From Gammaproteobacteria bacterium (lineage in GTDB: Bacteria > Pseudomonadota > Gammaproteobacteria > Steroidobacterales > Rariloculaceae): a stretch of DNA of 64,000 bases. Below are positions 1 to 64,000 of this stretch, in pieces; the stretch's first letter is position 1; every line of letters starts with the position of its first letter. The stretch spans positions 13,832 through 77,831 of the forward strand of contig DASZSB010000194.1 in NCBI GenBank assembly GCA_035548835.1. Reading direction: 5' to 3'. The notes beneath the pieces are model-generated. The model had not been told where the DNA came from. It made no database searches and saw nothing but the letters and a program-made list of their open reading frames with translations. A program made the translations under genes and the position numbers.

Positions 1-305
1 TTCCACATCCACTTGCCCGCCGACACGCGCCAGCTCGCCCACGCGGCCACCACGAGGAACAGCCCGGTCAGGCTCGCCACGTAACGCGTGTACAGATCGA
101 AGACGAGCCCGACCGAAGCCACGATCTCGACGGCGAACGAGGCGTACAGCCAGGCGATCGGCGGCCGCAGGCCGGCCTTGTCCATGAAGCCCTTGACGAA
201 GTCCTGGTTGCGGAACTTCACGAACAGGTGGGGCAGCAGGAAGAGCCCGCAGACGATCCGCAGAATGTTCGCGCCATGCGTCAGGTCGAAGGCCTGTTCG
301 TGCAT
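1..305 (-). CDS. DoxX-family membrane protein (N-terminal part; 3' end lies beyond the left window edge)
   Basis: Hand translation of the minus strand from the ATG at 305 gives MHEQAFDLTHGANILRIVCGLFLLPHLFVKFRNQDFVKGFMDKAGLRPP... It has hydrophobic helices and a DoxX-like ILRI..G..F..H...K pattern. It is absent from the ORF track because it is open at the window edge. Confidence 0.55.
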   Translation of the reverse strand, partial: MHEQAFDLTHGANILRIVCGLFLLPHLFVKFRNQDFVKGFMDKAGLRPPIAWLYASFAVEIVASVGLVFDLYTRYVASLTGLFLVVAAWASWRVSAGKWMW

Positions 306-346
306 CGATCCCCCAGTGCGGCCATGAACGGGCCGCCGCGCCCGAC

Positions 347-1081
347 TCAGGGCTCTTTCTTCTTCAGTTGCAACGGACTGCGGCCGCGCCGGATCCGCAG
401 ATTCAGCATCTCCACGACCACCGAGAACGCCATCGCGAAGTAGATGTAGCTCTTCGGTAGATGCACGTCGGCGCCCTCCGCGATCAGCGCCACGCCGATC
501 AGCACGAGGAACGAGAGCGCGAGCATCTTGATCGTGGGGTGATCGTCGACGAAGCGGCCGATGGCACCGGCCGAGAACATCATGACGATCACGGCGATCA
601 CGATCGCCACGATCATCACGATGACGTCGTTCGCGAGCCCGACCGCCGTGATCACGGAATCGAGCGAAAACACGATGTCGATGATCCCGATCTGGAAGAT
701 CACGCTGACGAAACCGGCGTGCCGCACCTCGTGCTCTTCGGATTGCGCGCCTTCGAGACTCGAGTGAATCTCGAGCGTGGACTTTGCGATCAGGAACAGA
801 CCGCCGCCGATCAGGATCAGGTCACGCCCCGAGATGTCGATGCCGAATGCCGTGAACAGCGTAGATTGCAGCCGCATGATCCACGTCAGCAGCAGCAACA
901 GCAGGATGCGCGTGCCCATCGCGAAAGCGAGACCGAGGATCCGGGCCCGCTGCCGCTGCGCCTGCGGCAAGCGGCCGACGAGGATACTGATGAAGATGAT
1001 GTTGTCGACGCCGAGAACGATCTCGAGCGCGGTCAACGTGAACAGCGCAATCCACGCCTCGGGCGACGACAGCCACTCCAT
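347..1081 (-). CDS. TerC-family integral membrane protein
   Basis: The 244 aa ORF begins MEWLSSPEAWIALFTLTALEIVLGVDNIIFISIL..., matching the TerC/YegH N-terminal signature (LE..L..DN..F). It is multi-pass hydrophobic and starts at an ATG. Confidence 0.85.
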   Translation of the reverse strand: MEWLSSPEAWIALFTLTALEIVLGVDNIIFISILVGRLPQAQRQRARILGLAFAMGTRILLLLLLTWIMRLQSTLFTAFGIDISGRDLILIGGGLFLIAKSTLEIHSSLEGAQSEEHEVRHAGFVSVIFQIGIIDIVFSLDSVITAVGLANDVIVMIVAIVIAVIVMMFSAGAIGRFVDDHPTIKMLALSFLVLIGVALIAEGADVHLPKSYIYFAMAFSVVVEMLNLRIRRGRSPLQLKKKEP

Positions 1082-1102
1082 GGAACGGGAGCGAGTGGCG
1101 CG

Positions 1103-1846
1103 TTATTCGTCGATTGCGGCGTGCGGGTCGTCGAGCACCTTGGCGAGCGTATTGGGAGGCAGATAGCCGCCGATCAGCTCACCGGTCTCGGAGAACACGG
1201 CCGGCGTGCCGCGCACGCCGATTCTCTGGCCCAGCGTGTAGTGGGCCTCGACCGGCGTCTTCGCGCACTTCGCCGTGGGCACTTCGCCGCCGAGCTTCGC
1301 GCGCGTCAGCGCGGCAGCGTGATCGGGGGCGCACCACACGCCTTCGGCCTTTGCCCAGGACTCGGTATTCGGGCCCGTGCGCGGGTAGAACAGATAGTGG
1401 ACCTCTATGCCGAGGGCGGTGACCTTGTCGATGTCACGGTGGAACTGCCGGCAGTAGCCGCAGTCGACGTCCGTGAATACCGTGACCACGTGCTTGACCG
1501 GCTTACCCGCGGCCGGCTTGAAGATGATCATGCTGGCGGGATCGACGCTCTTCAGCATCGCGACGCGCGCCTTGGCGCGCGTCTCTTCCGTCAGGTTCGA
1601 GCTCGTCTTCGCGTCGTAGATGTCGCCTTTGATGATGTAGCGACCGTCCGTGGTGACGTAGGCGACGTTCGAGCCAATGGCCACCTGATAGATGCCGGCC
1701 ACCGGCGAGTTGCTGATGTCCTTGACCTCGATGCCGCTCAGCTGCCCCGCGAGCTGCTCCTTGGTGAGCTCCTCGGCCCCGGCGCCTGCGGCGGCCAGTG
1801 CGAGAGGCAAGAGACTCAGCGTTACGAGAGCGCGGTGTGTCTGCAC
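1103..1846 (-). CDS. dsbC: thiol:disulfide interchange protein DsbC
   Basis: It has a signal peptide, a DsbC-type dimerisation N-domain, and a thioredoxin fold with the CGYC active site (FTDVDCGYCRQFH). It starts at a GTG preceded by AGGAGA. The position next to xerD is classical synteny. Confidence 0.85.
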   Translation of the reverse strand: MQTHRALVTLSLLPLALAAAGAGAEELTKEQLAGQLSGIEVKDISNSPVAGIYQVAIGSNVAYVTTDGRYIIKGDIYDAKTSSNLTEETRAKARVAMLKSVDPASMIIFKPAAGKPVKHVVTVFTDVDCGYCRQFHRDIDKVTALGIEVHYLFYPRTGPNTESWAKAEGVWCAPDHAAALTRAKLGGEVPTAKCAKTPVEAHYTLGQRIGVRGTPAVFSETGELIGGYLPPNTLAKVLDDPHAAIDE

Positions 1847-1923
1847 GGGCAGTCTCCTAATGGGAGGGACGCGACGAGCGTCCGACGATTCTACCAGTAA
1901 AGACCGCTGCGGGAAGCGTCGGT

Positions 1924-2868
1924 TCAGCCGCGCGGGTGGTGCCGGCTGTGAAGCTCTTTCATGCGCTCACGCGCGACGTGCGTGTAGATCTGTGTCGTCG
2001 AGACGTCGCTGTGGCCGAGCAGCAGCTGGACCACGCGCAGGTCCGCGCCGTTGTTCAGCAAATGCGTCGCGAACGCGTGCCGGACCGTGTGCGGGGACAG
2101 CTTCTTCTTGACCCCCGCCTTCTTCGCGTAGCGCTTGATGATGTGCCAGAAGGCCTGGCGCGTCATGCGGTCGCCGCGGCGCGTCGGGAACAGGTAATCG
2201 GTCTGACGCTCGAGCAGGATCTCGACGCGCGGGCCGTTCACGAACTCCTTGACCCAGTCCTGCGCTTCGTCGCCGAGCGGGATCAGCCGCTCGCGATCGC
2301 CCTTGCCGACGATCCGGAGCACGCCCTGGTTCAGGTTCACTTGACTCATCTTCAGATTGATGAGCTCCGAGACACGCACACCCGTGGCGTACAGCACCTC
2401 GAGCATCGCGCGGTCACGGTGACCCAGGGGCTCGGCGACGGTCGGGGCCGCGAGCAGAGCTTCGACCTCTTCTTCGGTCAGGGACTGCGGCAGCGCGCGG
2501 CCGATCTTCGGCATCGCGATCTGCGCCGTCGGATCCTCGCTCAGCAGCCCTTCGCGCAGCAGGTAGCGATAGAAACGACGGAAGCTCGACAGCTGGCGAG
2601 CGGTCGAACGCGGCTTGGCCCCGGATTCGACGCGCCACGCGATGTAATCGAGAATATCCGCGCGGCTGGCCCGCGCGAGCTCGACGTTACGCGACACCAG
2701 GCGTTGGTTCAGCGCCAGCAGGTCGGCGCGATACGCGCCGAGCGTATTCTCGGACAACCCTCGCTCCATCCAGATCGCATCGAGGAAGCGATCGATGAGC
2801 ACCTTCGGGTCGCCGGGTAGACTCACACCTGCCTGAGCCGGGCTGCTGTGCAGAAAGTTGTGCGCCAT
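1924..2868 (-). CDS. xerD: site-specific tyrosine recombinase XerD
   Basis: DRFLDAIWMERGLSENTLGAYRADL matches the XerD N-terminus. The C-terminus reads HTVRHAFATHLLNNGADLRVVQLLLGHSDVSTTQIYTHV, which includes the catalytic Y. The N-terminal roughly 20 aa extension makes the exact start uncertain. Confidence 0.9.
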   Translation of the reverse strand: MAHNFLHSSPAQAGVSLPGDPKVLIDRFLDAIWMERGLSENTLGAYRADLLALNQRLVSRNVELARASRADILDYIAWRVESGAKPRSTARQLSSFRRFYRYLLREGLLSEDPTAQIAMPKIGRALPQSLTEEEVEALLAAPTVAEPLGHRDRAMLEVLYATGVRVSELINLKMSQVNLNQGVLRIVGKGDRERLIPLGDEAQDWVKEFVNGPRVEILLERQTDYLFPTRRGDRMTRQAFWHIIKRYAKKAGVKKKLSPHTVRHAFATHLLNNGADLRVVQLLLGHSDVSTTQIYTHVARERMKELHSRHHPRG

Positions 2869-3141
2869 TGCCTACGGTGCGGTCGCAGAATATTTTATAT
2901 GATTCAACACGTTATACACATTCTGCAGGCCCCAATTCGGGGCGTTGCAGTGGATCGAGTATGCGTGAGCCCCAAACCCACCTGCGTGACCGTCTTCACA
3001 GAAGGCCGGCAGCGTTAACATAAAGAGAAGCGTGTCACAGAAAGCCGGCGAAAAAGTGTCTGGGGTGTCGCTACCGTGCGACGCGTGCTTTGACATAAAC
3101 GTCGCGTTGGCGCGACTCGGCGCCACATCGGCCGCCTCGAC

Positions 3142-3870
3142 ATGAGGGTTCGGCGGCTCATACGCGCCTGCTACGGCACCTATGCATGGGTGGCGCTGGC
3201 CGCGATCGCGTTGCCGATGTGCGTGTTGCTCGCCGTCACCCCGGGCGTGCATCGGCGCCGCAACATCGCCCGAAACGCGTCGAAGATGTTCTTCGCCTCG
3301 ATCGGCAGCCCCATCCGCGTCGAGGGAGGCGAGATTCGGCACTACCCCTGCGTCATCGTCGCGAATCACGCGAGCTACCTCGACGGCATCATTTTGACCG
3401 CCGCCCTCCCCGCCGGGTTCACGTACCTGATCAAGCAGCAGATGACGCAGGTGCCGGTCGTCGGCTACATCCTGCGGCGGCTGGGTTCGGCGTTCGTCGA
3501 TCGGACCGATCCCCGCGACCGTCACCGGATCGCGCGGACGCTGGTTGGCCAGGCGCGCCAGGGCGCTGCGCTCGGATTCTTTCCCGAGGGAACGTTCGAC
3601 GCCTCGCCCGGCCTGAAGCCCTTCCAGCTGGGCGCCTTCAGCGCCGCCGCGCGGGCCAAGCTGCCGGTGGTGCCGGTCGTGATCTACGGCGCGCGCGAGA
3701 AACTGCCCGCAGGGCGGGTGCTACCGGCCCCCGGGCCACTGCGCATCCGTATCTGCGACCCGCTGCATGCCACGGACGAAGTATCGCCGAGAACCCTGAT
3801 GCAACTCACGCGCCGCACGATGCTCGTTCACCTGGACGAGCCGGACCTGGCTCAGCCGGAAGAGCCTTAG
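3142..3870 (+). CDS. 1-acyl-sn-glycerol-3-phosphate (lysophospholipid) acyltransferase family protein
   Basis: It carries the HX4D acyltransferase motif (VANHASYLDG) and an FPEGT motif, with an N-terminal membrane helix. Confidence 0.8.
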   Translation: MRVRRLIRACYGTYAWVALAAIALPMCVLLAVTPGVHRRRNIARNASKMFFASIGSPIRVEGGEIRHYPCVIVANHASYLDGIILTAALPAGFTYLIKQQMTQVPVVGYILRRLGSAFVDRTDPRDRHRIARTLVGQARQGAALGFFPEGTFDASPGLKPFQLGAFSAAARAKLPVVPVVIYGAREKLPAGRVLPAPGPLRIRICDPLHATDEVSPRTLMQLTRRTMLVHLDEPDLAQPEEP

Positions 3871-3900
3871 CCGCTTCGGGGTCAAGAGGGTGTCACCCCG

Positions 3901-5535
3901 TTACATGCCGGAGTAGTTGGGGCCGCTGCCACCCTCGGGCGGCACCCAGGTGATGTTCTGCGCCGGGTCCTTGATGTCGCAGGTCTTGCAGTGCACGCAG
4001 TTGGCCGCATTGATCCGCAGCTCCGGCGCGCCACCCGCGCCCGTCACGACCTCGTACACACCGGCCGGGCAGTAACGCTGTGCCGGCTCCGCATAGCGCG
4101 GCAGGTTCACGGCCATGGGGACCTTCGCATCCGCGAGCTCGAGGTGACACGGCTGGTCTTCCTCGTGCGCGGTGCTCGCGAGGAACACTGAGCTCGCCCG
4201 ATCGAAGGAGACGACGCCGTCGGGCGCGGAATAGCGGATACGCCGCGAACGCGACGCGCGTCGCAGCGCGTGATCCGGCTTGCGATTGTGCAACGTCAGC
4301 GGCGACCGCCCATCGAGCAGATTCTGCTCCAGCACGGCGAGCCCACCGCCGAGCAGCGGACCCAGCTTCGCGACACCGGGACTGAAATTGCGGCCGGCAC
4401 GCAGCTCGTCGAAGATCCACGACGCGCGAATGCGGTCTCCGTAGCGCGCGAGCTCGGCGTCCGCCGCCTCACCCGTTTGCGCGAGCGCCGCGAAGAGCGT
4501 CTCGGCCGCGAGCATGCCGCTCTTCATGGCGGTATGCGAACCCTTGATCTTGGCCGGATTCAGGAAGCCCGCATCGCAACCCACGAGCAATCCGCCGGGC
4601 ACGTCGAGCCGCGGCAGCGACTGCAGCCCACCCTTGTTCACCGCGCGGGCGCCGTAGGCGATGCGCTGCCCTCCGACGAGCAGCTCGCGAATCAAAGGAT
4701 GCTGCTTCCAGCGCTGGAACTCCGCGAACGGATCGAGATGCGGATTGCGATACGCGAGCGAGACGATCAGGCCGAGGTACAGCTTGCCGCCGTCGGCGTG
4801 ATACACGAACCCGCCGCCATCGGTGAACAGCCCGAGCGGCCAGCCGACCGTGTGCAGCACGGCGCCGGGGCGGTGCCTGGCGGGATCGACCTGCCAGATC
4901 TCCTTGAAACCGAGCGCATAGTGCTGGGGGTCGACGCCGGCGCGCAGATCGAACCGCGCTTCGAGGCGGCGACCGAGATGCCCGCGACACCCCTCGGCGA
5001 ACACGGTGTAACGACTCTTGAGCTCGTAGCCCCCCTGGTAGTTCGGCTTCATGGTGCCGTCGCGCGCAACGCCCATGTCGCCGGTCACCACACCGATGAC
5101 CCGGCCGCTGTCGTAGAGCACGTCGACCGCCGCAAAACCCGGCAGCACGTTGCAGCCGAGCGCCTCGGCCTGCTCACCGAGCCAGCGGCACAGATCACCC
5201 AGGCTGATCACGTAATGGCCGGAATTGCGCAGCGTGTGCGGAACCCAGCGGTCCTCGACCGGCACATGCCGCTGCGCGTCGCGCAGCCACGTGAGCTCGT
5301 CCGCGGCGACGGCCGTACTGACCGGTGCGCCGCGCGCACGCCAGTCGGGGAACAGCTCGTCGAGCGGGCGCGGATCGAACACGGCGCCGGACATGATGTG
5401 CGAGCCGACGGCCGCGCCCTTCTCGACCACGCATATGGAGATCTCTTTGCCGCCAGCACGTGCGAGCTGCGCGAGACGACATGCCGCAGCGAGGCCGGCG
5501 GGCCCAGCGCCGACCACGACGACGTCGAATTCCAT
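3901..5535 (-). CDS. electron transfer flavoprotein-ubiquinone oxidoreductase (ETF-QO)
   Basis: It has an FAD dinucleotide fold at the N-terminus (MEFDVVVVGAGPAGLAAA) and the 4Fe-4S C-terminal signature CVHCKTCDIKDP...WVPPEGGSGPNY. I placed the start at the ATG at 5535 rather than the ORF-track start at 5631. Confidence 0.9.
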   Translation of the reverse strand: MEFDVVVVGAGPAGLAAACRLAQLARAGGKEISICVVEKGAAVGSHIMSGAVFDPRPLDELFPDWRARGAPVSTAVAADELTWLRDAQRHVPVEDRWVPHTLRNSGHYVISLGDLCRWLGEQAEALGCNVLPGFAAVDVLYDSGRVIGVVTGDMGVARDGTMKPNYQGGYELKSRYTVFAEGCRGHLGRRLEARFDLRAGVDPQHYALGFKEIWQVDPARHRPGAVLHTVGWPLGLFTDGGGFVYHADGGKLYLGLIVSLAYRNPHLDPFAEFQRWKQHPLIRELLVGGQRIAYGARAVNKGGLQSLPRLDVPGGLLVGCDAGFLNPAKIKGSHTAMKSGMLAAETLFAALAQTGEAADAELARYGDRIRASWIFDELRAGRNFSPGVAKLGPLLGGGLAVLEQNLLDGRSPLTLHNRKPDHALRRASRSRRIRYSAPDGVVSFDRASSVFLASTAHEEDQPCHLELADAKVPMAVNLPRYAEPAQRYCPAGVYEVVTGAGGAPELRINAANCVHCKTCDIKDPAQNITWVPPEGGSGPNYSGM

Positions 5536-5642
5536 GCTCTCGCGGGACACGTTCTGCGAATTGGCCGGCAAGCGGGAAATGGCGGCGCATTGTAACATCG
5601 CGCTCCGAACGTGCCCCAGGCCGACCATCACTTCGACACGCT

Positions 5643-7583
5643 GTGACCGAACCCATCTGGAAGCCTTCCGCTGAACGCAGCGCCAAGAGCAACATGCGGC
5701 GCTTCATCGCGGCACACCGCGCACGCCTCGCCGGCGACGATTACGCCGCCCTCTACCGCTGGAGCGTCGAATCGCCCGCAGAGTTCTGGGAAGCCGTCTG
5801 GGAGTTCTGCGGCGTTCGTTCCCGCACGGGCTACTCGTCGGTCGTGCGCGATGCCGACCGCATGCCGGGTGCACGCTGGTTCGAAGGCGCCACGCTGAAC
5901 TTCGCAGAGAACCTGCTGGCGCCGGCACGCTCCGGCGCCGCGATCGTCTTCGTCAACGAGCGCGACGAGCGCCTCGAGTTGAGCTGGCAGGAGCTGCGGG
6001 CGCAGGTGGCCAGCGTCGCGTCGAAGCTGGGCTCACTCGGCGTCGGCAAGGGCGATCGCGTGGCCGGGTTCGTTGCGAATCGCCCCGAGGCGGTCGTTGC
6101 GATGCTCGCGACGGCGAGTCTCGGCGCCGTGTGGTCATCCTGCTCGCCCGACTTCGGCGTCGATGCCGTGCTCGATCGCTTCGGACAGATCGAGCCCAAG
6201 GCGCTGTTCGCCACCGACGGCTATTTCTACAACGGCAAGAGCATCGACTGCCTGCCCTCGATCCGCTCGATCGCCGCGCGCCTGCCGTCGCTGCGCGGAG
6301 TAATCGTGATTCCGTACCGCAACCGCAATCCCGACGCGAGCGGCATTCCGAATGCCGCACTGTACCCCGACCTGCTGCGTCAACCGGCGGCGCTCGAGTT
6401 TACGCCGGTCGCGTTCGCGGACCCCGCGTACATCCTCTACTCGTCCGGAACGACGGGCGTGCCGAAGTGCATCGTGCACAGCGCGGGCGGCACGCTGCTG
6501 CAGCATCGCAAGGAGCACGTGCTGCATTCCGACATCTCGCCCGGCGACGTGGTGTTCTACTTCACGACCACCGGCTGGATGATGTGGAACTGGCTCGTAT
6601 CCGCCCTCGCCTCCGGCGCCACGCTCGTGCTGTTCGAAGGCGCGCCTCTGCATCCGGACCCCGGCGTGCTGTGGCGCATCGCGGAACGCGAGCGCATCGA
6701 CGTGTTCGGCACGAGCGCGAAGTATCTCAGCGCGCTCGAGAAGTCCGGTTACCGCCCGCGCGAGCACCATGACCTGGCCTCGCTGCGCAGCATTCTTTCG
6801 ACCGGCTCGCCGCTGGCGCCCTCGAGCTTCGATTACGTGTACGCCGATATCAAACAGGACTTGCAGCTCGCGTCGATTGCAGGCGGCACGGACCTGATCT
6901 CGTGCTTCGCGCTCGGCAATCCGCTCCTGCCCGTGTATCGCGGCGAGCTGCAATGCCGCGGGCTCGGCATGAAGGTGGAGATCTTCACGGCCGACGGCCG
7001 CCCCGTGCGCGAGCAGAAGGGCGAGCTCGTCTGCACGGCACCGTTCCCCTCGATGCCGGTAGGTTTCTGGAACGACCCCGACGGCAGCAAGTACCGCCGC
7101 GCGTACTTCGAGCGCTTTCCGAACGTGTGGCACCACGGCGACTACGCCGAGCTCACCGCGCACGACGGCCTCATCATCTACGGGCGCTCCGACGCCGTGC
7201 TGAATCCGGGCGGCGTGCGCATCGGCACCGCGGAGATCTACCGCATCGTCGAGCAGTTCCCCGAGATCGCGGAGAGCATCGTCGTGGGTCAGGACTGGGC
7301 CGACGACGTGCGCGTCGTGCTGTTCGTGCGCCTGCAACCGGACTGCACGCTCGACGCCGCGCTCGAGAAGCGCCTGCGCGATGAAATCCGCAAGCGCGCG
7401 AGCCCGCGCCACGTGCCGGCGAAGATCCTGGCGGTGGCCGACATTCCGCGCACGATGAACGGCAAGATCGTCGAGCTCGCGGTGCGCGACGCGATCCACG
7501 GCCGGCCGGTCGGCAATCTCGACGCGCTGGCGAACCCAGAGGCGCTGCAGCACTTCCGCGGCCGCCCAGAACTCGCGCAATGA
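5643..7583 (+). CDS. acetoacetyl-CoA synthetase
   Basis: The N-terminus (V)[20 protein letters not shown] matches acetoacetate-CoA ligases. It has the AMP-binding motif [10 protein letters not shown]. The start is a GTG at 5643; the ORF-track start at 5460 overlaps the divergent ETF-QO gene. Confidence 0.85.
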
Positions 7584-8680
7584 CCGGCCCTCTCGCGCTC
7601 TATCGACAGCGCGTCGAGCGCGGCGAGCTCGCCGCCGATCCCGCGCAGGCGCAAGCCATCGCGGCGCTCGACCGCCTGCATCGTGACCTGGTGCGCGCGG
7701 GCCCGCCGCGGCGCGGCTGGCGGCAGCGGCTCGCGGCGCTGACTGGTCGCGCCAGCCCTCCGCGCGTGCGCGGCCTGTATCTGTGGGGCAGCGTGGGACG
7801 CGGCAAGACGTTCATGATGGACCTGTTCTTCGGCGCGCTGCCGTTCAAGGACAAGACGCGTCAGCACTTCCACCGCTTCATGGCGTCGGTGCACGAGCGC
7901 CTGAAGCACCACCGCGACGTCGAGAATCCGCTCGAGCTGGTGGCCGACGAGATCGCGGCCGAGGCGCGCATCATCTGCTTCGACGAGTTCGTGGTCACCG
8001 ACATCGCGGACGCCATGATCCTCGGCAACCTGTTCGCCGGATTGTTCGCACGCGGCGTGACGCTGGCCGCCACCTCGAACATCGCGCCGGAGCACCTGTA
8101 CAAGGACGGCCTGCAGCGCCAGCGGTTCCTGCCGACGATCGCGCTGCTGCGCGAGCACACGGAGGTTCTGCACGTCGGCGGCGCCACCGACTACCGGCTG
8201 CGCGCGCTCGAGCGCGCCGACACCTACCAGACACCGAGCGGTCCGGCCGCCGATCAGAAGCTCACGGAGTTCTTCGACGCGATCGCGCCGGACGAAGGCG
8301 ACCACGGCGGGACGATCGAGCTGTTCGGCCGCCGCATCGACTACCGGCGCGCGGCCGACGGCGTGATCTGGTTCGATTTCGCGCAGATCTGCGACGGCCC
8401 GCGCAGCCAGGACGACTACATCGAGCTGTCACGCCTGTATCAGACCGTGCTCGTGTCGAACGTGCCGCGCTTCGACGTGACGCTCGAGAATCAGGCACGC
8501 CGCTTCATTGCGCTCGTCGACGAGTTCTACGACCGGCGCGTGAAGCTGATCCTGTCGGCGGCCGCTCCCGTGACGGATCTGTACGCGGGCGAGAAGCTGC
8601 GGTTCGACATAGGGCGGACGCAGAGCCGGCTGCAGGAGATGCAGACTCACGACTATCTGGCCGAGGCGCACCGGCCGTAA
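7580..8680 (+). CDS. zapE: cell division protein ZapE (AFG1-like ATPase)
   Basis: It has a Walker A motif in LYLWGSVGRGKTFMMDLFF and an AFG1/YhcM-like overall pattern. An ATGA start-stop overlap links it to the upstream gene. Confidence 0.85.
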   Translation: MTGPLALYRQRVERGELAADPAQAQAIAALDRLHRDLVRAGPPRRGWRQRLAALTGRASPPRVRGLYLWGSVGRGKTFMMDLFFGALPFKDKTRQHFHRFMASVHERLKHHRDVENPLELVADEIAAEARIICFDEFVVTDIADAMILGNLFAGLFARGVTLAATSNIAPEHLYKDGLQRQRFLPTIALLREHTEVLHVGGATDYRLRALERADTYQTPSGPAADQKLTEFFDAIAPDEGDHGGTIELFGRRIDYRRAADGVIWFDFAQICDGPRSQDDYIELSRLYQTVLVSNVPRFDVTLENQARRFIALVDEFYDRRVKLILSAAAPVTDLYAGEKLRFDIGRTQSRLQEMQTHDYLAEAHRP

Positions 8681-8690
8681 CGGCGCGCGC

Positions 8691-9551
8691 TCAGCCGAGC
8701 CGGCTGCGGACTTCCATGAGCTCGGGGAAGAACGCGTTGTCGACGGTGCGCTGCAGGTACTTCACGCCCGACGTGCCGCCCGTGCCAGGCTTCATGCCGA
8801 TGATGCGCTCCACGGTCTTCAGATGGTGGAAACGCCAGAGCTGGAAATTCACCTCGATGTCTACCAGCCGCTCGGAGACCTCGTAGGCAGCCCAGTACTG
8901 GTCAGGGTGCTGATAGATGATCTGCAGCACGTCGACGACGCCCGGATGGTGCTCGTACCTCTCGGTCCAGTCGCGCTCGACGCGCGTTTCCGGCACGCGA
9001 TGGCCCACGCGGTACAGATAACGCAGGAACTCGTCGTAGAGCCCCGGGTGCTCGAGCGCGTACTTCAGGCTCCGGTAGTAGTCGAGATGGTGCGTGAAGC
9101 GCGACAGCGCCGCGCGATCCTTGCGCCCGAGCTTGAACTCGAGCAGCCGGTACTGCGGCGACTGGAAACCGGACGCGGTGCCCAGCGTGTCGCGGAACGC
9201 CGAGTACTCCGACGGCGTGAGCGTCGCCAGCACGGCCCACTGGTTGACGAGCTGTTGCTGCACGCGCTTGATGCGGTCGAACACCTTGATGCTCTGCGGC
9301 AGCTGGTCGTTCTGCAGGCGCTCGATCGCCGCATCGATCTCGTGAATCACGAGCTTGAACCAGAGCTCCGCGACCTGATGCTGGATGATGAACAGCATCT
9401 CGTCGTGCTCGGGCGCGTTGCTGATCGGCCGCTGCGAGGAGAGCAGCCTATCGAGCTGCAGATACGTCTCGTAGCGGACCTGGCCGGCAACGAGGTGCGA
9501 CGTCGACGCGACCGGCTCGGCGTTCTGTTCCGGATCGGACTGCACGGTCAT
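8691..9551 (-). CDS. kynA: tryptophan 2,3-dioxygenase
   Basis: YETYLQLDRLLSSQRP...HDEMLFIIQHQVAELWFKL is the TDO signature. I placed the start at MTVQSDPEQ (9551). The upstream part of the 414 aa track ORF is low-complexity and overlaps the gpmA promoter region. Confidence 0.85.
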   Translation of the reverse strand: MTVQSDPEQNAEPVASTSHLVAGQVRYETYLQLDRLLSSQRPISNAPEHDEMLFIIQHQVAELWFKLVIHEIDAAIERLQNDQLPQSIKVFDRIKRVQQQLVNQWAVLATLTPSEYSAFRDTLGTASGFQSPQYRLLEFKLGRKDRAALSRFTHHLDYYRSLKYALEHPGLYDEFLRYLYRVGHRVPETRVERDWTERYEHHPGVVDVLQIIYQHPDQYWAAYEVSERLVDIEVNFQLWRFHHLKTVERIIGMKPGTGGTSGVKYLQRTVDNAFFPELMEVRSRLG

Positions 9552-9684
9552 GGTTCGCGATCCCGGCCTCACGGCTCGTTCCCTGATGCGAACAGGGTAC
9601 TCGCTCCGCCCGCTGCGGCAAAGCCGCCGCACGGGCGTGACGTAACCGGTTGATCTCGAGCCGCGAACACCGAACAATGGCGGC

Positions 9685-10461
9685 ATGAAAACAAGCAATG
9701 CGCGGCCGGCGGTCGGCCGACTGGTGTTCGTCCGCCACGGCCAGAGCGACTGGAACGAGAAGAACCTCTTCACCGGCTGGACCGACGTCGATCTTTCACC
9801 CAAAGGCGAGGCCGAAGCGCGCGACGCGGGGCGCACGCTGGTGAAATACGGGCTCGCGTTCGACATGGCGTTCACGTCCGTGCTGACGCGCGCCATCCGC
9901 ACGCTGTGGCTCGTGCTCGACGAGATGAAGCTCATGTGGATTCCCGTCGAGAACTCCTGGCGCCTGAACGAGCGCCACTACGGTGCGCTGCAGGGTCTCG
10001 ACAAGGCGCAGACCGCGGCGACGCACGGTGAGGCGCAGGTCAAGATCTGGCGCCGCAGCTACGACATCCCGCCGCCGGCACTCGAAACCAGCGACGAGCG
10101 GCATCCGTGCCACGACCCGCGCTACGCCGCATTGACGCCGAGCGTGCTGCCCGGCACGGAATCGCTGAAGACCACGCTCGCACGCGTGAAGCCGTACTGG
10201 GAGGACCGCATCGCACCCCAGCTGCTGGCCGGGCGCAGCGTGCTCGTGGCCGCGCACGGCAACAGCCTGCGCGCACTCGTGAAGATGCTCGAAGGCGTCT
10301 CCGACGACGACATCACCGAGCTCAACATCCCGACCGGCGTGCCGCGGCTCTACGAGCTCGACGCAGCGCTGAAACCGACGCGCGCCGAGTACCTCGGCGA
10401 TCCGGCCGCGATTGCCGTCGCGGCGCAGGCCGTCGCCAACCAGGCGAAGGCGAAGAAGTAG
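9685..10461 (+). CDS. gpmA: 2,3-bisphosphoglycerate-dependent phosphoglycerate mutase
   Basis: [33 protein letters not shown] is the RHG histidine phosphatase motif. The size and C-terminal lysine-rich tail are typical of GpmA. Confidence 0.9.
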
Positions 10462-10466
10462 TCTCC

Positions 10467-10988
10467 GTGCTGTACGACTTCGGCGCGCATCGCGTTCAAA
10501 CCGCCGGCGACGACTTCTTCGTGGCGCCGAGTGCGTCCGTGATCGGGCGCGTGACGCTCGGCCGCGACGCCAGCGTCTGGTTCAACGCGGTGCTGCGCGG
10601 CGACGGCAACGACATCCGGGTGGGCGATCGCACGAACGTGCAGGACACCGCGGTGCTGCACGTCGACAGCGACGCGCCGTGCACGGTCGGCAACGACGTC
10701 ACCATCGGCCACGGCGCCACCGTGCACGGCTGCACCGTCGGCGACTTCAGCCTGATCGGCATCGGCGCGGTGATCCTGAGCCACGCCGTGATCGGCCGCT
10801 ACTGCCTCGTCGGCGCCGGCGCGCTGGTCACGGAACGCAAGGTGTTCGCCGATCGATCTCTGATCATCGGTGCGCCGGCACGGCGGCTGCGCGAGCTGAC
10901 CGACGCCGAATGCCGCGCGCTCGAGGCGAGCGCCGCCCATTACGCCGAGCTCGGCCGCCAGTACCGCAGCGACCTGAAGCCGCGCTAG
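10467..10988 (+). CDS. gamma-class carbonic anhydrase family protein (hexapeptide-repeat, YrdA/PaaY-like)
   Basis: It shows left-handed beta-helix hexapeptide repeats and the pattern SVWFNAVLRGD...IRVGDRTNVQD..VLH. The GTG start at 10467 lies 6 nt after the gpmA stop. Confidence 0.8.
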   Translation: MLYDFGAHRVQTAGDDFFVAPSASVIGRVTLGRDASVWFNAVLRGDGNDIRVGDRTNVQDTAVLHVDSDAPCTVGNDVTIGHGATVHGCTVGDFSLIGIGAVILSHAVIGRYCLVGAGALVTERKVFADRSLIIGAPARRLRELTDAECRALEASAAHYAELGRQYRSDLKPR

Positions 10989-11077
10989 ACGCGGCGCGGC
11001 TCCCAGCCGTACCGCACGGTACGTAGAATCCACAGCAGCGGCGCGGCTCGACCGGCCGCTAGAGTGAGCCCACCTCC

Positions 11078-11452
11078 TTGACGCAGGGCTCGCGTGTGGC
11101 CGCCAAGCTTGCAGACCTCGATGCCATTCCCGGCACCTACCCCTTCGACGGCAGGCTCGCACAGAAGGGCTACGCGCTGAACAAGATGTGCTACTCGTTC
11201 AACGACGCGGCCAACCGCGCCGAGTTCGTGCGCGACGAGGACGCGTACTGCCGGAAATTCGGCCTCAACGCCGAGCAACGCGAAGCTGTCCGCAAGCGCG
11301 ACGTGCTCGCGCTGCTGGCCGCCGGCGGCAACGTGTACTACCTCGCGAAGTTCGCCGGCATCTTCGGCCTCGGCGTGCAGGATATCGGCGCACAGCAGAC
11401 CGGCATGACGCTCGACGCCTTCAAGGCCAAGCTCAAAGCGGCGGGGAAGTGA
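11078..11452 (+). CDS. LigA-type small (alpha) subunit of a class III extradiol ring-cleavage dioxygenase
   Basis: IPGTYPFDGRLAQKGYALNKMCYSF...GGNVYYLAKFAGI resembles the protocatechuate 4,5-dioxygenase alpha chain. It is more diverged from canonical LigA than the second copy at 53956. The start is uncertain: TTG at 11078 or GTG at 11096. Confidence 0.7.
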   Translation: MTQGSRVAAKLADLDAIPGTYPFDGRLAQKGYALNKMCYSFNDAANRAEFVRDEDAYCRKFGLNAEQREAVRKRDVLALLAAGGNVYYLAKFAGIFGLGVQDIGAQQTGMTLDAFKAKLKAAGK

Positions 11453-11454
11453 CC

Positions 11455-12294
11455 ATGGCGCGCATCGTCGGCGGCATCTGCACCTCGCACATTCCGGCCA
11501 TCGGCAACGCGATCGCGCGCGGGCTGCAGAACGATCCGTACTGGCAACCGTTCTTCGAGGGCTACCCACCCGTGCGTGAGTGGCTCGAGCGCGTGAAGCC
11601 GGACGTGGCCGTCATGGTCTACAACGACCACGGCCTGAATTTCTTCCTCGACAAGATGCCCACGTTCGCAATCGGCGCGGCCGCCGAGTACCAGAACGCC
11701 GACGAAGGCTGGGGCCTGCCGACGCTGCCGCCCTACCCCGGCGATCCGGATCTGTCGTGGCACATCATCGAATCGCTCGTGAACGACGAGTTCGACATCA
11801 CGAGCTGCCAGGAGATGCGTGTCGACCACGCGTTCACCGTGCCGATCGCATTGCTCTGGCCAGGCACGCAGCGGCGCGTCAAGACAGTGCCCGTGGCCGT
11901 GAACACGGTGCAGCATCCGCTGCCGACACCGCACCGCTGCTTCAAGCTCGGCGAGGCACTCGGCCGCGCCATCGCGTCGTATCCGAAGGACCTGCGCGTC
12001 GTCGTGCTCGGCACCGGCGGCCTCTCGCACCAGCTCGACGGCGAGCGGGCGGGCTTCATCAACAAGGAATTCGATCTCGAGTGCCTCGAGAAGATCGTCA
12101 ACGATCCGCAGGCGCTGACGAAGTACTCGATCCACGACCTCGTGCGGCTCGCCGGCACGCAGGGCGTCGAGCTCATCATGTGGCTCGTGATGCGCGGCGC
12201 GCTGTCGACGCGCGTGCGTCAGGTGCACCGGCACTACCACATCCCCGTGTCGAACACGGCCGCGGGTTTGCTGTTGCTCGAGAACGCGGCCTAG
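11455..12294 (+). CDS. LigB-type catalytic (beta) subunit of a class III extradiol dioxygenase
   Basis: MARIVGGICTSHIPAIG...VMVYNDHGLNFF...VDHAFTVP...LGTGGLSHQL carries the LigB-family metal ligand motifs. The start lies 3 nt after the small-subunit stop. Confidence 0.85.
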   Translation: MARIVGGICTSHIPAIGNAIARGLQNDPYWQPFFEGYPPVREWLERVKPDVAVMVYNDHGLNFFLDKMPTFAIGAAAEYQNADEGWGLPTLPPYPGDPDLSWHIIESLVNDEFDITSCQEMRVDHAFTVPIALLWPGTQRRVKTVPVAVNTVQHPLPTPHRCFKLGEALGRAIASYPKDLRVVVLGTGGLSHQLDGERAGFINKEFDLECLEKIVNDPQALTKYSIHDLVRLAGTQGVELIMWLVMRGALSTRVRQVHRHYHIPVSNTAAGLLLLENAA

Positions 12295-13154
12295 CGCCCG
12301 GGCCAGACGCGGATCACGCCTTCCTGCGCCGTCGACGCCACGAGGCGACCGTCGCGCGTGAAGAACTTGCCGAGCGCAAGACCGCGCCCGCCCGACGCGT
12401 TCGGGCTCTCCATGACGTAGAGCAACCAGTCGTCGACGCGGAACGGCCGGTGGAACCACATCGCGTGATCGAGGCTCGCCATCTGCACGTTGCCCTCGGC
12501 GAAGTGGATGCCGTGCGGCAGCGTCGCCGTCGCCACGAGCTGATAGTCCGACACGTACGCGAGCACGTTGCGGTGCAGGTCGGGATCGTCCGGCAGCGCG
12601 TCGGTGGTCTTGATCCAGATGTGGCGCACCGGCGGCGCCGGCGGCGGCGCGACGACCTGGATCGGCTCCACGGGCCGCACGTGGAACGGCCGCTCGTGCG
12701 TCAGGAAGCGCCGCATCTTCTCCGGCACCTTCAGGATCATCTCCTCGGGCAACTCGCGCGCGTCGGCGAGCCCCTCGGGCCCCGGCACTTGGGGCATGAC
12801 ATCGGAGTGCTCGAGCCCCCGCTCCGGCACCTGGAACGACACCGTCATGTTGAAGATCGGCTGGCCGTGCTGGATCGCCACTACGCGCCGGTTGCTGAAG
12901 CTCTTGCCGTCGCGCGCGACATCCACCTCGTAGATGATCGGCGCGTCCACGTCGCCCGCGACGAGGAAGTACGCGTGCAGCGAGTGCACCTCGCGGCCCT
13001 GCACCGTGTAGCTCGCGGCCGTCAACGCCTGCCCCAGCACCTGGCCGCCGAACACGCGCGCGCCGCCGAGATCGCGGCTTTCACCACGGAAGATGCGATC
13101 CTCGACCCGCTCGAGCTTCAGCAGGTGCAGCAGGTCCGCGAGGATCGGCTCCAT
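12291..13154 (-). CDS. tesB: acyl-CoA thioesterase II
   Basis: It has the TesB N-terminus LLHLLKLERVEDRIFRGESRDLGGARVFGGQVLGQAL and double hot-dog length (287 aa). Confidence 0.85.
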   Translation of the reverse strand: MEPILADLLHLLKLERVEDRIFRGESRDLGGARVFGGQVLGQALTAASYTVQGREVHSLHAYFLVAGDVDAPIIYEVDVARDGKSFSNRRVVAIQHGQPIFNMTVSFQVPERGLEHSDVMPQVPGPEGLADARELPEEMILKVPEKMRRFLTHERPFHVRPVEPIQVVAPPPAPPVRHIWIKTTDALPDDPDLHRNVLAYVSDYQLVATATLPHGIHFAEGNVQMASLDHAMWFHRPFRVDDWLLYVMESPNASGGRGLALGKFFTRDGRLVASTAQEGVIRVWPGR

Positions 13155-13158
13155 GGCG

Positions 13159-14037
13159 CTAGCGCTTCTCGTGGCGATTCAGCCGCGCGATCAAGCTGGA
13201 GGTATCCCAGCGCTTGCCGCCCATGCCGACCACGTCGGCGTAGAACTGATCGACGAGCGCCGCGACCGGCAGCTCGGCGCCGTTGTTGCGCGCTTCCTGC
13301 AGGCAGATCCGCAGATCCTTGCGCATCCATTCCACGGCGAAGCCGAAGTCGAACTTGTTCTCGCTCATGGTCTTCCAGCGATTCTCCATCTGCCACGACT
13401 GCGCGGCGCCCTTGGAGATCGTGTCGATCACGGTCGCGACGTCGAGCCCGGCCTTGCGCGCAAAGTTCAGCGCCTCGGCAAGGCCCTGCACGACGCCAGC
13501 GATCGCAATCTGGTTGACCATCTTCGTGAGCTGGCCCGAGCCCGCGGGCCCGAGCAGCCGCACGTTGTGCGCGTAGGAGCGGATCACGGGCTCGGCGGTC
13601 GCGAAGGCCGCGGCGTCCCCACCCACCATGACCGTGAGCTTGCCGTTCTCGGCGCCGGCCTGGCCGCCCGACACCGGCGCATCGAGGCAGTGCACGCCGC
13701 GCGCCTTGCCCGCCGCGGCGATCTCGCGCGCCACGTCCGCCGAGGCGGTCGTGTGATCGCAAAAAATGCTGCCCGGCTTCATCGCAGCGATTACGCCGCC
13801 GTCGCCGATCGCGATGGCGCGCAGATCCGGGTCGTCGCCGACGCAGCTGAACACGATCTCCGCGCCCTGCGCCGCGGCAGCGGGCGTCGCCGCCGTGCGC
13901 CCGCCGTACTCCGTTGCCCACCGCTCGGCCTTCGCCGCAGTGCGATTGAACACCGTGACGGTGTGACCCTTCCGCGCCAGCCAGCCGGCCATCGGGAAGC
14001 CCATGACGCCAAGACCGAGAAACGCTACGTTCGCCAT
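13159..14037 (-). CDS. NAD(P)-dependent oxidoreductase, 3-hydroxyisobutyrate dehydrogenase family
   Basis: It has the Rossmann motif [28 protein letters not shown] and a 6PGDH-like C-terminal domain. Confidence 0.85.
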
Positions 14038-14049
14038 TGTTCTTTGTTC

Positions 14050-14916
14050 CTATTGCAGTGCCGCATCGAGCTCCGCCGCGAGCGCCCGATGCGGAACAGG
14101 ATCCGCCGCGCGCCCCGCGCCGAGCTCGGCCCAAAACCACGCCAGGAGCCGCACCATCCGCACCATCGTCGCGAGCTCGGCCAGCGCGGCCGTGGTCGGC
14201 GTATCGCGCTGGTACGACTCGAGCAGCAACCGCTGCTCGGCGAGCCCCAGGCCGTTCATGCCCGCGAAGTTGGCCAGATCGAGCAGCGGCGTGGCGCGCA
14301 CAGCATACTCGAAGTCGACGAGCGACAGCTTGCCGTCGTCGAGCACGTTGGCGGCCACGAGGTCGTTGTGACAGAACGCCGTCGGCGCGTAGGTCGCGTC
14401 GTAACGGCGCGCGAGCGCTAGCAGATCCTCGGCCCGCCGTACGAACTTGGGCTCCGCCATGGCGGAGCCCAGCTCATCGACGTAGCTGCGCGCGATACGC
14501 TCGGCCGCGAACACCGGCAGCGAGGTCGCGACCGTGTGCAGCAGGCGCAGCGTCGCCGCGAGGCGCGGGATGTTCGCCATGCGCCGCGCGACCGCGGGCG
14601 TCCACGCCGGGCCCGCACGATACTCCGTCAGCAGCACACCCTCGTAGGGCGCCACGGCCACGACGCGCGGCGCAAGCTGCGCCCGTGCCGCAGCCATCAT
14701 CGCATCCGCCTCGGCCGTGAGATCGAGCAACGCACTCGAGCGCTCGACCGGTGCGCGCAGCACACATCGGCGACCGTCCGCGAACGTCACGAGCCAGCTG
14801 CGCCGGTGGAGCCCCCCGTGCAGCGGCTCGAGCGTGGCATTCGCCACGTCGGCGTCGCTGGCGACGACCCGGCGCAGCGCCGCGCGCGCCGCCGCAATGT
14901 CCGCGCCTGGCGTCAC
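14050..14916 (-). CDS. phosphotransferase-family kinase, thiamine kinase (ThiK)-like
   Basis: It has the APH/choline-kinase catalytic motifs FCHNDLVAANVL and LVDFEYA. The GTG start forms a GTGA overlap with the stop of the PnuC-like gene. The thiamine context comes from the upstream TPP riboswitch. Confidence 0.7.
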   Translation of the reverse strand: MTPGADIAAARAALRRVVASDADVANATLEPLHGGLHRRSWLVTFADGRRCVLRAPVERSSALLDLTAEADAMMAAARAQLAPRVVAVAPYEGVLLTEYRAGPAWTPAVARRMANIPRLAATLRLLHTVATSLPVFAAERIARSYVDELGSAMAEPKFVRRAEDLLALARRYDATYAPTAFCHNDLVAANVLDDGKLSLVDFEYAVRATPLLDLANFAGMNGLGLAEQRLLLESYQRDTPTTAALAELATMVRMVRLLAWFWAELGAGRAADPVPHRALAAELDAALQ

Positions 14917-15527
14917 GCGGCGGCCTCGCGCTGTGCACCCCAGTCGCGCCACCAGCGGTACCAGCCGATCACGACGAGCACGAGGTACAGGGCGAACAGC
15001 GCCGCGTAGAGATTCAGCCCGCGCTGCACGTAGAGGTACAGGCTCGCGGAATCGATCACGAGCCAGTAGGGCCAGTTCTCGAGGATCTTGCGCGCCACCA
15101 TGTACGTGGTGACGATCGAGGCCACGGTGATCCAGGAGTCGGCATACGGATACGCCGCCGCGGTGTAACGGTGCAGCGTCCAGCCGATCGCCGTACCGCC
15201 CGCGGCGATGATCAGGAGCGCGAGTGCATGCGCACGCCACGGCCACACGGAGATCGGCAGCGGCACGGCACCGCTGCCGGGGCCGCGGCCGCCGTAGCGC
15301 CACTGGTACCACCCATACACGGCCATGGCCGCATAGAACACGTTCAACGCCGACTCGCTGTAGAGGCGCGCCTCGGCCAGCACGATCACGGCCAGCAACG
15401 ACGACACAAACGCGGCCGGCCAGCACCAGATGCTCGCGCGGATCGCGAGCACGAGATAGGCAATGCTGAGCAGCACGCCCGCCGCCTCGAGCGGCGGCAG
15501 CGCCTTCGCCATTGCGAGCAGGTCCAT
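14913..15527 (-). CDS. PnuC-family vitamin transporter (thiamine-type, PnuT-like by context)
   Basis: It is a multi-pass membrane protein with PnuC-like features: WPAAFVSSLLAV..., Y..YGWYQW and W.WW near the C-terminus. I placed the start at MDLLAMAK (15527). Confidence 0.8.
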   Translation of the reverse strand: MDLLAMAKALPPLEAAGVLLSIAYLVLAIRASIWCWPAAFVSSLLAVIVLAEARLYSESALNVFYAAMAVYGWYQWRYGGRGPGSGAVPLPISVWPWRAHALALLIIAAGGTAIGWTLHRYTAAAYPYADSWITVASIVTTYMVARKILENWPYWLVIDSASLYLYVQRGLNLYAALFALYLVLVVIGWYRWWRDWGAQREAAA

Positions 15528-15543
15528 GCGGCCGCCTGCCCTG

Positions 15544-15819
15544 TTACGGGCGCGTGAGCACCGGTGGCTCGCCGATCGGCAGATCGGCATTCAGGATTTT
15601 CAGCACCAGCGCCTGCGAGCCGCCGGCACCGAACGAGCGCTCGATCGCGGTCGTGAGTACGTCCATGACATCGCGCAACTCGCCGCGCGCCTGCGTGCTC
15701 AGCTGATTCACGACGACTTCGATGCGGCGGTCGCCCTGGACGGTACCGATGAACGCGAGGATCTTCTCGAGCGGCTGCCCGGCCAGCGGATACAGGCTCA
15801 TCTCGACGGTGACGCGCAT
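15544..15819 (-). CDS. YkoF/MTH1187-like thiamine (HMP)-binding protein
   Basis: The 91 aa product begins MRVTVEMSLYPLAGQPLEKILAFIGTVQGD..., a beta-alpha-beta ferredoxin-like pattern typical of the YkoF family. It sits between the receptor and transporter of a TPP-regulated operon. Confidence 0.6.
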   Translation of the reverse strand: MRVTVEMSLYPLAGQPLEKILAFIGTVQGDRRIEVVVNQLSTQARGELRDVMDVLTTAIERSFGAGGSQALVLKILNADLPIGEPPVLTRP

Positions 15820-15827
15820 GTTTGCTC

Positions 15828-17948
15828 CTACCAGTGGTAGCTCATGGTCAACCCGACCTGGCGCGGATCGCCAAGCCGCGTGTACAGCCTGTTCGGGAAA
15901 TCCGGCGGCTCGTTGCCGAAGTAGAAGCCGCGCACGAAGTATTCCTTGTCGAAGACGTTGCGCGCCCAGAGCTTCACGGACCAGCTGCGGAAATCGCGAC
16001 CGACCGACAGGTTCGTCAGGCTGTACGGCTTCGACATCTGATCGTGGCCATAGTCGAAGAAGAACTTGTCCATGCCCTGCACATCGACCCTGCCCCACCA
16101 GCCCGACGGCGTGCGATACGTGGCACCCAGCGAGTATGTGTAGCGCGGCGCGTGCGCCTCCTCGCGGCCTTCGATCGAGGGAAACAGCGAGAACTCGTCG
16201 ATCTTCGTCGCGAGCCAGCCGACGGCCGCGTTCAGCGCGACGCGCTCGCCGGCCCGCCAGTCGAGGCTGGCTTCGACGCCATGGTGCTCGCCACGCTCCG
16301 CGTTCGCGGTCACGAGCAGGAACGACGACGGGTCGCCGAGACGCAGCTGGATCGGCACTTTGATCTGTTGATCCATGCGGCGCGCGGCGAACGCCCCGAC
16401 GTCGACTCGCAGCCGGCCGTCGGCGGACGTGGCTCGCACGCCGGCTTCGAGACTCGTCAGGAACTCGGGGCCGAACTGAATTTCGTTCGGCGTGAGCCCG
16501 TCGACCGTGGAGAAATCGACGCCGGCCAGCGACACGTTGAAACCGCCGGCCTTGTAGCCGCGTGCGAGCCGCACATAAGCGGCGCGCCGCTCGGCGAGCT
16601 TCCAGTCGAACGCGACGTCGCCGCCGTTCATGTTGTCGTCCGGCGCGAAGTGGTACCCCGACGAGTCGCCGTAGTGCGCGGTGCGCCGCTCCGCGCGCAA
16701 GCCCGCGGTCAGATCGAGCCGCGAGGTCAGCGAGATTCGCACCTGTCCGAACACGGCGACATTGGTGGCGTCGTAGCGACTCAGGACGTCGCTGTCCGTC
16801 ACGAGGTCGCAGTCGGGACCGCAAAACGGATCCGAGTACACGCCGTTCACGAGATGGTCGTTGCTCTCGTCGAGATCGAGCGCGTACACCCCGACGAGCC
16901 AGTCACCGCGCCCGCCGGCGATGGCGCCGGGCTTCGACAGCACGCGCAGCTCCTCGTTGTACGTGCGCCGCTCGCGGTTCGTGGCGTCGACGTAGTCGTA
17001 GACGTACGGCGCCCAGTACGCCGCGTTGCCCCAGTCCGCATCGAAGCTGAACACCGCGCTCGTATCGGCCACGCCCGTGATGCTGACGATGTCGACGCGA
17101 TCGAGCTCCGCCGTGACGCGCGCCGACACAGCCTTCGAGCGCTGAGCGTCGCGCCCCGGCTTGTCGGTGTAGGTCCTGAACCCGTTGTCGATGGCCCAGG
17201 CGTCGTAGCCGTTGTCGATGTCGATGTAGAGCGCCGTGAAGTCCACCGCCACGCGGTCGCTCGGCGTCCATTTGAGCTTGCCGCGCGCCGTGAGCTCGTC
17301 GCGGCCGTAGGTATCGTGCCGGTTCAGGTACACGTTGTCGCGGAACCCGTCACTCTCGTACTTCTGCACGGAGGCGCGATACGCGAGCGTGTCGCTCAGA
17401 GGGCCCCCGGCCGCGGCGCCGACACCGCGCGTGCCGTCGCTGCCAACGGTCGCCTCCACGTCGGCGTCGCGCTCGCGCGAGGGCTCGATCGAGCGCAGGT
17501 AGATCAGGCCGCCGAGCGCGTTCGCGCCGTAACGCGAACCCTGCGGTCCGCGCAGCACCTCGACGCGATCGATGTCGAACAGAGTGCCGATGGCGCCCAG
17601 GCCTGAGAAGTCGATGTCGTCGACGATGAAGCCGATCGACGGATTCGGCGAGCCTTCATACTGTTCGAGCTCGCCCACGCCGCGCAGCTGGAAATAGCGT
17701 GCGCGCGAGCCCTCGCCCGAGAGATTCAGGTTCGGCACCTGGCGGATCGCCTCCTCGAAGTGCTGCTGCGTCGTTTCGCGCAGCGTCTCGCGGTCGAGCA
17801 CGGTGACGCTCGCGGGGAGCTGCTCGATGTTCGTGTCGCGGAATGCCGCGGTCACGACGATCTCCTCGAGACCTTCCGGAGGCTGCGCGCGAAGCGCGGC
17901 GGGTAGAACGGCGGCGACGGCCGCCACGGGCAAGAACAAACGCTGCAT
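15828..17948 (-). CDS. TonB-dependent outer-membrane receptor (thiamine/precursor uptake by context)
   Basis: It has a signal peptide, a TonB box (EEIVVTA), a plug domain (VEVLRGPQGSRYGANALGGLI) and a C-terminal beta-barrel ending in an aromatic residue (MSYHW). A TPP riboswitch lies directly upstream. Confidence 0.9.
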   Translation of the reverse strand: MQRLFLPVAAVAAVLPAALRAQPPEGLEEIVVTAAFRDTNIEQLPASVTVLDRETLRETTQQHFEEAIRQVPNLNLSGEGSRARYFQLRGVGELEQYEGSPNPSIGFIVDDIDFSGLGAIGTLFDIDRVEVLRGPQGSRYGANALGGLIYLRSIEPSRERDADVEATVGSDGTRGVGAAAGGPLSDTLAYRASVQKYESDGFRDNVYLNRHDTYGRDELTARGKLKWTPSDRVAVDFTALYIDIDNGYDAWAIDNGFRTYTDKPGRDAQRSKAVSARVTAELDRVDIVSITGVADTSAVFSFDADWGNAAYWAPYVYDYVDATNRERRTYNEELRVLSKPGAIAGGRGDWLVGVYALDLDESNDHLVNGVYSDPFCGPDCDLVTDSDVLSRYDATNVAVFGQVRISLTSRLDLTAGLRAERRTAHYGDSSGYHFAPDDNMNGGDVAFDWKLAERRAAYVRLARGYKAGGFNVSLAGVDFSTVDGLTPNEIQFGPEFLTSLEAGVRATSADGRLRVDVGAFAARRMDQQIKVPIQLRLGDPSSFLLVTANAERGEHHGVEASLDWRAGERVALNAAVGWLATKIDEFSLFPSIEGREEAHAPRYTYSLGATYRTPSGWWGRVDVQGMDKFFFDYGHDQMSKPYSLTNLSVGRDFRSWSVKLWARNVFDKEYFVRGFYFGNEPPDFPNRLYTRLGDPRQVGLTMSYHW

Positions 17949-17950
17949 GT

Positions 17951-17976
17951 CGGATCTCCTCTGCGAGTGAGATCCG
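17951..17976 (-). promoter_or_regulatory. Shine-Dalgarno-sequestering hairpin (expression platform of the TPP riboswitch)
   Basis: The minus-strand RNA reads CGGAUCUC-ACUCGCAGAG-GAGAUCCG, an 8 bp stem. Its 3' arm contains most of the GGAG SD, 3 nt upstream of the receptor ATG at 17948. Confidence 0.5.
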
Positions 17977-18012
17977 GTCTTCGTATCTAGCGAGTGGGGA
18001 AAAAGGCAGATT

Positions 18013-18104
18013 CCCGTCCCTTCGCCGGTACTAACCGGATCAGGTTCAAAGGGTTGATCGACGCATGCCGCCGATCTCTCAGGCCGTTGCCGGCCACCCC
18101 TCGG
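18013..18104 (-). promoter_or_regulatory. TPP (THI-box) riboswitch aptamer
   Basis: The minus-strand RNA reads CCGAGGGGUGGCCGGCAACGGCCUGAGAGAUCGG...CAACCCUUUGAACCUGAUCCGGUUAGUACCGGCGAAGGGACGGG. It contains the conserved GGGGUG, CUGAGA, ACCC..UGAACCUGAUC.GGUUA.UACC.GCG.AGGGA core. A possible -10 element (TATGAT, 18119-18124 minus) lies just upstream. Confidence 0.85.
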
Positions 18105-18159
18105 TCCTAAGCGCCGCCATCATATTTCAGCTGCGGTGGGGACGCTACCGTTCGTTGCA

Positions 18160-18316
18160 GAAGAGAAGACTTGCTCTCGCCAAGACGCCAAGGCGCCGAG
18201 GAAGAAATGGCAAGTGCAAACAAGGGGGATGAGACGGGGAGGAACGAAGGACTACTCGATACTCCCTTCATTCTCTTCCCTTGGCGTCTTGGCGCCTTGG
18301 CGAGAGAGCCTCTTCC
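18160..18316. repeat. long imperfect palindrome (about 24 bp GC-rich arms around a roughly 85 nt lower-GC spacer)
   Basis: The left arm at 18174-18197 is CTCTCGCCAAGACGCCAAGGCGCC. The right arm at 18283-18306 is GGCGTCTTGGCGCCTTGGCGAGAG, and 22 of 24 positions are complementary. Extra partial pairing occurs outside the arms (GAAGAG / CTCTTC) and inside them (GAGGAAGAAATGG / CCCTTCATTCTCTTCC). It lies between the moaB stop and the thiamine operon promoter. Confidence 0.5.
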
Positions 18317-18322
18317 CGCCGC

Positions 18323-18847
18323 CTACTCTTTGAGACGGGGCATGAGCTCCGCGAGGTTGCACGGCCGCGTGCGGAAGTCGAGCTGCGAGGCAATCAGCTT
18401 GTCCCACCCCGTGGCGCACGCGTTCGAGGAGCCGGGCAGGCAGAAGATGTACGTCGCATTGGCCACGCCGGCGAGACAGCGCGACTGCAGGCTCGAGGGA
18501 CCGATCTCCTCGTAGGAGATCGTGCGGAACAGCTCGCCGAAGCCGTCGATCTGCTTGTCGAGCAGCACTTCGACCGCCTCCGGCGTGCCGTCGCGGCCCG
18601 TGATGCCGGTGCCGCCGGTGGTGATGACCACCTCGACGTTCGCATCCGCGATCCACGCCGAGACGATCGCGCGGATCGCGTAAACGTCGTCGCGCACGAT
18701 GCTCTTCGCCGCGAGCGTGTGGCCCGCCGCGCGCAGGCGCTCGACGAGCAGCGCGCCGGACTTGTCCGTCGCCTCGTTGCGCGTGTCGGACACCGTGAGG
18801 ATCGCGATCTTCAGCGGCTTGAACGCCCGCGGCTCGGTGGTCGTCAT
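18323..18847 (-). CDS. moaB: molybdenum cofactor biosynthesis protein B (MoaB/MogA family)
   Basis: The 174 aa product has [10 protein letters not shown]...[14 protein letters not shown]...PGSSNA motifs. Its ATG overlaps the stop of the upstream GNAT gene (ATGA). Confidence 0.85.
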
Positions 18848-19329
18848 TGCGGAGTCGTGCCGGACGTAGTCGTCACCGCGAGATCGTGCAGCATGCGCAG
18901 CGCGTCCTCGCGGCCGTCGTAGTAACCCTGCTTGCGTCCTGCCTCGCGGTAGCCGAGCCGCTCGTAGAAGAGGCGCGCGGCGTCGTTGCTCGCGCGCAGC
19001 TCGAGCCGGATGGAGAAAATGCCCGCGGTGCGCGCCGACGCCTCGAGCCACTCGAGCAGCGCTCGACCGACGCCCTGCCGCTGATAGCCCGGCTGCACGG
19101 CGAGCAGCGCGAGGTGCGCGTGCACGTCGTAGAACTCCATGATCGCGAAGCCGACCAGGCGGCGGCGGTCGCGCGCCGCGAGCACGATGCACTCGCGATT
19201 GCGGAAGCACTGCTCCACGCGCGGCTCGGTCCACGACCATTTGAGGCCGTGCTCCACGAGCTGCCGCGACATGCGCGCGATCGACGGCGCTTCGTCGGCA
19301 CGGGCCAAACCTAGGCGGATCTGCGTCAC
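18844..19329 (-). CDS. GNAT-family N-acetyltransferase (RimI-like)
   Basis: It has the acetyl-CoA binding motif QRQGVGRALLEWLE and RLFYERLGYRE. I placed the GTG start at 19329. The longer track ORF is arginine/alanine-rich low-complexity sequence antisense to mocA. Confidence 0.75.
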   Translation of the reverse strand: MTQIRLGLARADEAPSIARMSRQLVEHGLKWSWTEPRVEQCFRNRECIVLAARDRRRLVGFAIMEFYDVHAHLALLAVQPGYQRQGVGRALLEWLEASARTAGIFSIRLELRASNDAARLFYERLGYREAGRKQGYYDGREDALRMLHDLAVTTTSGTTPQ

Positions 19330-19335
19330 GGCTTG

Positions 19336-19343
19336 AGTATAGT
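19336..19343. promoter_or_regulatory. candidate bidirectional -10 element (AGTATAGT) in a 20 bp divergent intergenic region
   Basis: TATAGT on the plus strand (19338-19343) ends 6 nt before the mocA-like ATG at 19350. TATACT on the minus strand (19341-19336) ends 6 nt before the GNAT GTG at 19329. No other AT-rich sequence is available between the two starts. Confidence 0.3.
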
Positions 19344-19349
19344 GGACAC

Positions 19350-19958
19350 ATGGCCCGCTTCGCAGCCCGTCGTTCGCCTGCGCTCGCCTGCGTGCTGCTC
19401 GCCGCGGGCGGGTCGCGACGTCTCGGCCAACCGAAGCAGCTGCTGCGCAGGCAGGGACGGCCACTGCTGCTGCACGCGCTGGCCGCGGCGCGCGCGGCCG
19501 CGCCGGGCGCGCCGCTCGTCGTGGTGCTCGGGGCACGCCGGATGCGTCTGCGGCTCGCGCTGCGCCGGTCGGCACCGGAGGCCCTGATCGCAACGAACCC
19601 CCGTTGGGAGGAAGGTCTCGCGTCGTCGCTGCGGGCAGGTCTCGACCGCGTGCCCGCCGGCACGCGCGCCATTCTGGTGCTGCTCGTGGATCAGCCGCGC
19701 GTCGGCGAGGCCGCGTTGCGCCGGCTGCTCGCGGCGTGGCAGCGGCACCCGGCGGTGCCGGCCGCCGCGCGTTATGACAACCGCGCCGGCGTGCCGGCCG
19801 TGCTGCCGCGCGGCTCGTGGCGCGCCGTGCGCGCGTTGCACGGCGACAGCGGCGCGCGCGCTCTGCTGCGCGAAGCGCCCTCTCTCACGCTGGTGGACAT
19901 GCCGGAAGCGGCCGTGGATCTCGATACGCCCGAAGACGTCAGCGCGTGGCGCAGTTGA
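19350..19958 (+). CDS. MobA-like nucleotidyltransferase (molybdenum cofactor cytidylyltransferase MocA-like)
   Basis: It has the N-terminal NTP-transferase motif LLAAGGSRRLGQPKQLL and ILVLLVDQP. Its size of about 200 aa is typical of MocA-type proteins. Confidence 0.7.
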   Translation: MARFAARRSPALACVLLAAGGSRRLGQPKQLLRRQGRPLLLHALAAARAAAPGAPLVVVLGARRMRLRLALRRSAPEALIATNPRWEEGLASSLRAGLDRVPAGTRAILVLLVDQPRVGEAALRRLLAAWQRHPAVPAAARYDNRAGVPAVLPRGSWRAVRALHGDSGARALLREAPSLTLVDMPEAAVDLDTPEDVSAWRS

Positions 19959-20358
19959 CCCAGCCCGTCTCGCCGCTGGCGTAGTGCTCTTTCTTCCAGA
20001 TCGGCACGCGCGCCTTCGTCTCGTCGATGATGTAGCGGCACGCGTCGAACGCGGCGCCGCGGTGCCCCGCCGCGACCCCGACCCACACGGCGCAGTCGCC
20101 GATCGCGAGCTTGCCCACGCGGTGCTCGCAGAGCGCGATGTCGACGGCGAACTTCTGCTTCGCCTCGGCCAGGATCTTCGCACCCTCCTTCTCGGCGATG
20201 GCGGCGTGCGCCTCATACTCGAGCGCCTGCACGGCTTCGCCCTCGTTGTGGTTGCGCACCCAGCCCTCGAACGTCACGCAGGCGCCCGCGGCCGCGTGCA
20301 CGAGCTCGCGCTTGCGTGCTTCCGGGTCGATCGGATTCGACGTGATCTTGAACGACAT
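19939..20358 (-). CDS. moaE: molybdopterin synthase catalytic subunit
   Basis: The 139 aa product reads GACVTFEGWVRNHNEG...VGKLAIGDCAVWVGVAAGHRGAAFDACRYIIDETKARVPIWKKE, the MoaE signature. Confidence 0.9.
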   Translation of the reverse strand: MSFKITSNPIDPEARKRELVHAAAGACVTFEGWVRNHNEGEAVQALEYEAHAAIAEKEGAKILAEAKQKFAVDIALCEHRVGKLAIGDCAVWVGVAAGHRGAAFDACRYIIDETKARVPIWKKEHYASGETGWVNCATR

Positions 20359-20365
20359 TGGAATC

Positions 20366-20608
20366 TCAGCCGCCGGCGACGGGCGGAAAGAACAGCACTT
20401 CGTCGCCGGCCGTGAGCGTCACGCCCCAGTCCGCGAGCTCGTCGTTGACCGCCACCTTGCAGCGCGTCATCGAGTCCGCGAAACCGTGCTTGCGTGCGAG
20501 CTCGCCATAGAGCTCGGCGGCCGTGCGCGCACTGGTCGTGAGTCGCTCGCGGTCGCGGCCTGCGCGCTCGCGGAACGCAGCGAAGTAGCGTGCGGTGACT
20601 TCGATCAT
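20366..20608 (-). CDS. moaD: molybdopterin synthase sulfur carrier subunit
   Basis: The 80 aa product has a ubiquitin-like fold pattern and ends in the diagnostic GG (FFPPVAGG). Its start overlaps the moaC stop. Confidence 0.85.
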   Translation of the reverse strand: MIEVTARYFAAFRERAGRDRERLTTSARTAAELYGELARKHGFADSMTRCKVAVNDELADWGVTLTAGDEVLFFPPVAGG

Positions 20609-21087
20609 CGCGCCGCCTTCTCCGCGCCCACGAAGTCGCGCTTGCCGCCCGTTTTCGACAGCAGCCCGACCTCGCGGATCACGATGCCGTGCGTCAGCGC
20701 CTTGCACATGTCGTAGATCGTGAGCGCGGCGGTCGTGGCGCCGGTGAGCGCTTCCATCTCGACACCCGTCTTGTGCGTGGCGCGCACGGCGCACTCGATC
20801 AGCACCTCATTGCCCTCGCCCCACTCGATGGAGATCTTGCAGTCCTCGAGCGGAATCGGGTGGCAGAACGGGATCAGCTCGTGCGTGCGTTTCGCGGCCA
20901 TGACGCCGGCGATGATGGCCGTGTCGAACACGGGCCCCTTCTTCGTGCGCAGCTCGTCGCCGGAGCGCAGCGTCACGTCGGCGGGAAACACCACCACGGC
21001 GCGCGCGACGGCCGTGCGCGTGGTCACGACCTTGTCGCCGACGTCGACCATCGTGGGCCGGTTCGCGGCATCGACGTGCGTCAGCAT
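20605..21087 (-). CDS. moaC: cyclic pyranopterin monophosphate synthase
   Basis: MLTHVDAANRPTMVDVGDK...KKGPVFDTAIIAGVMAAKRT.ELIPFCHP...TGVEMEALT is the MoaC signature. Confidence 0.9.
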   Translation of the reverse strand: MLTHVDAANRPTMVDVGDKVVTTRTAVARAVVVFPADVTLRSGDELRTKKGPVFDTAIIAGVMAAKRTHELIPFCHPIPLEDCKISIEWGEGNEVLIECAVRATHKTGVEMEALTGATTAALTIYDMCKALTHGIVIREVGLLSKTGGKRDFVGAEKAAR

Positions 21088-22145
21088 CAGCCGCCCATCC
21101 GGTACATTTCGACGCGCTCGCGGCTCTCGGCCCCTTCCGGCTTGTGCTCGAGCAGCCGGCCGCGGATCTCGCTGTAGCGATCCGTGCGATTGCGCCAGAC
21201 GTTCTGCAGAAGGCCGACGAGATCGGCGTCGCTGGCGCCCGAGCGCAATGGCTCGCGCAGGCTCGCGCCGCTCGAGGCGAACAGGCATGTGTAGACCGTG
21301 CCGTCGGCCGAGAGCCGCGCGCGGTGGCAATCCCCGCAGAACGGCTCGCTGACGGAAGATATGAAGCCGATCTCGCCCTGGCCGTCGTCGAACGCGTAGC
21401 GCTTCGCGACCTCGCCGCGATAGTTGCTGCCGACCGGCGACAGCGGCCAGCGCGCCGCGATCCGCGCGAGCAGTTCCTTCGACGGCACGACCTGCTGCGG
21501 CCGCCAGCCGTTGACCGTGCCGACGTCCATGAACTCGATGAACCGCACGATGATGCCCGTGCCGCGGAAGTGCTCGACGAGGTCGAGCAGCGTGTGGTCG
21601 TTCTTGCCGCGCTCGACCACCGTGTTCAGCTTGATGGGGAACCCGAGCTTGCGCGCCGCATCGATGCCGGCCAGCACCGTGGCGAGTTCGCCGCGGCCGC
21701 CGTTCATCTCGCGGAATACGTCGGGGTCGAGGCTGTCCAGGCTGACCGTGATGCGTTTGAGGCCGGCGGCCTTGAGATCCGCCGCGTGCGTGACCAGCCG
21801 CGAGCCGTTCGTGGTCATCGCGATGTCGTCCGCGCCGTGGAGTCCCGCGAGCCCGGCCACGATGTCGACGATGTCGCGGCGCAGCAGCGGCTCCCCGCCC
21901 GTCAGGCGCAGCTTCCTGACGCCGAGTTGCAGGAACACGCTCGCCACGCGCTTGATCTCCCCCGGCGTGAGCCAGTGCGCGCGCGGCAGGAACTTGTGAT
22001 CGTCGCCGAAAAGCTCGGCCGGCATGCAGTACGGGCAGCGGAAGTTGCAGCGGTCGATCACCGAGATCCGCAGGTCGCGCAGCGGCCGGTTCAGGCGGTC
22101 CTTCACGGACGCCTGCGTCTGCCACTGAGCTACGGTCTCCGTCAT
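21087..22145 (-). CDS. moaA: GTP 3',8-cyclase (radical SAM)
   Basis: It has the CNFRCPYC radical-SAM cluster motif, a GGEPLL motif and C-terminal C..C cluster cysteines. I prefer the ATG at 22145 over the TTG at 22154 used by the ORF track. Confidence 0.9.
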   Translation of the reverse strand: MTETVAQWQTQASVKDRLNRPLRDLRISVIDRCNFRCPYCMPAELFGDDHKFLPRAHWLTPGEIKRVASVFLQLGVRKLRLTGGEPLLRRDIVDIVAGLAGLHGADDIAMTTNGSRLVTHAADLKAAGLKRITVSLDSLDPDVFREMNGGRGELATVLAGIDAARKLGFPIKLNTVVERGKNDHTLLDLVEHFRGTGIIVRFIEFMDVGTVNGWRPQQVVPSKELLARIAARWPLSPVGSNYRGEVAKRYAFDDGQGEIGFISSVSEPFCGDCHRARLSADGTVYTCLFASSGASLREPLRSGASDADLVGLLQNVWRNRTDRYSEIRGRLLEHKPEGAESRERVEMYRMGG

Positions 22146-22384
22146 GTGGATCAACGCCTTAGGGTTAGGTCATGAACCCGTATGCCGATGTGCTGCGGGT
22201 ATAGTAACCTACGCGCCAAGAACGAACCGAATCCCGGCCCGGTCGGCCGCGGAATCGGCATTCTGGCAAACGAGCTGCTCGCACCCCGCGTCGCGTGGGG
22301 GCCCAACCCGGCGAAAGACCGGGGCTCATGCCGCGCTCTGGCGCGGGGGCGGCCAAACGGAGTTGCAGGCGGAGGCGCAGGATC

Positions 22385-23644
22385 ATGAACCGAGGTCGTT
22401 TGGAACCGCTGGGTGTTCCCGGTAGCGACGTGGAGATCAAGGATACGGCAGCCCGGAGCGCGCCGAGCTCGCTCGACCGCTGGCTGCTGCGCACGATCCT
22501 GAGCCAGCTCGGCCCGAATACCCCGGTGCGTGCCGCGCTCTGGGACGAGCCCGACGTCACGCCGCGCGACGGCACCGTCCGCGTCCACTTCAAGGACCGC
22601 AGGGCGCTCTGGATGCTGGCCGTGAACCCGGACCTGCACTTCGGCGACCTGTACAGCGCCGGCCGCATCGAAGTCCGCGGCAACCTGCAGCTGCTGCTGG
22701 AAGAGGTCTATCGCGCCGCCAGCGGCCTCGGCGTGCTGGCGTCGGTGGTCGCGCGCTTCCGTGCGCTGGCGCCGGATCTGTCCGAGTCGAAGCGCAACAT
22801 CCATCACCACTACGACATCGGCAACGACTTCTACAACCTGTGGCTCGATCGCGAGGCGCACCAGTACACATGCGCCTACTTCGCGGACCCCTCGATGACC
22901 ATCGAGCAGGCGCAGCAAGCGAAGATGCACCACGTGTGCCGCAAGCTGCAGCTCAAGGCCGGCGAAACCGTCGTCGAGGCCGGCAGCGGCTGGGGCGGCT
23001 TCGCGCTGTTCATGGCCGAGAACTACGGCGTGCGCGTGCGCACGTTCAACATCTCGAAGGAACAGGTGGCGTTCGCCCGCGAGTGGGCGAAGCAGCGCAA
23101 CCTCGACCATCAGGTCGAGTTCGTCGAGGACGACTACCGCAACGCCACGGGCACGTACGACGCGTTCGTCTCGATCGGCATGCTCGAGCACGTGGGGGTC
23201 GGCAACTACAAAGGTCTCGGCGCTCTGATGAGCAAGCTGATCGGCCCGAACGGCCGCGGCCTCGTGCATTCCATCGGCCGCGACACGCCGGCCATGCTGA
23301 ACCAGTGGATCGACAAGCGCATCTTCCCGGGCGCGCAGCCGCCGACCATCCGGCAGATGATGGACATGTTCGAGCCGAACGGGCTCTCCGTGCTCGACAT
23401 CGAGAACATCCGCCTGCACTACGCGAAGACGCTCGAGTGGTGGCTGCAGCGCTACGAGGAGAACGTCGAGGCGGTGCGTGGCATGTTCGACGAGACGTTC
23501 GTGCGCGCGTGGCGGCTGTACCTCGTCGGCTCGATCGCGGCGTTCACGACCGGCAAGCTGCAGTTGTTCCAGGTGCTGTACGCGCGTTCCGGCGCGAAAG
23601 ACGTCCCATGGACGCGCGCGCATGTCTACCGCGACCACCCCTGA
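22385..23644 (+). CDS. cyclopropane-fatty-acyl-phospholipid synthase family SAM-dependent methyltransferase
   Basis: HHHYDIGNDFYNLWLD...YTCAYF and the SAM motif VVEAGSGWGGFALFMA match the family. The ATG at 22385 is preceded by GGAGG. Confidence 0.85.
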   Translation: MNRGRLEPLGVPGSDVEIKDTAARSAPSSLDRWLLRTILSQLGPNTPVRAALWDEPDVTPRDGTVRVHFKDRRALWMLAVNPDLHFGDLYSAGRIEVRGNLQLLLEEVYRAASGLGVLASVVARFRALAPDLSESKRNIHHHYDIGNDFYNLWLDREAHQYTCAYFADPSMTIEQAQQAKMHHVCRKLQLKAGETVVEAGSGWGGFALFMAENYGVRVRTFNISKEQVAFAREWAKQRNLDHQVEFVEDDYRNATGTYDAFVSIGMLEHVGVGNYKGLGALMSKLIGPNGRGLVHSIGRDTPAMLNQWIDKRIFPGAQPPTIRQMMDMFEPNGLSVLDIENIRLHYAKTLEWWLQRYEENVEAVRGMFDETFVRAWRLYLVGSIAAFTTGKLQLFQVLYARSGAKDVPWTRAHVYRDHP

Positions 23645-24968
23645 GAGCTACGCCGGGAAAGTCGCCCGGCTCACGAGCAACTGGCAGCAGGGTGGCGGCC
23701 AGCTTCGGCTCGCGAAGTCGACGATCTCGAATCTGTTTCGCTACCAGCCGCGCGGCACCGCCGCGCGGCGCGTTTCGCTCGGCGAGTTCAACCACGTGCT
23801 CCGCCTCGACGCCGACGCCCGCACCGTCGAGGTCGAGGGCCTCACGACGTACGAGACCGTGGTCCGTTACTGCGTCGAGCACGGGTTCCTGCCGCTCGTA
23901 GCACCAGAGCTCAAGCACATCACGGTCGGCGGCGCCACGGTGGGCATCGGCATCGAGTCCACGTGCTTCCGCTACGGCTTCGTGCACGACGGGCTGCGCG
24001 AAGCCGACGTGCTGCTGCCGAGCGGCAAGGTCGTCACGGCGCGCGCCGACAACGAGTACGCCGACCTCTTCGGCGCGCTGCCGAATTCCTACGGCACTCT
24101 GGGATACATCCTGCGCGCGAAGATCGCGCTGCACCCCGTGAAGCCGTTCGTGCATCTGCACGTGCAGCTGTTCCGCACGATTCCGGCCTATCTCGACGCG
24201 ATGGAGATGGCCACGGAGTCGCCGGATCTCGCGTTCGTCGAGGGGTTGTTCTTCGAGGACGGCCGGTTCTACCTGATGACGGGCCGCTTCGTGGACAAAC
24301 CCGGCGAAGTCGACGACATCGTTCACAAGCACGTGTTCTACCGGCTCGTCGAGCAGCGCCGCGACATCTATCTGAAGACGTTCGACTACATCTTTCGCTA
24401 CGACCCGGACTGGTTCTGGAACGTGCCGGAGACCGGGTTCTACAACCTGTTCCGCCGCTTCGCGCCCGACAAGTGGCGCAACTCCGCGTTCTACACGAGG
24501 TACGTCGCGACCAAGAACAGGCTGCTGGGCAAGATCGGCATTCACGACGACCGCACCGAGCCGCTGATCCAGGACTGGGAAGTGCCGTGGCACCACGGCG
24601 AAGAGCTGATCCGCTTCGCCATCGAGAACGTGGATTTGAGTGGCCGGCCCTACGCGGCCGTGCCGATCAGGACGCCGCGTCAGCCGACGCTCTACCCCAT
24701 CAAGCCGAACGAGCTCTACTTCAACTTGGGCTGCTACCTGCAGGTGCAGCGGCCGGACGGCATGGAGCCGTACCACTACACGAAGATTCTCGACCGCAAG
24801 TGCTTCGAGCTCGGCGGTATCAAGATGCTGTACAGCTCCTCGTTCCTGAGCGAGCAGGAGTTCGACGCGCTGTACAACGGCGCCGCTTACAAGGCACTGA
24901 AGGCGAAATACGACGCCGAGGGCAACGCCCCGACGTTGTACAAGAAGGTGGTGCTCGCGGGGAAGTGA
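23622..24968 (+). CDS. FAD-binding oxidoreductase (PCMH/FAD_binding_4 type, DHCR24-like)
   Basis: HITVGGATVGIGIESTCFRYGFVHD and YADLFGALPNSYGTLGYI match the family. The start overlaps the 3' end of the cfa-like gene by 23 nt, and this pairing with cfa-family genes is common. Confidence 0.75.
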   Translation: MSTATTPESYAGKVARLTSNWQQGGGQLRLAKSTISNLFRYQPRGTAARRVSLGEFNHVLRLDADARTVEVEGLTTYETVVRYCVEHGFLPLVAPELKHITVGGATVGIGIESTCFRYGFVHDGLREADVLLPSGKVVTARADNEYADLFGALPNSYGTLGYILRAKIALHPVKPFVHLHVQLFRTIPAYLDAMEMATESPDLAFVEGLFFEDGRFYLMTGRFVDKPGEVDDIVHKHVFYRLVEQRRDIYLKTFDYIFRYDPDWFWNVPETGFYNLFRRFAPDKWRNSAFYTRYVATKNRLLGKIGIHDDRTEPLIQDWEVPWHHGEELIRFAIENVDLSGRPYAAVPIRTPRQPTLYPIKPNELYFNLGCYLQVQRPDGMEPYHYTKILDRKCFELGGIKMLYSSSFLSEQEFDALYNGAAYKALKAKYDAEGNAPTLYKKVVLAGK

Positions 24969-24990
24969 GCGGCAGGTCGGTTGCCGTCGC

Positions 24991-25302
24991 CTACTCTTCT
25001 GGTACCAACCGGACTTCGAGTCTGCAACCAACTGCCTGCGCATAGCGTTTCAACGTGCCGAGCGAAGGCACGTGTTTCGCCGCAGCCTCAAGCCTTGAGA
25101 TCGCGCTGGTGGTCGTCCCCATTCGCTCCGCGACCGCACCCTGCGTCAGGCCGGCGCGAGCCCGCGCCTTCAGGAGCTGATCGGCCACTTGGTATTCGAG
25201 CTCGAGCGCTCGATACGCCGCGGCAAATCCCTTGCGGGACCGCGCTCGGCGCAAGAATGTTGCGTGGTCATGTTTGACCGGTTCGAGTTTTAGTTCAGCC
25301 AT
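24991..25302 (-). CDS. XRE-family helix-turn-helix antitoxin (HigA-like)
   Basis: The 103 aa product has an HTH segment, AGLTQGAVAERMGTTTSAISRLE. It overlaps the upstream toxin ORF by 13 nt, with the toxin first as in higBA. Confidence 0.75.
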   Translation of the reverse strand: MAELKLEPVKHDHATFLRRARSRKGFAAAYRALELEYQVADQLLKARARAGLTQGAVAERMGTTTSAISRLEAAAKHVPSLGTLKRYAQAVGCRLEVRLVPEE

Positions 25303-25568
25303 TTTAGAATTTCCTTCACGCGTTTCCGGGCCAACACCACCTCCCGATCCGGAGTTTTCGCAGTCTTCTTTGCGAACGCGTGCACCACGACGATCAGCCT
25401 GCCAGACGCGAAGCAATAGAAGGCACGACCGAGCCCCGACCTTCCGCGTGGACGCAGCTCGAAGAGCCCGGCCCCGAGAGCCCGCGAGCGGGGCAACCGA
25501 AGGTCTGGGGTGCACGAACGGACCGCGTCAGCCCGAAGGGCGCGGCACCGCCGTGAGCAGGTTCGCAT
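25290..25568 (-). CDS. RelE/ParE-superfamily toxin (HigB / phage Gp49-like), apparently short at the N-terminus
   Basis: The C-terminal two thirds, LGAGLFELRPRGRSGLGRAFYCFASGRLIVVVHAFAKKTAKTPDREVVLARKRVKEI, match the Gp49-like toxin family. The only in-frame ATG, at 25568, overlaps the upstream gene by 41 nt. Confidence 0.6.
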   Translation of the reverse strand: MRTCSRRCRALRADAVRSCTPDLRLPRSRALGAGLFELRPRGRSGLGRAFYCFASGRLIVVVHAFAKKTAKTPDREVVLARKRVKEILKWLN

Positions 25569-25929
25569 CGCGCGCGAGCAACCAGCGGCCGTTCTCGCGG
25601 CGCAGCACCGTGAGCGTGTGCCCTGCGCGCTCCATCGGCTGGCCGCCCGGCGGCGTCACGACGACGGAGAGCTTCGTCCACATGAAGGCGATGTCGCCCG
25701 AGACCACGATCTCCTGGATCTCGGATCGGCCGTCGATCTGCGGCGGCGTGACGCCCGGCGGCACGCGCGAGAGCGCGGCGAACTCCTGCTTGCGCATCGG
25801 CGGACGGCCCGGGACCAGGAACACCACGTCGTCCGTCATCAGGCTCAGCACGGTGTCGACGTCGCCGGCTCTGGAAGCCGCGTGCCACCTGGCCACGAGG
25901 TCGCGGATCTGTTGTTCGTCGCTTTGCAT
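25528..25929 (-). CDS. SnoaL-like / DUF4440 (NTF2-fold) protein
   Basis: The 133 aa product starts EQQIRDLVARWHAASRAGDVDTVLSLMTDDVVF and ends ...LRRENGRWLLARDANLL, a typical NTF2-like pattern. Confidence 0.75.
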   Translation of the reverse strand: MQSDEQQIRDLVARWHAASRAGDVDTVLSLMTDDVVFLVPGRPPMRKQEFAALSRVPPGVTPPQIDGRSEIQEIVVSGDIAFMWTKLSVVVTPPGGQPMERAGHTLTVLRRENGRWLLARDANLLTAVPRPSG

Positions 25930-25996
25930 GGCACCGAATCATTGCCCGAAGCGCGCGAACTTGCCACCGCCGTGCGGCCCAGGTCGTGCGGCCGCG

Positions 25997-26389
25997 CTAG
26001 CGCCGTTTGCGCCGCGGCGGAAAGTGCCACCAGGCCGCGAACACCAGAAGCGCGAAGACCGAATACGCGAGCGTGAAGACCCAGGAGGGAGCATCGTAGA
26101 AGATGGCGCGCTGCAGCCAATACTCGAGAAAGCTCTTCGAATAGCCGGTCGCGCCCGCGCGCGATCTCAGCCACGACTCCAGGGTCGTGAGCGGGCACAG
26201 CTCCCCGAGCCAGGCCTGCGCGGCGATGAATGCGATGGCTGCGAGATGGGTCAGCCTGAACCACCAGCCGTTGACCCACCGCCAGCCCAACCCGTTTCCC
26301 GCGATGACGACCGCGAGCCCGCCGACGACGAACACGACGACGCCGAAGTGCACCGCGAGCACGGCGTCAGCGAGAAGTTGGTACGGCAC
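25997..26389 (-). CDS. DUF2784-like membrane protein
   Basis: The 130 aa product has hydrophobic helices plus a conserved-looking GELCPLTTLE motif. The GTG start is preceded by GGGGG. Confidence 0.65.
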   Translation of the reverse strand: MPYQLLADAVLAVHFGVVVFVVGGLAVVIAGNGLGWRWVNGWWFRLTHLAAIAFIAAQAWLGELCPLTTLESWLRSRAGATGYSKSFLEYWLQRAIFYDAPSWVFTLAYSVFALLVFAAWWHFPPRRKRR

Positions 26390-26399
26390 GTTGCCCCCG

Positions 26400-26579
26400 T
26401 CATGCCCACGGCTCGAGGCACGCCGCGGATCCTAGCAAGAGCGATATCGACACCCGGCCCGTTGGCCGGGAAACACAGGGCTCCTGCGGGCGCGGCTTCG
26501 CCGCCAGCCCTTCAGGGAGCGGGCAGGCGCCGAGCACGGCGATCACCGCGGCAACGCAAGCCCCGAGCCGAATCGGCAT
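26400..26579 (-). CDS. possible small lipoprotein (59 aa)
   Basis: Hand translation gives MPIRLGACVAAVIAVLGACPLPEGLAAKPRPQEP..., with a lipobox-like VLGAC. The stop lies 10 nt upstream of the DUF2784 gene start. It is below the ORF-track length cutoff. Confidence 0.3.
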   Translation of the reverse strand: MPIRLGACVAAVIAVLGACPLPEGLAAKPRPQEPCVSRPTGRVSISLLLGSAACLEPWA

Positions 26580-26737
26580 GACGCACTCCTGCCGCGCGCG
26601 ATCGTCACCGTGCTCGATGCCGCGATCCGCGAGCGCACGCCGTGAATGCCGCCGCTACCTGACGCTCACGCGATCGACGTCCGTCATCGCATAAACCACT
26701 TGGTCCGGAACCACACCCGGATGAGCGAGGCTCGGGC

Positions 26738-27244
26738 CTATCGCCTCTTACCGCCGACGCCGGGCATGGCCGCCGCTTGCTTCATCCACGCCGCAATCTG
26801 GCGTTCATCGAGGTCATCCGCGGATTCGAATTCCACGCCTCGCGTGGATTTACCCATGGCGACCGGCACCACCGGCGGTACCGGTCTTAGCGTCACGCCG
26901 TTCACGAACATGAGCTTCACGTGTTTCGCGAAACCACCGCAACAGAAGCACCAGCCATCGCCGACGCCATAGTACGACATGCCCCACTTCACGGAGCGCT
27001 GCAGGCCGGGCAGCGTCTTGGCAGCCAGGGCGTCAACGCTTTCGGCAATTCCGCGTTGCGGTTGCGGCAAGCTGGCGATGTAGGCGAAGACCGGTTTGTC
27101 GCCGTTTGCCGCCTTCGCGGAGCTTGCTTTGCCGGTGATCATGGAATCCGGAAGCGTCGCGACAGCTTTGCGCTGTGCCGTCCGGCGCTTGCCCGGTTCC
27201 CGGACTGTGGGCTTGGCCGTCTTGGCTGGCTTGCGGGCGGGCAT
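26738..27244 (-). CDS. DUF1801 (YdhG-like) domain protein with basic N-terminal tail
   Basis: VFAYIASLPQPQRGIAESVDALAAKTLPGLQRSVKWGMSYYG...FAKHVKLMFVNG is a DUF1801-like pattern. The ATG at 27244 is preceded by GGAG. Confidence 0.7.
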   Translation of the reverse strand: MPARKPAKTAKPTVREPGKRRTAQRKAVATLPDSMITGKASSAKAANGDKPVFAYIASLPQPQRGIAESVDALAAKTLPGLQRSVKWGMSYYGVGDGWCFCCGGFAKHVKLMFVNGVTLRPVPPVVPVAMGKSTRGVEFESADDLDERQIAAWMKQAAAMPGVGGKRR

Positions 27245-27467
27245 GGTGGTCTCCTGTATCTTGGCGGTGTGTTGGCCTGACGCCGCGCCGAGCGCGAGTA
27301 GTCGACCACGAGCGCGCGACCTCGATCGCCTCGACCGCCTCGCCGCGAGCGCGCCAAGCCGCCGAGCCCGCGTCCGCAAAGCCGTCGATCAGCAGCGTCG
27401 CAACCCGCGCGATAGGCGCCGGCCCGAATTCTCGGGGGCATGCCGCGCGCTCACACTGGTCGGGCAA
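27245..27467 (-). pseudogene. possible remnant of an unidentified gene (GNAT-like N-terminus?)
   Basis: Roughly the first 50 codons of a frame show strong third-position GC bias (..EFGPAPIARVATLLIDGFADAGSAAWRARGEAVEAIEVARSW..). The only start is a TTG with no SD, and the frame then runs out of phase into the DUF1801 gene. Confidence 0.2.
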
Positions 27468-27470
27468 TCG

Positions 27471-27902
27471 TTATTGGGCGAGCAGCGGCTGCCCCGTATT
27501 CGAGTCGAATCCGGGGAACACGCCGAAAGGGTTCGGCACGCTACTGCTGAAGCCGCCTGCGTCGGGCATCATGGTTCGCCCGCCCGCGCCACCCCCGTAG
27601 TAGTGCGCCAGGTACTCCGCCGTGACGTTCGGCGATGCGAGACTCGCGATCTGCTTGTAGGTCAGGCCGTCGAGCTGCTGCCGATAGGCCGCTGGCGTGA
27701 GGCGCGCCTGCAGATCCTTGAGAACCAGCCCGAACAGCAACGCGCGGTTGTAAGGGAGCGTATCCCGCATCTGCTGCACGGACTCATTGAATCGAGTCTG
27801 ACTGCTCGCGTCGATGCGCAGATTGCGCCATTCGCGCGCACTCACGCCCGTGGCGCACACGACCATCAGTACCGCCAGGGAAGCGACCACAAAACTACGC
27901 AT
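27471..27902 (-). CDS. secreted hypothetical protein
   Basis: The 143 aa product starts at an ATG preceded by GGGAGG. It has a clear signal peptide (MRSFVVASLAVLMVVCATGVSA) and a glycine-rich C-terminal tail. I recognise no family. Confidence 0.65.
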   Translation of the reverse strand: MRSFVVASLAVLMVVCATGVSAREWRNLRIDASSQTRFNESVQQMRDTLPYNRALLFGLVLKDLQARLTPAAYRQQLDGLTYKQIASLASPNVTAEYLAHYYGGGAGGRTMMPDAGGFSSSVPNPFGVFPGFDSNTGQPLLAQ

Positions 27903-28053
27903 GTGACCTCCCGCGTTACGCTTCGAGACCCGGCCTATTCAAGCACTCGGCACCCGGAAAGGCGCGAGGGCCCGGGTGTCAGAATCAGTGTCACGCCAGC
28001 CATGCTGGCCATGCTGGCCACGTTGAGCCACGAACTTCTCGGCAGCGCGATCG

Positions 28054-29760
<1,707 letters not shown>

Positions 29761-29799
29761 GGCCGCGCATTGTCGTTCAAGCGCGGCGCGAAACTCAAT

Positions 29800-32019
29800 T
29801 CATTGGCAGCTCGTGAGCCCCGCGATCCACTGCGTGAGCAGCGCCACGCCGGCCGCGTCCACGACGCTCGACGCCAACGGCGGCATGCCGTTCGCGTCAC
29901 GTCGGTTGGCACGCGCCACGAGCACGGAGTTGGCCGGGCTGCCCGGCGCAACGATGCGCGCGGCGGCGCCAATCCCCAAGTCTCCGGCCTGCGGCGGTGC
30001 GTCGCAGGCGGCCGTGGCGGACAGCAGCGTGGAATAGCGCAGGTCCATGGAGCTCGGCGTGCCGCCGCCGGGCCGGTGGCACTGCGAGCAGTTCGTGTGC
30101 AGATAGGCCCGCGCGCGCTGGCCGATCGGCGCGGTGGTATCCGCGGGGTCCGGCATGGCCGGCTGATTGGCCGGGTCGCCGAGCGGCGTGCTGAACATCG
30201 AGATCGAATCGAGCGTGCGCAGCTCGTTGGCGGTGCGGCCGGTGCTCGCGTAGACGAAGTCGTGGTTCAGCTGCGCGGCTTCCGGGCCGAGCGCGTAGCC
30301 TGCGGCCTGCGTGTGGCAGCGGTTGCACTCGTCGCCGCTGGGATAGCGCCAGCTCTGCCCGCCGATCGTGACGGTCTTGCCGCCAGTGACGAGCGTGGCG
30401 GCGGTCTGCTGCGCGTTCCACTCGTAGGTGTAGCCGGCCCACTCGCCGTCGGGATGGCGCATGAAGAGTCGCGTCTCGATCAGCGCTCCGTTCAGGCGAA
30501 AGTTCTTCACGAGCACGCTGCCGCTCGGGAACGTGAAATCGCCGTCGGCGCCGACGGCAATCGACGTGCCGTTCGGAATCGCGAGCCAGCGGTCCTTCGT
30601 GGCACCGTCGGACCAGAACGCGGCCGCGGGCGCGTACGGGATCAGGCCAGCCGCGGGCTGGCCCGGGTTCTGCGGGTTCACGCAGCCGGTGTCGGCCAGC
30701 GACGTGGGCACGGGCGACGCCGGCGCCGTGCCACCGCCACCGTCCACGATCTTGTACAGCGCACCGCCGTTGAGGTCGACGACGTACAGTTCGCCGTCGT
30801 TGCCCTGGCCGAACGACGCGATGCCGTAACCGGTATCGAGCAGCAGCTCCTTCGTGTAGGCGCCGCCGCTCGGCGCGAGCCGCCAGATGCGGCCGCTGCC
30901 GTAGTCGGCGAACAGATACGCTCCCGCGAGCGCGGGCAAAGCGCTGCCGCGGTACACGTAGCCGCCCGTCACGGAGTTGCCTTCGCTGTGGTCGTAGTCG
31001 ATCACGGGTTCGATCAGGCCCGTGACCGCGGCACACGCCGCGGCAGGTGCGCTGTCGGCGTATGCGTGGGTGCCCTCGCGGCAGTTCCAGCCGTAGTTGC
31101 CACCGCGCACGATCCTGTCGATCTCCTCGTACTGGTTCTGGCCCACGTCGCCCGCCCAGAGCTCGCCGGTGGAGCGGTCGAAGCTCCAGCGCCACGGATT
31201 GCGCACGCCGGACGCGTAGATCTGCTTGCAATTGCCGGCTTTGACGGTGAAGTCGGCCGTGCACATGACACCGCTCGCGGCAAACGGATTGTCGGCCGGG
31301 ATCGTGTATGGCACCGCGCCGTCCACGTTGATGCGCAGGAAGTCGCCGAGCATGTCCTGCGTGTTCTGGGCGTGTCCCTGCGGATCGCCGCCCGAGCCAC
31401 CATCGCCAAAGCCGATGTACAGATTGCCGTCCGGGCCGAACCCGAGGTTGCCGCCGTTGTGGTTGTCGTACGGCTGGTTCAGCTTCAGCACGTCCTGCCG
31501 CGTGCCCGGATTCAGCGTGGCGCCGCCATCCGTGCTCGTGAAGCGCGCGATGACCGACACCATCGGCGAGCCTTCCGTGAACGACACGTAGGCGTAGTGG
31601 TTCGTAGCCCAGCCCGGATGAAACGCCATGCCAAGCAACCCACCTTCGGGGTTGCTGTTCACGGTCAGCGACAGGAAAGTGCTGGCCGTCGCGACGTTCG
31701 CAGTGTTCGCAAACACGCGCACCGCGCCGGTCTTCTCGAGCACGAACCAGCGCGAGTCGTCGCCCGGCGCCTGCAGCATCGCGAGCGGCTGGTTCAGCGC
31801 AACGCCGCCGAACACGCGTTGCAGCGCAATGGTGCTGCCGGCGCCGCTTGCCGTCTTCGCGGGTGCGACGCACGTGGCGTTTGCGGGCCGCGCATCGAGC
31901 CCTGCCGGCGGCGAGCCCGGCGGCGGAGGGTTATTGCTCGACGATCCGCCGCCCCCGCCACCGCAGGCCGTCAGCAACGCACCGACGCACACCAGCAGAT
32001 GGCGACGACGCAAACGCAT
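29800..32019 (-). CDS. PQQ-dependent sugar (sorbosone/glucose) dehydrogenase-like beta-propeller fused to a C-terminal di-heme c domain; lipoprotein
   Basis: It has a lipobox (LLTAC). The propeller motifs (GLLGMAFHP, HNGGNLGFGPDGNLYIGFGDGG, RNPWRWSFD, GDVGQN.YEE) are SGDH-like. The C-terminal region carries CNRCH and CSQCH. The start is uncertain: 32019 or 32040. Confidence 0.8.
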   Translation of the reverse strand: MRLRRRHLLVCVGALLTACGGGGGGSSSNNPPPPGSPPAGLDARPANATCVAPAKTASGAGSTIALQRVFGGVALNQPLAMLQAPGDDSRWFVLEKTGAVRVFANTANVATASTFLSLTVNSNPEGGLLGMAFHPGWATNHYAYVSFTEGSPMVSVIARFTSTDGGATLNPGTRQDVLKLNQPYDNHNGGNLGFGPDGNLYIGFGDGGSGGDPQGHAQNTQDMLGDFLRINVDGAVPYTIPADNPFAASGVMCTADFTVKAGNCKQIYASGVRNPWRWSFDRSTGELWAGDVGQNQYEEIDRIVRGGNYGWNCREGTHAYADSAPAAACAAVTGLIEPVIDYDHSEGNSVTGGYVYRGSALPALAGAYLFADYGSGRIWRLAPSGGAYTKELLLDTGYGIASFGQGNDGELYVVDLNGGALYKIVDGGGGTAPASPVPTSLADTGCVNPQNPGQPAAGLIPYAPAAAFWSDGATKDRWLAIPNGTSIAVGADGDFTFPSGSVLVKNFRLNGALIETRLFMRHPDGEWAGYTYEWNAQQTAATLVTGGKTVTIGGQSWRYPSGDECNRCHTQAAGYALGPEAAQLNHDFVYASTGRTANELRTLDSISMFSTPLGDPANQPAMPDPADTTAPIGQRARAYLHTNCSQCHRPGGGTPSSMDLRYSTLLSATAACDAPPQAGDLGIGAAARIVAPGSPANSVLVARANRRDANGMPPLASSVVDAAGVALLTQWIAGLTSCQ

Positions 32020-32173
32020 GGTGTGATTCAGCCCAATCATCCCCGATTCATGCTGCGCATCCGCGCCGGCGAAAACAAGCGGTTTCACCGTCGGCATTCG
32101 CAGACATCGCGGCGCGCGGCAGCCCCGCCCGGCGCCTTGACCCACGGCAGCGGCTCTGCAAAGGTTCCGGCTC

Positions 32174-33730
32174 ATGCACGCCCAGCGTTACGTCAACGCC
32201 GCCTTCGCCGCCTCGCTCGTAGTGTTCGCCGCCTGCACGATCAATCCGGTGACGGGCAACCGCGAGCTCGCGCTGATCTCGGCGGATCAGGAGATCGCGA
32301 TCGGCCAGGAGCAGTACGCGCCGTCGCAGCAGATGCAGGGCGGCGACTACTCGCTCGATCCTGCGCTCACGGCCTACGTGCGCGGCGTGGGCGCGAAGCT
32401 CGCGGCCGTCAGCGACCGCTCGCTGCCGTACGAATTCGTGGTGCTGAACAACTCGGTGCCGAACGCCTGGGCGCTGCCCGGCGGCAAGATCGCCGTGAAC
32501 CGCGGCCTGCTGACGGAGCTCAACTCCGAGGCCGAGCTCGCGGCCGTGCTGGGCCACGAGATCGTGCACGCGGCCGCGCGCCACGGTGCCATTGCCATGC
32601 AGCGCGGCCTGCTGCTCGGCGTGGTGGTCTCCGGCGTGCAGGTCGCCGCGCGCGGCGGCAACTTCGCCGGACTCGCCGTCGGCGCGGCCAGCGTGGGCGC
32701 GCAGCTGATCTCGCAGCGCAACAGCCGCGAGAACGAGCTCGAGGCGGACCAGTACGGCATGCAGTACATGGCGCGCGCGGGCTACGACCCGAGCGCCGCG
32801 GTCGCGCTGCAGGAGACCTTCGTGCGGATCTCGCAGCAATCCGGCGGCGAGCAGGGCCGCCTCGCGGCGCTGTTCGCGAGCCATCCGCCCTCCACGGAGC
32901 GCGTGGAGAAGAACCGCGCCACGGCCGCGACGCTGCCGAAGGGCGGCGACGTGGGCCGCGAGCGCTATCAGGCCGCCACCGCCGCTCTGCGCCAGCGGCA
33001 GCCGGCCTACGACGCCTACGACAAGGGCCGCGCGGCGCTCGCGGACAACAAACCGGCCGACGCCGAACGCTTCGCACAGGAAGCCGTGCGACTGCTGCCC
33101 GCGGAAGCGCAGTTCCACGCGCTGCAGGGCGACATCGCGCTGCAGCAGAAGCGCTACGACGAAGCCGTGCGCCACTACGGCGACGCCGTCGCCCGCAACG
33201 ATCGTTTCTTCTACTACCACCTGCAGAAGGGCATCGCGCACCGGCAGCTGCGTCAGTGGGACCCGGCGCGCACCGAGCTCGAACGCAGCGTGCAGCTGCT
33301 GCCGACCGCAGAGGGCTACTACGCGCTCGGCGTCGTCGCCGAGCAGCGCGGCGATCGGGCGGCGGCGCTCGAGCACTACGCGCGCGCGGCGCAATCGTCG
33401 GGCGCCGCGGGCCAGGCGGCGCAGGAGGCGGCCGTGCGACTCGACCTGCCGGCGAACCCCGGCAAGTACCTGGCGGCGCGGGGGACTCTGGACAGCAACG
33501 GCCAGCTGATCGTCGAAGTCGGCAACCCCACGCACATGGCGGTGACGGACGTGGTCGTCAGGGTGCGCTACGCCGACGCGCAGGGCACGATTCGCGAGCA
33601 GAGCCGCACGCTCGCGGGCCCGCTGCCAGCGGGTCAGACGCAGCGGCTGGCGACGGGGCTCGGGCCCTTCGCGCCGACCGCCACGCTCGAGGTCACGGTG
33701 ACGGCGGCCAGGCTGCCGCAGAGCCCGTAG
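32174..33730 (+). CDS. M48-family zinc metalloprotease with TPR repeats (BepA/YfgC-like lipoprotein)
   Basis: It has a lipobox (VFAAC) and an HEXXH motif in AAVLGHEIVHAAARHG. TPR-like repeats occupy the C-terminal half. Confidence 0.85.
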   Translation: MHAQRYVNAAFAASLVVFAACTINPVTGNRELALISADQEIAIGQEQYAPSQQMQGGDYSLDPALTAYVRGVGAKLAAVSDRSLPYEFVVLNNSVPNAWALPGGKIAVNRGLLTELNSEAELAAVLGHEIVHAAARHGAIAMQRGLLLGVVVSGVQVAARGGNFAGLAVGAASVGAQLISQRNSRENELEADQYGMQYMARAGYDPSAAVALQETFVRISQQSGGEQGRLAALFASHPPSTERVEKNRATAATLPKGGDVGRERYQAATAALRQRQPAYDAYDKGRAALADNKPADAERFAQEAVRLLPAEAQFHALQGDIALQQKRYDEAVRHYGDAVARNDRFFYYHLQKGIAHRQLRQWDPARTELERSVQLLPTAEGYYALGVVAEQRGDRAAALEHYARAAQSSGAAGQAAQEAAVRLDLPANPGKYLAARGTLDSNGQLIVEVGNPTHMAVTDVVVRVRYADAQGTIREQSRTLAGPLPAGQTQRLATGLGPFAPTATLEVTVTAARLPQSP

Positions 33731-34432
33731 CTACTCGGCCATCAGGCTGACGATCTGATCCAGCTTGAACGTGTAGCTGCGGCAGCCCGGGCGCAGCACG
33801 TCCGAGTCCGTCCAGCCCTGATAGCGCGAGCGGCGCAGTGCGGCCAGGATCGGCTCGCGGAAGATCTCGTCGGACAGCTCGATCAGCTCCGGCCGCTGGA
33901 TGACGCCGTTCGAATCGACGAAGAAACACGTCACGGCGTACCCCTGCTTGGCCTGACGAATGGCCTGCACCGGGTAGTACGGGGTCGCAGTGGTCACGGG
34001 CACGAGCGGCGGCAACGGCCGGCCCGTCGGCGCAACCGCGGGCGGCACCTCGCCCGAATCGAGCGCGGAGCACCACCAGCCGCCGACGTTCGCGAACGTG
34101 CGCCAGCCGCCCCCGAGCGTGGGCTGCCGCAGATCCGCGTTGAACTGCCGGCCCGTCTGCGGATCGCTGAACTCGAGCCGGCTGCCCTCCTGGAACCAGC
34201 CGGTCAACGCACTCCACGGGCTCGTGCGGTCCGCCTCGATGCGCGCGATGTGGGCCGCACCGCCGGATGCGAAATGCAGCAGCACGCGCTGATCGCCGAA
34301 ATCCGGGCGTCCGTAGAGCACGCAGCCCCACGTGCCGACGGGATCGATGCGCTCGGCCCGGGCGCTGCCCGGGACGGCCGCGGCGAGCAGCATCGCAAGG
34401 ACCACGAACGTGAACGCGCCGGCTGCGCGCAT
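33731..34432 (-). CDS. secreted protein with C-terminal TonB-C-like domain
   Basis: It has a signal peptide, a proline-rich linker (PPAVAPTGRPLPPLVP), then PYYPVQAIRQAKQGYAVTCFFVDSNGVIQRPELIE...AALRRSRYQ, a TonB C-terminal pattern. Its start overlaps the upstream stop (TAATG). Confidence 0.6.
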   Translation of the reverse strand: MRAAGAFTFVVLAMLLAAAVPGSARAERIDPVGTWGCVLYGRPDFGDQRVLLHFASGGAAHIARIEADRTSPWSALTGWFQEGSRLEFSDPQTGRQFNADLRQPTLGGGWRTFANVGGWWCSALDSGEVPPAVAPTGRPLPPLVPVTTATPYYPVQAIRQAKQGYAVTCFFVDSNGVIQRPELIELSDEIFREPILAALRRSRYQGWTDSDVLRPGCRSYTFKLDQIVSLMAE

Positions 34433-34947
34433 TACTGATGCTCCTCGACGGTGACGCTCGGCTGCAGCGTGCTCTCGTTGATCATGCCGCGAATCGTGGT
34501 CATCGTGCGTGCGCTCGGATTGATGGCTACTGCCCTCTCGAGATCCGCATTGGCGCGGCGATACTGCTTCTTCTTGTAGTAGGCGTAGGAGCGGTTGTTG
34601 TAAGCGTGCCAGTTCTGATCGTTGATCTGCAGCGCTTCGGTGCAGGTCCTGATCGCGAGATCGAGCTCACCCTTCGCGGCATAGGCCGCGCACAGATTCG
34701 AGAGGCCGGCGGCGCGGTCGCGCGTCGAGCCGGGCCGCGCGAGGCCGAGCTTCGTCAGGCGAATGCCGTCGTCGTACTGTTGCGCGCGGATGGCTTCGGC
34801 GCCGGCGGCGAGAAACTCGTTGCCCACACCGATCACGGTGCGACTGTCCGCGCTGGGCTTGGAGGGGTCCTGAAGCTGCGCAGGCTGGCCCGACGTGGCG
34901 CTCGCCACGCAATACACGGCTAGACCGCAGATGACCCAGCGCGCCAC
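34432..34947 (-). CDS. tetratricopeptide-repeat protein, secreted
   Basis: It has TPR-like helices (AIRAQQYDDGIRLTKLGL..., AYNNRSYAYYKKKQYRRANADLERAVAINP). I prefer the second GTG (34947), which is preceded by GGAGGAG, over the ORF-track start at 34962. Confidence 0.7.
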   Translation of the reverse strand: MARWVICGLAVYCVASATSGQPAQLQDPSKPSADSRTVIGVGNEFLAAGAEAIRAQQYDDGIRLTKLGLARPGSTRDRAAGLSNLCAAYAAKGELDLAIRTCTEALQINDQNWHAYNNRSYAYYKKKQYRRANADLERAVAINPSARTMTTIRGMINESTLQPSVTVEEHQ

Positions 34948-34976
34948 GTTACTCTCCTCCACGTTAGTATAGTACC

Positions 34977-36176
34977 GTGACCGAAGTCGCCGAAGCAGAA
35001 GCCCTGATCCTGGCCCACATGCCCCGGTTCGCGGCCCGCGAAGAGCCGCTGGCCGCCTGCGTGGACCGCGTGCTGGCGGAGGACATTGCGGCCGAGCGCG
35101 ACCAGCCGCCGTTCGACCGGGTGACCATGGACGGCATCGCCGTGGCCTTCCGTGAGTGGCAGGACGGCCGCCGGAAGTTCACGGTGGCCGGCACCCAGCC
35201 GGCCGGCGCGCCGCCCATGGCGGTGACCGGGCCCGGCCAGTGCGTGGAAGTCATGACAGGCACTGCCCTGCCGCAGGGCACCGACACCGTGATCCCGGTG
35301 GAGCGCATTACGCGCACGGGACCCGCGGCCGAAGTCGGCGCAGACGCCGTCGTCAAAGAGAATCAGTTCGTGCACCGGCGCGGCAGCGACCGTCTGGCCG
35401 GCGCTCCGGTGCTGCGCGCCGGCACGCGCCTCGGCCCGCCCGAGATCGCCGTGCTGGCTGGAGCCGGCCGCGCCACCGCCCGGGTGACCGAGCTGCCGCG
35501 GGTCGCCGTGATCTCCACGGGCGACGAGCTCGTCGACGCCGGCAAGCCCATCGCGGCCCACCAGATCCGCTCCACGAACGACCGCGCGATCGAGGCCAGC
35601 CTCGCGCGGCACCGGCTCGGCACGGTCACGCGCGCGCGGCTGCGCGACGACGCCAATGCGCTCGCGGTCGCCATCGACCGGCTCGATACCGAGCTCGACG
35701 CGCTCGTGCTGAGCGGCGGCGTGTCGATGGGTCAGTTCGACTTCGTGCCGTCGGTGCTGGAGGAGCTCGGCGCGAAGCTCGTGCTGCACAAGATCGAGCA
35801 GCGGCCGGGGCGGCCGATGTGGTTCGGCGTCAGCGCGCGCAGCAAGCCGATCTTCGCGCTGCCGGGCAATCCCGTGTCCACGCTCGTGTGCGCCACGCGC
35901 TATCTGCTGCCGGCACTGCGGGCGGCCTCCGGTCTCGCGCCAGCGCCGCCGGAGCTCGTGGAGCTCGCGGCCCCCGTCGAGGCGTCGCCGACGCTGACGA
36001 TGTTCGTTCCCGTGACGCTCTCGTGGTCCAAGCGCGGGGCCGCGCTCGCGCAGCCGCATCCGACGAACACGTCGGGCGACTTCGTGACACTGGCCGGCAC
36101 GGAGGGATTCGTGGAGCTCGCCGCGAAGCGCGGCAGCTACGCCGCGGGCACCGTGGCGCGTCTCTTCCGCTGGTGA
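34977..36176 (+). CDS. moeA: molybdopterin molybdotransferase
   Basis: PPFDRVTMDGIAV, VISTGDELV, LSGGVSMGQFDFV and FALPGNPVS are MoeA signature motifs. It starts at a GTG. Confidence 0.9.
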   Translation: MTEVAEAEALILAHMPRFAAREEPLAACVDRVLAEDIAAERDQPPFDRVTMDGIAVAFREWQDGRRKFTVAGTQPAGAPPMAVTGPGQCVEVMTGTALPQGTDTVIPVERITRTGPAAEVGADAVVKENQFVHRRGSDRLAGAPVLRAGTRLGPPEIAVLAGAGRATARVTELPRVAVISTGDELVDAGKPIAAHQIRSTNDRAIEASLARHRLGTVTRARLRDDANALAVAIDRLDTELDALVLSGGVSMGQFDFVPSVLEELGAKLVLHKIEQRPGRPMWFGVSARSKPIFALPGNPVSTLVCATRYLLPALRAASGLAPAPPELVELAAPVEASPTLTMFVPVTLSWSKRGAALAQPHPTNTSGDFVTLAGTEGFVELAAKRGSYAAGTVARLFRW

Positions 36177-36183
36177 GCGGCGG

Positions 36184-37320
36184 CTAGAACCAGAACGACA
36201 CGAACAGCTGGAAGACGTCCGCGTCGAAGCTGTACAACGGCTCGGTGCCGGCGGCGACCCCACGCGTGCGCAGGTCGCGGAAATCCTTGTAGTCGAACAT
36301 CATGTGATCGAGGATCACGTTCAACGTGCCTTTGTCGATGAACTTCCAGCCGCTGCGCACGATGTCGTAGGTTGCGCCGAGGCTCAGCGACTGGCTCGTG
36401 AACGTGCTGAGCTCCTTGTCGCGCGCGAGGAAATTCTGATAGTTCACGCGCGGGAACAGATCGCTGTAGAAATCGCCCTTGGTCTGCGAGTAGTTGCGGA
36501 TCTTGCCTTCGAACGTCCAGTGATCGACGGGGTGCGTATACCCGATCTCGAAGGTCCCGCTCTTCACGCCCCAGGTGTCGTGATAGTCGCGATACTCGGC
36601 CGACAGCGCGGCGCGATACGGCAGGAAATAGCGCATGCGCAGCGCGGCGGCGTCGCTCGTATGCGTGCGCGGATAGATTTCGCGCTGGTAGCTGTAGCCG
36701 AGCGGACTGCCCGGGTCGGCGTAACGCACCTGCCGGTACGGGTTGTTCAGAAAACCTTCGTCCGTGATCGTCTCGAACGAGAGGCCCACGAGCAGGTTCT
36801 TCGTCAGGATCTGCGAGACGCCGAGCCGGTAGCTCTGCGTCTTGACGGTGTCGTGGAACGTGGGATCGCCGCGACGACGCACCTCGTTGTTGCCGAGCGA
36901 ATACCCCAGCGAGATCGTCGTCAGATCGCCGAACACGTCCTGGCTCACGCCGAACGTGAACGTGTTCGCCGTGTAGTCGTTCTCGACGCTGTTGATGACG
37001 CCGATGTTCATCGTCCAGCGGTCGTGCAGGTAATCGAGCCCGATCGACTTCTGCGTGCGCTCTTCCTTGTATGGGCTCGCCGTCGTGATGACGTCGATGG
37101 ACGCGCTCGACACCTGGTCGACGTAGTAGTTGGCCGAGACCGAGAACTTCTGCGCGAACTGCTTGCGAACGAGCACCGAGGGGCCCTGGATCGTCACGCC
37201 GCCGCCGTCGTAGCGGTGCATCAGCACGTCGATGCGGTCCTCCGGCAGCACGCCGGCCACGCCGGCACGTGCGACCGCCATGAGCACCAGACCGAAGACG
37301 ACTCCGCGTATCACGTGCAC
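36184..37320 (-). CDS. DUF3570-like outer-membrane beta-barrel protein
   Basis: It shows an alternating beta-strand pattern and a terminal aromatic residue (FVSFWF). YDGGGVTIQGPSVLVRK... resembles DUF3570. It is paired with a DUF4266-like gene 1 nt upstream. The GTG start at 37320 is uncertain. Confidence 0.7.
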   Translation of the reverse strand: MHVIRGVVFGLVLMAVARAGVAGVLPEDRIDVLMHRYDGGGVTIQGPSVLVRKQFAQKFSVSANYYVDQVSSASIDVITTASPYKEERTQKSIGLDYLHDRWTMNIGVINSVENDYTANTFTFGVSQDVFGDLTTISLGYSLGNNEVRRRGDPTFHDTVKTQSYRLGVSQILTKNLLVGLSFETITDEGFLNNPYRQVRYADPGSPLGYSYQREIYPRTHTSDAAALRMRYFLPYRAALSAEYRDYHDTWGVKSGTFEIGYTHPVDHWTFEGKIRNYSQTKGDFYSDLFPRVNYQNFLARDKELSTFTSQSLSLGATYDIVRSGWKFIDKGTLNVILDHMMFDYKDFRDLRTRGVAAGTEPLYSFDADVFQLFVSFWF

Positions 37321-37321
37321 C

Positions 37322-37567
37322 TCAGTTGCAGCCGCAGCCGCCGCCCGCGCCGCCGGTCGCGCCACGGGCGCCTTCGCGCGCGTCGTGAACGTGATCGATG
37401 TACGAGCTCGACACCGGATTGCGGTCGAGCGACATGATCGGGTCGGCCATGTGATCGCGCTCGTAGGGCTTCACCCAGGGCTCGATGCTGCAACCGCCGA
37501 GCACGCCGCAAGCCAGCGCCGCCAGAGCGACGCCCGCACCCGCACGACGAACGTGGAGCATGGACAT
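37322..37567 (-). CDS. DUF4266-like small lipoprotein
   Basis: The 81 aa product has a lipobox (VLGGC) and the characteristic C-terminal GGGCGCN that I associate with DUF4266. Confidence 0.7.
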   Translation of the reverse strand: MSMLHVRRAGAGVALAALACGVLGGCSIEPWVKPYERDHMADPIMSLDRNPVSSSYIDHVHDAREGARGATGGAGGGCGCN

Positions 37568-37572
37568 GGGAA

Positions 37573-38064
37573 TCACTCGCGCAGCAGCGCGCGAACCTCG
37601 TTCTGGTAATCGCCCTCGTACCCCGGCTTGTAGCCGTGATGCAGGTAGCGCATCGTGCCGTCCTTCGCGACGATCACGGTGCTCGGCATCGTTTCCACCT
37701 TGTAGAGCTTGCTGACCTCGCTCTTCGTGTCGAACAGCACGGGGAACGACACCGGGGTTTCCTTCAGCCACTTCCGGGCGCCCTCGGGGTTGTCCTCGAC
37801 GTTCACGGCCAGCAGCTTGAAGCCGAGCTTGTTGTAGCGCTGATAGAGCGCCTCGAGATGCGGCATCTCCTGCCGGCACGGGACGCACCACGTGGCCCAG
37901 AAGTTGATCATCACGACATCGCCCTTCAGCGAGCCGAGCGATACGTTGCCGCCGTCGCGCGACGGCAGCGTGAATCCGGGTGCCGGCCCCTTGACCGAGT
38001 CCGCCGCGAAGGCCAGCGACGCCAGGAGAGCACTCACGACGATGACCGAAAACGCTCGCAACAT
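37573..38064 (-). CDS. TlpA-family periplasmic thiol-disulfide oxidoreductase
   Basis: It has a signal peptide and the thioredoxin-fold active site INFWATWCVPCRQEMP. The ATG is preceded by GGAGG. Confidence 0.85.
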   Translation of the reverse strand: MLRAFSVIVVSALLASLAFAADSVKGPAPGFTLPSRDGGNVSLGSLKGDVVMINFWATWCVPCRQEMPHLEALYQRYNKLGFKLLAVNVEDNPEGARKWLKETPVSFPVLFDTKSEVSKLYKVETMPSTVIVAKDGTMRYLHHGYKPGYEGDYQNEVRALLRE

Positions 38065-38088
38065 TGGGGACCTCCGTGTCTGCCGAAA

Positions 38089-38748
38089 CTAGAAGAAGAA
38101 CGTCACGCCGAGGTGGGCGCCCAGGTTGTGGGACGTCTTGGCCTGGCCCAGCAAGTCGGTGTCGAATATCTGGTCCTCGACGTCGGCATGAACCGCAAGC
38201 CAGTCGAGCGGCATGATCCGGTAGCCGAGCCCTATGTTCATGGTGAACCGGTCATCCCCCGCGAACTTGGTCTTGCCGACGCCGCCGATCAGATACGTCG
38301 CGGTGTTCCACGCGCGCTTCTTACCGAAAAACCCTTCGCCGGGCAGGATGTCGTACCCCACCGAGACGTTATAGTAGGTGTAGTCGCGCTCGGCATCTGT
38401 GAGCAACTGCGCAGCGCCGCTCAGGCGCTCGAAGCTGGTCAGGCCGGCCGTCGTGCGGCCCGCTCCGAGCTGCACGAACACCTTGTCCGTGACGTGATAC
38501 GCGAACGTGGCGCCGGTCGCGTTGTGGACGCCGAAGTCCTCGATGCTGAGGCTGCCCGCGAACACGCCGACCTCGAAGTCCGATTTCTTGATCTTCGGAA
38601 CCTTGATCTCGCGGCGCTCGACGTCGGGCTCGATCACGGGCGGCTGGCCGTTGTCGTCGCTGCGCACGAGCCTGTCGCGGCCACAGCCGCTCAAGACGCC
38701 GACGGCGAGCGTCAACGTCAGAAGAAGAACGACACTCCTGCCTTCCAT
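38089..38748 (-). CDS. outer-membrane beta-barrel lipoprotein
   Basis: It has a lipobox (VLSGC), alternating strands and a C-terminal GVTFFF. Confidence 0.65.
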   Translation of the reverse strand: MEGRSVVLLLTLTLAVGVLSGCGRDRLVRSDDNGQPPVIEPDVERREIKVPKIKKSDFEVGVFAGSLSIEDFGVHNATGATFAYHVTDKVFVQLGAGRTTAGLTSFERLSGAAQLLTDAERDYTYYNVSVGYDILPGEGFFGKKRAWNTATYLIGGVGKTKFAGDDRFTMNIGLGYRIMPLDWLAVHADVEDQIFDTDLLGQAKTSHNLGAHLGVTFFF

Positions 38749-39461
38749 TCTCGTATGTCCTCGTTTTCATTGCGGCTCGTGAACACGACGTGCGCCTTGT
38801 ACTCGGCGCGGAACACGAACCGGCGCGAGAGGTACATGCGCATGCCTGCACCTACCAGCGCGAGCGAATCCGTGCGATCGACCGTGGCGACCAGCGTCGC
38901 CTTCGGATGCGTGGTGATGACCCCGGCGCCGAGCGTGAAGTACGGCGATATGCGCCAGTCGGGATACATCAGATGAACGATGTTGATGGTCGCGAGCTTG
39001 CTGTCGGCGAACTGGCCGATGGCCTCCGACACCCAGATCTCGCCCGAGAGATTCGGCGTGAATCCGTGCGCGCCGTAGGCGGCGATCACGTTCGCGCCGC
39101 CGAAGTCGCCATACAGCGCGCCGACCTCCCAGCGCCGCGCGGCGTACTCCTCGAGACCCGGCTCGGGCAGGTCGAACGGCTCGCCGTTCAGATTCAGCGT
39201 GGTCTTCAGCTGGTCGCGATGCACCCACCCCACCTGGCCGCGCGGCACACGCACCTTGAACCAGTCCGTGCGCTGCATCAGCAGCGCGATCTGCTCGCCC
39301 CGCTCCGCGACGAAGAAGATCGGATAACCCGCTCCGGGACCCGTGTGCAGATCGATGTACGGGTCGTCGATCACGACCTCCCTGTACTGCCGTTCCGCGC
39401 CTGCTGCAGTAGCTGCGACGAAAAGCTGGCATAGCGCGAGAACGAGCCACCATCGACGCAT
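38718..39461 (-). CDS. SH3b-like domain fused to an outer-membrane beta-barrel
   Basis: After a signal peptide comes an SH3-like segment (LHTGPGAGYPIFFVAERGEQIALLMQRTDWFKVRVPRGQVGWVHRDQL), then barrel strands ending in GVSFFF. The start lies directly after the upstream stop. Confidence 0.65.
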   Translation of the reverse strand: MRRWWLVLALCQLFVAATAAGAERQYREVVIDDPYIDLHTGPGAGYPIFFVAERGEQIALLMQRTDWFKVRVPRGQVGWVHRDQLKTTLNLNGEPFDLPEPGLEEYAARRWEVGALYGDFGGANVIAAYGAHGFTPNLSGEIWVSEAIGQFADSKLATINIVHLMYPDWRISPYFTLGAGVITTHPKATLVATVDRTDSLALVGAGMRMYLSRRFVFRAEYKAHVVFTSRNENEDIREWKAGVSFFF

Positions 39462-42134
39462 CTACATCACCGGAGCCTTGAACGGGTCGTTGTAGTACTG
39501 GGCACCGATGTCGAGCCACTCCGCGATCAGGCGCAGCTCGTCCTGGGTCATGAAGCCCCTGTGCGGCTCGTTCGGACAACCCGTGCCGCCCGCGTCGAAG
39601 CAGCCGAAGAAGCGCGACGCACGCGCACCGGCCGAGCTCATCGGCGGCGAGATCGAGACGGGCGCCATGATCGGATTGCCCATCGCGTCGACACCGATCT
39701 GCACCTGCTGATCCACGACGGCGCCGTTCATGAGCACCTGCTGGTTGTCGGCGAACAGCAGCTCGCGGTAGGCGTTGAACTGGTCGGGCTCGTCGGCCGA
39801 GAGCCCGTCGGACAGGTCGAGCTGGCCGGCGGGCACCATCGGCTGGTTTGCCGCATCCACGGGCGCGTGGCAGCCGCCCTGCGAGCAGGTGTGGTCCTCG
39901 AGCACGGTCATCGTCATCGGGTCGATCACCTGCCGCGGCGTGCTCCACAGCGGGTGGATGTGCGTCTCGTAGTTGATCTCGATGCGGCACGACGGCGCCC
40001 ACTTCGTGATGCAGTTCGTGCTCACGGGCGCGGGCGTCGTCAGATTGGTATACAGATACGAGAACGACGTGGCCGGCGTGGCGACCGCGGAATCCGTCCA
40101 CACGTCCGTGTACTTCAGGTCGACGCTCGGAATCAGCGCGGCACAGTCCGTCTGGCAACTCACGCGCGTGCGCGTCTCGGCCATCGTGTCGCCCGCATCC
40201 GGCGAGAACGCCGGGACGCTGTTCTGGAACGGCACGCCCGTGCCCGTGGCACCCGGGTACACCGAATTGAACGCGTCGCTGCGGCCGTGCGACAGCCCGC
40301 TCTGCGCGTCGTGACAGCCGTTGCACTTCAGCTCCTGGCCGGGCACCACCTGCAGCCAGTTCTGGTGGCGTGCCGAGATCCGGCGGCCGTTCGCGTCGAG
40401 CACGCTGACGGCGAGCGCCACGTTCGCGGGCACTTTCACGCGCACCGAGCCGTCCGGCTCGATCGGGGCGTAGCCGATGATCTCGCGCATGCCCTGCTGG
40501 ATGTTCGGGCCGAAGGCCGTGGGGCGAATGTTCACGTCCTGCGGATCCGGGATCGCTACGGCCTTCTCGACGCGCAGGAAGCGCGCCGGCCGGTTGGCGA
40601 CCGGCGTCTTCACCGGATCGGCGGTATCGGCGATGTTCACGGACGCCATGCCGTCGATGTCGTAGACGCTGCGGATGTTCAGGATGCCCACGCCTTCGGC
40701 AACGAGCTTCGAGTCGAAGTCGACGCCGGCCACCTTGTCCGGGATCGACTGCGGATTCGCGCGCGGCTGCGCCGCCACCACGTCGCCGATCAGCACGCCT
40801 TCCTCGCCCGTGACGATCGGCAGCTGCGTCTGCGTCTGCGGGTCGTACATCCAGATGCCGTAGAGCGGCGGCGCAACGACCGGGTTCGCCGCGGCCAGCT
40901 TGTCATCCGTGCACGGCACGAAGATCGTCTTCGTCGCGTCGTTCGGATCGGGCTCGGCGAGCCGGCAGATCTCCCAGCTCACGAGCACGCGGCCGGTGCC
41001 GTCCCACAGTGGGAACGCGGAGCTGTAGCGCCCGCCCTTCGACGGCAGCAGGTCCGTTCGCACCTGATTCGGCGTGGCCGGCGTCTGCGCGGGGCCCGTC
41101 ATGCCCGGGGAGCTCGCGACGGACTGCGTGTTCTCCACGTACGTCTTCGTATCGATGACCGCGACCGCGCCGCCGAGCTCCGGATGATCGAAGGGCCGGA
41201 CGATCGCCATGACGCGGCCGTCCGGCATCTCGCGCGGATCGAGGAACTGCACCTGCGTGTTGTCCGTGCCGGTCAGGTGACTGTGCGCGCCGTACACCAG
41301 CTCGAGATCCGTGCCGTCCGGGTTCATCTGATAGAGGTTGATGCCGTTGACGCTGCCGGCGTGGTCCCAGCGGCTGAACAGCACCTTGCCGTTCGCGAGC
41401 ACGATCGGATCGTAGTCGTTGCTTTGGTTGAACGAGATCTGATGCAGATCGCTGCCGTCGTCGCGCATCACGTGCAGCACGAACGCGGGATTGCGACGGT
41501 TCTCGTCGCGCGCGTCGAACTGCGGCTTGCCCTCGTCGAGCAGCACGGCCTTCGCCTGGCGCTGCCGGGTGGAGACGAACAGGATGCGGCCGTCGGGCAG
41601 GTAGTGGGGCGAGATGTCCTGCCCCGCTTCCGCCGTGATGTCGGACGCGATGATGCGATGCAACGTATCGGTAGCGAACGTGTACTCCCAGATGTTCCAC
41701 GTCGGCTGTTCGTCCATGGTCTTGTTCGGGTCGAACGGCCCGCGCATCGCGAACAGCACTTTCTTGCCGTCCGTGGAGATCTCCACGCCCATGACATCGC
41801 CCTGCCCCTGCGTCTCGCGCAGCGTCACGTTGCGCTCGGGCGCCGTGGGCGATGCCCGGTCGCGCACATAGAGGTCGGTGCCGACGTTGAATCGCAGCAC
41901 GTCGCGCACGTCCGTCGGCGACTGGACCTGCATCTGATCGTCGAACAGCGGGCCCTTCGTATAGGCGATCGCGAAATCCGGTGCGACGGGGTCCGGCTGC
42001 TGACCGCTCCCGACACCGAGGTTGCCGTCACTGTTGCCGCATGCAGCGAGCACGAACACCGTGATCGTCACGAGCGCGAGCTGCACTCCCGTGCGCAGGC
42101 GCCCGATCATGACAGTCCCTGTCCGATGGCTCAT
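39462..42134 (-). CDS. large TolB/PD40-like beta-propeller lipoprotein with C-terminal heme-c motifs (possibly HzsA-related)
   Basis: It has a lipobox (VLAAC) and propeller-like repeats (ISTDGKKVLFAM, PHYLPDGRILFVS, VLANGKVLFSRW, MNPDGTDLELVY). CNGCH and CSQGGCH motifs occur in the C-terminal third. The ATG at 42134 is preceded by GGAGAGGGA. Confidence 0.75.
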   Translation of the reverse strand: MSHRTGTVMIGRLRTGVQLALVTITVFVLAACGNSDGNLGVGSGQQPDPVAPDFAIAYTKGPLFDDQMQVQSPTDVRDVLRFNVGTDLYVRDRASPTAPERNVTLRETQGQGDVMGVEISTDGKKVLFAMRGPFDPNKTMDEQPTWNIWEYTFATDTLHRIIASDITAEAGQDISPHYLPDGRILFVSTRQRQAKAVLLDEGKPQFDARDENRRNPAFVLHVMRDDGSDLHQISFNQSNDYDPIVLANGKVLFSRWDHAGSVNGINLYQMNPDGTDLELVYGAHSHLTGTDNTQVQFLDPREMPDGRVMAIVRPFDHPELGGAVAVIDTKTYVENTQSVASSPGMTGPAQTPATPNQVRTDLLPSKGGRYSSAFPLWDGTGRVLVSWEICRLAEPDPNDATKTIFVPCTDDKLAAANPVVAPPLYGIWMYDPQTQTQLPIVTGEEGVLIGDVVAAQPRANPQSIPDKVAGVDFDSKLVAEGVGILNIRSVYDIDGMASVNIADTADPVKTPVANRPARFLRVEKAVAIPDPQDVNIRPTAFGPNIQQGMREIIGYAPIEPDGSVRVKVPANVALAVSVLDANGRRISARHQNWLQVVPGQELKCNGCHDAQSGLSHGRSDAFNSVYPGATGTGVPFQNSVPAFSPDAGDTMAETRTRVSCQTDCAALIPSVDLKYTDVWTDSAVATPATSFSYLYTNLTTPAPVSTNCITKWAPSCRIEINYETHIHPLWSTPRQVIDPMTMTVLEDHTCSQGGCHAPVDAANQPMVPAGQLDLSDGLSADEPDQFNAYRELLFADNQQVLMNGAVVDQQVQIGVDAMGNPIMAPVSISPPMSSAGARASRFFGCFDAGGTGCPNEPHRGFMTQDELRLIAEWLDIGAQYYNDPFKAPVM

Positions 42135-42638
42135 GGAACGTCCCTCTCCATCCATTGATCCCGAATGGAGGTTCGCTTCCGGGCTCCGTGCGTCAGTCAA
42201 CGGTTCACTCCGCGCAGTGCGCGGCACGCGCGTCCCGCGCGTGCCGTGCGTTTGCATAATGTCCGGGCCACCGGCCCGCGATGCGACGTAATGTCGGCGC
42301 CCCGTAATCATGGGCATCGACCTTGTCGCCTTCCGTTAACGTGATCACAGAACCATCCCGGATCGAACCTGCATCAAAACTGTGACCGATCTCTCCGAAC
42401 GATCGATCGGTACCCCAGATCATCGCGAACGACTTCACTAAACACTCGCGCGTCGTCGCGTCGCACACGCGCTGCGTGCTCTCAATCACCGCGGGGAGCT
42501 TACACGCCGGTTACGGTGCTTCCGAAACCGTCGCCGTTTTGAGACGTCTGTGATTTCCCACATTACCCGGCGGTTTTTTTTGTGTTTTTATTCGGCTCGC
42601 ATTGCGGCAGTGACATCAACACAACGGGACGAATCGTG

Positions 42639-43841
42639 ATGACTAGCAGGATGCATTGGATGTCGACGCTGAGCACGTTCAGCAGCCATCGCTCGATGTG
42701 GCGGTTGTTCATCGCAGTCGGGCTCGTCGTCTGCGGACTCTCGGTCGCGCTCGCCGGACCGCGCGAGCAGGCGGCCCGGATTCACGACCGGTTGGCCGGC
42801 GTGCCCGCGAGCGACGCCGTGCTGACGCAGATGGCGGCGCAACTGCCCGGCAATCCGACCGCGGCAGCGAACATCGCGATGCAGAACCCCAATTTCTACT
42901 CGGTCACGCTGAAGAACTTCGCGGCGCCATGGACGAACCGCGACCGGTCGGCGTTCGTGCCGCTGAACGACTACGTCACGCTCGTGATGGGCATGGTGCG
43001 CGACAACGTGCCGTTCGATCAGATCCTGTCGGGCGACCTGCTGTACGTCGCACCCGGGGTGTCGCCGGCGCCCTCACCGAGCAACAACGACCACTTCGCC
43101 GCACTCGAGGCGCGGATGCGCGATCCCGCGTTCAACCAGAGCGAGCTCTCGCAGACCACGCAGTCGGCCACGTACGGCATTCCACCGGCGGCCACCGCGG
43201 GCGCGATCACGACGCGCGCCGCGTCGGAGGCGTTCTTCGTGGCAGGCACGAACCGCGCGATGTTCCGCTTCACGCTGATCAACCATCTCTGCATGGACAT
43301 GGAGCAGGTGCTCGATACGAGCGTCACGCCGGACAACGTCCGTCAGGACGTCTCGCGCAGCCCGGGCGGCGACAGTCGTGTGTTCATGAACAACTGCATA
43401 GGCTGCCACGCAGGCATGGACCCGCTGGCGCGTGCGTTCGCGTACTACGACTACGACACCACGGCCGGCCGTCTGGTGTACACGCCGGGCACGGTGCAGG
43501 CGAAGTACTTCAACAACAACAAGACGTTCCCCGACGGCTTCATCACGCCCGACGATTCGTGGAACAACCACTGGCGGCAGGGGCAGAACGCCCTGATCGG
43601 CTGGAACCCGGCGCTGCCGGGCCAGGGCCAGGGCGCGAAGTCGCTCGGTCAGGAGCTCGCCGGCACGACCGCGTTCGCGCAGTGCCAGGTCAAGAAGGTG
43701 TTCAAGGCGGTCTGCTTCCGCGATCCGGTCGATCAGGCCGATCGCAATCAGGTCGCCACGATGACCACGAGCTTCCGCAACAACAACTTCAACCTGCGAC
43801 AGGTCTTCGCCGAGTCCGCAGGGTATTGCATGGGCCAGTAG
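42639..43841 (+). CDS. exported mono-heme protein with planctomycete PSD/DUF1585-DUF1588-like motif
   Basis: It has a signal-peptide-like segment (MWRLFIAVGLVVCGLSVALA) and NNCIGCHAGMDPLARAFAYYDY, a CXXCH followed by DP. The start is uncertain: ATG at 42639, 42651 or 42660, with AGGA before the last. Confidence 0.7.
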   Translation: MTSRMHWMSTLSTFSSHRSMWRLFIAVGLVVCGLSVALAGPREQAARIHDRLAGVPASDAVLTQMAAQLPGNPTAAANIAMQNPNFYSVTLKNFAAPWTNRDRSAFVPLNDYVTLVMGMVRDNVPFDQILSGDLLYVAPGVSPAPSPSNNDHFAALEARMRDPAFNQSELSQTTQSATYGIPPAATAGAITTRAASEAFFVAGTNRAMFRFTLINHLCMDMEQVLDTSVTPDNVRQDVSRSPGGDSRVFMNNCIGCHAGMDPLARAFAYYDYDTTAGRLVYTPGTVQAKYFNNNKTFPDGFITPDDSWNNHWRQGQNALIGWNPALPGQGQGAKSLGQELAGTTAFAQCQVKKVFKAVCFRDPVDQADRNQVATMTTSFRNNNFNLRQVFAESAGYCMGQ

Positions 43842-43865
43842 GCCCGCGGCCAGGGAGTCAGGACG

Positions 43866-46466
43866 ATGCAGTACGCAATCTCCATCACCGGCACGTCGCT
43901 CGCGCGCGTGACGAATCGTCTCCGCGTGCCGCACGCGCGGCTGGTCGCGACCGGCGTCGCGCTGGTCGCCGCGCTGCTCGCAGGCTGCAGCGGCGGCAGT
44001 GGCGCGCCGGTCGAGGTCACGCCCGGCGCCGGCAGCGGGCCCGTGACGCAGACCTACACGGGCCCCGCGCCCACCACGGCCGACGTGCAGTCGTTCAAGA
44101 TCAATCTGTGGGACAACATCCACGCCGATAACCGCTGCGGTACGTGCCACAGCGAGAAAGGCGGTCAGGTGCCGATGTTCGCCCGCGGCGACGACGTGAA
44201 CCTGGCCTACGCGGCCGCGAACCTCGTCGTGAACCTCGCCTCCCCGAAGGACTCCATGATGGTCCAGAAGGTCGGCGGCGGTCACAACTGCTGGCTCGCG
44301 AGCCCCGCGGCCTGCGCGGACATCCTGACGACGTGGATCACGAACTGGGCGGGCGCGACCGCCGGCGGCGGCAGCCGCAAGATCCAGCTCGAGCCGCCCG
44401 TGATCCGCGACCCCGGCACGAGCAAGAACTTCCCGGACGACCAGGGACTGCTGTACTCCCAGACGGTCTACCAGATCACGTCGAAGTTCTGCTCGAACTG
44501 CCACAGCTCGAGCTCGTCGCTGAAACAGCAGCCGTTCTTCGCGGAAGGCCCGACCACCAGCGCGACCGCCATTCAGGCGGCGTACGAGGCCGCCAAGCCG
44601 AAGATGGATCTCGACGATCCGGCGAACTCGCGGTTCGTGCTGCGGCTGCGTAACGAGTCGCACAACTGCTGGACCTCGAGCTGCGCGAACGACGCCAACG
44701 CGATGCAGGCCGCGATCACGCAGTTCGCCTCCGGCATCACACCGACCACGGTCGACCCGAACCTCGTCACGAGCAAGGCCACGACGTTGTACGAAGGCAC
44801 GATCGCGTCCGGCGGCAGCCGCTACGACGCGAACGTGATCGCCATGTACGAGTTCAAGACCGGCCAGACCTGCGGCACGTCGATCACGGGCGCCTGCGCC
44901 ACCGCGTACGACACCAGCGGCGTCGACCCGGCCATGGATCTGACGCTGTCGGGCAACGTGCAGTGGTTCGGCGGCTGGGGCCTGAACTTCTCGGGCGGCA
45001 AGGCGCAGGCCTCCACGGCCGCCAGCGCGAAGCTGAAGCGCCTGATCAACGCCACGGGCGAATACTCGATCGAGGCGTGGGTCACGCCCGGCAACGTGGT
45101 GCAGGAGGACATGCGCATCGTGAGCTACTCGGGTGGCCTCATGCAGCGCAATTTCAACCTCGGCCAGACGATGTACAACTACGACTTCTTCAACCGTTCG
45201 GACAAATCGGACGCCAACGGCAACCCGCAGCTGTCGACGCCGGACGCCGCCGAGGTGCTCCAGGCCTCCCTGCAGCATGTCGTCGCCACGTTCGACCCGG
45301 CAAACGGCCGCAAGATCTATGTGAACGGCGTGCTCGTGGCCTCCATGGATCCGGTGCCGGGCGGCCTGCTGAACGACTGGGACGACACTTTCGCGTTCGT
45401 GCTCGGCAACGAGGTGTCCGGCACGCGCATGTGGAACGGCGTGATCCGTTTCGTCGCGATCCACAACCGGGCTCTCACGCCCGCACAGATCCAGCAGAAC
45501 TTCCAGGCCGGCGTCGGCGAGAAGTTCTTCCTGATGTTCAGCGTGGAGCACCTGACGAACGTGCCCGAGAGCTTCGTGGTCTTCGAGGCCTCGCAGTTCG
45601 ACAGCTACAGCTACCTGTTCCGCAAGCCTTTCTTCATCAGTCTCGACGGGACACAGCATCCTGACGCGCTCGACGTGAAGGGCCTGCGCATCGGCATCAA
45701 CGGTGCCGAGGCGCACGTCGGCCAGTCGTTCGCGAACCTCGACACGCAGATCAGCAGCTCGCTGTACAGCACCGAGACCGGCCAGACGCTGCTCGATCTC
45801 GGCGCCGTCGTGCCGCTCGAGAAGGGGCCGGACTCCGACGAGTTCTTCCTGACCTTCGACAAGCTCGCGGCGCACAGCTTCAGCCGGCCGCCCCCGGCGA
45901 CTCCGCCGGCTCCGACTCCGGTGGATCTGCCGCCCGCGTCGGCGATCGGCGTGCGCACGTTCGACGAGATCAGCGCCACGATGGCCGCGATCACCGGCGT
46001 GAGCCAGCGCGATACGCAGGTCGCCAACACGTTCGCAACCGTGCGCCAGTCGCTGCCCGCCGATGCGGACATCCAGGCCATCCTGGCGTCGCACCAGGTG
46101 GCAATCGCGCAGCTCGCGATCGGCTACTGCGACGCGCTCATGGAAAACCGCAGCACGACGATCGCGCGTGACACGATGTTCCAGGGATTCAACTTCGGCG
46201 CAACTCCGGCCGTCGCGTTCGCCAACGAGAACGCGCTGTTCAATCCATTGCTCGACCGCGTGCTCGGCGTCACGCAGCTCGCCAGCCAGCCGAACAGGGC
46301 CGCCGTGCAGCAGGAGCTCGACCAGCTCGTGAACGGCATTCCCGGCGACAGCACGCGGCCCGGCCTGCTGAATTCCGGCACGACCAACGACGCTGCGCGG
46401 ACGCGCAACATCGCCAAGGCGGTGTGCTCGGCCGTGATCGGCAGCGCCGCAATGCTGGTTCAGTAA
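43866..46466 (+). CDS. di-heme LamG-domain lipoprotein
   Basis: It has a lipobox (LLAGC), the heme motifs CGTCH and CSNCH, and a central LamG/concanavalin-like segment (GEYSIEAWVTPG...HVVATFDPANGRKIYVNGVLV...WNGVIRFVAIHNRALTPAQIQQNF). SD-like GGGAG and AGGA elements precede the ATG. Confidence 0.75.
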   Translation: MQYAISITGTSLARVTNRLRVPHARLVATGVALVAALLAGCSGGSGAPVEVTPGAGSGPVTQTYTGPAPTTADVQSFKINLWDNIHADNRCGTCHSEKGGQVPMFARGDDVNLAYAAANLVVNLASPKDSMMVQKVGGGHNCWLASPAACADILTTWITNWAGATAGGGSRKIQLEPPVIRDPGTSKNFPDDQGLLYSQTVYQITSKFCSNCHSSSSSLKQQPFFAEGPTTSATAIQAAYEAAKPKMDLDDPANSRFVLRLRNESHNCWTSSCANDANAMQAAITQFASGITPTTVDPNLVTSKATTLYEGTIASGGSRYDANVIAMYEFKTGQTCGTSITGACATAYDTSGVDPAMDLTLSGNVQWFGGWGLNFSGGKAQASTAASAKLKRLINATGEYSIEAWVTPGNVVQEDMRIVSYSGGLMQRNFNLGQTMYNYDFFNRSDKSDANGNPQLSTPDAAEVLQASLQHVVATFDPANGRKIYVNGVLVASMDPVPGGLLNDWDDTFAFVLGNEVSGTRMWNGVIRFVAIHNRALTPAQIQQNFQAGVGEKFFLMFSVEHLTNVPESFVVFEASQFDSYSYLFRKPFFISLDGTQHPDALDVKGLRIGINGAEAHVGQSFANLDTQISSSLYSTETGQTLLDLGAVVPLEKGPDSDEFFLTFDKLAAHSFSRPPPATPPAPTPVDLPPASAIGVRTFDEISATMAAITGVSQRDTQVANTFATVRQSLPADADIQAILASHQVAIAQLAIGYCDALMENRSTTIARDTMFQGFNFGATPAVAFANENALFNPLLDRVLGVTQLASQPNRAAVQQELDQLVNGIPGDSTRPGLLNSGTTNDAARTRNIAKAVCSAVIGSAAMLVQ

Positions 46467-46494
46467 TTCGCGCCTTGAGATAGAGGGTACACCC

Positions 46495-48111
46495 ATGCTG
46501 ATCCGAGTGAAGAACAAGCCGCGCAACCCCAACGAGCCGCTCCACGGCGGACGGCTGACGCGCCGTCAGCTGATCGGCCAGGGGTTATTGGCGGGTTCGG
46601 CCACGCTGCTGACGGGCGGATTCCTGGGCTTGTTCGCGAACCCGCGCGCGGCCTACGCCGCGCTCGCGAACGATCTGAAGCCGCTGACTCAGGCCTGCGG
46701 CATCAGCAACGGCGCGGGCAAGATTCCGTTCATCTGCTTCGACCTCGCGGGCGGCGGCAACATCGCCGGCTCGAACGTGCTGGTTGGCAAGGCCGGCGGG
46801 CAGCTGGATCTGCTCGGCACCGCGGGCTACAGCAAGCTCGGCATTCCAGGCGACCAGGTACCGGGCGTCACGGAGGCCGCGCGCACGGCCACGAGCAACG
46901 GCGACCACACGGACACGACGCTCGGCCTCGCGTTCCACAGCGACAGCGCCTATCTGCGCGGCATGCTGAGCCGCATGAGCACGACGACGCGCGCGAACGT
47001 CAACGGCGTGGTGATTCCGGCGCGCTCGGAGAACGACACGAGCAACAACCCGCACAATCCGCTGTACGCGATCCGCAAGGCGGGCGCGGACGGCTCGATC
47101 CTGACGCTGTGCGGCTCCCAGAACTCGGTGTCGGGCGGCAACTCGATGGCGCCGCTCGCGATGATCGATCCGACGGCACAGCCGACGAAAGTGGACCGTC
47201 CGAGCGACGTCACGGGCCTCGTCGACACGGGCCAGCTCGTGGGCCTGCTGAACGCATCGGACGCAACGGCGGTGCTCGAGTCGATCTACCGCATCAGCCG
47301 CGAGCGCATGAACAACGCCGTGAGCACCGGCCTGCCGATCACGCAGGACGAAGTGGTCAAGGATCTCGTGAACTGCGGCTACCTCAAGTCGGCGGACGTG
47401 GCCGACCGTTTCGGCAACGTGATTCTCGACCCGGGCCTCGACCCGGACATCGTCGGCGCGGCGGGCATCTTCTCGACGGCCGAGTGGAACAGCGGCGGCA
47501 CCGACCAGACCGAGTTCCGCAAGACGGCGTCCATCATGAAGCTGGTGGTCGAAGGCTTCGCGGGCGCCGGCGTCATCACGATGGGTGGCTACGACTACCA
47601 CAACGGCAACCGCATGGACGGCGAGGTCAGGGACGAGCGCGCCGGCAAGTGCATGGGTGCGTGCCTCGAGTTCGCCGCGCGCAGGGGCGTGCCGCTGATG
47701 ATGTACGTGTTCAGCGACGGCGCGATCTCGAGCAACGGCGCCATCGACAACTCGGTGAACGGCCGCGGCAAGGGCCAGTGGACCAGCGACAACCAGGACA
47801 CGGCTTCGCCGTTCTTCCTGGTCTACAAGCCCGGCGGCCGACCGACGATCTACACGGCGGATGGCGGCGCCCCGGCCGTTCACCAGCAGCTCGGCTCGTT
47901 CGCCGCGACCGGCGACGTCGTGCGCTCGGGCACTCCGGGCGCCAACAACGTGAATCTGCTGGTCGAGCAGGTGGTGCTGAACTACATGGCGCTGCATGGA
48001 CAGCAGGGCCAGTTCGCGAACGTGTTTCCGAACAACGGCCTGGGCTCGAACATCGATCGCCTGATCGGGCTCGCGCCGATCGTGAACAACGTGATCACGA
48101 ACCCGGTCTAG
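46495..48111 (+). CDS. Tat-exported protein resembling the DUF1501/DUF1552 (alkaline-phosphatase-superfamily-like) families
   Basis: It has a twin-arginine signal (GGRLTRRQLIGQGLLAGSATLL...AYA). ICFDLAGGGN and ITMGGYDYHNGN are reminiscent of the GG.D.H metal-site motif of DUF1501. GAGGG precedes the ATG. Confidence 0.7.
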   Translation: MLIRVKNKPRNPNEPLHGGRLTRRQLIGQGLLAGSATLLTGGFLGLFANPRAAYAALANDLKPLTQACGISNGAGKIPFICFDLAGGGNIAGSNVLVGKAGGQLDLLGTAGYSKLGIPGDQVPGVTEAARTATSNGDHTDTTLGLAFHSDSAYLRGMLSRMSTTTRANVNGVVIPARSENDTSNNPHNPLYAIRKAGADGSILTLCGSQNSVSGGNSMAPLAMIDPTAQPTKVDRPSDVTGLVDTGQLVGLLNASDATAVLESIYRISRERMNNAVSTGLPITQDEVVKDLVNCGYLKSADVADRFGNVILDPGLDPDIVGAAGIFSTAEWNSGGTDQTEFRKTASIMKLVVEGFAGAGVITMGGYDYHNGNRMDGEVRDERAGKCMGACLEFAARRGVPLMMYVFSDGAISSNGAIDNSVNGRGKGQWTSDNQDTASPFFLVYKPGGRPTIYTADGGAPAVHQQLGSFAATGDVVRSGTPGANNVNLLVEQVVLNYMALHGQQGQFANVFPNNGLGSNIDRLIGLAPIVNNVITNPV

Positions 48112-48165
48112 CGCAACGGCTTCGGAAGCGAGTTTCGGTTGTTCCTCTAGCGTGTGATCGCGGTT

Positions 48166-48202
48166 GCCCGGCCAGGGACGGCCGGGCCACCGCTCCTTTT
48201 TT
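48166..48202 (+). terminator. candidate rho-independent terminator of the 42639-48111 operon
   Basis: GCCCGGCC-AGGGAC-GGCCGGGC forms an 8 bp GC stem (48166-48187). A 9 nt spacer and TTTTTT (48197-48202) follow. The spacer is longer than ideal. Confidence 0.4.
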
Positions 48203-48316
48203 CGAGGCCCTTCCTCTCGTCGCGCGCTGCGCCCAACACACCGTTGCGGAGGCGGTGCGCGCCACGGTCCGCCTGCGCGCCCCAGGGTACCCGGCGCGAC
48301 GCAGAGGCCGGGAAAC

Positions 48317-49351
48317 TCAGCGGGCGTGCAGCGTCGACTGCAGCTCGGCGAGGACCGACAGCGCGATCGACTCCGGCGAGTCCGCCCCGATGTCGAGGCC
48401 GACCGGCCCCTTGAGACGCGCGCGCAGCGGCGCAGCCGCGTCGCCGAGATCGGCCAGCAGCCGGTCGCGCCGCGCTCGCGGTCCGAGCACGCCGACGTAG
48501 CGATGCGTGTGCTGGGCGAGCTCGCCGAGATACTTGCGGTCGGTCGGCAGGTGGTGACTCATGACGACGACCGCATCGAACTCGGCCAGCGGCACCTCGC
48601 GCGCCACCTGCCCCGCCTCCACGAGCACCTTGCGGTCGGCGCGATCGAACCCCGGTCGCGCGACGTACGCCGGTCGATGATCGGCCACGGTCACGAACCA
48701 GCCGAGCTCCACGGCCATGCCGACCAGCGGCACGGCGTCGAGCCCGCCGCCGAGCACGAGCAGCCTCGGAATCGGGCGCAGGGGGGCGTGGAGCACGGTG
48801 GTACCACCCTCGGCGACGAGGCAGACCTGACCGTCCGCAGCGGCGCGCCGCGCACCGGCCACGATCGCCGCGGGCGCCGCCGCGGCGAACCCGAACGCGT
48901 CCGTCTTCTCGGCCGTCACGATCACGGTGCCCCCTGCGTCGGCGCCTTCGATCACCGTGGCGAGCCCGCCGCCGCGGCTGCCGCGCAGCAGCGTCGCGAT
49001 CGACTCGAACGGCTCGTATCCGCGCGCAGGCAGCAACGGCTGCAGGAACACCCGCAGCAGGCCATTGCAGCCGACGGCAAGCCCCCAGAGCTCGTCCGCC
49101 GCATCGCGCAGATCATAGGTGACGGCAGCCGGTCGATCGGCCGCGATGACCTGGCGGGCGCGCTCCGCGAGATCGCCCTCGAGGCACCCGCCGCTGACGA
49201 GCCCGCGATAGTCGCCGCTCCCGGCAATCAGGATGCGATGGCCCGCCTTGGTGTAGGTCGAGCCGAGCGTGTCGTAGACCGTGGCGAGCACCAGCGGCTC
49301 GCCGGCGGTCCGCCACGCTTCGAAAGACTGCAGGATCTGCCGAGCGCTCAT
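48317..49351 (-). CDS. XdhC/CoxI-family molybdoenzyme maturation protein
   Basis: LVLATVYDTLGSTYTKAGHRILIAGSGDYRGLVSGGCLE and the Rossmann-like LLVLGGGLDAVPL match the family. I placed the start at MSARQIL (49351). Confidence 0.8.
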   Translation of the reverse strand: MSARQILQSFEAWRTAGEPLVLATVYDTLGSTYTKAGHRILIAGSGDYRGLVSGGCLEGDLAERARQVIAADRPAAVTYDLRDAADELWGLAVGCNGLLRVFLQPLLPARGYEPFESIATLLRGSRGGGLATVIEGADAGGTVIVTAEKTDAFGFAAAAPAAIVAGARRAAADGQVCLVAEGGTTVLHAPLRPIPRLLVLGGGLDAVPLVGMAVELGWFVTVADHRPAYVARPGFDRADRKVLVEAGQVAREVPLAEFDAVVVMSHHLPTDRKYLGELAQHTHRYVGVLGPRARRDRLLADLGDAAAPLRARLKGPVGLDIGADSPESIALSVLAELQSTLHAR

Positions 49352-49553
49352 GCGTGCGAGGACCCATCTTCGGGGCGGCCAATATGCCAGCGGCGAAGCC
49401 CGCTTGCACCCCGGCACGGAGGGCTACCCCCTCCGGAGCATCCGGACATAATGCCCCGCACGCTGGCTGGCCGGGTCAACGCCTGACCCGCACCGTCAGT
49501 CCGAGTGGACATAAAGGCCGCGCACACGTACTGCCGGCGCGGCCGTCGATGGG

Positions 49554-49569
49554 TGGCACGTGTCTTGCT
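49554..49569 (+). promoter_or_regulatory. sigma-54 (RpoN) promoter, -24/-12 elements
   Basis: TGGCAC-GTGTC-TTGCT is an exact match to the TGGCAC-N5-TTGCW consensus (GG at 49555-56, GC at 49567-68). It lies 42 nt upstream of the ATG at 49611 and upstream of a type IV pilin gene, a class known to be RpoN-dependent in several Gammaproteobacteria. Confidence 0.6.
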
Positions 49570-49610
49570 CCTCTGCTCCCAGTCGCCACGCCGATGGACG
49601 GGGGAACGAA

Positions 49611-49892
49611 ATGGAAGTGCGAGTGCTGAATTCGCTGCCAGGCAACGACTGTCCGGATCAGGACTACATTCGCGTGCACACGTGCTCCGCCCCGGAAGAC
49701 GACACGGTGACCCTGGCCACGATCGAACGCATCACCGACAGGACCACCGCCAGCCGCACGACGAAGCGCGTGCGCACGCTCCTGGGTCGCCGGCCGATGT
49801 CGGTCGATGCGGCGCTCGAGCTCGCGACGAGCTATGCCGAGCGCAAACAGGTCCCCATCGTGTACGCTGAGCCAGTCACACCGGGACGGTGA
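49611..49892 (+). CDS. hypothetical protein (93 aa) between the sigma-54 promoter and the pilin gene
   Basis: The ATG is preceded by GGGGGA. Third-position GC is mostly high, which is coding-like. The product begins MEVRVLNSLPGNDCPDQDYIRVHTCSAPEDD... and I recognise no family. Confidence 0.45.
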   Translation: MEVRVLNSLPGNDCPDQDYIRVHTCSAPEDDTVTLATIERITDRTTASRTTKRVRTLLGRRPMSVDAALELATSYAERKQVPIVYAEPVTPGR

Positions 49893-49920
49893 GACGCACA
49901 AGCAGACTCCGGACGAAGCA

Positions 49921-50451
49921 ATGACGAATTCTTCGCTGACAACGACCTCGCCTTCACTGTCGCGCGGCTTCACGCTGATCGAGCTCATGATCGTGGTGGC
50001 GATCATCGGCATTCTCGCCGCCATCGCCATCCCTGCATACCAGACCTACACGATCCGGGCGCAGGTGGCCGAGGGCCTCAACATGGGGGCCCATGCGAAG
50101 ACGCGCGTCCAGGAATCGTTCCTGAACCACGGCGAAGCACCGACCGATCGCGCCGCGGCCGGACTCTCGCCGAACGCCACCGACACCGTCGGCAAGTACG
50201 TGCAATCGGTCGACGTGAACAACGGCGTGCTGGTCGTTACGTTCGGCAACGAAGCGAACGCGGCTATCGCGGGCCTGACGCTGACGATGACGCCTTACGA
50301 AACGCAGGGCTTGGGCGTGGTCTGGCGTTGCGGTGCCGCGCCGCCGCCGCCAGCCGCACAACTGCTCGGCACTTCGGGTGGCGGTAACGCGGCCGTCTAT
50401 ATCGCCCCGACGGTGCCGGTTCACTACCTGCCGGCGTCGTGCCGGCCGTAA
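49921..50451 (+). CDS. pilA: type IV pilin (PilA-like major pilin)
   Basis: It has the class III signal and prepilin cleavage site G|FTLIELMIVVAIIGILAAIAIPAYQ. The C-terminal cysteine pair (WRCG...PASCRP) fits the D-region disulfide. The leader before G|F is 16 residues. Confidence 0.85.
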   Translation: MTNSSLTTTSPSLSRGFTLIELMIVVAIIGILAAIAIPAYQTYTIRAQVAEGLNMGAHAKTRVQESFLNHGEAPTDRAAAGLSPNATDTVGKYVQSVDVNNGVLVVTFGNEANAAIAGLTLTMTPYETQGLGVVWRCGAAPPPPAAQLLGTSGGGNAAVYIAPTVPVHYLPASCRP

Positions 50452-50457
50452 CGGCCC

Positions 50458-51054
50458 TCACTCCTCGGCCGGAGCCGTGACGCCGGACCAGCGGCGCACG
50501 AGCGGCGAATCGAGATCGAACAGATCGAGCACTCGCCCCACCGTCTGATCCACCATCGCATCGAGAGTCTCGGGCCGCGCGTAGAACGCGGGCACCGGTG
50601 GGAACACCACGGCACCCATCTCCGTCACCGTGACCATGTTGCGCAGATGCACGAGCCCGAGCGGCGTCTCGCGCGCCAGCAACACGAGCCGCCGGCGCTC
50701 CTTCAGCGTCACGTCGGCCGCTCGCGCGACGAGAGTGTCCGTGACGCCCGTGGCAACCGCCGCCAGCGTGCGCATGGAGCACGGCGCCACGATCATGCCG
50801 TCGGTGCGAAACGAGCCGCTCGCGATCGCGGCGCCGATATCGCGGTCGGCGTGCACCACGTCGCCCAGGGACTCGAGCTCCGACCGCCCGATGTCGAGCT
50901 CGGCCGCGGCGCTCAGAAAACCGGCCTTCGACACGACGAGATGGGTCTCCACCCCGCCGTGACGTCGCAACTCCCGAAGCAGCCGCACGCCATAGATGGC
51001 GCCGGTCGCGCCGGTGATCGCAACGACGATCCGCCGCTTGCCCGTGTTGCTCAT
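50458..51054 (-). CDS. ubiX: flavin prenyltransferase UbiX
   Basis: RIVVAITGATGAIYGVRLL...MIVAPCSMRTLAAVATGVTD.L..RAADV.LKERR.LVL is the UbiX/Pad1 signature. I placed the start at MSNTGKRR (51054). Confidence 0.9.
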   Translation of the reverse strand: MSNTGKRRIVVAITGATGAIYGVRLLRELRRHGGVETHLVVSKAGFLSAAAELDIGRSELESLGDVVHADRDIGAAIASGSFRTDGMIVAPCSMRTLAAVATGVTDTLVARAADVTLKERRRLVLLARETPLGLVHLRNMVTVTEMGAVVFPPVPAFYARPETLDAMVDQTVGRVLDLFDLDSPLVRRWSGVTAPAEE

Positions 51055-51124
51055 GTCGCCGTCGCACCACCCGCCTGCCCGGTCGCAGAATAGCATGCGC
51101 CCCATCCACGAGCCGGCGCTGCGA

Positions 51125-51155
51125 TTGACAATGCCGATTGCCGCCCGGCTACACT
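51125..51155 (+). promoter_or_regulatory. possible sigma-70 promoter for modBC
   Basis: TTGACA (51125-51130) and TACACT (51150-51155) are separated by 19 nt, which is longer than optimal. Confidence 0.25.
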
Positions 51156-51183
51156 GGCCGCCCCGAAATCCTGGACCGTGCGG

Positions 51184-51861
51184 ATGACGGCTTTCGAGCT
51201 CGGACCCGTCGCCTTGAGCCTGAAGCTCGCGGCCGTCACCGTGATCGTGCTGCTCGTGCTCGCGACACCGCTCGCCTGGTGGCTCGCGTTCACGCGCAGC
51301 CGCTCGCGCACGATCGTCGAAGCCATCGTCGCACTCCCGCTCGTGCTGCCACCGACCGTGCTCGGGTTCTACCTGCTCGTGCTGCTCGGCCCCGCCGGGG
51401 CGATCGGGCGCCTGTGGGTGCAGCTGACCGATCACACGCTGACGTTCTCATTCGCCGGCCTCGTCGTGGCTTCGGTCATCTACTCTTTTCCATTCACCGT
51501 GCAACCGCTCCAGGCCGCGTTCGAGAGCGTCGGCAGGGCACCTCTCGAAGCCGCGGCCACGCTCGGCGCGGCGCCACTCGACGCGTTCCTGCGGGTGGCC
51601 TCCCCGCTCGCACTGCGCGGCTATGTCTCGGCCGTCGTGCTGAGCTTCGCGCACACGCTGGGCGAGTTCGGTGTAGTGCTCATGGTCGGCGGCAACATCC
51701 CCGATCGCACGAAGGTCATCTCGATCGCCGTCTACGAGCACGTCGAGACTCTGGAATACGCGCAGGCTCACATGCTGGCCGCCGGCCTGCTCGCGTTCTC
51801 GTTCGTCGTGCTGCTGTCCGTGTACGCGCTGAACCGGCGCATGCCGCTCGTGAAGACCTGA
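51184..51861 (+). CDS. modB: molybdate ABC transporter permease
   Basis: It has ModB-like length and an N-terminus matching the family (LSLKLAAVTVIVLLVLATPLAWWL), with an EAA-loop region (EAAATLGA). The start is ATG 51184 or GTG 51178. Confidence 0.85.
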   Translation: MTAFELGPVALSLKLAAVTVIVLLVLATPLAWWLAFTRSRSRTIVEAIVALPLVLPPTVLGFYLLVLLGPAGAIGRLWVQLTDHTLTFSFAGLVVASVIYSFPFTVQPLQAAFESVGRAPLEAAATLGAAPLDAFLRVASPLALRGYVSAVVLSFAHTLGEFGVVLMVGGNIPDRTKVISIAVYEHVETLEYAQAHMLAAGLLAFSFVVLLSVYALNRRMPLVKT

Positions 51862-51872
51862 GGGCCCGCGCC

Positions 51873-52955
51873 GTGAGCACGCTGGAGCTCGACGTCAGTC
51901 TCGAGAGACCGGGGTTCACGCTCGCCGTGCGGCATACGCAGCCGCTCGAAGGCATTACGGCCCTGTTCGGCCCGAGCGGCTCCGGCAAGACCACGCTGCT
52001 GCGCGTGCTGGCGGGCCTCGAGCGGGCGCGCGGCCGCGTCACCTTCGACGGCAACCTGTGGCAGGACGATCGGCACTGGGTCCCGGCGCACCGGCGCGGC
52101 ATCGGCTACGTGTTCCAGGACGGACGTTTGTTCCCGCACCTCACGGTCCGCGACAACCTCGTATTCGCGGCGCAACGCGCCGCGCAGCGGGCGCCGGCCC
52201 GTACCATCCGGCTCGACGCCGCCGTGGCGGCACTCGACCTGGCCGCGCTGTTGGCACGGCGACCGGGCTCGCTGTCCGGCGGCGAGCAGCAGCGCGTCGC
52301 CATCGCCCGGGCGCTGCTGACCACTCCGCGGCTGCTGCTCATGGACGAACCGCTGTCGTCGCTCGACGTCGGCCGCAAACGGGAAATCCTGCCGCTGATC
52401 GAAGAGCTGCCGCGCACGTTCGGTGTGCCGGTGCTCTATGTCACGCACAACGTCGACGAGGTCGCGCGCCTCGCCTCCCGCGCACTGCTGCTCGCGGCCG
52501 GCCGGATCGCGGCGCACGGCACCGTGACCGAGGTGTTCGAGCGCCTCGATCTCGAATCGTATACGGGCGGTCTCGAAGCCGGCGCGGTGCTGCGCGCGCG
52601 CGTCGTCGAGCAACGCGACGGCTTGGCCACGCTGGCCGTCGGCGCGCAGCGCCTGCGGGTGCCGATGGGGGATGCGCCGCCCGGCGCCCTGCGCCCGCTC
52701 CGCATCCACGCGCGCGACGTCGCCATCGCCACCGAGCGGCCGCGCCAGCTCAGCATCCGCAACGTGCTCACGGCGACGATCCTCCGGATCGACGGCGCCG
52801 CGTCCGGGAACGTCGACCTGCTGCTCGACGTGGACGGCGAGCACCTGCGATCGCGAATCACTCGCGACGCATGTGACGAGCTCGGCCTCGAAACGGGCCA
52901 GAACGTCTTCGCCCTGATCAAAAGTGTCGCGCTCGAAAGTACACTGCTCGGCTGA
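51873..52955 (+). CDS. modC: molybdate ABC transporter ATP-binding protein with C-terminal TOBE/Mop domains
   Basis: It has Walker A (GPSGSGKTT), the LSGGEQQRVAIARAL signature, Walker B (LLLMDEP) and a C-terminal Mop-like repeat. It starts at a GTG at 51873. Confidence 0.85.
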   Translation: MSTLELDVSLERPGFTLAVRHTQPLEGITALFGPSGSGKTTLLRVLAGLERARGRVTFDGNLWQDDRHWVPAHRRGIGYVFQDGRLFPHLTVRDNLVFAAQRAAQRAPARTIRLDAAVAALDLAALLARRPGSLSGGEQQRVAIARALLTTPRLLLMDEPLSSLDVGRKREILPLIEELPRTFGVPVLYVTHNVDEVARLASRALLLAAGRIAAHGTVTEVFERLDLESYTGGLEAGAVLRARVVEQRDGLATLAVGAQRLRVPMGDAPPGALRPLRIHARDVAIATERPRQLSIRNVLTATILRIDGAASGNVDLLLDVDGEHLRSRITRDACDELGLETGQNVFALIKSVALESTLLG

Positions 52956-52975
52956 CACAACACCGACGAACCGTC

Positions 52976-53923
52976 ATGAACGTCACGAACCTCGATTCCG
53001 CCACCTTCGGCGTCACCGACCTCGCCGCCTGCCGGCGCTTCTGGACCGATTTCGGCCTCGTGGAGAGCCAGGCCGAGGGCGCCACGGTGTTCACGTGCAG
53101 AAACGGCAGCACGGTCGTGCTGCGCGCGGCGGACGATCCGGCCCTGCCCGCCCCCATCGAGCCCGGCGCCACGCAGCGCGAGGCGACGTTCGGCGTGCGC
53201 TCGCCGGCCGACCTGCGCGCAATCGCGGCAGAGCTCGAGCGCGACCGGCCGGTTCGCGTGGACGCGGACGGCACCGTGCACGCCACGGACCCGCTCGGCT
53301 TCGCGATCGCGTTTCGCGTGGCGCGCGCCACGCGCATCGCAGCCCCCGAGCTGAAGTTCAACACGCCGGGCCATCCCGATCGCATCAACACGCGCGGCCA
53401 GTTCTTCTCCTCGGCCACACCGCTCGAGATGACGCACACGGTGTTCATGATCGACGATGCGGACAAGGTGGTGCCGTTCTACACGGAGCGCCTGGGGTTC
53501 ATCGTCAGCGACTGCTATCCCGGCCGCGGCTACTTCCTGCGCGGCGGCGCGTCGAATCACCATCACGACCTGTTCCTGCTGAACATCGGCAGGAAACGCG
53601 GCTTCCACCACCTCGCGTTCGAGCTCGGCAGCATCCACGAGCTGTTCGGCGGCGGCCTGAACATGACGCGCCGCGGCTGGCGCACGGCGCTCGGCCCGGG
53701 CCGGCACCCGATTTCGTCGTGCTACTTCTGGTACTTCCACTCGCCGTGCGGCGGCGCCGCGGAGTACGACTTCGACTCGGACCAGGTCGACGAGCGCTGG
53801 GTGCCGGGCACCTTCCAGCAGACACCCGAGGTGTTCGCGGAATGGTGCCTCGCCGAGGGCATGGCCGATTCGCTGCTCTACAAGGGCGTGCAGAGCGCCG
53901 ACACCATCAAGCGCAAGGATTGA
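52976..53923 (+). CDS. two-domain VOC-family (glyoxalase/extradiol dioxygenase-like) protein
   Basis: The 315 aa product has paired beta-alpha-beta-beta-beta modules. FHHLAFEL and HTVFMIDD are histidine motifs typical of type I extradiol dioxygenases. Confidence 0.7.
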   Translation: MNVTNLDSATFGVTDLAACRRFWTDFGLVESQAEGATVFTCRNGSTVVLRAADDPALPAPIEPGATQREATFGVRSPADLRAIAAELERDRPVRVDADGTVHATDPLGFAIAFRVARATRIAAPELKFNTPGHPDRINTRGQFFSSATPLEMTHTVFMIDDADKVVPFYTERLGFIVSDCYPGRGYFLRGGASNHHHDLFLLNIGRKRGFHHLAFELGSIHELFGGGLNMTRRGWRTALGPGRHPISSCYFWYFHSPCGGAAEYDFDSDQVDERWVPGTFQQTPEVFAEWCLAEGMADSLLYKGVQSADTIKRKD

Positions 53924-53955
53924 CACCGGAAGAACGTAACGTTCTCATCATCGAT

Positions 53956-54351
53956 ATGACCAAGAAACACGAAGCATACGAAGACATTCCCGGCACGTGG
54001 GTGTTCGACGCCGAGCGCGCTCGACGCGGATACCACCTGAACGCGTTCCTGTATTCGCTGATGAAGGCGGAGAACCGCGCCGAGTTCCTGGCCGACGAGC
54101 GCAAGTACCTGCAGAAGTTCCCGATGACGGAAGCCCAGCGCGACGCCGTGGTGAACCGCGCGTGGAACACGCTGCTCGAGCTCGGCGGCGTGTCGTACGC
54201 GCTCGCGAAGCTCGCGTTCACGGACAAGAAGTCGTATCAGTACATGGCGTCGCAGATGGTCGGCGTACCTGAAAGCGAATACGTGAAGATGATGCTGGCA
54301 GGCGGTCGATCGCCGGACGGCTGGCGCTCCAAAGCCGAGAGGAAAGACTGA
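53956..54351 (+). CDS. ligA: protocatechuate 4,5-dioxygenase alpha subunit
   Basis: DIPGTWVFDAERARRGYHLNAFLYSLMKAENRAEFLADERKYL...MMLAGGRSPDG is close to my recollection of Sphingobium LigA and Comamonas PmdA. Confidence 0.8.
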   Translation: MTKKHEAYEDIPGTWVFDAERARRGYHLNAFLYSLMKAENRAEFLADERKYLQKFPMTEAQRDAVVNRAWNTLLELGGVSYALAKLAFTDKKSYQYMASQMVGVPESEYVKMMLAGGRSPDGWRSKAERKD

Positions 54352-55190
54352 TGGCCAGGATCATTGCCGGTATCGGCACGTCGCACACGCCCGCGATCGG
54401 CGCGGCACTCGACAACGGCAAGACGGCGGAGCCGTACTGGGCGCCGGTGTTCCAGGGCTACGAGCCGGCGAAGAAGTGGATGGCGGAGACGGCGCCGGAC
54501 GTCGCGATCGTGGTCTACAACGACCACGTCAACGCGTTCGACTTCAAGATCATCCCCACGTTCGGGCTCGGCTGCGGCGCCGAGTTCCCCATCGCCGACG
54601 AAGGCTGGGGCGCGCGTCCCGTGCCGGTCGTCAAGGGGTATCCCGAGCTCGCGGCGCACCTCGTGCAGTCGCTGGTGCTCGACGAGTTCGATATCACGAT
54701 CGTCAACGAGATGCAGGTGGATCACGGCCTCACGGTGCCGATGTCGCTGCTGTACGGCCAGCCGAAAGCGTGGCCCGTGCGCGTGATCCCGCTCGCCGTC
54801 AACGTGATCCAGTACCCGGCGCCGACCGGTCACCGCTGCTACATGCTCGGCAAGGCCATCCGCAAGGCGGTCGAGAGCTGGGACGAGGACCTCAAGGTGG
54901 TGATCTTCGGCACGGGTGGCATGTCGCATCAGATCCAGGGCCCGCGCGCGGGGCTCATCAACACGCCGTTCGACAAGGCGTTCCTCGACGATCTCACGCG
55001 CGATCCGGAGCGCCTGGCGCGAATTCCGCCGATCGAGTACCTGCGCGAAGCCGGCGCCGAGGCCATCGAGCTCGTGATGTGGCTGATCATGCGCGGCGCG
55101 CTCGGGCCGCGTGCGCGCGAGGTCTACCGTTTCTATCACGTGCCGGCATCCTCGACCGGCGTGGGGCACATCATCCTCGAGAGCACGTGA
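54351..55190 (+). CDS. ligB: protocatechuate 4,5-dioxygenase beta subunit
   Basis: MARIIAGIGTSHTPAIG...VVYNDHVNAF...VDHGLTVP...FGTGGMSHQI matches the family. An ATGA overlap links it to ligA, and ligI and ligC are adjacent. Confidence 0.85.
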   Translation: MARIIAGIGTSHTPAIGAALDNGKTAEPYWAPVFQGYEPAKKWMAETAPDVAIVVYNDHVNAFDFKIIPTFGLGCGAEFPIADEGWGARPVPVVKGYPELAAHLVQSLVLDEFDITIVNEMQVDHGLTVPMSLLYGQPKAWPVRVIPLAVNVIQYPAPTGHRCYMLGKAIRKAVESWDEDLKVVIFGTGGMSHQIQGPRAGLINTPFDKAFLDDLTRDPERLARIPPIEYLREAGAEAIELVMWLIMRGALGPRAREVYRFYHVPASSTGVGHIILEST

Positions 55191-55210
55191 CGTAGAGCTG
55201 CGCCGATCGA

Positions 55211-56089
55211 TCAGTCCGTGAACCCGTACAACCGGTGCGGGTTGTCGACGAGCACCTTCCGCTGCAACGCGGGATCCGGCATGAACAGCGGAATCAGGTC
55301 GACCAGGTCGCCGTCGTTCGGCATGTGCTTCTTGATGTTCGGATGCGGCCAGTCGGTGCCCCACAGGATGCGATCGGGCGCGAGATCGAGCAGCGCGTGC
55401 GCGAACGGCACGGCGTCCGTGAACGGCGGGCCCATCGACGAGATGCGCTCCGCGCCGCAGATCTTGATCCAGCAGTTGTCCATGCGCGCCGCGTTCAGCA
55501 GACGCTTGAACGGCTCCTGATTCAGACCGTCCTTCGTCGGCACTCGACCCATGTGGTCGATGATGAACGGCACGGGCAGCGTGCGCAGCATGTCGTCGAA
55601 CTCGAGCAGATCGGCCGCATCGAAGTGCAGCACCACGTGCCAGTCGAAGTGCGCGGCGCGCGCCACGAGCCGCTGGAACTCGTCCATGTCGGGCGTGCCG
55701 CCGAGATGCTGCACGAAGTTGAAGCGGATGCCGCGGATGCCGCCGGCATGCAGCTCCTCGAAGTCCTTGTCCGTGAACGTCTCGTCGACGTTCGCGACAC
55801 CGCGATAGCGGCCGCCGCTCTGCGCGATCGCATCGAGGATCACGGCGTTGTCGACACCGTGGCAGCTCGCGTTCACGAGCACGGCGCGCGTGAGGCCGAG
55901 CGTCTTCTGCAGCTCGACGAAGCGCTCGAGCGGCGCGTCGGGCGGCGTGTAGCTGCGATCGGCCGCGTACGGGTATTTGTCGCCGGGACCGAAAATGTGG
56001 CAGTGCGCGTCACAGGCGCCGGGCGGCGGACGGTACTTCGGCGTCCGGGTGTTCGGGTCCGGCGCCATGCAGACGGGAATCTCACGCAT
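55211..56089 (-). CDS. ligI: 2-pyrone-4,6-dicarboxylate hydrolase (amidohydrolase family)
   Basis: PKYRPPPGACDAHCHIFGP...ASCHGVDNAVILDAIA...IRFNF...IDHMGR...WGTDWPHPN closely parallels LigI as I recall it. Confidence 0.8.
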   Translation of the reverse strand: MREIPVCMAPDPNTRTPKYRPPPGACDAHCHIFGPGDKYPYAADRSYTPPDAPLERFVELQKTLGLTRAVLVNASCHGVDNAVILDAIAQSGGRYRGVANVDETFTDKDFEELHAGGIRGIRFNFVQHLGGTPDMDEFQRLVARAAHFDWHVVLHFDAADLLEFDDMLRTLPVPFIIDHMGRVPTKDGLNQEPFKRLLNAARMDNCWIKICGAERISSMGPPFTDAVPFAHALLDLAPDRILWGTDWPHPNIKKHMPNDGDLVDLIPLFMPDPALQRKVLVDNPHRLYGFTD

Positions 56090-57026
56090 TGAGGCTCTTC
56101 TCCAGCCGGTCCAGCGTCTCCATCGCGGGCAACACCTGCGCCACGCTGGAACGCGGCTCGCGGCCCTCGCGGATGGCGGCCACGAACTCGCGGTCCTGCA
56201 GCTCGATGCCGTTCATGGACACATCGACGTGCGAGAGATCGATCTTCTGCTCCTTGCCGTCGAAGAGGTCGTCGTAGCGCGCGATGTACGTGCCGTTGTC
56301 GCAGATGTAGCGGAAGAACGTGCCCTGCGGGCCGTCGTTGTTGAACGACAGCGACAGCGTACAGACGGCACCCGACGGCGTGCGCATGCCGATGCTCATG
56401 TCCATCGCGATCTTGAGCTCGGGGTGCATGGGCCCCTGCAGCGCGTGCACCACGGAGGCCGTCTCGCCGGTCTGGTACTGGAACAGATCGACGGTGTGGC
56501 AGGCGTGGTGCCACAGCAGGTGATCCGTCCAGCTGCGCGGCTTGCCCTCGAGATTGATGTTCGTGCGGCGGAAGAAAAACGTCTGCACGACGAGCTGCTG
56601 CAGCTTCAGCTCGCCGGCCTGGATGCGCTTGTGCACCCACTGGTGCGACGGGTTGAAGCGCCGCGTGTGCCCGGCCATCGCGATCCGGCCCGTGGCCTTC
56701 TGCGTCGCGAGGATCCTGCGCGCGTCGGCCAGCGAATCGGCGATCGGAATCTCGATCTCGACGTGCTTGCCGGCCTTCATGACCTGCTCCGCCTGCGCTG
56801 CGTGCACCTGCGTCGGCGACGTCAGGATGGCGGCCTCCACGCCGGGCAGCGCGAGCGCCTCGGCCAGGTCGGTCGTCGAATGCGGGATCCCGTACTGCTT
56901 CGCAACCGCGGCCGTCGATTCCCGGTTGCCGCCGACGAGACTCGCGACCTCGACGCCGGGAATGTTCTTGAGGCCATCGAGGTGTTTGCGGCCAAAAGCG
57001 CCCTGGCCGACCATGACGATCTTCAT
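56082..57026 (-). CDS. ligC: 4-carboxy-2-hydroxymuconate-6-semialdehyde dehydrogenase (Gfo/Idh/MocA family)
   Basis: GAFGRKHLDGLKNIPGVEV..., GHTRRFNPSHQWVHKRIQAGEL...FFFRRTNINLEGKPRSWTDHLLWHHACHTVDLF... and LSLSFNNDGPQGTFFRYICDNGTYIARYDD are near-collinear with LigC as I recall it. The ATG at 57026 has a GGAGAGGGG SD. Confidence 0.85.
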   Translation of the reverse strand: MKIVMVGQGAFGRKHLDGLKNIPGVEVASLVGGNRESTAAVAKQYGIPHSTTDLAEALALPGVEAAILTSPTQVHAAQAEQVMKAGKHVEIEIPIADSLADARRILATQKATGRIAMAGHTRRFNPSHQWVHKRIQAGELKLQQLVVQTFFFRRTNINLEGKPRSWTDHLLWHHACHTVDLFQYQTGETASVVHALQGPMHPELKIAMDMSIGMRTPSGAVCTLSLSFNNDGPQGTFFRYICDNGTYIARYDDLFDGKEQKIDLSHVDVSMNGIELQDREFVAAIREGREPRSSVAQVLPAMETLDRLEKSLNA

Positions 57027-57270
57027 TTCCCCTCTCCGTTTTGATTGCGGGCTCGAGACTCGGCGCACCCGTGCCGCTCGTGCCGCACGGGCATCGAGCC
57101 GTTATCGAGTCGGGCGCGGGAAGTCCGCTGCGAGCGCGTTCGTGTATTATTCGACGGATCAAGGTTAGCACAGTGGCTAAAGGCCGCGAACCCGCTGACC
57201 GGCTCCGCTCGCTGCCGCTGGCAGCGCAGCAACTCGAGGTCACTACTCCTCTTACAGGAGGCATACGCCC

Positions 57271-58710
57271 ATGGCGGAACGCGCAGAGAGCATGACTTTA
57301 CGGACCGATTTTTCGCTGCTGGTCGACGGCAGGCTCGAGCAGAGCGACGAGCACCTCGACGTCGTCAATCCGGCTCTGGGCACGGTGTTCGCACGCTGCC
57401 CCGCGGCCGGCCGCTCGCACCTGGACCGTGCCGTCGCGGCCGCGCGCGCGGCGTTCCCGGCCTGGCGCACGAAGTCGTTCGCCGAGCGCGCCGCGCTCGT
57501 GAAGAAGAGCTCCGAAGTGCTGCGCGCGAAGCAGAACGAGCTCGCGGAGCTGCTCACGCGCGAGCAAGGCAAGCCGCTGTCGCAATCCCTCGCCGAGATC
57601 GACCGCGGCACGGCGCAGTCCGACGGCCTGGTGGGCATCGAGATCCCGACCGAGGTGCTGGTCGACGACAGGCAGAATCACATCGAGCTCAGGTACCGGC
57701 CGCTCGGCGTCGTCGGCATCATCACGCCATGGAACGCACCGATCAGCCTGGCTTTGGGGCCGCTGGTCTCGGCGCTGTACACGGGCAACACCGTCGTGCT
57801 GAAGCCCTCTCCCTACACGCCGCTCACGACGCTGAAGGTGGCGGAGCTCCTGAAGGACGTGTTCCCGCCCGGTGTCATGAACGTGATCGCCGGCGGCGAT
57901 CAGCTCGGCGCGTGGATGACGGAGCATCCCGGCATCGACAAGATTTCGTTCACCGGGTCCGTCGCGACCGGCAAGAAGGTGCTCGCGAGCGCCGCCACCA
58001 CGATGAAGCGCGTGACGCTCGAGCTCGGCGGCAACGACCCGGCCATCATCATGGACGACGTGGACCCGAAGGCCATCGCGAAGAAGGTCTTCTTCGCCTC
58101 GTTCGTGAACAGCGGCCAGGTCTGCATGGCGATCAAGCGCATTTACGCGCACGAGCGCATCTACGACGCGCTCTGCGCGGCGCTCGTCGAGGAAGCGAAG
58201 AAAGCCAAGGTCGGCAACGGCCTCGATCCGGGCACCGAACTCGGCCCTCTGCAGAACAAGATGCAGTACGACAAGGTCGTCGACCTGATCGCCGACACGA
58301 AGAAGGCCGGCGCCAGGTTCCTGACCGGCGGCGAGGTCCCCCAGGGCCCCGGCTATTTCCTGCCGCCCACGCTCGTGACGGACGTCGACGAGTCGAGCCG
58401 CCTCGTGCGCGAGGAGCAGTTCGGACCGATCGTGCCGATCATGAAGTTCAGCGACGTCGAGGATGCGATCCGGCGTGCCAACGACACGCGCTACGGGCTC
58501 TCGGGATCGGTCTGGACGAAGGACACGCAGCGCGGCGCAGAGATCGCCGCGCGGCTCGAGGTCGGCACGGCCTGGGTCAACCAGCACCGCGCGACCTCGG
58601 CCTTCGTGCCTTTCGGCGGCGCGAAGGAATCGGGCCTCGGCCGGGCGTATTCGGCGCTCGGCCTCAAGAGCTACATGGAGCCCGAAGTCGTCAGCGTCGC
58701 AAAGCAGTAG
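57271..58710 (+). CDS. NAD(P)-dependent aldehyde dehydrogenase
   Basis: It has the ALDH motifs FTGSVATGKKV, ELGGNDP and a catalytic Cys region (VNSGQVCMAIKR). AGGAGG lies 9 nt before the ATG. The substrate cannot be read from the sequence. Confidence 0.85.
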   Translation: MAERAESMTLRTDFSLLVDGRLEQSDEHLDVVNPALGTVFARCPAAGRSHLDRAVAAARAAFPAWRTKSFAERAALVKKSSEVLRAKQNELAELLTREQGKPLSQSLAEIDRGTAQSDGLVGIEIPTEVLVDDRQNHIELRYRPLGVVGIITPWNAPISLALGPLVSALYTGNTVVLKPSPYTPLTTLKVAELLKDVFPPGVMNVIAGGDQLGAWMTEHPGIDKISFTGSVATGKKVLASAATTMKRVTLELGGNDPAIIMDDVDPKAIAKKVFFASFVNSGQVCMAIKRIYAHERIYDALCAALVEEAKKAKVGNGLDPGTELGPLQNKMQYDKVVDLIADTKKAGARFLTGGEVPQGPGYFLPPTLVTDVDESSRLVREEQFGPIVPIMKFSDVEDAIRRANDTRYGLSGSVWTKDTQRGAEIAARLEVGTAWVNQHRATSAFVPFGGAKESGLGRAYSALGLKSYMEPEVVSVAKQ

Positions 58711-60211
58711 CTTCCTGCCCGAAGGCGGCCACCACCGTGCGGTCGCCCTCGGCCTTCAGCCGGCGCAGGTCGAGCACGAGATCGTAATTGCCGGGCTGCG
58801 TCGGCGGCAGCGGGCCGGTCTCGAGCCGGTACGACTTGCCGTCGGCCACGGGCGCGGGGAACCGCTCGCGCAGCGCGGTCTTGAACATCTCTTTCGCCGC
58901 CCAGTCCGCGTCGGACGACAGTGAACCGAACTCGTCGTCGTATACCTGCTCCGTCGAGCGATCCTCGATCGTCGGGCGGATGATGTAGACGTCGGTGTCG
59001 GGCGCGAGACGCAACGAGGCCGCCGCCGAGTGGAACAGCGTCCATTCCCGGCTCTGTGGCTCGGCAATCAACGTGAAGGCGTTGTGGTACGCGAGCACGG
59101 CGGCCGAGACCAGCAGCGCGCCGAGCGCCGCGGCCTGCGTCGCCGGACGCACACCGCCGTTGCGCACGACGGAACGCATCGCATACACGAGCAGCACCAG
59201 GAACAGGCCGGACATCGGCAACAGCGTGCGGTAGCCGATGGCCTGGGAGCTCGCGGCGAGGCTCACGCTGTGCCCAACGAACGGCAACGCCAGCAGGCAG
59301 AACAGCCAGCGCAGCTTGTGCGAGCGACCGCGGCCGCCGAAGTGGAAGCCGAGCGCGATGACGCTGCCGAAGACCGCCGTGACGACCCAGAACACCGCGT
59401 GCGTCGCGAACCGGTCGCGCAACTCGAACAACGCGAGCGCGTTCGGCAGCGGATTGCGCACGAACCACAGCAGCTTCTTCAGCGGCTCCGGCTCGATGTG
59501 CATGCGCGCGGCTTCGGGCACCAGGCCTTCGCTGAAGACCACGTGCATCGCCAGCAGGCCAACGACCAGGCTCGCGAACAGGATGCCGATGTGAGTCACG
59601 ACCCAGCGCGCGTGCCCGAAGCGGCGGGCGTCCTCGCGTTCGAGCAGCAACGCCGCGAGAGGCACGATCGCGAACAGCGCGCTGGTCTGGTACGTCAGAC
59701 CCGCAATCACGTACAGCAGCGCGCCCGCGAGCACACCGGCGACACGGCGCGTCCCGCGCTCGGCAAGGTGCGCCTCGACGAGCCAGAAGCCGGCCACCGC
59801 GGCCAGCAGCCCCAGGCTGATGGGCCACGCGATCGCCCAGCCGACGACCACCTGGGCGCCGGGCAGCAACGTCACGCCCGCGCCCACGGCCGCGGCCTCG
59901 ACGGCGCCCCAGCCGATGCGCCGCAGGAAGGCGAAGAGCACCAGTCCCACGCCGGCCAGCAGCGCGATGCTGGTCAGACGCAGCCATTTGAGATCCGGCA
60001 CGTCGTGCACGCCGGCGAGCGAGGCTTCGAGCACGGCCCCATAGACCGGCCGGCCGTTGGAGGTCGTGAGCCGGAACAGCTTGCCGGGCTCCTCGTGCGA
60101 CTCGCGCAGGTGCGCGTAGTCGTCACGAAACCCGTACTCGTGAGTAGCGGTCGGCCAGTAGACGACCACCGGCACAATGGCCAGCAGGGCCGCGAGTAGG
60201 AAAGCCCGCAT
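58691..60211 (-). CDS. GT-C-type membrane glycosyltransferase-like protein (GtrII/ArnT-like) with C-terminal periplasmic domain
   Basis: About 12 predicted helices are followed by a soluble domain of roughly 130 aa. An acidic first-loop motif (YGFRDDYAHL) resembles the DD/DE loop of GT-C enzymes. An ATGA overlap links it to the upstream methyltransferase gene. Confidence 0.6.
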   Translation of the reverse strand: MRAFLLAALLAIVPVVVYWPTATHEYGFRDDYAHLRESHEEPGKLFRLTTSNGRPVYGAVLEASLAGVHDVPDLKWLRLTSIALLAGVGLVLFAFLRRIGWGAVEAAAVGAGVTLLPGAQVVVGWAIAWPISLGLLAAVAGFWLVEAHLAERGTRRVAGVLAGALLYVIAGLTYQTSALFAIVPLAALLLEREDARRFGHARWVVTHIGILFASLVVGLLAMHVVFSEGLVPEAARMHIEPEPLKKLLWFVRNPLPNALALFELRDRFATHAVFWVVTAVFGSVIALGFHFGGRGRSHKLRWLFCLLALPFVGHSVSLAASSQAIGYRTLLPMSGLFLVLLVYAMRSVVRNGGVRPATQAAALGALLVSAAVLAYHNAFTLIAEPQSREWTLFHSAAASLRLAPDTDVYIIRPTIEDRSTEQVYDDEFGSLSSDADWAAKEMFKTALRERFPAPVADGKSYRLETGPLPPTQPGNYDLVLDLRRLKAEGDRTVVAAFGQEATALRR

Positions 60212-60936
60212 CAACCCCCCGATCTCTTGCTCGCGCGCACATAGTACTGCGCGCCGAGCGGTAGCCAGGTGAGCCACTTCTCGGTCGGCCGCAGGCTACG
60301 CGCCCAGTGGGGGAAGAATATCCGGTAACGCACGTCGGCGGCAGCGAATCCCGCGGCCACGGCCCGCCGCCGCATCTCGGGGGCGCGCACCAGCACTGCG
60401 TGCTCGTCGAATATGCACGTGTTCACGGCGTGCCGGGTCAGTGGATTCAAGGGGTTATGCTCGAAAACCAGCAGCAGGCCGTCGTCCTTCAGGACCCGCC
60501 GTATCTCCGCGAGCAGCGCCACGTGCTCGTCGTGCGGGATGTGGTGGAACACGCAGGAGGCCAGGGCCACGTCGAAAGTGCGGTCGGCATACGGTATGCG
60601 CTTGCCGTCGAAGTGACGGAAATCGGCCGCCGAGCCGTGCCTGGCGGCACCGATATCGAGGCTCTTCTGCGAGACATCGAGGCACGTCACGCGGGCACCG
60701 GGCATGTGGCGGGCGAAGAACGGCACGGAATAGCCGACGCCGGCCCCGAAATCGAGCACGGCCGCGCGCTCGACGGCGCCGCCGCGCGCGCGCGCAAGCT
60801 CCGCTGCGACGTCGACGATCTTGTACTCCGCGAAATACTCCGGGCTCTCGCCCGAAGCCTTGATGCTGGCCGCGTGCAGGGAACGGTATTCCGCGGCGAA
60901 CTTGTCGAATTCGGCTTCTTCCACGTCGACCCTCAC
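60211..60936 (-). CDS. class I SAM-dependent methyltransferase
   Basis: It has SAM motif I (VLDFGAGVGYS) and post-I/II/III motifs (VTCLDVS, DVALASCVFHHI, LKDDGLLLVFEHN). The GTG start forms a GTGA overlap with the upstream stop. Confidence 0.75.
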   Translation of the reverse strand: MRVDVEEAEFDKFAAEYRSLHAASIKASGESPEYFAEYKIVDVAAELARARGGAVERAAVLDFGAGVGYSVPFFARHMPGARVTCLDVSQKSLDIGAARHGSAADFRHFDGKRIPYADRTFDVALASCVFHHIPHDEHVALLAEIRRVLKDDGLLLVFEHNPLNPLTRHAVNTCIFDEHAVLVRAPEMRRRAVAAGFAAADVRYRIFFPHWARSLRPTEKWLTWLPLGAQYYVRASKRSGG

Positions 60937-61775
60937 ACGTCCCTGTAGGACACGAGTTGCGCACCGCGCGCCGCAATGAGCGCGCGAATCCGCGGGCTCG
61001 TCAGCGCCGCGCGCTCGGCACTCCACGAGTACTGCCAGTAACCTTCGGCCGCGCGCGCATCGTCGCCGCCGGGGTGGCACATCAGCTCCACGGTGCCGCG
61101 CGCCGGCAGCCGGCCGAGCACCGTCGCGAGACTGGCCTCATCGAGCCGGCCTCCGAAATAGAACCCGACGAACGAGTCGCTGCGCCGCAGCGACTTCAGC
61201 GGCGACAAGGCACAGACCATTCCCAGCACGACCTGTTCCGCGAGCCTGCGCACATCGTGCAGATTGCGCAGCATGTAGGCACTCACACGCTCCGCGGGAT
61301 AGCGCACTGCGCCGATGCCGTATTTCGCGGCCAGCTCGACCACGACGGCCGCAATGCCGGGCAGCACGTGCACGTGCTGGTGGCCGTCGAGATGGCTCAC
61401 GGCGATGCCGGCGTCGCGGACCTTGCGGATCTGCGCGTCGAGCTCCGCGCGCACCTCCGCGAGCCGCACCTTGCCGCGCAGATGGCGGCCCGCGAACTGC
61501 ACGAGGTGCGGCGGGAAACGGCCGTCCGGCCCCACCAGGCTGACCGCGGCGGCGCCGGTCAGCGGCCGCTGCTCGGTCAGCGTCAGGTGCACGCCGACGT
61601 CGAGCGTCGGGTACGACTTTGCGAGCGTCACGGCGTGCTCGAATGCCGGGCCGGTCGCCATGATCGAGGCCGAGGTCACGATGCCGCGCTCGTGCGCCTC
61701 GACGACGCCGCGGTTCACGTCCTCGGTCATGCCGAAGTCGTCTGCGTTGACGATCAGTCGCAGCCCCGCGCTCAC
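60933..61775 (-). CDS. YdjC/ChbG/HpnK-family carbohydrate deacetylase
   Basis: LIVNADDFGMTEDVNRGVVEAHERGIVTSASIM...DVGVHLTLT...HLDGHQHVH is the YdjC signature. The GTG start forms a GTGA overlap with the gtrA-like stop. Confidence 0.8.
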   Translation of the reverse strand: MSAGLRLIVNADDFGMTEDVNRGVVEAHERGIVTSASIMATGPAFEHAVTLAKSYPTLDVGVHLTLTEQRPLTGAAAVSLVGPDGRFPPHLVQFAGRHLRGKVRLAEVRAELDAQIRKVRDAGIAVSHLDGHQHVHVLPGIAAVVVELAAKYGIGAVRYPAERVSAYMLRNLHDVRRLAEQVVLGMVCALSPLKSLRRSDSFVGFYFGGRLDEASLATVLGRLPARGTVELMCHPGGDDARAAEGYWQYSWSAERAALTSPRIRALIAARGAQLVSYRDV

Positions 61776-62257
61776 GCGCGCCTCACGACGACGTCCGGCA
61801 CTTCCGGTCGGGCGAACGCCCAGAGCCGAAAGCCCAGGTAGTTGGTGACGGTGATGAGGCCCGCGAGCGGCAGCCACACAGCCAGCTCCGGGAAATGCAG
61901 CCGATCCACGAGCACGAACATGATGACGGTGCCTAAGATCAGGCTCACGGCGTTCACGATCACGAAGCGCACGCCCTGGCCCACGATGCCGCCGTCGGTG
62001 GCGCGGAACGCCCACCAGCGGTTCAGCCAGAAGCTGTTGAGCATGCCCGCGAAGTACGCGAGCACATTGGCCACGGCGCCCTCGGCGCCGACCGCCTCAC
62101 CCGCCTGCCCCGCGACCGGCAGGTACAGCGCGGCGGCAATCCGGTCGAGCGGCAGGTAGTGGTAGCAGAGATAGAACGCGACCAGGCTCACGACGAAGTT
62201 CGTGCAGCCGACGAGCGCAAACCGCGGCGCAGGATGCTGCATGTCGACGTCGGCCAT
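61772..62257 (-). CDS. GtrA-family membrane protein (polyprenyl-phosphate-sugar flippase-like)
   Basis: The 161 aa product has four helices. RFALVGCTNFVVSL and NSFWLNRWWAF are GtrA-family motifs. Confidence 0.8.
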   Translation of the reverse strand: MADVDMQHPAPRFALVGCTNFVVSLVAFYLCYHYLPLDRIAAALYLPVAGQAGEAVGAEGAVANVLAYFAGMLNSFWLNRWWAFRATDGGIVGQGVRFVIVNAVSLILGTVIMFVLVDRLHFPELAVWLPLAGLITVTNYLGFRLWAFARPEVPDVVVRRA

Positions 62258-62266
62258 GCGCTGCGG

Positions 62267-63256
62267 CTAAGGCTCGGCCCGGAAGTCGACCACCGCGCCG
62301 CGGCGCGCACGCTTGTCGCTGGCAGCAACTGCCGTGCGCGTGGTCTCGCGCACCAGGAACCGCGGCCGCCGGCGCACTTCGACCGCGATGCGGCCGACAT
62401 ACTCCGCCAGCACCGCGAGGAACACGAACAGTACGCCGAACAGGAACGACGAAATCGCGACCGACGACGCCCAGCCCGGAATCGCTTCCTTGTCGAGCCA
62501 CTTGCCGAGGATGGCGTAGCACACGCCGAGAAATGCGATCGTCGAGGAGATCAGCCCGATCACGATGCCGATGCGCAGCGGCACCAGCGAGAATGCACTC
62601 ACACCGTGCCAGCCGAGCTGCAGCATCTTCGTGAGGTTGTACTTGCTCGAGCCCGCGTAGCGCTCACCGCAATCGAACGGCACGCTGGCCGTGGCATAGC
62701 CCACCCAGTGCACGATGCCGCGCAGGAACAGCCCCTCTTCCTCGAACTGCAGGATCTCGTCCAGCACCTGCCGGTCGAGCAGGCGGAAGTCCGCGGCGCC
62801 GGGCTCGATCTCGACGCCGCTCAGGAAGGCGAACAGCTTGTAGTAGGCGCGTGAGGTCTTGCGCTTGAACCACGAGAGATTCGGGGGATCGCGGCGCACT
62901 GCGTGCACGATCTGGTAGCCCTCGCGCCACTTGGCCACGAGGTCGGGCAGCAGCTCCGGCGGGTGCTGCAGGTCCGCGTCCATCATGATCACGGCCTGGC
63001 CGCGCGCGGCCGCGAGCCCCGCCATCAGCGCGCTCTGGTGACCGAAATTCCGCGACAGCCGAACCCCGCGCACACGCGCGTCGTTCGAATTCAGGACCGA
63101 GATCGCCGCCCACGTGGCATCGGCACTGCCATCGTCGACGAAGATCAGCTCCCAGTCGTCGCGGCCCACGACCCCATCCATGATCTCGGCGACCCGCCGG
63201 TGGAGAACCTCGAGGTTGCGCTCCTCGTTGTAGGCAGGTACGACTATGGAGATCAT
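62267..63256 (-). CDS. family 2 glycosyltransferase, polyprenyl-phosphate sugar synthase type (GtrB/ArnC-like)
   Basis: ISIVVPAYNEE...LIFVDDGSADAT...MDADLQHPPE are the DXD and GT2 motifs. Two C-terminal transmembrane helices match the GtrB/ArnC/DPM1 architecture. I placed the start at MISIVV (63256). Confidence 0.85.
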   Translation of the reverse strand: MISIVVPAYNEERNLEVLHRRVAEIMDGVVGRDDWELIFVDDGSADATWAAISVLNSNDARVRGVRLSRNFGHQSALMAGLAAARGQAVIMMDADLQHPPELLPDLVAKWREGYQIVHAVRRDPPNLSWFKRKTSRAYYKLFAFLSGVEIEPGAADFRLLDRQVLDEILQFEEEGLFLRGIVHWVGYATASVPFDCGERYAGSSKYNLTKMLQLGWHGVSAFSLVPLRIGIVIGLISSTIAFLGVCYAILGKWLDKEAIPGWASSVAISSFLFGVLFVFLAVLAEYVGRIAVEVRRRPRFLVRETTRTAVAASDKRARRGAVVDFRAEP

Positions 63257-63374
63257 GGCGCGCCCTTGCGATTGCATGCGATGCCCTGACTTTTGACGGA
63301 CTCTTTGGACCCACGTTCCCGCGGGCGGCGGGATGGAGAATTACTGTAAAACGCGGGTGGATAATAGCACCGAC

Positions 63375-64000
63375 ATGCCTGAACCCAGCCTGAAGGTATT
63401 CGACACTCTGCCGTGGAAAGAGCGGTGGTTCGTGCGCGGCCGACTGGCCTCGGCCCCCCTGGCGGCCATGGCGGCGCGGGCCCGCGGCCGGGACCTGCTC
63501 GACGTGGGCTGCGGCCATGGGGCGCTGGTGGCGCTGCTGGCCGAGGGCCATCCGGACCGGCACGTCGTCGGCATCGACCCCGACCGGCGCAAGATCGCAT
63601 GGGCGCGCGCCTCCGTCGGCCGCCAGCCGCAAGTCGAGCTCGCGGCGTGCACCATCGAGGAGCTGGCCGCCGAGCGCCCGGCCGCTTTCGACTGCGTCTT
63701 CGTGGCCGACGTGCTGTACCTGCTCGCACCCGCCTCCTGGGCAGGGTTCCTCGCGGCGGCGCGGCGCCTGTTGCGACCGGGCGGCGTGCTCGTATTGAAG
63801 GAGGCCGAGGACGACGGCTCCTGGCGCGCCGTGAAGGCGCTGTGGCAGGAACGGCTCATGGTCTGGCTGTTGCGGCGCACGCATTCGAGCGGCGCGATCG
63901 GGTTCATGCCACGCCACGTGCTCGCGGCCGCGCTGACGCGCGCGGGCTTCGTCGTCGACGAGACGGCGAGCTACGCGCGCGGCTACACGACGCCGCACAT
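63375..64000 (+). CDS. class I SAM-dependent methyltransferase (3' end beyond the right window edge)
   Basis: Hand translation from the ATG at 63375 gives MPEPSLKVFDTLPWKERWFVRGRL...DLLDVGCGHGALVALLAE...VVGIDPD...DCVFVADVLYLL...LLRPGGVLVLKE. It is open at the window end, so it is absent from the ORF track. Confidence 0.65.
   Translation, partial: MPEPSLKVFDTLPWKERWFVRGRLASAPLAAMAARARGRDLLDVGCGHGALVALLAEGHPDRHVVGIDPDRRKIAWARASVGRQPQVELAACTIEELAAERPAAFDCVFVADVLYLLAPASWAGFLAAARRLLRPGGVLVLKEAEDDGSWRAVKALWQERLMVWLLRRTHSSGAIGFMPRHVLAAALTRAGFVVDETASYARGYTTPH

Follow-up and report, generated by a model that had tools for sequence, protein, structure and literature searches.

A conserved nine-gene locus predicted to unite a flavin and thiol module with a two-haem, hydrazine-synthase-alpha-like outer-membrane lipoprotein

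The six minus-strand genes A to F make up the outer-membrane half of a conserved nine-gene locus (eight to ten genes in relatives), completed by the divergent trio X-Y-Z. As judged from sequence, the locus unites a known flavin and thiol module (DUF3570, DUF4266 and TlpA) with a two-haem outer-membrane lipoprotein related to hydrazine synthase alpha. We interpret it as encoding a multi-cofactor redox complex of the periplasm and outer membrane that would hold dithiols, two FMN and five c-type haems; this is our leading interpretation, but a tentative one, to which we give somewhat less than an even chance. The features lie as follows in the window, the whole 64,000-nucleotide stretch of DNA that was analysed.

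Gene A, 39462..42134, minus strand: 890 aa; predicted outer-membrane lipoprotein, lipobox LAAC, Cys32, Gly at +2; CNGCH at nt 40311-40325, CX4CH (CSQGGCH) at 39867-39887, His858 at 39561-39563
Gene B, 38718..39461, minus strand: 247 aa; signal peptide; SH3_3 and small C-terminal beta-barrel, end GVSFFF
Gene C, 38089..38748, minus strand: 219 aa; lipobox LSGC; OMP_myx_plus beta-barrel domain, end GVTFFF
Gene D, 37573..38064, minus strand: 163 aa; signal peptide; periplasmic TlpA/ResA-like thioredoxin fold; WCVPC at nt 37876-37887
Gene E, 37322..37567, minus strand: 81 aa; DUF4266 lipoprotein, lipobox LGGC; C-terminal CXC as CGCN, nt 37325-37336
Gene F, 36184..37320, minus strand: 378 aa; GTG start; signal peptide; DUF3570, end FVSFWF; candidate flavinylation-type sites SSAS (residues 71-74) and TTAS (79-82), nt 37075-37110
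Intergenic region between the divergent operons, 42135..42638, no strand: about 500 nt; presumed shared promoter/operator region
Gene X, 42639..43841, plus strand: about 400 aa, start uncertain (ORF opens at 42582); secreted monohaem protein, CIGCH at nt 43395-43409; distantly PSCyt3/PSD2-like
Gene Y, 43866..46466, plus strand: 866 aa; lipoprotein, LAGC; two CXXCH...HNCW haem modules (nt 44136-44150 and 44490-44504), LamG, C-terminal helical region
Gene Z, 46495..48111, plus strand: 538 aa; Tat-exported (RRQLI, nt 46561-46575)

Extent and conservation of the locus

The open reading frames agree with the original prediction of six tightly packed genes, which span 42134..36184 with inter-gene gaps of 0, -31, 24, 5 and 1 nt. 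The 31-nt overlap of C with B is also present at orthologous loci, and the start codon and ribosome-binding site of gene A are conserved in the alignment. The public gene call for B begins 29 codons late and drops the signal peptide; we favour the longer start because the N-terminus is conserved and forms a 0-nt junction with A. A signal peptide or lipobox was found for each of the six products, all of them destined for export or for the outer membrane, and the view of the operon as a redox-active envelope system stands, as a prediction. Export is by Sec signal peptide for X and D and by Tat for Z, and the +2 residue is not Asp in lipoproteins A, C, E and Y. The aromatic C-terminal barrel signals of B, C and F are present as predicted and kept in nearly all orthologues, and every domain call held in Pfam and NCBIfam searches. 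Five c-haem motifs are encoded, one of them non-standard, and the cofactor motifs are invariant across relatives of the locus.

Gene order and strands are the same as in the window at 59 genome loci, with A at 41-86% identity, and again at 80 metagenome loci retrieved independently through F; such an arrangement of genes is far beyond chance. Gene A is followed by B in 56 of the 59 loci and by B, C and F in 48 of 49; of the metagenome loci, 72 of 73 have E beside F, and A was found in all 31 loci retrieved from DUF3570. The suggestion that the operon works with the divergent haem/LamG/Tat trio gains from the same comparison, X-Y-Z being adjacent and divergent in 47/47 loci with enough upstream sequence. 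The TlpA-like protein had been counted as a member of the operon, which is true of the window but not of the core: D is present in 31/31 metagenome loci and only 19/49 genome loci and, since about 60% of genome loci lack it, is an accessory part, unlike E and F, which are nearly always present. An exception is one locus (L044) that has A-B-C without E-F nearby. The gene set and its order are conserved in Woeseiaceae, Steroidobacteraceae, Alteromonas and other Gammaproteobacteria, whereas the flanking genes are conserved only in the nearest clade, which indicates that the unit is bounded.

The intergenic region contains blocks conserved in nucleotides in a 10-locus alignment, such as GTTCTGTGATCACGTTAACGG at 42333 and GTAATGTGGGAAATCACAGACGTCT at 42542, and at Woeseiaceae-type loci one block is found again some 80 nt upstream of A. 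Searches of this region for Rfam families and for sigma-70, Fur, FNR and CRP sites gave no match, the best approach to a Fur box in its conserved part being 11/19.

Lipoprotein A, the small barrels and the divergent trio

The original prediction described the product of A as a TolB/PD40-like repeat protein. The propeller is there but the label is too narrow, the protein being collinear with hydrazine synthase alpha over three domains. Pfam finds the HZS_alpha middle domain (PF18582, 8.7e-14) and PD40 at a borderline level, phmmer aligns the protein to PDB 5c2v_A in four collinear segments, and a structural model of low confidence (pLDDT 63) has 5c2v_A as its top Foldseek hit (E 1.4e-18), with TolB propellers next. 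By sequence, A is a full-length homologue of hydrazine synthase alpha, with propeller, middle haem domain and C-terminal haem domain. The two haem motifs noticed originally, CNGCH (residues 604-608) and CSQGGCH (750-756), have Cys and His invariant in 39 homologues, and His858 aligns to chain residue 745 (alphaHis772 in the numbering of PMC12758564), which binds haem alphaII as its distal ligand. Tyr is not present at +4 after the CXXCH, where the sequence reads CNGCHDAQSGLSHGR, and the middle-domain haem is therefore probably His-ligated.

With the Kuenenia stuttgartiensis enzyme (PDB 5C2V), A thus shares the beta-propeller, the CXXCH middle domain, the C-terminal haem domain with its distal His, and the EW(L/I)D(I/L)GAQ C-terminal helix. 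It differs in being a lipoprotein, in lacking the Tyr591-type ligand, in the CX4CH form of the second haem motif, in an identity of only about 14% in the Foldseek alignment and in entirely different genomic partners. We reject A as a hydrazine synthase, and exclude hydrazine synthesis as the activity of the locus: besides the missing ligand, the score against the NCBIfam hydrazine_alpha equivalog is 50.7 (cut-off 800), and domain searches of the locus found no beta/gamma-type (CCP/MauG-like) partner. Other non-anammox homologues likewise lack key residues, and their clades pair with beta-gamma-like genes (Hägglund et al. 2025, PMC12758564); Gammaproteobacteria are never mentioned in the main text of that paper. 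The TolB-Pal system has in common with the locus the propeller fold and the presence of outer-membrane lipoproteins, but A is well under the TolB equivalog cut-off (17.5 against 343) and carries haem domains, and the locus has no Tol genes.

Gene C is a clear member of TIGR04565 OMP_myx_plus (9.4e-44, score 149 against a cut-off of 60), and gene B matches SH3_3 (4.8e-8), with OMP_b-brl and TIGR04565 matches under their cut-offs and a conserved terminal FF. In the divergent trio, gene Y has conserved CXXCH and HNCW motifs, a Laminin_G_3 domain (3.7e-23) found in 14/14 orthologues and weak cytochrome c matches, while orthologues of X match PSCyt3 (13/14) and PSD2 (10/14) weakly, at best 4.2e-5. 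The pattern recalls the PSCyt-PSD cytochromes of Planctomycetes and Verrucomicrobia (PMC5615132): the two weak matches of X, PSCyt3 then PSD2, come in the right order, Y likewise unites cytochrome modules with a lectin-like domain, and just as those proteins have a conserved gene of unknown function for partner, X and Y adjoin the conserved Tat-exported Z. All these matches are under Pfam thresholds, however, and the architecture is here split over two genes. Gene Z itself, with 180 of 538 columns at least 95% conserved and 1210 representative relatives found, gave no Pfam, NCBIfam or PDB sequence match, distant members included. Its model, again of low confidence (pLDDT 59), has top 50 Foldseek PDB hits that are all weak (E >= 0.05) and predominantly alkaline-phosphatase-superfamily enzymes, so the fold may be of that superfamily. 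A suspected likeness of Z to DUF1501/DUF1552 was not confirmed, as no Pfam family matched.

The putative flavin and thiol module

Gene F belongs to DUF3570 (PF12094, 2.5e-35) and is probably an outer-membrane beta-barrel, given its C-terminal signal and insolubility in published work; gene E belongs to DUF4266 (PF14086, 3.3e-22) and has a conserved GGCGCN end; gene D matches AhpC-TSA (1.1e-30), Redoxin (1.5e-27) and, as its best NCBIfam family, ResA (2.8e-32, with a subfamily score of 112 against a cut-off of 170). The original prediction held that the combination of these families had no known function, which is out of date, and so overlooked the flavin cofactor, the best mechanistic lead. 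Biochemical experiment has shown that ApbE flavinylates DUF3570 covalently at two [S/T]GA[S/T] sites, and clusters of DUF3570, DUF4266, a thioredoxin-like protein and ApbE, some with DsbD, have been presented as a system for extracytosolic electron transfer (Méheust, Light et al., eLife 2021, PMC8238504).

F alone among the nine locus proteins has conserved flavinylation-type motifs. The SSAS and TTAS of the window differ from the published motif, and flavinylation of F is putative; they align, with the terminal Ala-Ser invariant, with canonical SGAS and TGAS in orthologues from Alteromonas, Pseudomonadales and locus L036. Neither ApbE nor a DsbD/CcdA membrane domain was found in the 64-kb window or at most related loci, so that both flavinylation and electron entry are assumed for this genome. 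At 9 of 50 metagenome loci ApbE does follow F, at a distance of 25-240 nt. In the eight of these with readable sites the first site is SSAS and the second mostly TTAS, as in the window. Three of 59 genome loci have ApbE elsewhere beside the locus, downstream of Z by 33 nt in one (L042) and within about 2-3 kb of Z in two Alteromonas genomes. The module thus resembles the published clusters in its three neighbouring families, including the C-terminal CXC and the two acceptor sites, and, at some orthologous loci, in an adjoining ApbE. It differs in that the window has no ApbE or DsbD, in a thioredoxin of AhpC-TSA/Redoxin type instead of PF13899, and in its partners at the locus, a hydrazine-synthase-alpha-like lipoprotein with two haems, a pair of small barrels and the divergent cytochrome/LamG/Tat trio, which are all absent from the main text of PMC8238504.

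Alternative explanations and the proposed electron route

The ResA match of D, a family of apocytochrome disulfide reductases, and the number of c-haem motifs, one of them non-standard, would suit a dedicated, ResA/CcmG-like maturation system in which D, E and F reduce apocytochrome cysteines for haem attachment, especially in A, with its CX4CH, and in Y, with its CXXCH...HNCW...C modules. We consider this unlikely: D is so often missing where E and F are nearly constant, modules of this type are widespread with ApbE and without cytochromes (PMC8238504), and thiol maturation needs neither an adjacent ApbE nor conserved flavin-acceptor serines. The pairing of outer-membrane barrels with redox lipoproteins might also point to metal reduction and uptake, the flavins and haems reducing Fe(III) or another metal and DUF3570 or the small barrels importing the product. 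This too is improbable, as the conserved intergenic region has no Fur box, no iron-uptake transporter, siderophore or VIT1 gene lies in or adjoining the conserved unit, the sole TonB-related match is a small TonB_C-domain protein in a flank kept only in the nearest clade, and the LamG and Tat proteins would be left without a role.

Nitrogen-oxide chemistry, in which the middle-domain haem of A would act like haem alphaI on hydroxylamine, NO or a related small nitrogen compound, detoxifying or converting it with electrons from the flavin and thiol relay and cytochromes X and Y, draws on the retention of both haem sites, including the alphaHis772 equivalent, and on hosts (Woeseiaceae and Steroidobacteraceae) that come, according to record titles, from nitrogen-cycling sediments and soils. 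The catalytic peculiarities of haem alphaI are missing from A, however, other non-anammox homologues also lack key residues, and the failed equivalog and absent beta/gamma-type partner also make this distinctly unlikely. We likewise give little credence to a TolB/Pal-like envelope scaffold or polymer-handling machine in which the haems are only sensors, LamG binds a polymer, the alkaline-phosphatase-fold Z is a hydrolase and the barrels are channels. The propeller of A is TolB-like (Foldseek E about 1e-8), Y has its lectin-type domain, the only fold hints for Z are hydrolases and transferases of the alkaline-phosphatase superfamily, and PSCyt-type proteins with carbohydrate-binding modules have been tied to carbohydrate metabolism (PMC5615132); yet A fails the TolB equivalog, the fold matches of Z fall short of significance, and the redox centres (two flavin sites, a CXC, a CXXC and five c-haem motifs, all invariant) are more than a sensor would need.

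In the multi-cofactor redox complex that we prefer, a periplasmic ApbE encoded elsewhere in the genome would link FMN to Ser74 and Ser82 of F, which would join lipoprotein E (CXC) and, at loci that have it, thioredoxin D (CXXC) in a thiol-to-flavin electron relay of the kind proposed for DUF3570 systems. Here such a relay would not stand alone but be wired to c-type haems, with lipoprotein A as partner. The CX4CH of A, with His858, would hold an electron-transfer haem of bis-His type, and the probable site for the substrate would be the CNGCH haem, with its His ligand, in the middle domain next to the beta-propeller. The two small barrels, B and C, could hold A at the outer membrane or help to assemble it there, and X (one haem), Y (two haems and LamG) and Z may link the A-F unit to other carriers or serve in substrate binding or processing. 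MtrCAB porin-cytochrome conduits offer a functional analogy only, in that both loci encode an outer-membrane barrel, redox lipoproteins and periplasmic cytochromes; there is no homology beyond faint MtrC-domain matches in orthologues of Y (4/14, E 0.055), haems are few per protein, and the barrel-associated cofactor would be a flavin, not a decahaem insert. The reductive direction is the likeliest, thiol and flavin couples being of low potential. Electrons would then pass from a cytoplasmic reductant through a DsbD/CcdA-type protein to D and E, on to FMN-bearing F and the haems, and finally to an oxidised substrate at the outer membrane.

Extent and conservation of the locus

The unit to which the six closely packed minus-strand genes A to F belong is larger than six genes: it is a nine-gene locus, widespread in sediment and soil Gammaproteobacteria, and includes the divergent plus-strand trio X, Y and Z. 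The original prediction was accurate for the six reading frames, whose coordinates, junctions (0, -31, 24, 5 and 1 nt), start contexts and C-termini all stood; their codon-position GC pattern is that of genuine genes, and every domain call for which a check had been proposed was upheld in HMM searches against Pfam and NCBIfam.

Genes of the locus and its surroundings, with domains as found by HMM searches
Window 42134..36184 (-), genes A to F, in order:
A, HZS_alpha middle domain and borderline PD40
B, SH3_3
C, TIGR04565 OMP_myx_plus
D, AhpC-TSA/Redoxin/ResA-like
E, DUF4266
F, DUF3570
Window 46495-48111 (+), Z, of a family without a Pfam or NCBIfam model
Window 33731-34432, TonB_C-like small protein
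Window 34432-34962, TPR protein
Window 49807-50451, type IV pilin
L003:2314-3654, L027:2282-3625 and 29 other genome loci of relatives (-), methyltransferase gene with an N-terminal CxxC...CxxC ribbon

Read from the sequence, A (LAAC), C (LSGC) and E (LGGC) have lipoboxes, and B, D and F have Sec signal peptides. In Gammaproteobacteria, lipoproteins without Asp at position +2 usually go to the outer membrane; none of the lipoproteins of the locus has Asp there, so an outer-membrane location is indicated. Nearly all orthologues of B, C and F retain the aromatic C-terminus.

Protein A was searched against one genome per species, giving 59 loci in which A is 41-86% identical, so that the sampling covers relatives down to about 40% identity. 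Represented are MAGs of Woeseiaceae, Steroidobacteraceae, Chromatiales and Pseudomonadales, a large number of unclassified Gammaproteobacteria of soil and sediment, and two cultured strains, Alteromonas antoniana MD_567 and Alteromonas sp. H39. When the window proteins were compared with the 59 loci by tblastn, the gene order on which the idea of a dedicated assembly depended proved constant, strands included: Z<-Y<-X / A->B->C->(D)->E->F. Among genome loci whose flanks are long enough to be scored, 48 of 49 have B, C and F after A, and 47 of 47 have X, Y and Z divergently upstream of it, bearing out the suspected association with the divergent genes; the TlpA-type D is present in only 19 of the 49. 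Independently, a search of metagenome contigs with F added 80 further loci, with A in all 31 that had enough upstream sequence and DUF4266 adjacent to DUF3570 in 72 of 73. A single genome locus (L044:1-12390) has A-B-C with no E-F after it, the downstream genes being unrelated and on the opposite strand, an arrangement that points to A-B-C as a module separable from (D)-E-F. In the Woeseiaceae MAG JABDOQ01 (Site_A34), two separate contigs each carry a copy of the locus, one a full A-to-F operon (L014) and the other ending within C (L024), reflecting either a genuine duplication or a bin that mixes strains.

The unit is bounded by flanking genes that are kept only in the nearest clade; in the window XdhC occupies one flank, and the other holds an M48 peptidase, the TonB_C-like protein, the TPR protein and MoeA. 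Within this clade, MoeA (window 34977-36176, +) and the XdhC-type Moco insertion chaperone (48317-49417, -) bracket a locus whose protein Z is Tat-exported; conservation of these two flanks is confined to the roughly nine closest loci, and the bracketing by molybdenum-cofactor genes may be a coincidence. An apparent XdhC neighbour family of 32 loci was discarded as a single-linkage artefact of spurious high-GC reading frames, XdhC being adjacent in only 9. The window also encodes, at 29800-32175 (-), a 791-aa protein with a GSDH domain (glucose/sorbosone dehydrogenase, PQQ-type propeller) over residues 127-473 only, the large remaining parts having no domain assigned; the TonB_C-like protein, the TPR protein and the type IV pilin are encoded in its vicinity. 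In 31 genome loci Z is followed immediately, on its own strand, by a tenth gene, for a cytoplasmic SAM methyltransferase of the CARME/N2227 (carnosine N-methyltransferase) type; it is missing from the window and its four nearest relatives.

Between A and X, at window 42281-42566, five blocks are conserved at the nucleotide level among the ten nearest loci. One of them, GTTCTGTGATCACGTTAACGG, includes the palindrome GTGATCAC and recurs about 80 nt upstream of A in Woeseiaceae-type loci; another, GTAATGTGGGAAATCACAGACGTCT, has the form TGTGG-N4-TCACA. The blocks gave no Rfam or sigma-70 match and no Fur, FNR or CRP box above the window background, and the locus as a whole yielded no promoters, terminators or Rfam families; the blocks probably serve as operator or promoter elements.

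A dihaem relative of hydrazine synthase alpha

Protein A is a dihaem relative of the alpha subunit of hydrazine synthase. Its only match among PDB sequences (phmmer) was hydrazine synthase alpha, 5c2v_A, in four collinear segments, the first two within the propeller, the third covering the middle domain up to the CXXCH and the fourth in the C-terminal helix. The AlphaFold model of A is of modest quality (pLDDT 62.8); in a Foldseek search of the PDB it returned 5c2v_A as the best match, over the whole length (E 1.4e-18), with TolB propellers next. The likeness to TolB is limited to the propeller fold, A scoring 17.5 bits against the TolB model TIGR02800 (cut-off 343). The middle domain matches PF18582, HZS_alpha, with 52.3 bits (cut-off 26.6), and its CNGCH aligns to CSGCH of 5c2v_A, in which chain residue His560 corresponds to alphaHis587 in the numbering of PMC12758564, an offset of 27. 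H858 of A aligns to chain residue 745, that is, alphaHis772, the distal ligand of the bis-His haem alphaII (PMC12758564), and H858, C750, C755 and H756 are all invariant.

The correspondence has its exceptions. The second haem motif of A is CX4CH, not CXXCH. At haem alphaI of hydrazine synthase, Tyr591 is the proximal ligand and His587 is displaced towards zinc (PMC12758564); A has no Tyr at +4, the sequence reading CNGCH-DAQSGLSHGR, and the Tyr591-type ligation is thus absent. We also rejected the identification of A as hydrazine synthase itself, since its score against the hydrazine_alpha equivalog NF052339 is 50.7 bits for a cut-off of 800, the Tyr ligand is missing, and the nine locus proteins contain no domains of the beta (propeller) or gamma (CCP/MauG-like dihaem) type. 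Hägglund et al. describe other non-anammox homologues of the alpha subunit, none of known function, in clades co-located with beta-gamma-like genes; their main text does not mention Gammaproteobacteria (PMC12758564). Literature searches for hydrazine synthase-like genes in Woeseia returned nothing relevant.

Of the two small barrels encoded after A, C clearly belongs to OMP_myx_plus (TIGR04565, 149.2 bits, cut-off 60), and B, at 34.2 bits, stays below the cut-off. Beyond the C-terminal signal, B and C have no significant pairwise similarity, and the idea that they are paralogues was dropped. A public gene call of the same sequence (L062:4626-5282) starts B 29 codons downstream, with loss of the signal peptide, and gives X as 393 aa; conservation among orthologues supports the longer form of B, the predicted start of which abuts the stop codon of A.

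The flavin and thiol module

The core D-E-F is part of a system that is already known and has been characterised in part. The original prediction had treated the combination of DUF3570, DUF4266 and a TlpA-like protein as being without known function; the trio has in fact been described as an electron-transfer system, and the flavin cofactor had been overlooked (PMC8238504). In Chlorobium luteolum, ApbE attaches flavin covalently to the DUF3570 protein at two [S/T]GA[S/T] motifs, and over 500 gene clusters bring ApbE and DUF3570 together with a thioredoxin-like protein and a DUF4266 protein that has a C-terminal CXC, about half of them with DsbD in addition; the authors' model is a hybrid thiol/flavin extracytosolic electron-transfer system, its end function not known, with DUF4266 and the thioredoxin-like protein as the proposed thiol partners of DUF3570 (PMC8238504).

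The window shares with these clusters a DUF4266 protein with CXC beside DUF3570 and a thioredoxin-fold protein. F matches DUF3570 (PF12094) with 122.6 bits (cut-off 25, E 2.5e-35). E, adjoining it, matches DUF4266 (PF14086, 3.3e-22) and ends in CGCN, and D has a thioredoxin fold with WCVPC. The scores of D fall below the cut-offs of all the curated equivalogs compared (ResA 112/170, TlpA 77/230, DsbE 64/123), placing it only in the broad ResA/TlpA/DsbE group of CXXC proteins. The window differs from the published clusters in the absence of ApbE, and of DsbD, which only part of them contain: tblastn with E. coli ApbE found no ApbE in the 64-kb window even at E<=10, and with an E. coli query no DsbD membrane domain turned up in the window or in any of the loci, the only matches being to thioredoxin folds. 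The thiol partner may be replaceable: one Pseudomonadales MAG without TlpA in the interval from C to E has another thioredoxin-fold gene immediately after F (L059:16122-16331).

At the positions homologous to the SGAS/TGAS sites of its orthologues, F of the window reads VDQVSSASIDVITTASPY, that is, SSAS and TTAS, the Gly of [S/T]GA[S/T] being replaced. Across 45 orthologues the pattern is D-x-[VI]-[ST]-[SG]-A-S-I-D-V ... x-A-S, with the acceptor Ala-Ser invariant at both sites; the Alteromonas and Pseudomonadales orthologues, together with that of one other genome locus, L036, have canonical SGAS or TGAS. ApbE accompanies the locus in 3 of 59 genome loci and in 9 of the 50 metagenome loci with downstream sequence. 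In those nine it lies 25-240 nt beyond F, and in the eight of them with readable sites the first is SSAS and the second mostly TTAS, like the window. Among the genome loci, L042 has a same-strand ApbE (Pfam 2.5e-81) that follows Z after 33 nt, and in the two Alteromonas genomes the gene is no farther than about 2-3 kb from Z. From the homologous sites and the presence of ApbE beside the same type of locus in relatives, we infer that flavin would be attached to F of the window by an ApbE whose gene lies elsewhere in this genome. The other locus proteins have no conserved flavinylation-type motif; a TGAT in C, considered as a third site, is not conserved and was dropped as a chance occurrence. 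A PDB sequence search with F gave no significant match, and literature searches for a flavinylated outer-membrane barrel returned nothing relevant.

The divergent trio and the possible role of the locus

X carries a single invariant CIGCH. In the window it scores 14 to 15 bits against PSCyt3 (DUF1588) and PSD2 (DUF1585), below cut-offs of 26 to 27; among 14 orthologues, PSCyt3 matches 13 and PSD2 matches 10, in the right order and still below threshold (best 4.2e-5), and a PDB sequence search gave no significant match. Y is a lipoprotein in which a CXXCH...HNCW module occurs twice and a LamG domain is firmly assigned; no similarity was found between X and Y, and a paralogous relationship was discarded. 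Conservation in the locus is highest in Z, where 180 of 538 columns are at least 95% conserved and the twin-arginine signal is invariant. Neither Z nor its distant relatives match Pfam, NCBIfam or PDB sequences. DUF1501 and DUF1552, families of Tat-exported partners of PSCyt proteins, were considered for Z and rejected, as Z, 13 orthologues and 10 distant relatives gave no Pfam match even at E<=1-10. The foldseek matches of its model (pLDDT 59) give a hint of an alkaline-phosphatase-superfamily fold, such enzymes making up most of the top 50 PDB matches, all non-significant at E >= 0.05. With 1210 relatives at E<=1e-3 and 279 at E<=1e-30 among 1.84 billion representative proteins, the family of Z is a candidate for a new family definition.

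On the reading we favour, the locus as a whole would encode a redox chain centred on the outer membrane, with two dithiol centres, two FMN and five c-type haems. The substrate site would likely be the CNGCH haem of A, next to the propeller, and B and C might act as anchors or assembly factors for A; the reductive direction would be more likely, because the thiol and flavin couples are of low potential. A more far-reaching reading is that a DUF3570 barrel with two covalent FMNs, plugged or partnered by the CXC lipoprotein DUF4266, makes a novel type of outer-membrane electron conduit unrelated to MtrCAB porin-cytochromes, and that in abundant sediment and soil Gammaproteobacteria this wires a periplasmic thiol reductant to a surface-associated HZS-alpha-like haem enzyme for small-molecule, possibly N-oxide, chemistry; we consider this reading rather improbable. 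The redox-chain reading competes with four others: a role in cytochrome maturation, the reduction and uptake of metals, N-oxide chemistry, and a machine that is structural or handles polymers. The joining of D-E-F to an HZS-alpha-like dihaem lipoprotein, two small barrels and X-Y-Z was not found in the searchable literature.

Metagenomic surveys take HZS-alpha-like genes as anammox potential in many phyla (e.g. PMC11828985). Those of this large gammaproteobacterial clade should not be counted as hzsA, because they have no beta/gamma partner, lack the Tyr ligand and sit in a completely different locus. Overall, the locus gives a testable context to four families that lack a known function, DUF3570, DUF4266, the non-anammox HZS_alpha proteins and an uncatalogued Tat-exported family of about 1200 representatives, and the two cultured Alteromonas strains that carry it (L037 and L050) make genetics and biochemistry feasible. 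It also indicates that the DUF3570 flavin/thiol module can couple to outer-membrane c-type cytochromes, which broadens the published picture of extracytosolic flavinylation.

Follow-up and report, generated by a model that had tools for sequence, protein, structure and literature searches.

The window (the whole 64,000-nucleotide stretch of gammaproteobacterial DNA that was analyzed) contains a forward-strand operon of three open reading frames, g1, g2, and g3. The first (42639..43841) encodes a Sec-exported, predicted mono-heme c-type protein of 400 amino acids, the second (43866..46466) a predicted di-heme LamG lipoprotein of 866 amino acids, and the third (46495..48111) a Tat-exported protein of 538 amino acids with no family model. 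The gaps of 24 nt (g1/g2) and 28 nt (g2/g3) reported in a preliminary description of this DNA were confirmed from the ORF coordinates, and the Shine-Dalgarno sequences that it had assigned to g2 and g3 were both located: GGGAG (43853-43857), 8 nt upstream of the g2 ATG, and AGAGGG (46482-46487), 7 nt upstream of the g3 ATG. GGGA is also found upstream of g1 (42626-42629), for which an alternative start at 42660, as in public gene callers, yields a 393-amino-acid form. GC3 ranged from 0.88 to 0.93 in g1-g3, a typical coding value for a 67% GC genome. The operon is closed by a terminator-like element of the intrinsic type on the same strand (48160..48202). It consists of a hairpin (48160-48193; inner stem 48166-48187) and, directly 3' of it, the T-run TCCTTTTTT (48194-48202); the letters that follow the hairpin are also given as UCCUUUUUU. 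Previously placed at 48166-48202, the structure proved to be strong (-30 kcal/mol, z = -3.1 versus shuffles), and a simple terminator scanner overlooked it because of one internal mismatch.

The export signals and heme motifs of g1 and g2, as well as the lipobox and LamG domain of g2, all described earlier, were present in the ORF translations. In g1, a legible signal peptide (…LSVALA/GP) precedes a single CXXCH, CIGCH at residues 253-257, whose C253, C256, and H257 do not vary among 40 homologues. The preliminary description had DPLA immediately following this site; both motifs are present, but DPLA lies three residues downstream, and ..AFAYYDY comes after it. Homologues of g1 number at least 8000, all unnamed and none with a Pfam domain. 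Within a set of 40 family members, PSD2 was matched in 36 (best E 1.5e-6) and PSCyt3 in 29, and PSD2 matches also occurred among the precomputed Pfam hits of distant g1-like partners. On the g1 of the window, PSD2 (PF07624) scored 14.9 bits, under its cut-off of 25.8, and PSCyt3 (PF07627) 14.1 bits, under its cut-off of 27. Taken over the family, these matches give reasonable support to a probable kinship of g1 with PSD2 and PSCyt3.

The g2 product has the lipobox LLAGC and the heme sites CGTCH and CSNCH, and it is composed of two CXXCH…HNCW heme domains, a Laminin_G_3 domain (residues 390-543; E 3.7e-23, 82.8 bits versus a cut-off of 27.6), a beta domain, and a C-terminal helical domain. Across homologues, Cys41 and both CXXCH sites are invariant and both H-N-C-W motifs are conserved; Laminin_G_3 was matched in 42/42 homologues and Cytochrome_CBB3-type models in 35 of the 42. 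Both g1 and g2 are thus exported proteins with invariant CXXCH sites, one in g1 and two in g2, the pattern by which c-type cytochromes are recognized.

The g3 product contains the twin-arginine motif LTRRQLIG and the motif GGYDYH, as had been described; RR and D367-Y-H369 are invariant in homologues, together with G86 G87, D181, D408 G409, D432, and Q465. GGYDYH or GGFDYH occurs in all 80 loci and is a variant of GG-W-D-T-H, with Y or F for W and Y for T. Sequence searches of Pfam, NCBIfam, and the PDB gave no match to g3, despite at least 8000 homologues. The DUF1501 HMM (PF07394), which scored 375 bits on a true member used as a positive control, did not match g3 at E <= 10, the DUF1552 HMM (PF07586) matched neither g3 nor 68 relatives, and a Pfam comparison of 68 diverse g3-family members yielded no match at E <= 1, DUF1501 and DUF1552 included. 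When the g3 alignment (A2) was compared with 72 DUF1501 sequences using hhalign with the Tat signal kept, a probability of 44.8% was obtained (P 2.2e-4). The match of the mature part was marginal (score 25.5, P 0.023, probability 2%; 20-shuffle maximum 21.2), and the core region scored 24.5 (P 0.0058; 40-shuffle maximum 21.8). It was observed that this alignment is collinear, pairing GGYDYH with GGWDTH and vfSDG with sEFGRT at an equal 41-amino-acid spacing.

The AF2 model of g3 (pLDDT 86.9) placed the invariant Asp and His residues at the C-terminal ends of predicted strands. In Foldseek, the best 50 PDB matches of the model all belonged to the alkaline phosphatase superfamily and were weak (best E 0.013, TM <= 0.23), LtaS, EptC, MCR-1, and BcsG being among the matches. 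The model therefore points, weakly, to an alkaline-phosphatase-superfamily-like alpha/beta fold. Neither the HMM nor the structure searches produced a match that would place the trio in a characterized pathway, an outcome that the preliminary description had named as refuting.

Beside the trio lies the divergent six-gene outer-membrane operon of the preliminary description, and all six genes were located, on the reverse strand. The first (39462..42317) encodes a PD40-type beta-propeller lipoprotein with an HZS_alpha middle domain (E 9.5e-14) and the heme sites CNGCH and CX4CH; the coordinates are those of the maximal ORF, the likely start being at about 42134 or 42110, and the lipobox Cys and both heme motifs are conserved. 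The others encode an SH3_3 domain plus outer-membrane beta-barrel protein with a C-terminal FFF (38718..39461), a 219-amino-acid lipoprotein of no family with an outer-membrane-barrel-type C-terminus, …VTFFF (38089..38748), a TlpA/AhpC-TSA-type thioredoxin-like periplasmic protein with WCVPC (37573..38064; AhpC-TSA E 1.1e-30, 106.6 bits), a small DUF4266 lipoprotein with the C-terminus GGGCGCN (37322..37567; E 3.3e-22, 79.6 bits), and a DUF3570 outer-membrane protein (36184..37365; E 2.5e-35, 122.6 bits) that keeps two flavinylation-like motifs, DxxSSAS and DxxTTAS. As had been stated for the trio, its genes lack an assigned function, and the same applies to the genes of the divergent operon. 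The divergent intergenic region holds a conserved unstranded element, CCGTTAACGTGATCACAGAAC (42333..42353), which is common to the window, loci L001 and L005, and ten Woeseiaceae-type loci and is a candidate operator or promoter element. MoeA and XdhC flank the cluster.

Synteny analysis revealed strict co-inheritance of the trio, with g1-g2-g3 in this order in 63/63 related gammaproteobacterial loci whose flanks were long enough. Their hosts include Woeseiaceae, Steroidobacteraceae, Paraglaciecola, Alteromonas, Microbulbifer, and others. The genes for the HZS-like, SH3-barrel, and 219-amino-acid proteins are found beside the trio in 52/52 loci and that for DUF3570 in 51 of these. The thioredoxin-like gene lies inside the divergent operon in 34/52 loci and downstream of g3 elsewhere, so that its linkage to the trio persists through rearrangement. 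The earlier proposal of a three-gene unit was borne out for co-inheritance and fell short in size; the functional unit is nine genes, divergent operon included. In relatives at 30-40% identity, a g1-like gene comes first, followed by the g2 C-terminal domain, a g3-like gene, and the g2 heme-plus-beta domain, and in distant loci the g2 pieces are two separate lipoprotein genes flanking g3; in g2, two modules encoded elsewhere by separate genes are fused. Distant g3 loci occur without the DUF3570 operon, and the DUF3570 coupling is therefore lineage-specific. With thousands of homologues per protein, the conservation of the g1-g3 motifs stands far above chance. A chance juxtaposition of g1-g3 that forms no functional unit is refuted by the same order in all 63 loci and by the components still being linked in distant loci of different gene order; no point favors it, and its probability is negligible.

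DUF3570, DUF4266, and thioredoxin-like genes have been proposed to form an extracytosolic electron-transfer module with DsbD and ApbE, the DUF3570 protein being an ApbE substrate (Méheust et al., 2021, PMC8238504). As in that module, genes for DUF3570 (two flavinylation-type motifs), DUF4266 (C-terminal CXC), and a thioredoxin-like protein are clustered in the divergent operon. The cluster differs from the module in having neither ApbE nor DsbD (none among the 31 window proteins scanned), in the replacement of the motif Gly (SSAS/TTAS versus [ST]GA[ST]), in a thioredoxin that matches AhpC-TSA/Redoxin, and in the joining of a heme beta-propeller lipoprotein and the g1-g3 operon, a combination absent from PMC8238504.

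The nine genes could encode a Sox-like carrier-cysteine pathway, in which a Cys of the DUF4266 GGGCGCN would carry a covalent intermediate (such as a sulfur species), the cytochromes would form the adduct oxidatively, g3 would hydrolyze the product off, and the thioredoxin-like protein would reset the carrier. In favor of this, the C-terminal GGGCGCN is similar to the GGCGG arm of SoxY; one cluster combines c-type cytochromes and a thioredoxin with a hydrolase-type fold; and many host lineages, Woeseiaceae and Sedimenticola among them, are groups that cycle sulfur in sediments. However, the cluster proteins lack sequence similarity to any Sox protein, g1-g3-like sets exist without DUF4266, the DUF4266/DUF3570 module is widespread without g1-g3 (PMC8238504), and heterotrophs such as Alteromonas and Microbulbifer also have the cluster, making such a pathway improbable.

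The preliminary description had regarded the trio as a variant of the PSCyt plus DUF1501/DUF1552 gene pair, which is reasonably supported for g1 (PSD2 in 36/40, PSCyt3 in 29/40), moderately for g2 (52%, P 1.5e-4), and only weakly for g3 (no Pfam match; P 0.02 for the mature part). PSCyt/PSD proteins are paired with Tat-type partners, frequently have a Laminin_G_3 insert, and have no known function (PMC3542564, PMC5615132); PSCyt3/PSD2-PSD5 proteins (DUF1585/1587/1588/1592/1595), adjacent to an unknown partner family, occur in Planctomycetes and Verrucomicrobia (PMC5615132). Like this latter system, the g1 family has PSCyt3 and PSD2 in the same order (heme site, then C-terminal PSD2), and g1 and its relatives always adjoin a twin-arginine partner, no function being known for either. 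Unlike it, the g1 of the window lies under all Pfam thresholds, is much shorter, and has no PSD3-PSD5; extra lipoprotein cytochrome modules are present, and the trio is single-copy versus tens of copies. DUF1552, which we take to be the partner family of the PSCyt3/PSD2-PSD5 proteins, has no match in g3. By PSCyt3/PSD2 partner logic, the DUF1552-type pair would be the nearer analogue.

The trio resembles the module of DUF1501 and PSCyt1/PSCyt2/PSD1 proteins (Kamneva et al., 2012, PMC3542564) in its Tat-exported partner, with a GG-aromatic-D-x-H motif and an acidic strand-end motif about 41 amino acids on, and in g2, which has Laminin_G_3, as the cytochrome partner of that module often does. 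In hhalign, g2 aligned with PSCyt2/PSD1 proteins at 52% probability (P 1.5e-4), the confident columns being confined to the N-terminal heme domain. In contrast to the DUF1501 module, g3 has no HMM match and its mature-domain profile match is marginal, and the cytochrome functions are distributed across two or three proteins. Nor does g1 show similarity to the DUF1800 of the DUF1800 plus DUF1501 pair (0.2% probability in profile comparison) or to PSCyt2/PSD1 proteins (0.4%). A heme domain that appears PSCyt1-like, together with LamG, moderately supports a planctomycete link for g2, and the fold, GGxDxH, and marginal DUF1501 profile match only weakly suggest kinship of g3 to the planctomycete Tat partners.

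With the alkaline phosphatase superfamily (sulfatases, alkaline phosphatase, cofactor-independent phosphoglycerate mutase, NPP, LtaS, EptA), the single fold class among its best 50 Foldseek matches, g3 shares the expected placement of Asp/His motifs at strand ends and of a Ser at the N-terminus of a helix. It differs in that its sequence and structure scores are not significant, in having D-x-H instead of the DH dyad, in lacking the CxPxR sulfatase motif, and in its obligatory heme partners. It was considered whether g3 is an ordinary secreted hydrolase, a phospho- or sulfo-esterase for nutrient scavenging, with the heme proteins as scaffolds, sensors, or unrelated neighbors that transfer no electrons to the catalytic site. 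The phosphatase/sulfatase fold class, acidic/His motifs that resemble hydrolytic metal sites, and the glycan binding of LamG domains agree with such an enzyme, and no alkaline-phosphatase-superfamily member is known to be redox-coupled, which counts against a heme-wired one. Nevertheless, the heme partners are co-inherited without exception, even through gene fission and rearrangement, the thioredoxin-like gene accompanies the trio in differing arrangements, and phosphate- or sulfate-regulon genes were not found nearby; an ordinary hydrolase is therefore unlikely, though not negligibly so.

The presence of LtaS, EptC, MCR-1, and BcsG among the Foldseek matches also raises a role in envelope modification or maintenance, in which g3 would add or remove a phospho-type substituent on a surface glycan, lipid, or outer-membrane component (compare EptA, OpgB, BcsG, and LtaS), with the redox proteins regulating or maturing components; for example, the thioredoxin may serve only heme attachment at the five CXXCH-type sites. 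TlpA/CcmG-type thioredoxins commonly act in cytochrome maturation, which counts for this role, and the products of the unit include three outer-membrane barrels and four lipoproteins. We give it little credence, since g3 is soluble whereas the transferases are membrane-anchored, the obligatory heme partners are left unaccounted for, and linked envelope-biogenesis genes were not found.

We favor, as a reading evenly poised between right and wrong, that g1-g3 are subunits of one periplasmic heme-wired metalloenzyme complex and represent, in single copy, a very distant gammaproteobacterial offshoot of the planctomycete cytochrome/PSD plus Tat-partner modules. We infer that the subunits form a physical complex, and the same holds for its metal, for which way electrons flow, and for its substrate and reaction. 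The absence of any Pfam match to g3, its marginal DUF1501 profile match once the Tat signal is removed, the weak Foldseek matches, the cluster's lack of ApbE and DsbD, and the distant g3 loci devoid of the DUF3570 operon count against this reading. The complex would probably be tethered to the outer membrane. As the putative catalytic subunit, g3 would fold in the cytoplasm before Tat export, and its alkaline-phosphatase/sulfatase-type core would build a metal site from the invariant strand-end residues D83, D367, H369, D408, and D432, with S151 at a helix N-terminus as the candidate nucleophile. Docked on g3, g1 would contribute one heme c, and g2 two hemes c, a lipid anchor, and a LamG domain that may hold a glycan-like or polymeric substrate. 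Electrons would pass via the three hemes between the catalytic site and the neighboring outer-membrane redox module, for which the divergent operon would supply the thioredoxin-like protein, the DUF4266 CXC lipoprotein, the flavinylatable DUF3570 barrel, and the di-heme beta-propeller lipoprotein.

The g1 and g3 families, each with at least 8000 clusters at 90% identity (about 1400 at 50% identity for g3), have no Pfam or NCBIfam model, and Gammaproteobacteria of ecological importance carry the nine-gene unit as a fixed feature, among them marine-sediment Woeseiaceae, soil Steroidobacteraceae, and marine Alteromonadaceae. It is possible, though doubtful, that the trio is the first tractable alkaline-phosphatase-fold enzyme wired to c-type hemes and fed by an outer-membrane thiol/flavin/heme conduit, and that it corresponds, as a single-copy gammaproteobacterial system, to the greatly expanded PSCyt/PSD plus DUF1501/DUF1552 modules of Planctomycetes and Verrucomicrobia. 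If true, a heme-coupled enzyme of this fold would represent new biochemistry and a new kind of extracytoplasmic redox enzymology. The PSCyt/PSD–Tat-partner class has been known since 2004-2012 and is still uncharacterized; if the remote planctomycete link is true, a single-copy system in cultivable species would offer a route to its function, and solving the trio in Alteromonas, Paraglaciecola, or Microbulbifer would explain a 20-year-old puzzle.

The trio lies on the + strand and comprises g1, encoding a Sec-exported mono-haem protein (42639-43841, 400 aa), g2, encoding a di-haem LamG lipoprotein (43866-46466, 866 aa), and g3, encoding a Tat-exported protein (46495-48111, 538 aa). The ORFs confirmed the same-strand arrangement and the spacings of 24 and 28 nt given in the preliminary description, and their third-position GC (0.88-0.93) matched coding expectation in this 67% GC genome. 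The Shine-Dalgarno sites described for g2 (GGGAG, 8 nt upstream of the start) and g3 (AGAGGG, 7 nt upstream) were recovered, and a GGGA was located 9 nt 5' of the g1 start. The hairpin and T-run described after g3 were found as a 13-bp interrupted stem at 48160-48193 (-30 kcal/mol, z = -3.1) followed by TCCTTTTTT. By computation, the trio is one transcription unit, and its products reach the periplasm by three different export routes. All quoted motifs of the three proteins were present in the ORFs, with one correction: DPLA, said to follow CIGCH immediately in g1, begins three residues after it. An Rfam search showed no riboswitch in or around the operon. Elsewhere in the window, a TonB-dependent receptor gene (15828-18119, - strand) carries a TPP riboswitch (73.8 bits, 18000-18111, - strand) at its 5' end, which suggests thiamine-regulated outer-membrane uptake. 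The 795-aa product of the gene at 29800-32187 (- strand), which adjoins glutaminyl-tRNA synthetase, combines a glucose/sorbosone dehydrogenase (GSDH) domain with a large extra C-terminal region.

The g1 protein has a Sec signal peptide, and its single CXXCH is invariant. Against Pfam, g1 itself gave only sub-threshold matches, to PSD2 (E 0.022) and PSCyt3 (E 0.061); when a 40-member homologue alignment (50-85% identity) was surveyed, PSD2 was matched in 36 members (best E 1.5e-6), PSCyt3 in 29, and PSCyt2 in 7. Comparison of g1 with PSCyt2/PSD1 proteins (probability 0.4%) and with DUF1800 (0.2%) using hhalign supported no relationship. In g2, the lipobox Cys41 is invariant among homologues, as are two CXXCH sites, with a conserved H-N-C-W about 45 residues beyond each, and Pfam identified a Laminin_G_3 domain (82.8 bits). 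Cytochrome-type matches were observed in 35 of 42 g2 homologues, and hhalign aligned g2 with PSCyt2/PSD1 proteins (probability 52%, P 1.5e-4), with the confident columns located in the N-terminal haem domain.

No Pfam or NCBIfam model and no PDB sequence matched g3, even at E = 10, and none of 68 diverse full-length members of its family (29-54% identity) matched a relevant Pfam family at E <= 1. The NCBIfam search of the trio yielded nothing useful, and PDB sequence searches with the three proteins and their family profiles returned only Tat-signal or LamG noise. The earlier statement that the trio has no assigned function holds to the extent that no characterised pathway accounted for g1, g2, or g3 in the Pfam, NCBIfam, and PDB searches. 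A word-indexed search gave at least 7990 g3 homologues among the 8000 candidates scored, and HMMER, run exhaustively on 1.84 billion representatives, gave 1410 clusters at E <= 0.001; tblastn revealed no match on plasmids. The homologues listed are all unnamed except for stray 'GspF' labels. This name (general secretion pathway protein), carried at NCBI by the homologues P0117 and P0249, was rejected as lacking any sequence support and looks like a propagated misannotation. The twin-arginine motif of g3 is invariant. Pro15 and His17, located in the n-region of the Tat signal before the twin arginines, are (nearly) invariant down to relatives of 30% identity; such n-region conservation is unusual in a signal peptide (g3 residues 15-24).

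In Planctomycetes and Verrucomicrobia, PSCyt1/PSCyt2/PSD1 cytochrome-like proteins adjoin Tat-type DUF1501 proteins, often with Laminin_G_3 (PMC3542564), and PSCyt2 genes and PSCyt3 genes each adjoin their own, different family of unknown genes (PMC5615132). A literature search found no paper characterising the DUF1501, DUF1552, or PSCyt/PSD families. As a DUF1501 reference, we used one bona fide protein (375 bits) and then 72 diverse DUF1501 proteins from a metagenome scan, which came with PSCyt2/PSD1 or DUF1800 neighbours. The hhalign alignment of the g3 family with DUF1501 was collinear from end to end, with GGYDYH opposite GGWDTH and vfSDG opposite sEFGRT at identical spacing, and its statistics were weak: P 2.2e-4 and probability 45% at full length including the Tat signal, without shuffled controls; score 25.5 and P 0.023 for the mature domain only (maximum 21.2 in 20 block shuffles); and score 24.5 and P 0.0058 for core residues 330-450 (maximum 21.8 in 40 block shuffles). 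Going by the partner families, the nearer counterpart would be DUF1552; an H..SHH motif search of all fetched ORFs and a RRTFLRG-coding pattern scan of viral contigs yielded no DUF1552 sequences. The proposal that the trio is a variant of the planctomycete pair is retained in part: the PSD2/PSCyt3 matches of the g1 family and the haem domain of g2 favour it, the g3-DUF1501 statistics are weak, and the comparisons of g1 with PSCyt2/PSD1 and DUF1800 lend it no support. On this reading, the trio would be a highly divergent proteobacterial form of the PSCyt/PSD plus Tat-partner system, present in single copy and partitioned differently among its proteins; systems of this kind have been described before and never explained. 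The trio is coupled to a second uncharacterised redox module.

A scan of one genome per GTDB species, made with the g3 alignment, showed a g3 relative to be encoded at a minimum of 577 loci. The best 80 of these were all from Gammaproteobacteria, with hosts in Woeseiaceae, Steroidobacteraceae, Chromatiales-type MAGs, Paraglaciecola, Aliiglaciecola, Alteromonas, Microbulbifer, Lentisalinibacter, Porticoccus, Corallincola, Permianibacter, and Sedimenticola. All 63 loci that had 3.9 kb or more of upstream sequence kept g1-g2-g3 in the same order and on the same strand; computation shows the trio to be obligatorily co-inherited. Its proposed coupling to the divergent outer-membrane operon, six genes on the - strand, was borne out across the 52 loci for which roughly 10 kb upstream was available, where the operon's genes are retained beside the trio. 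The genes for the 951-aa haem beta-propeller protein, the SH3-barrel protein, and the 219-aa protein were present in all 52, the DUF3570 gene in 51, and the thioredoxin-like gene in 34; the sixth gene encodes a DUF4266 lipoprotein (37322-37567, E 3.3e-22). With the six genes of this operon, the conserved unit is nine genes, not three. In some lineages, the thioredoxin-like gene is instead found past the 3' end of g3, in the same orientation (L330:7209-7715, L055 at about 8126, and L056 at about 4030), so its link to the trio survives rearrangement.

A gene for a protein with a zinc ribbon and a class I methyltransferase-like part (weak matches to CARME and Methyltransf_11) was observed directly 3' of g3 in 35 of the 80 loci (L002:5171-6574 and 34 others; a further example is L329:2648-4036); it is absent from the 64-kb window. 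The nine-gene unit is flanked by MoeA (34977-36176, + strand) and an XdhC-type gene (48317-49417, - strand), with MoaA nearby (21087-22169, - strand). XdhC was adjacent in only 3 of 80 loci, and MoeA was unseen in fetched flanks that end at DUF3570, short of the MoeA position. The proximity of these molybdenum-cofactor genes looks coincidental, and within the sequence available MoeA and XdhC fall outside the unit; a molybdenum-cofactor link of g3, which has no Moco-type features, was likewise rejected.

The divergent operon opens with the gene for a lipoprotein that combines a PD40-type propeller with two conserved haem sites, one CXXCH and one CX4CH; 60 of its residues match the middle domain of hydrazine-synthase alpha (E 9.5e-14). 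Hydrazine-synthase identity was rejected for this 951-aa protein, as the match covers only those 60 residues and reaches 50 bits against the cut-off of 800 for the NCBIfam equivalog; the published account of HZS homologues does not cover it. Méheust et al. (PMC8238504) tied a DUF3570, DUF4266, and thioredoxin-like module to ApbE flavinylation and DsbD and proposed extracytosolic electron transfer, its purpose unknown. The DUF3570 protein here retains two flavinylation-type motifs (DxxSSAS and DxxTTAS); the cluster differs from that module in having neither ApbE nor DsbD among the window proteins scanned. A Sox-like carrier-cysteine pathway, which would operate on the C-terminal Cys of DUF4266, appears improbable. 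Because three divergent-operon products have aromatic C-termini typical of outer-membrane barrels and the lipoproteins read without Asp at position +2, we infer that the whole system is located at the outer membrane. The computational evidence ties the trio to this outer-membrane operon of thiol, flavin, and haem proteins.

The divergent intergenic region contains a conserved 21-bp element at 42333-42353, CCGTTAACG(C/T)GATCACA(A/G)AAC, formed by two adjacent palindromes, CGTTAACG and GTGATCAC. The element is common to the window lineage and Woeseiaceae-type loci, has a GTG(G/A)AC box about 17 nt upstream, and may serve as an operator or as a promoter of the ECF type. In the Woeseiaceae-type loci L011, L021, L039, L051, L064, and L075, this region spans 750-1000 nt, two to three times the length in the window, and could hide a small gene or RNA.

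Relatives of g3 at about 30-40% identity, from metagenomic lineages (about 52% GC), are located in a four-gene set without the DUF3570 operon. In order, the set encodes a g1-like protein (about 500 aa; one CXXCH, then DP..AFAY; PSD2 weak), a small lipoprotein homologous to the g2 C-terminal domain, a g3-like Tat protein, and another lipoprotein whose homology is to the second haem domain and post-LamG beta domain of g2. By this gene order, the g2 of the window is a fusion: it joins two modules that elsewhere stand on either side of g3, with the first haem domain and LamG added. This fission and fusion is the strongest computational argument for the trio proteins physically working together.

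An AlphaFold2 model of g3 from a shallow alignment was unusable (pLDDT 50); rebuilding with 68 diverse sequences gave pLDDT 86.9 and pTM 0.85. The best 50 Foldseek matches of this model in the PDB were all alkaline-phosphatase-superfamily enzymes, none significant (best E 0.013, TM <= 0.23), and included sulfatases, alkaline phosphatases, cofactor-independent phosphoglycerate mutases, ENPP6, LtaS, EptC, MCR-1, and BcsG. The invariant residues D83, D367/H369, D408, and D432 were positioned at the C-terminal ends of predicted strands and S151 at the N-terminus of a helix, so that in the model they appear to lie where the superfamily forms its metal site. By computation, g3 is an alpha/beta protein exported by Tat, and its Asp/His cluster is conserved; the trio as a whole has three conserved haem c sites, predicted from CXXCH. 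An envelope-modifying transferase system seems improbable, and a plain hydrolase with non-redox partners only slightly less so.

We give an even chance to a haem-relay complex with g3 as the catalytic part, wired to the outer-membrane operon. In this complex, g3 would be a metal-dependent catalytic subunit, and g1 and g2 would bind it and pass electrons via their haems. LamG may place a glycan-like or polymeric substrate, and electrons might enter or leave via the thioredoxin-like protein, DUF4266, DUF3570, and the haem propeller protein. Any one particular substrate deserves far less confidence than this overall picture. The trio is a good experimental entry point; its mechanism is neither solved nor categorically new.
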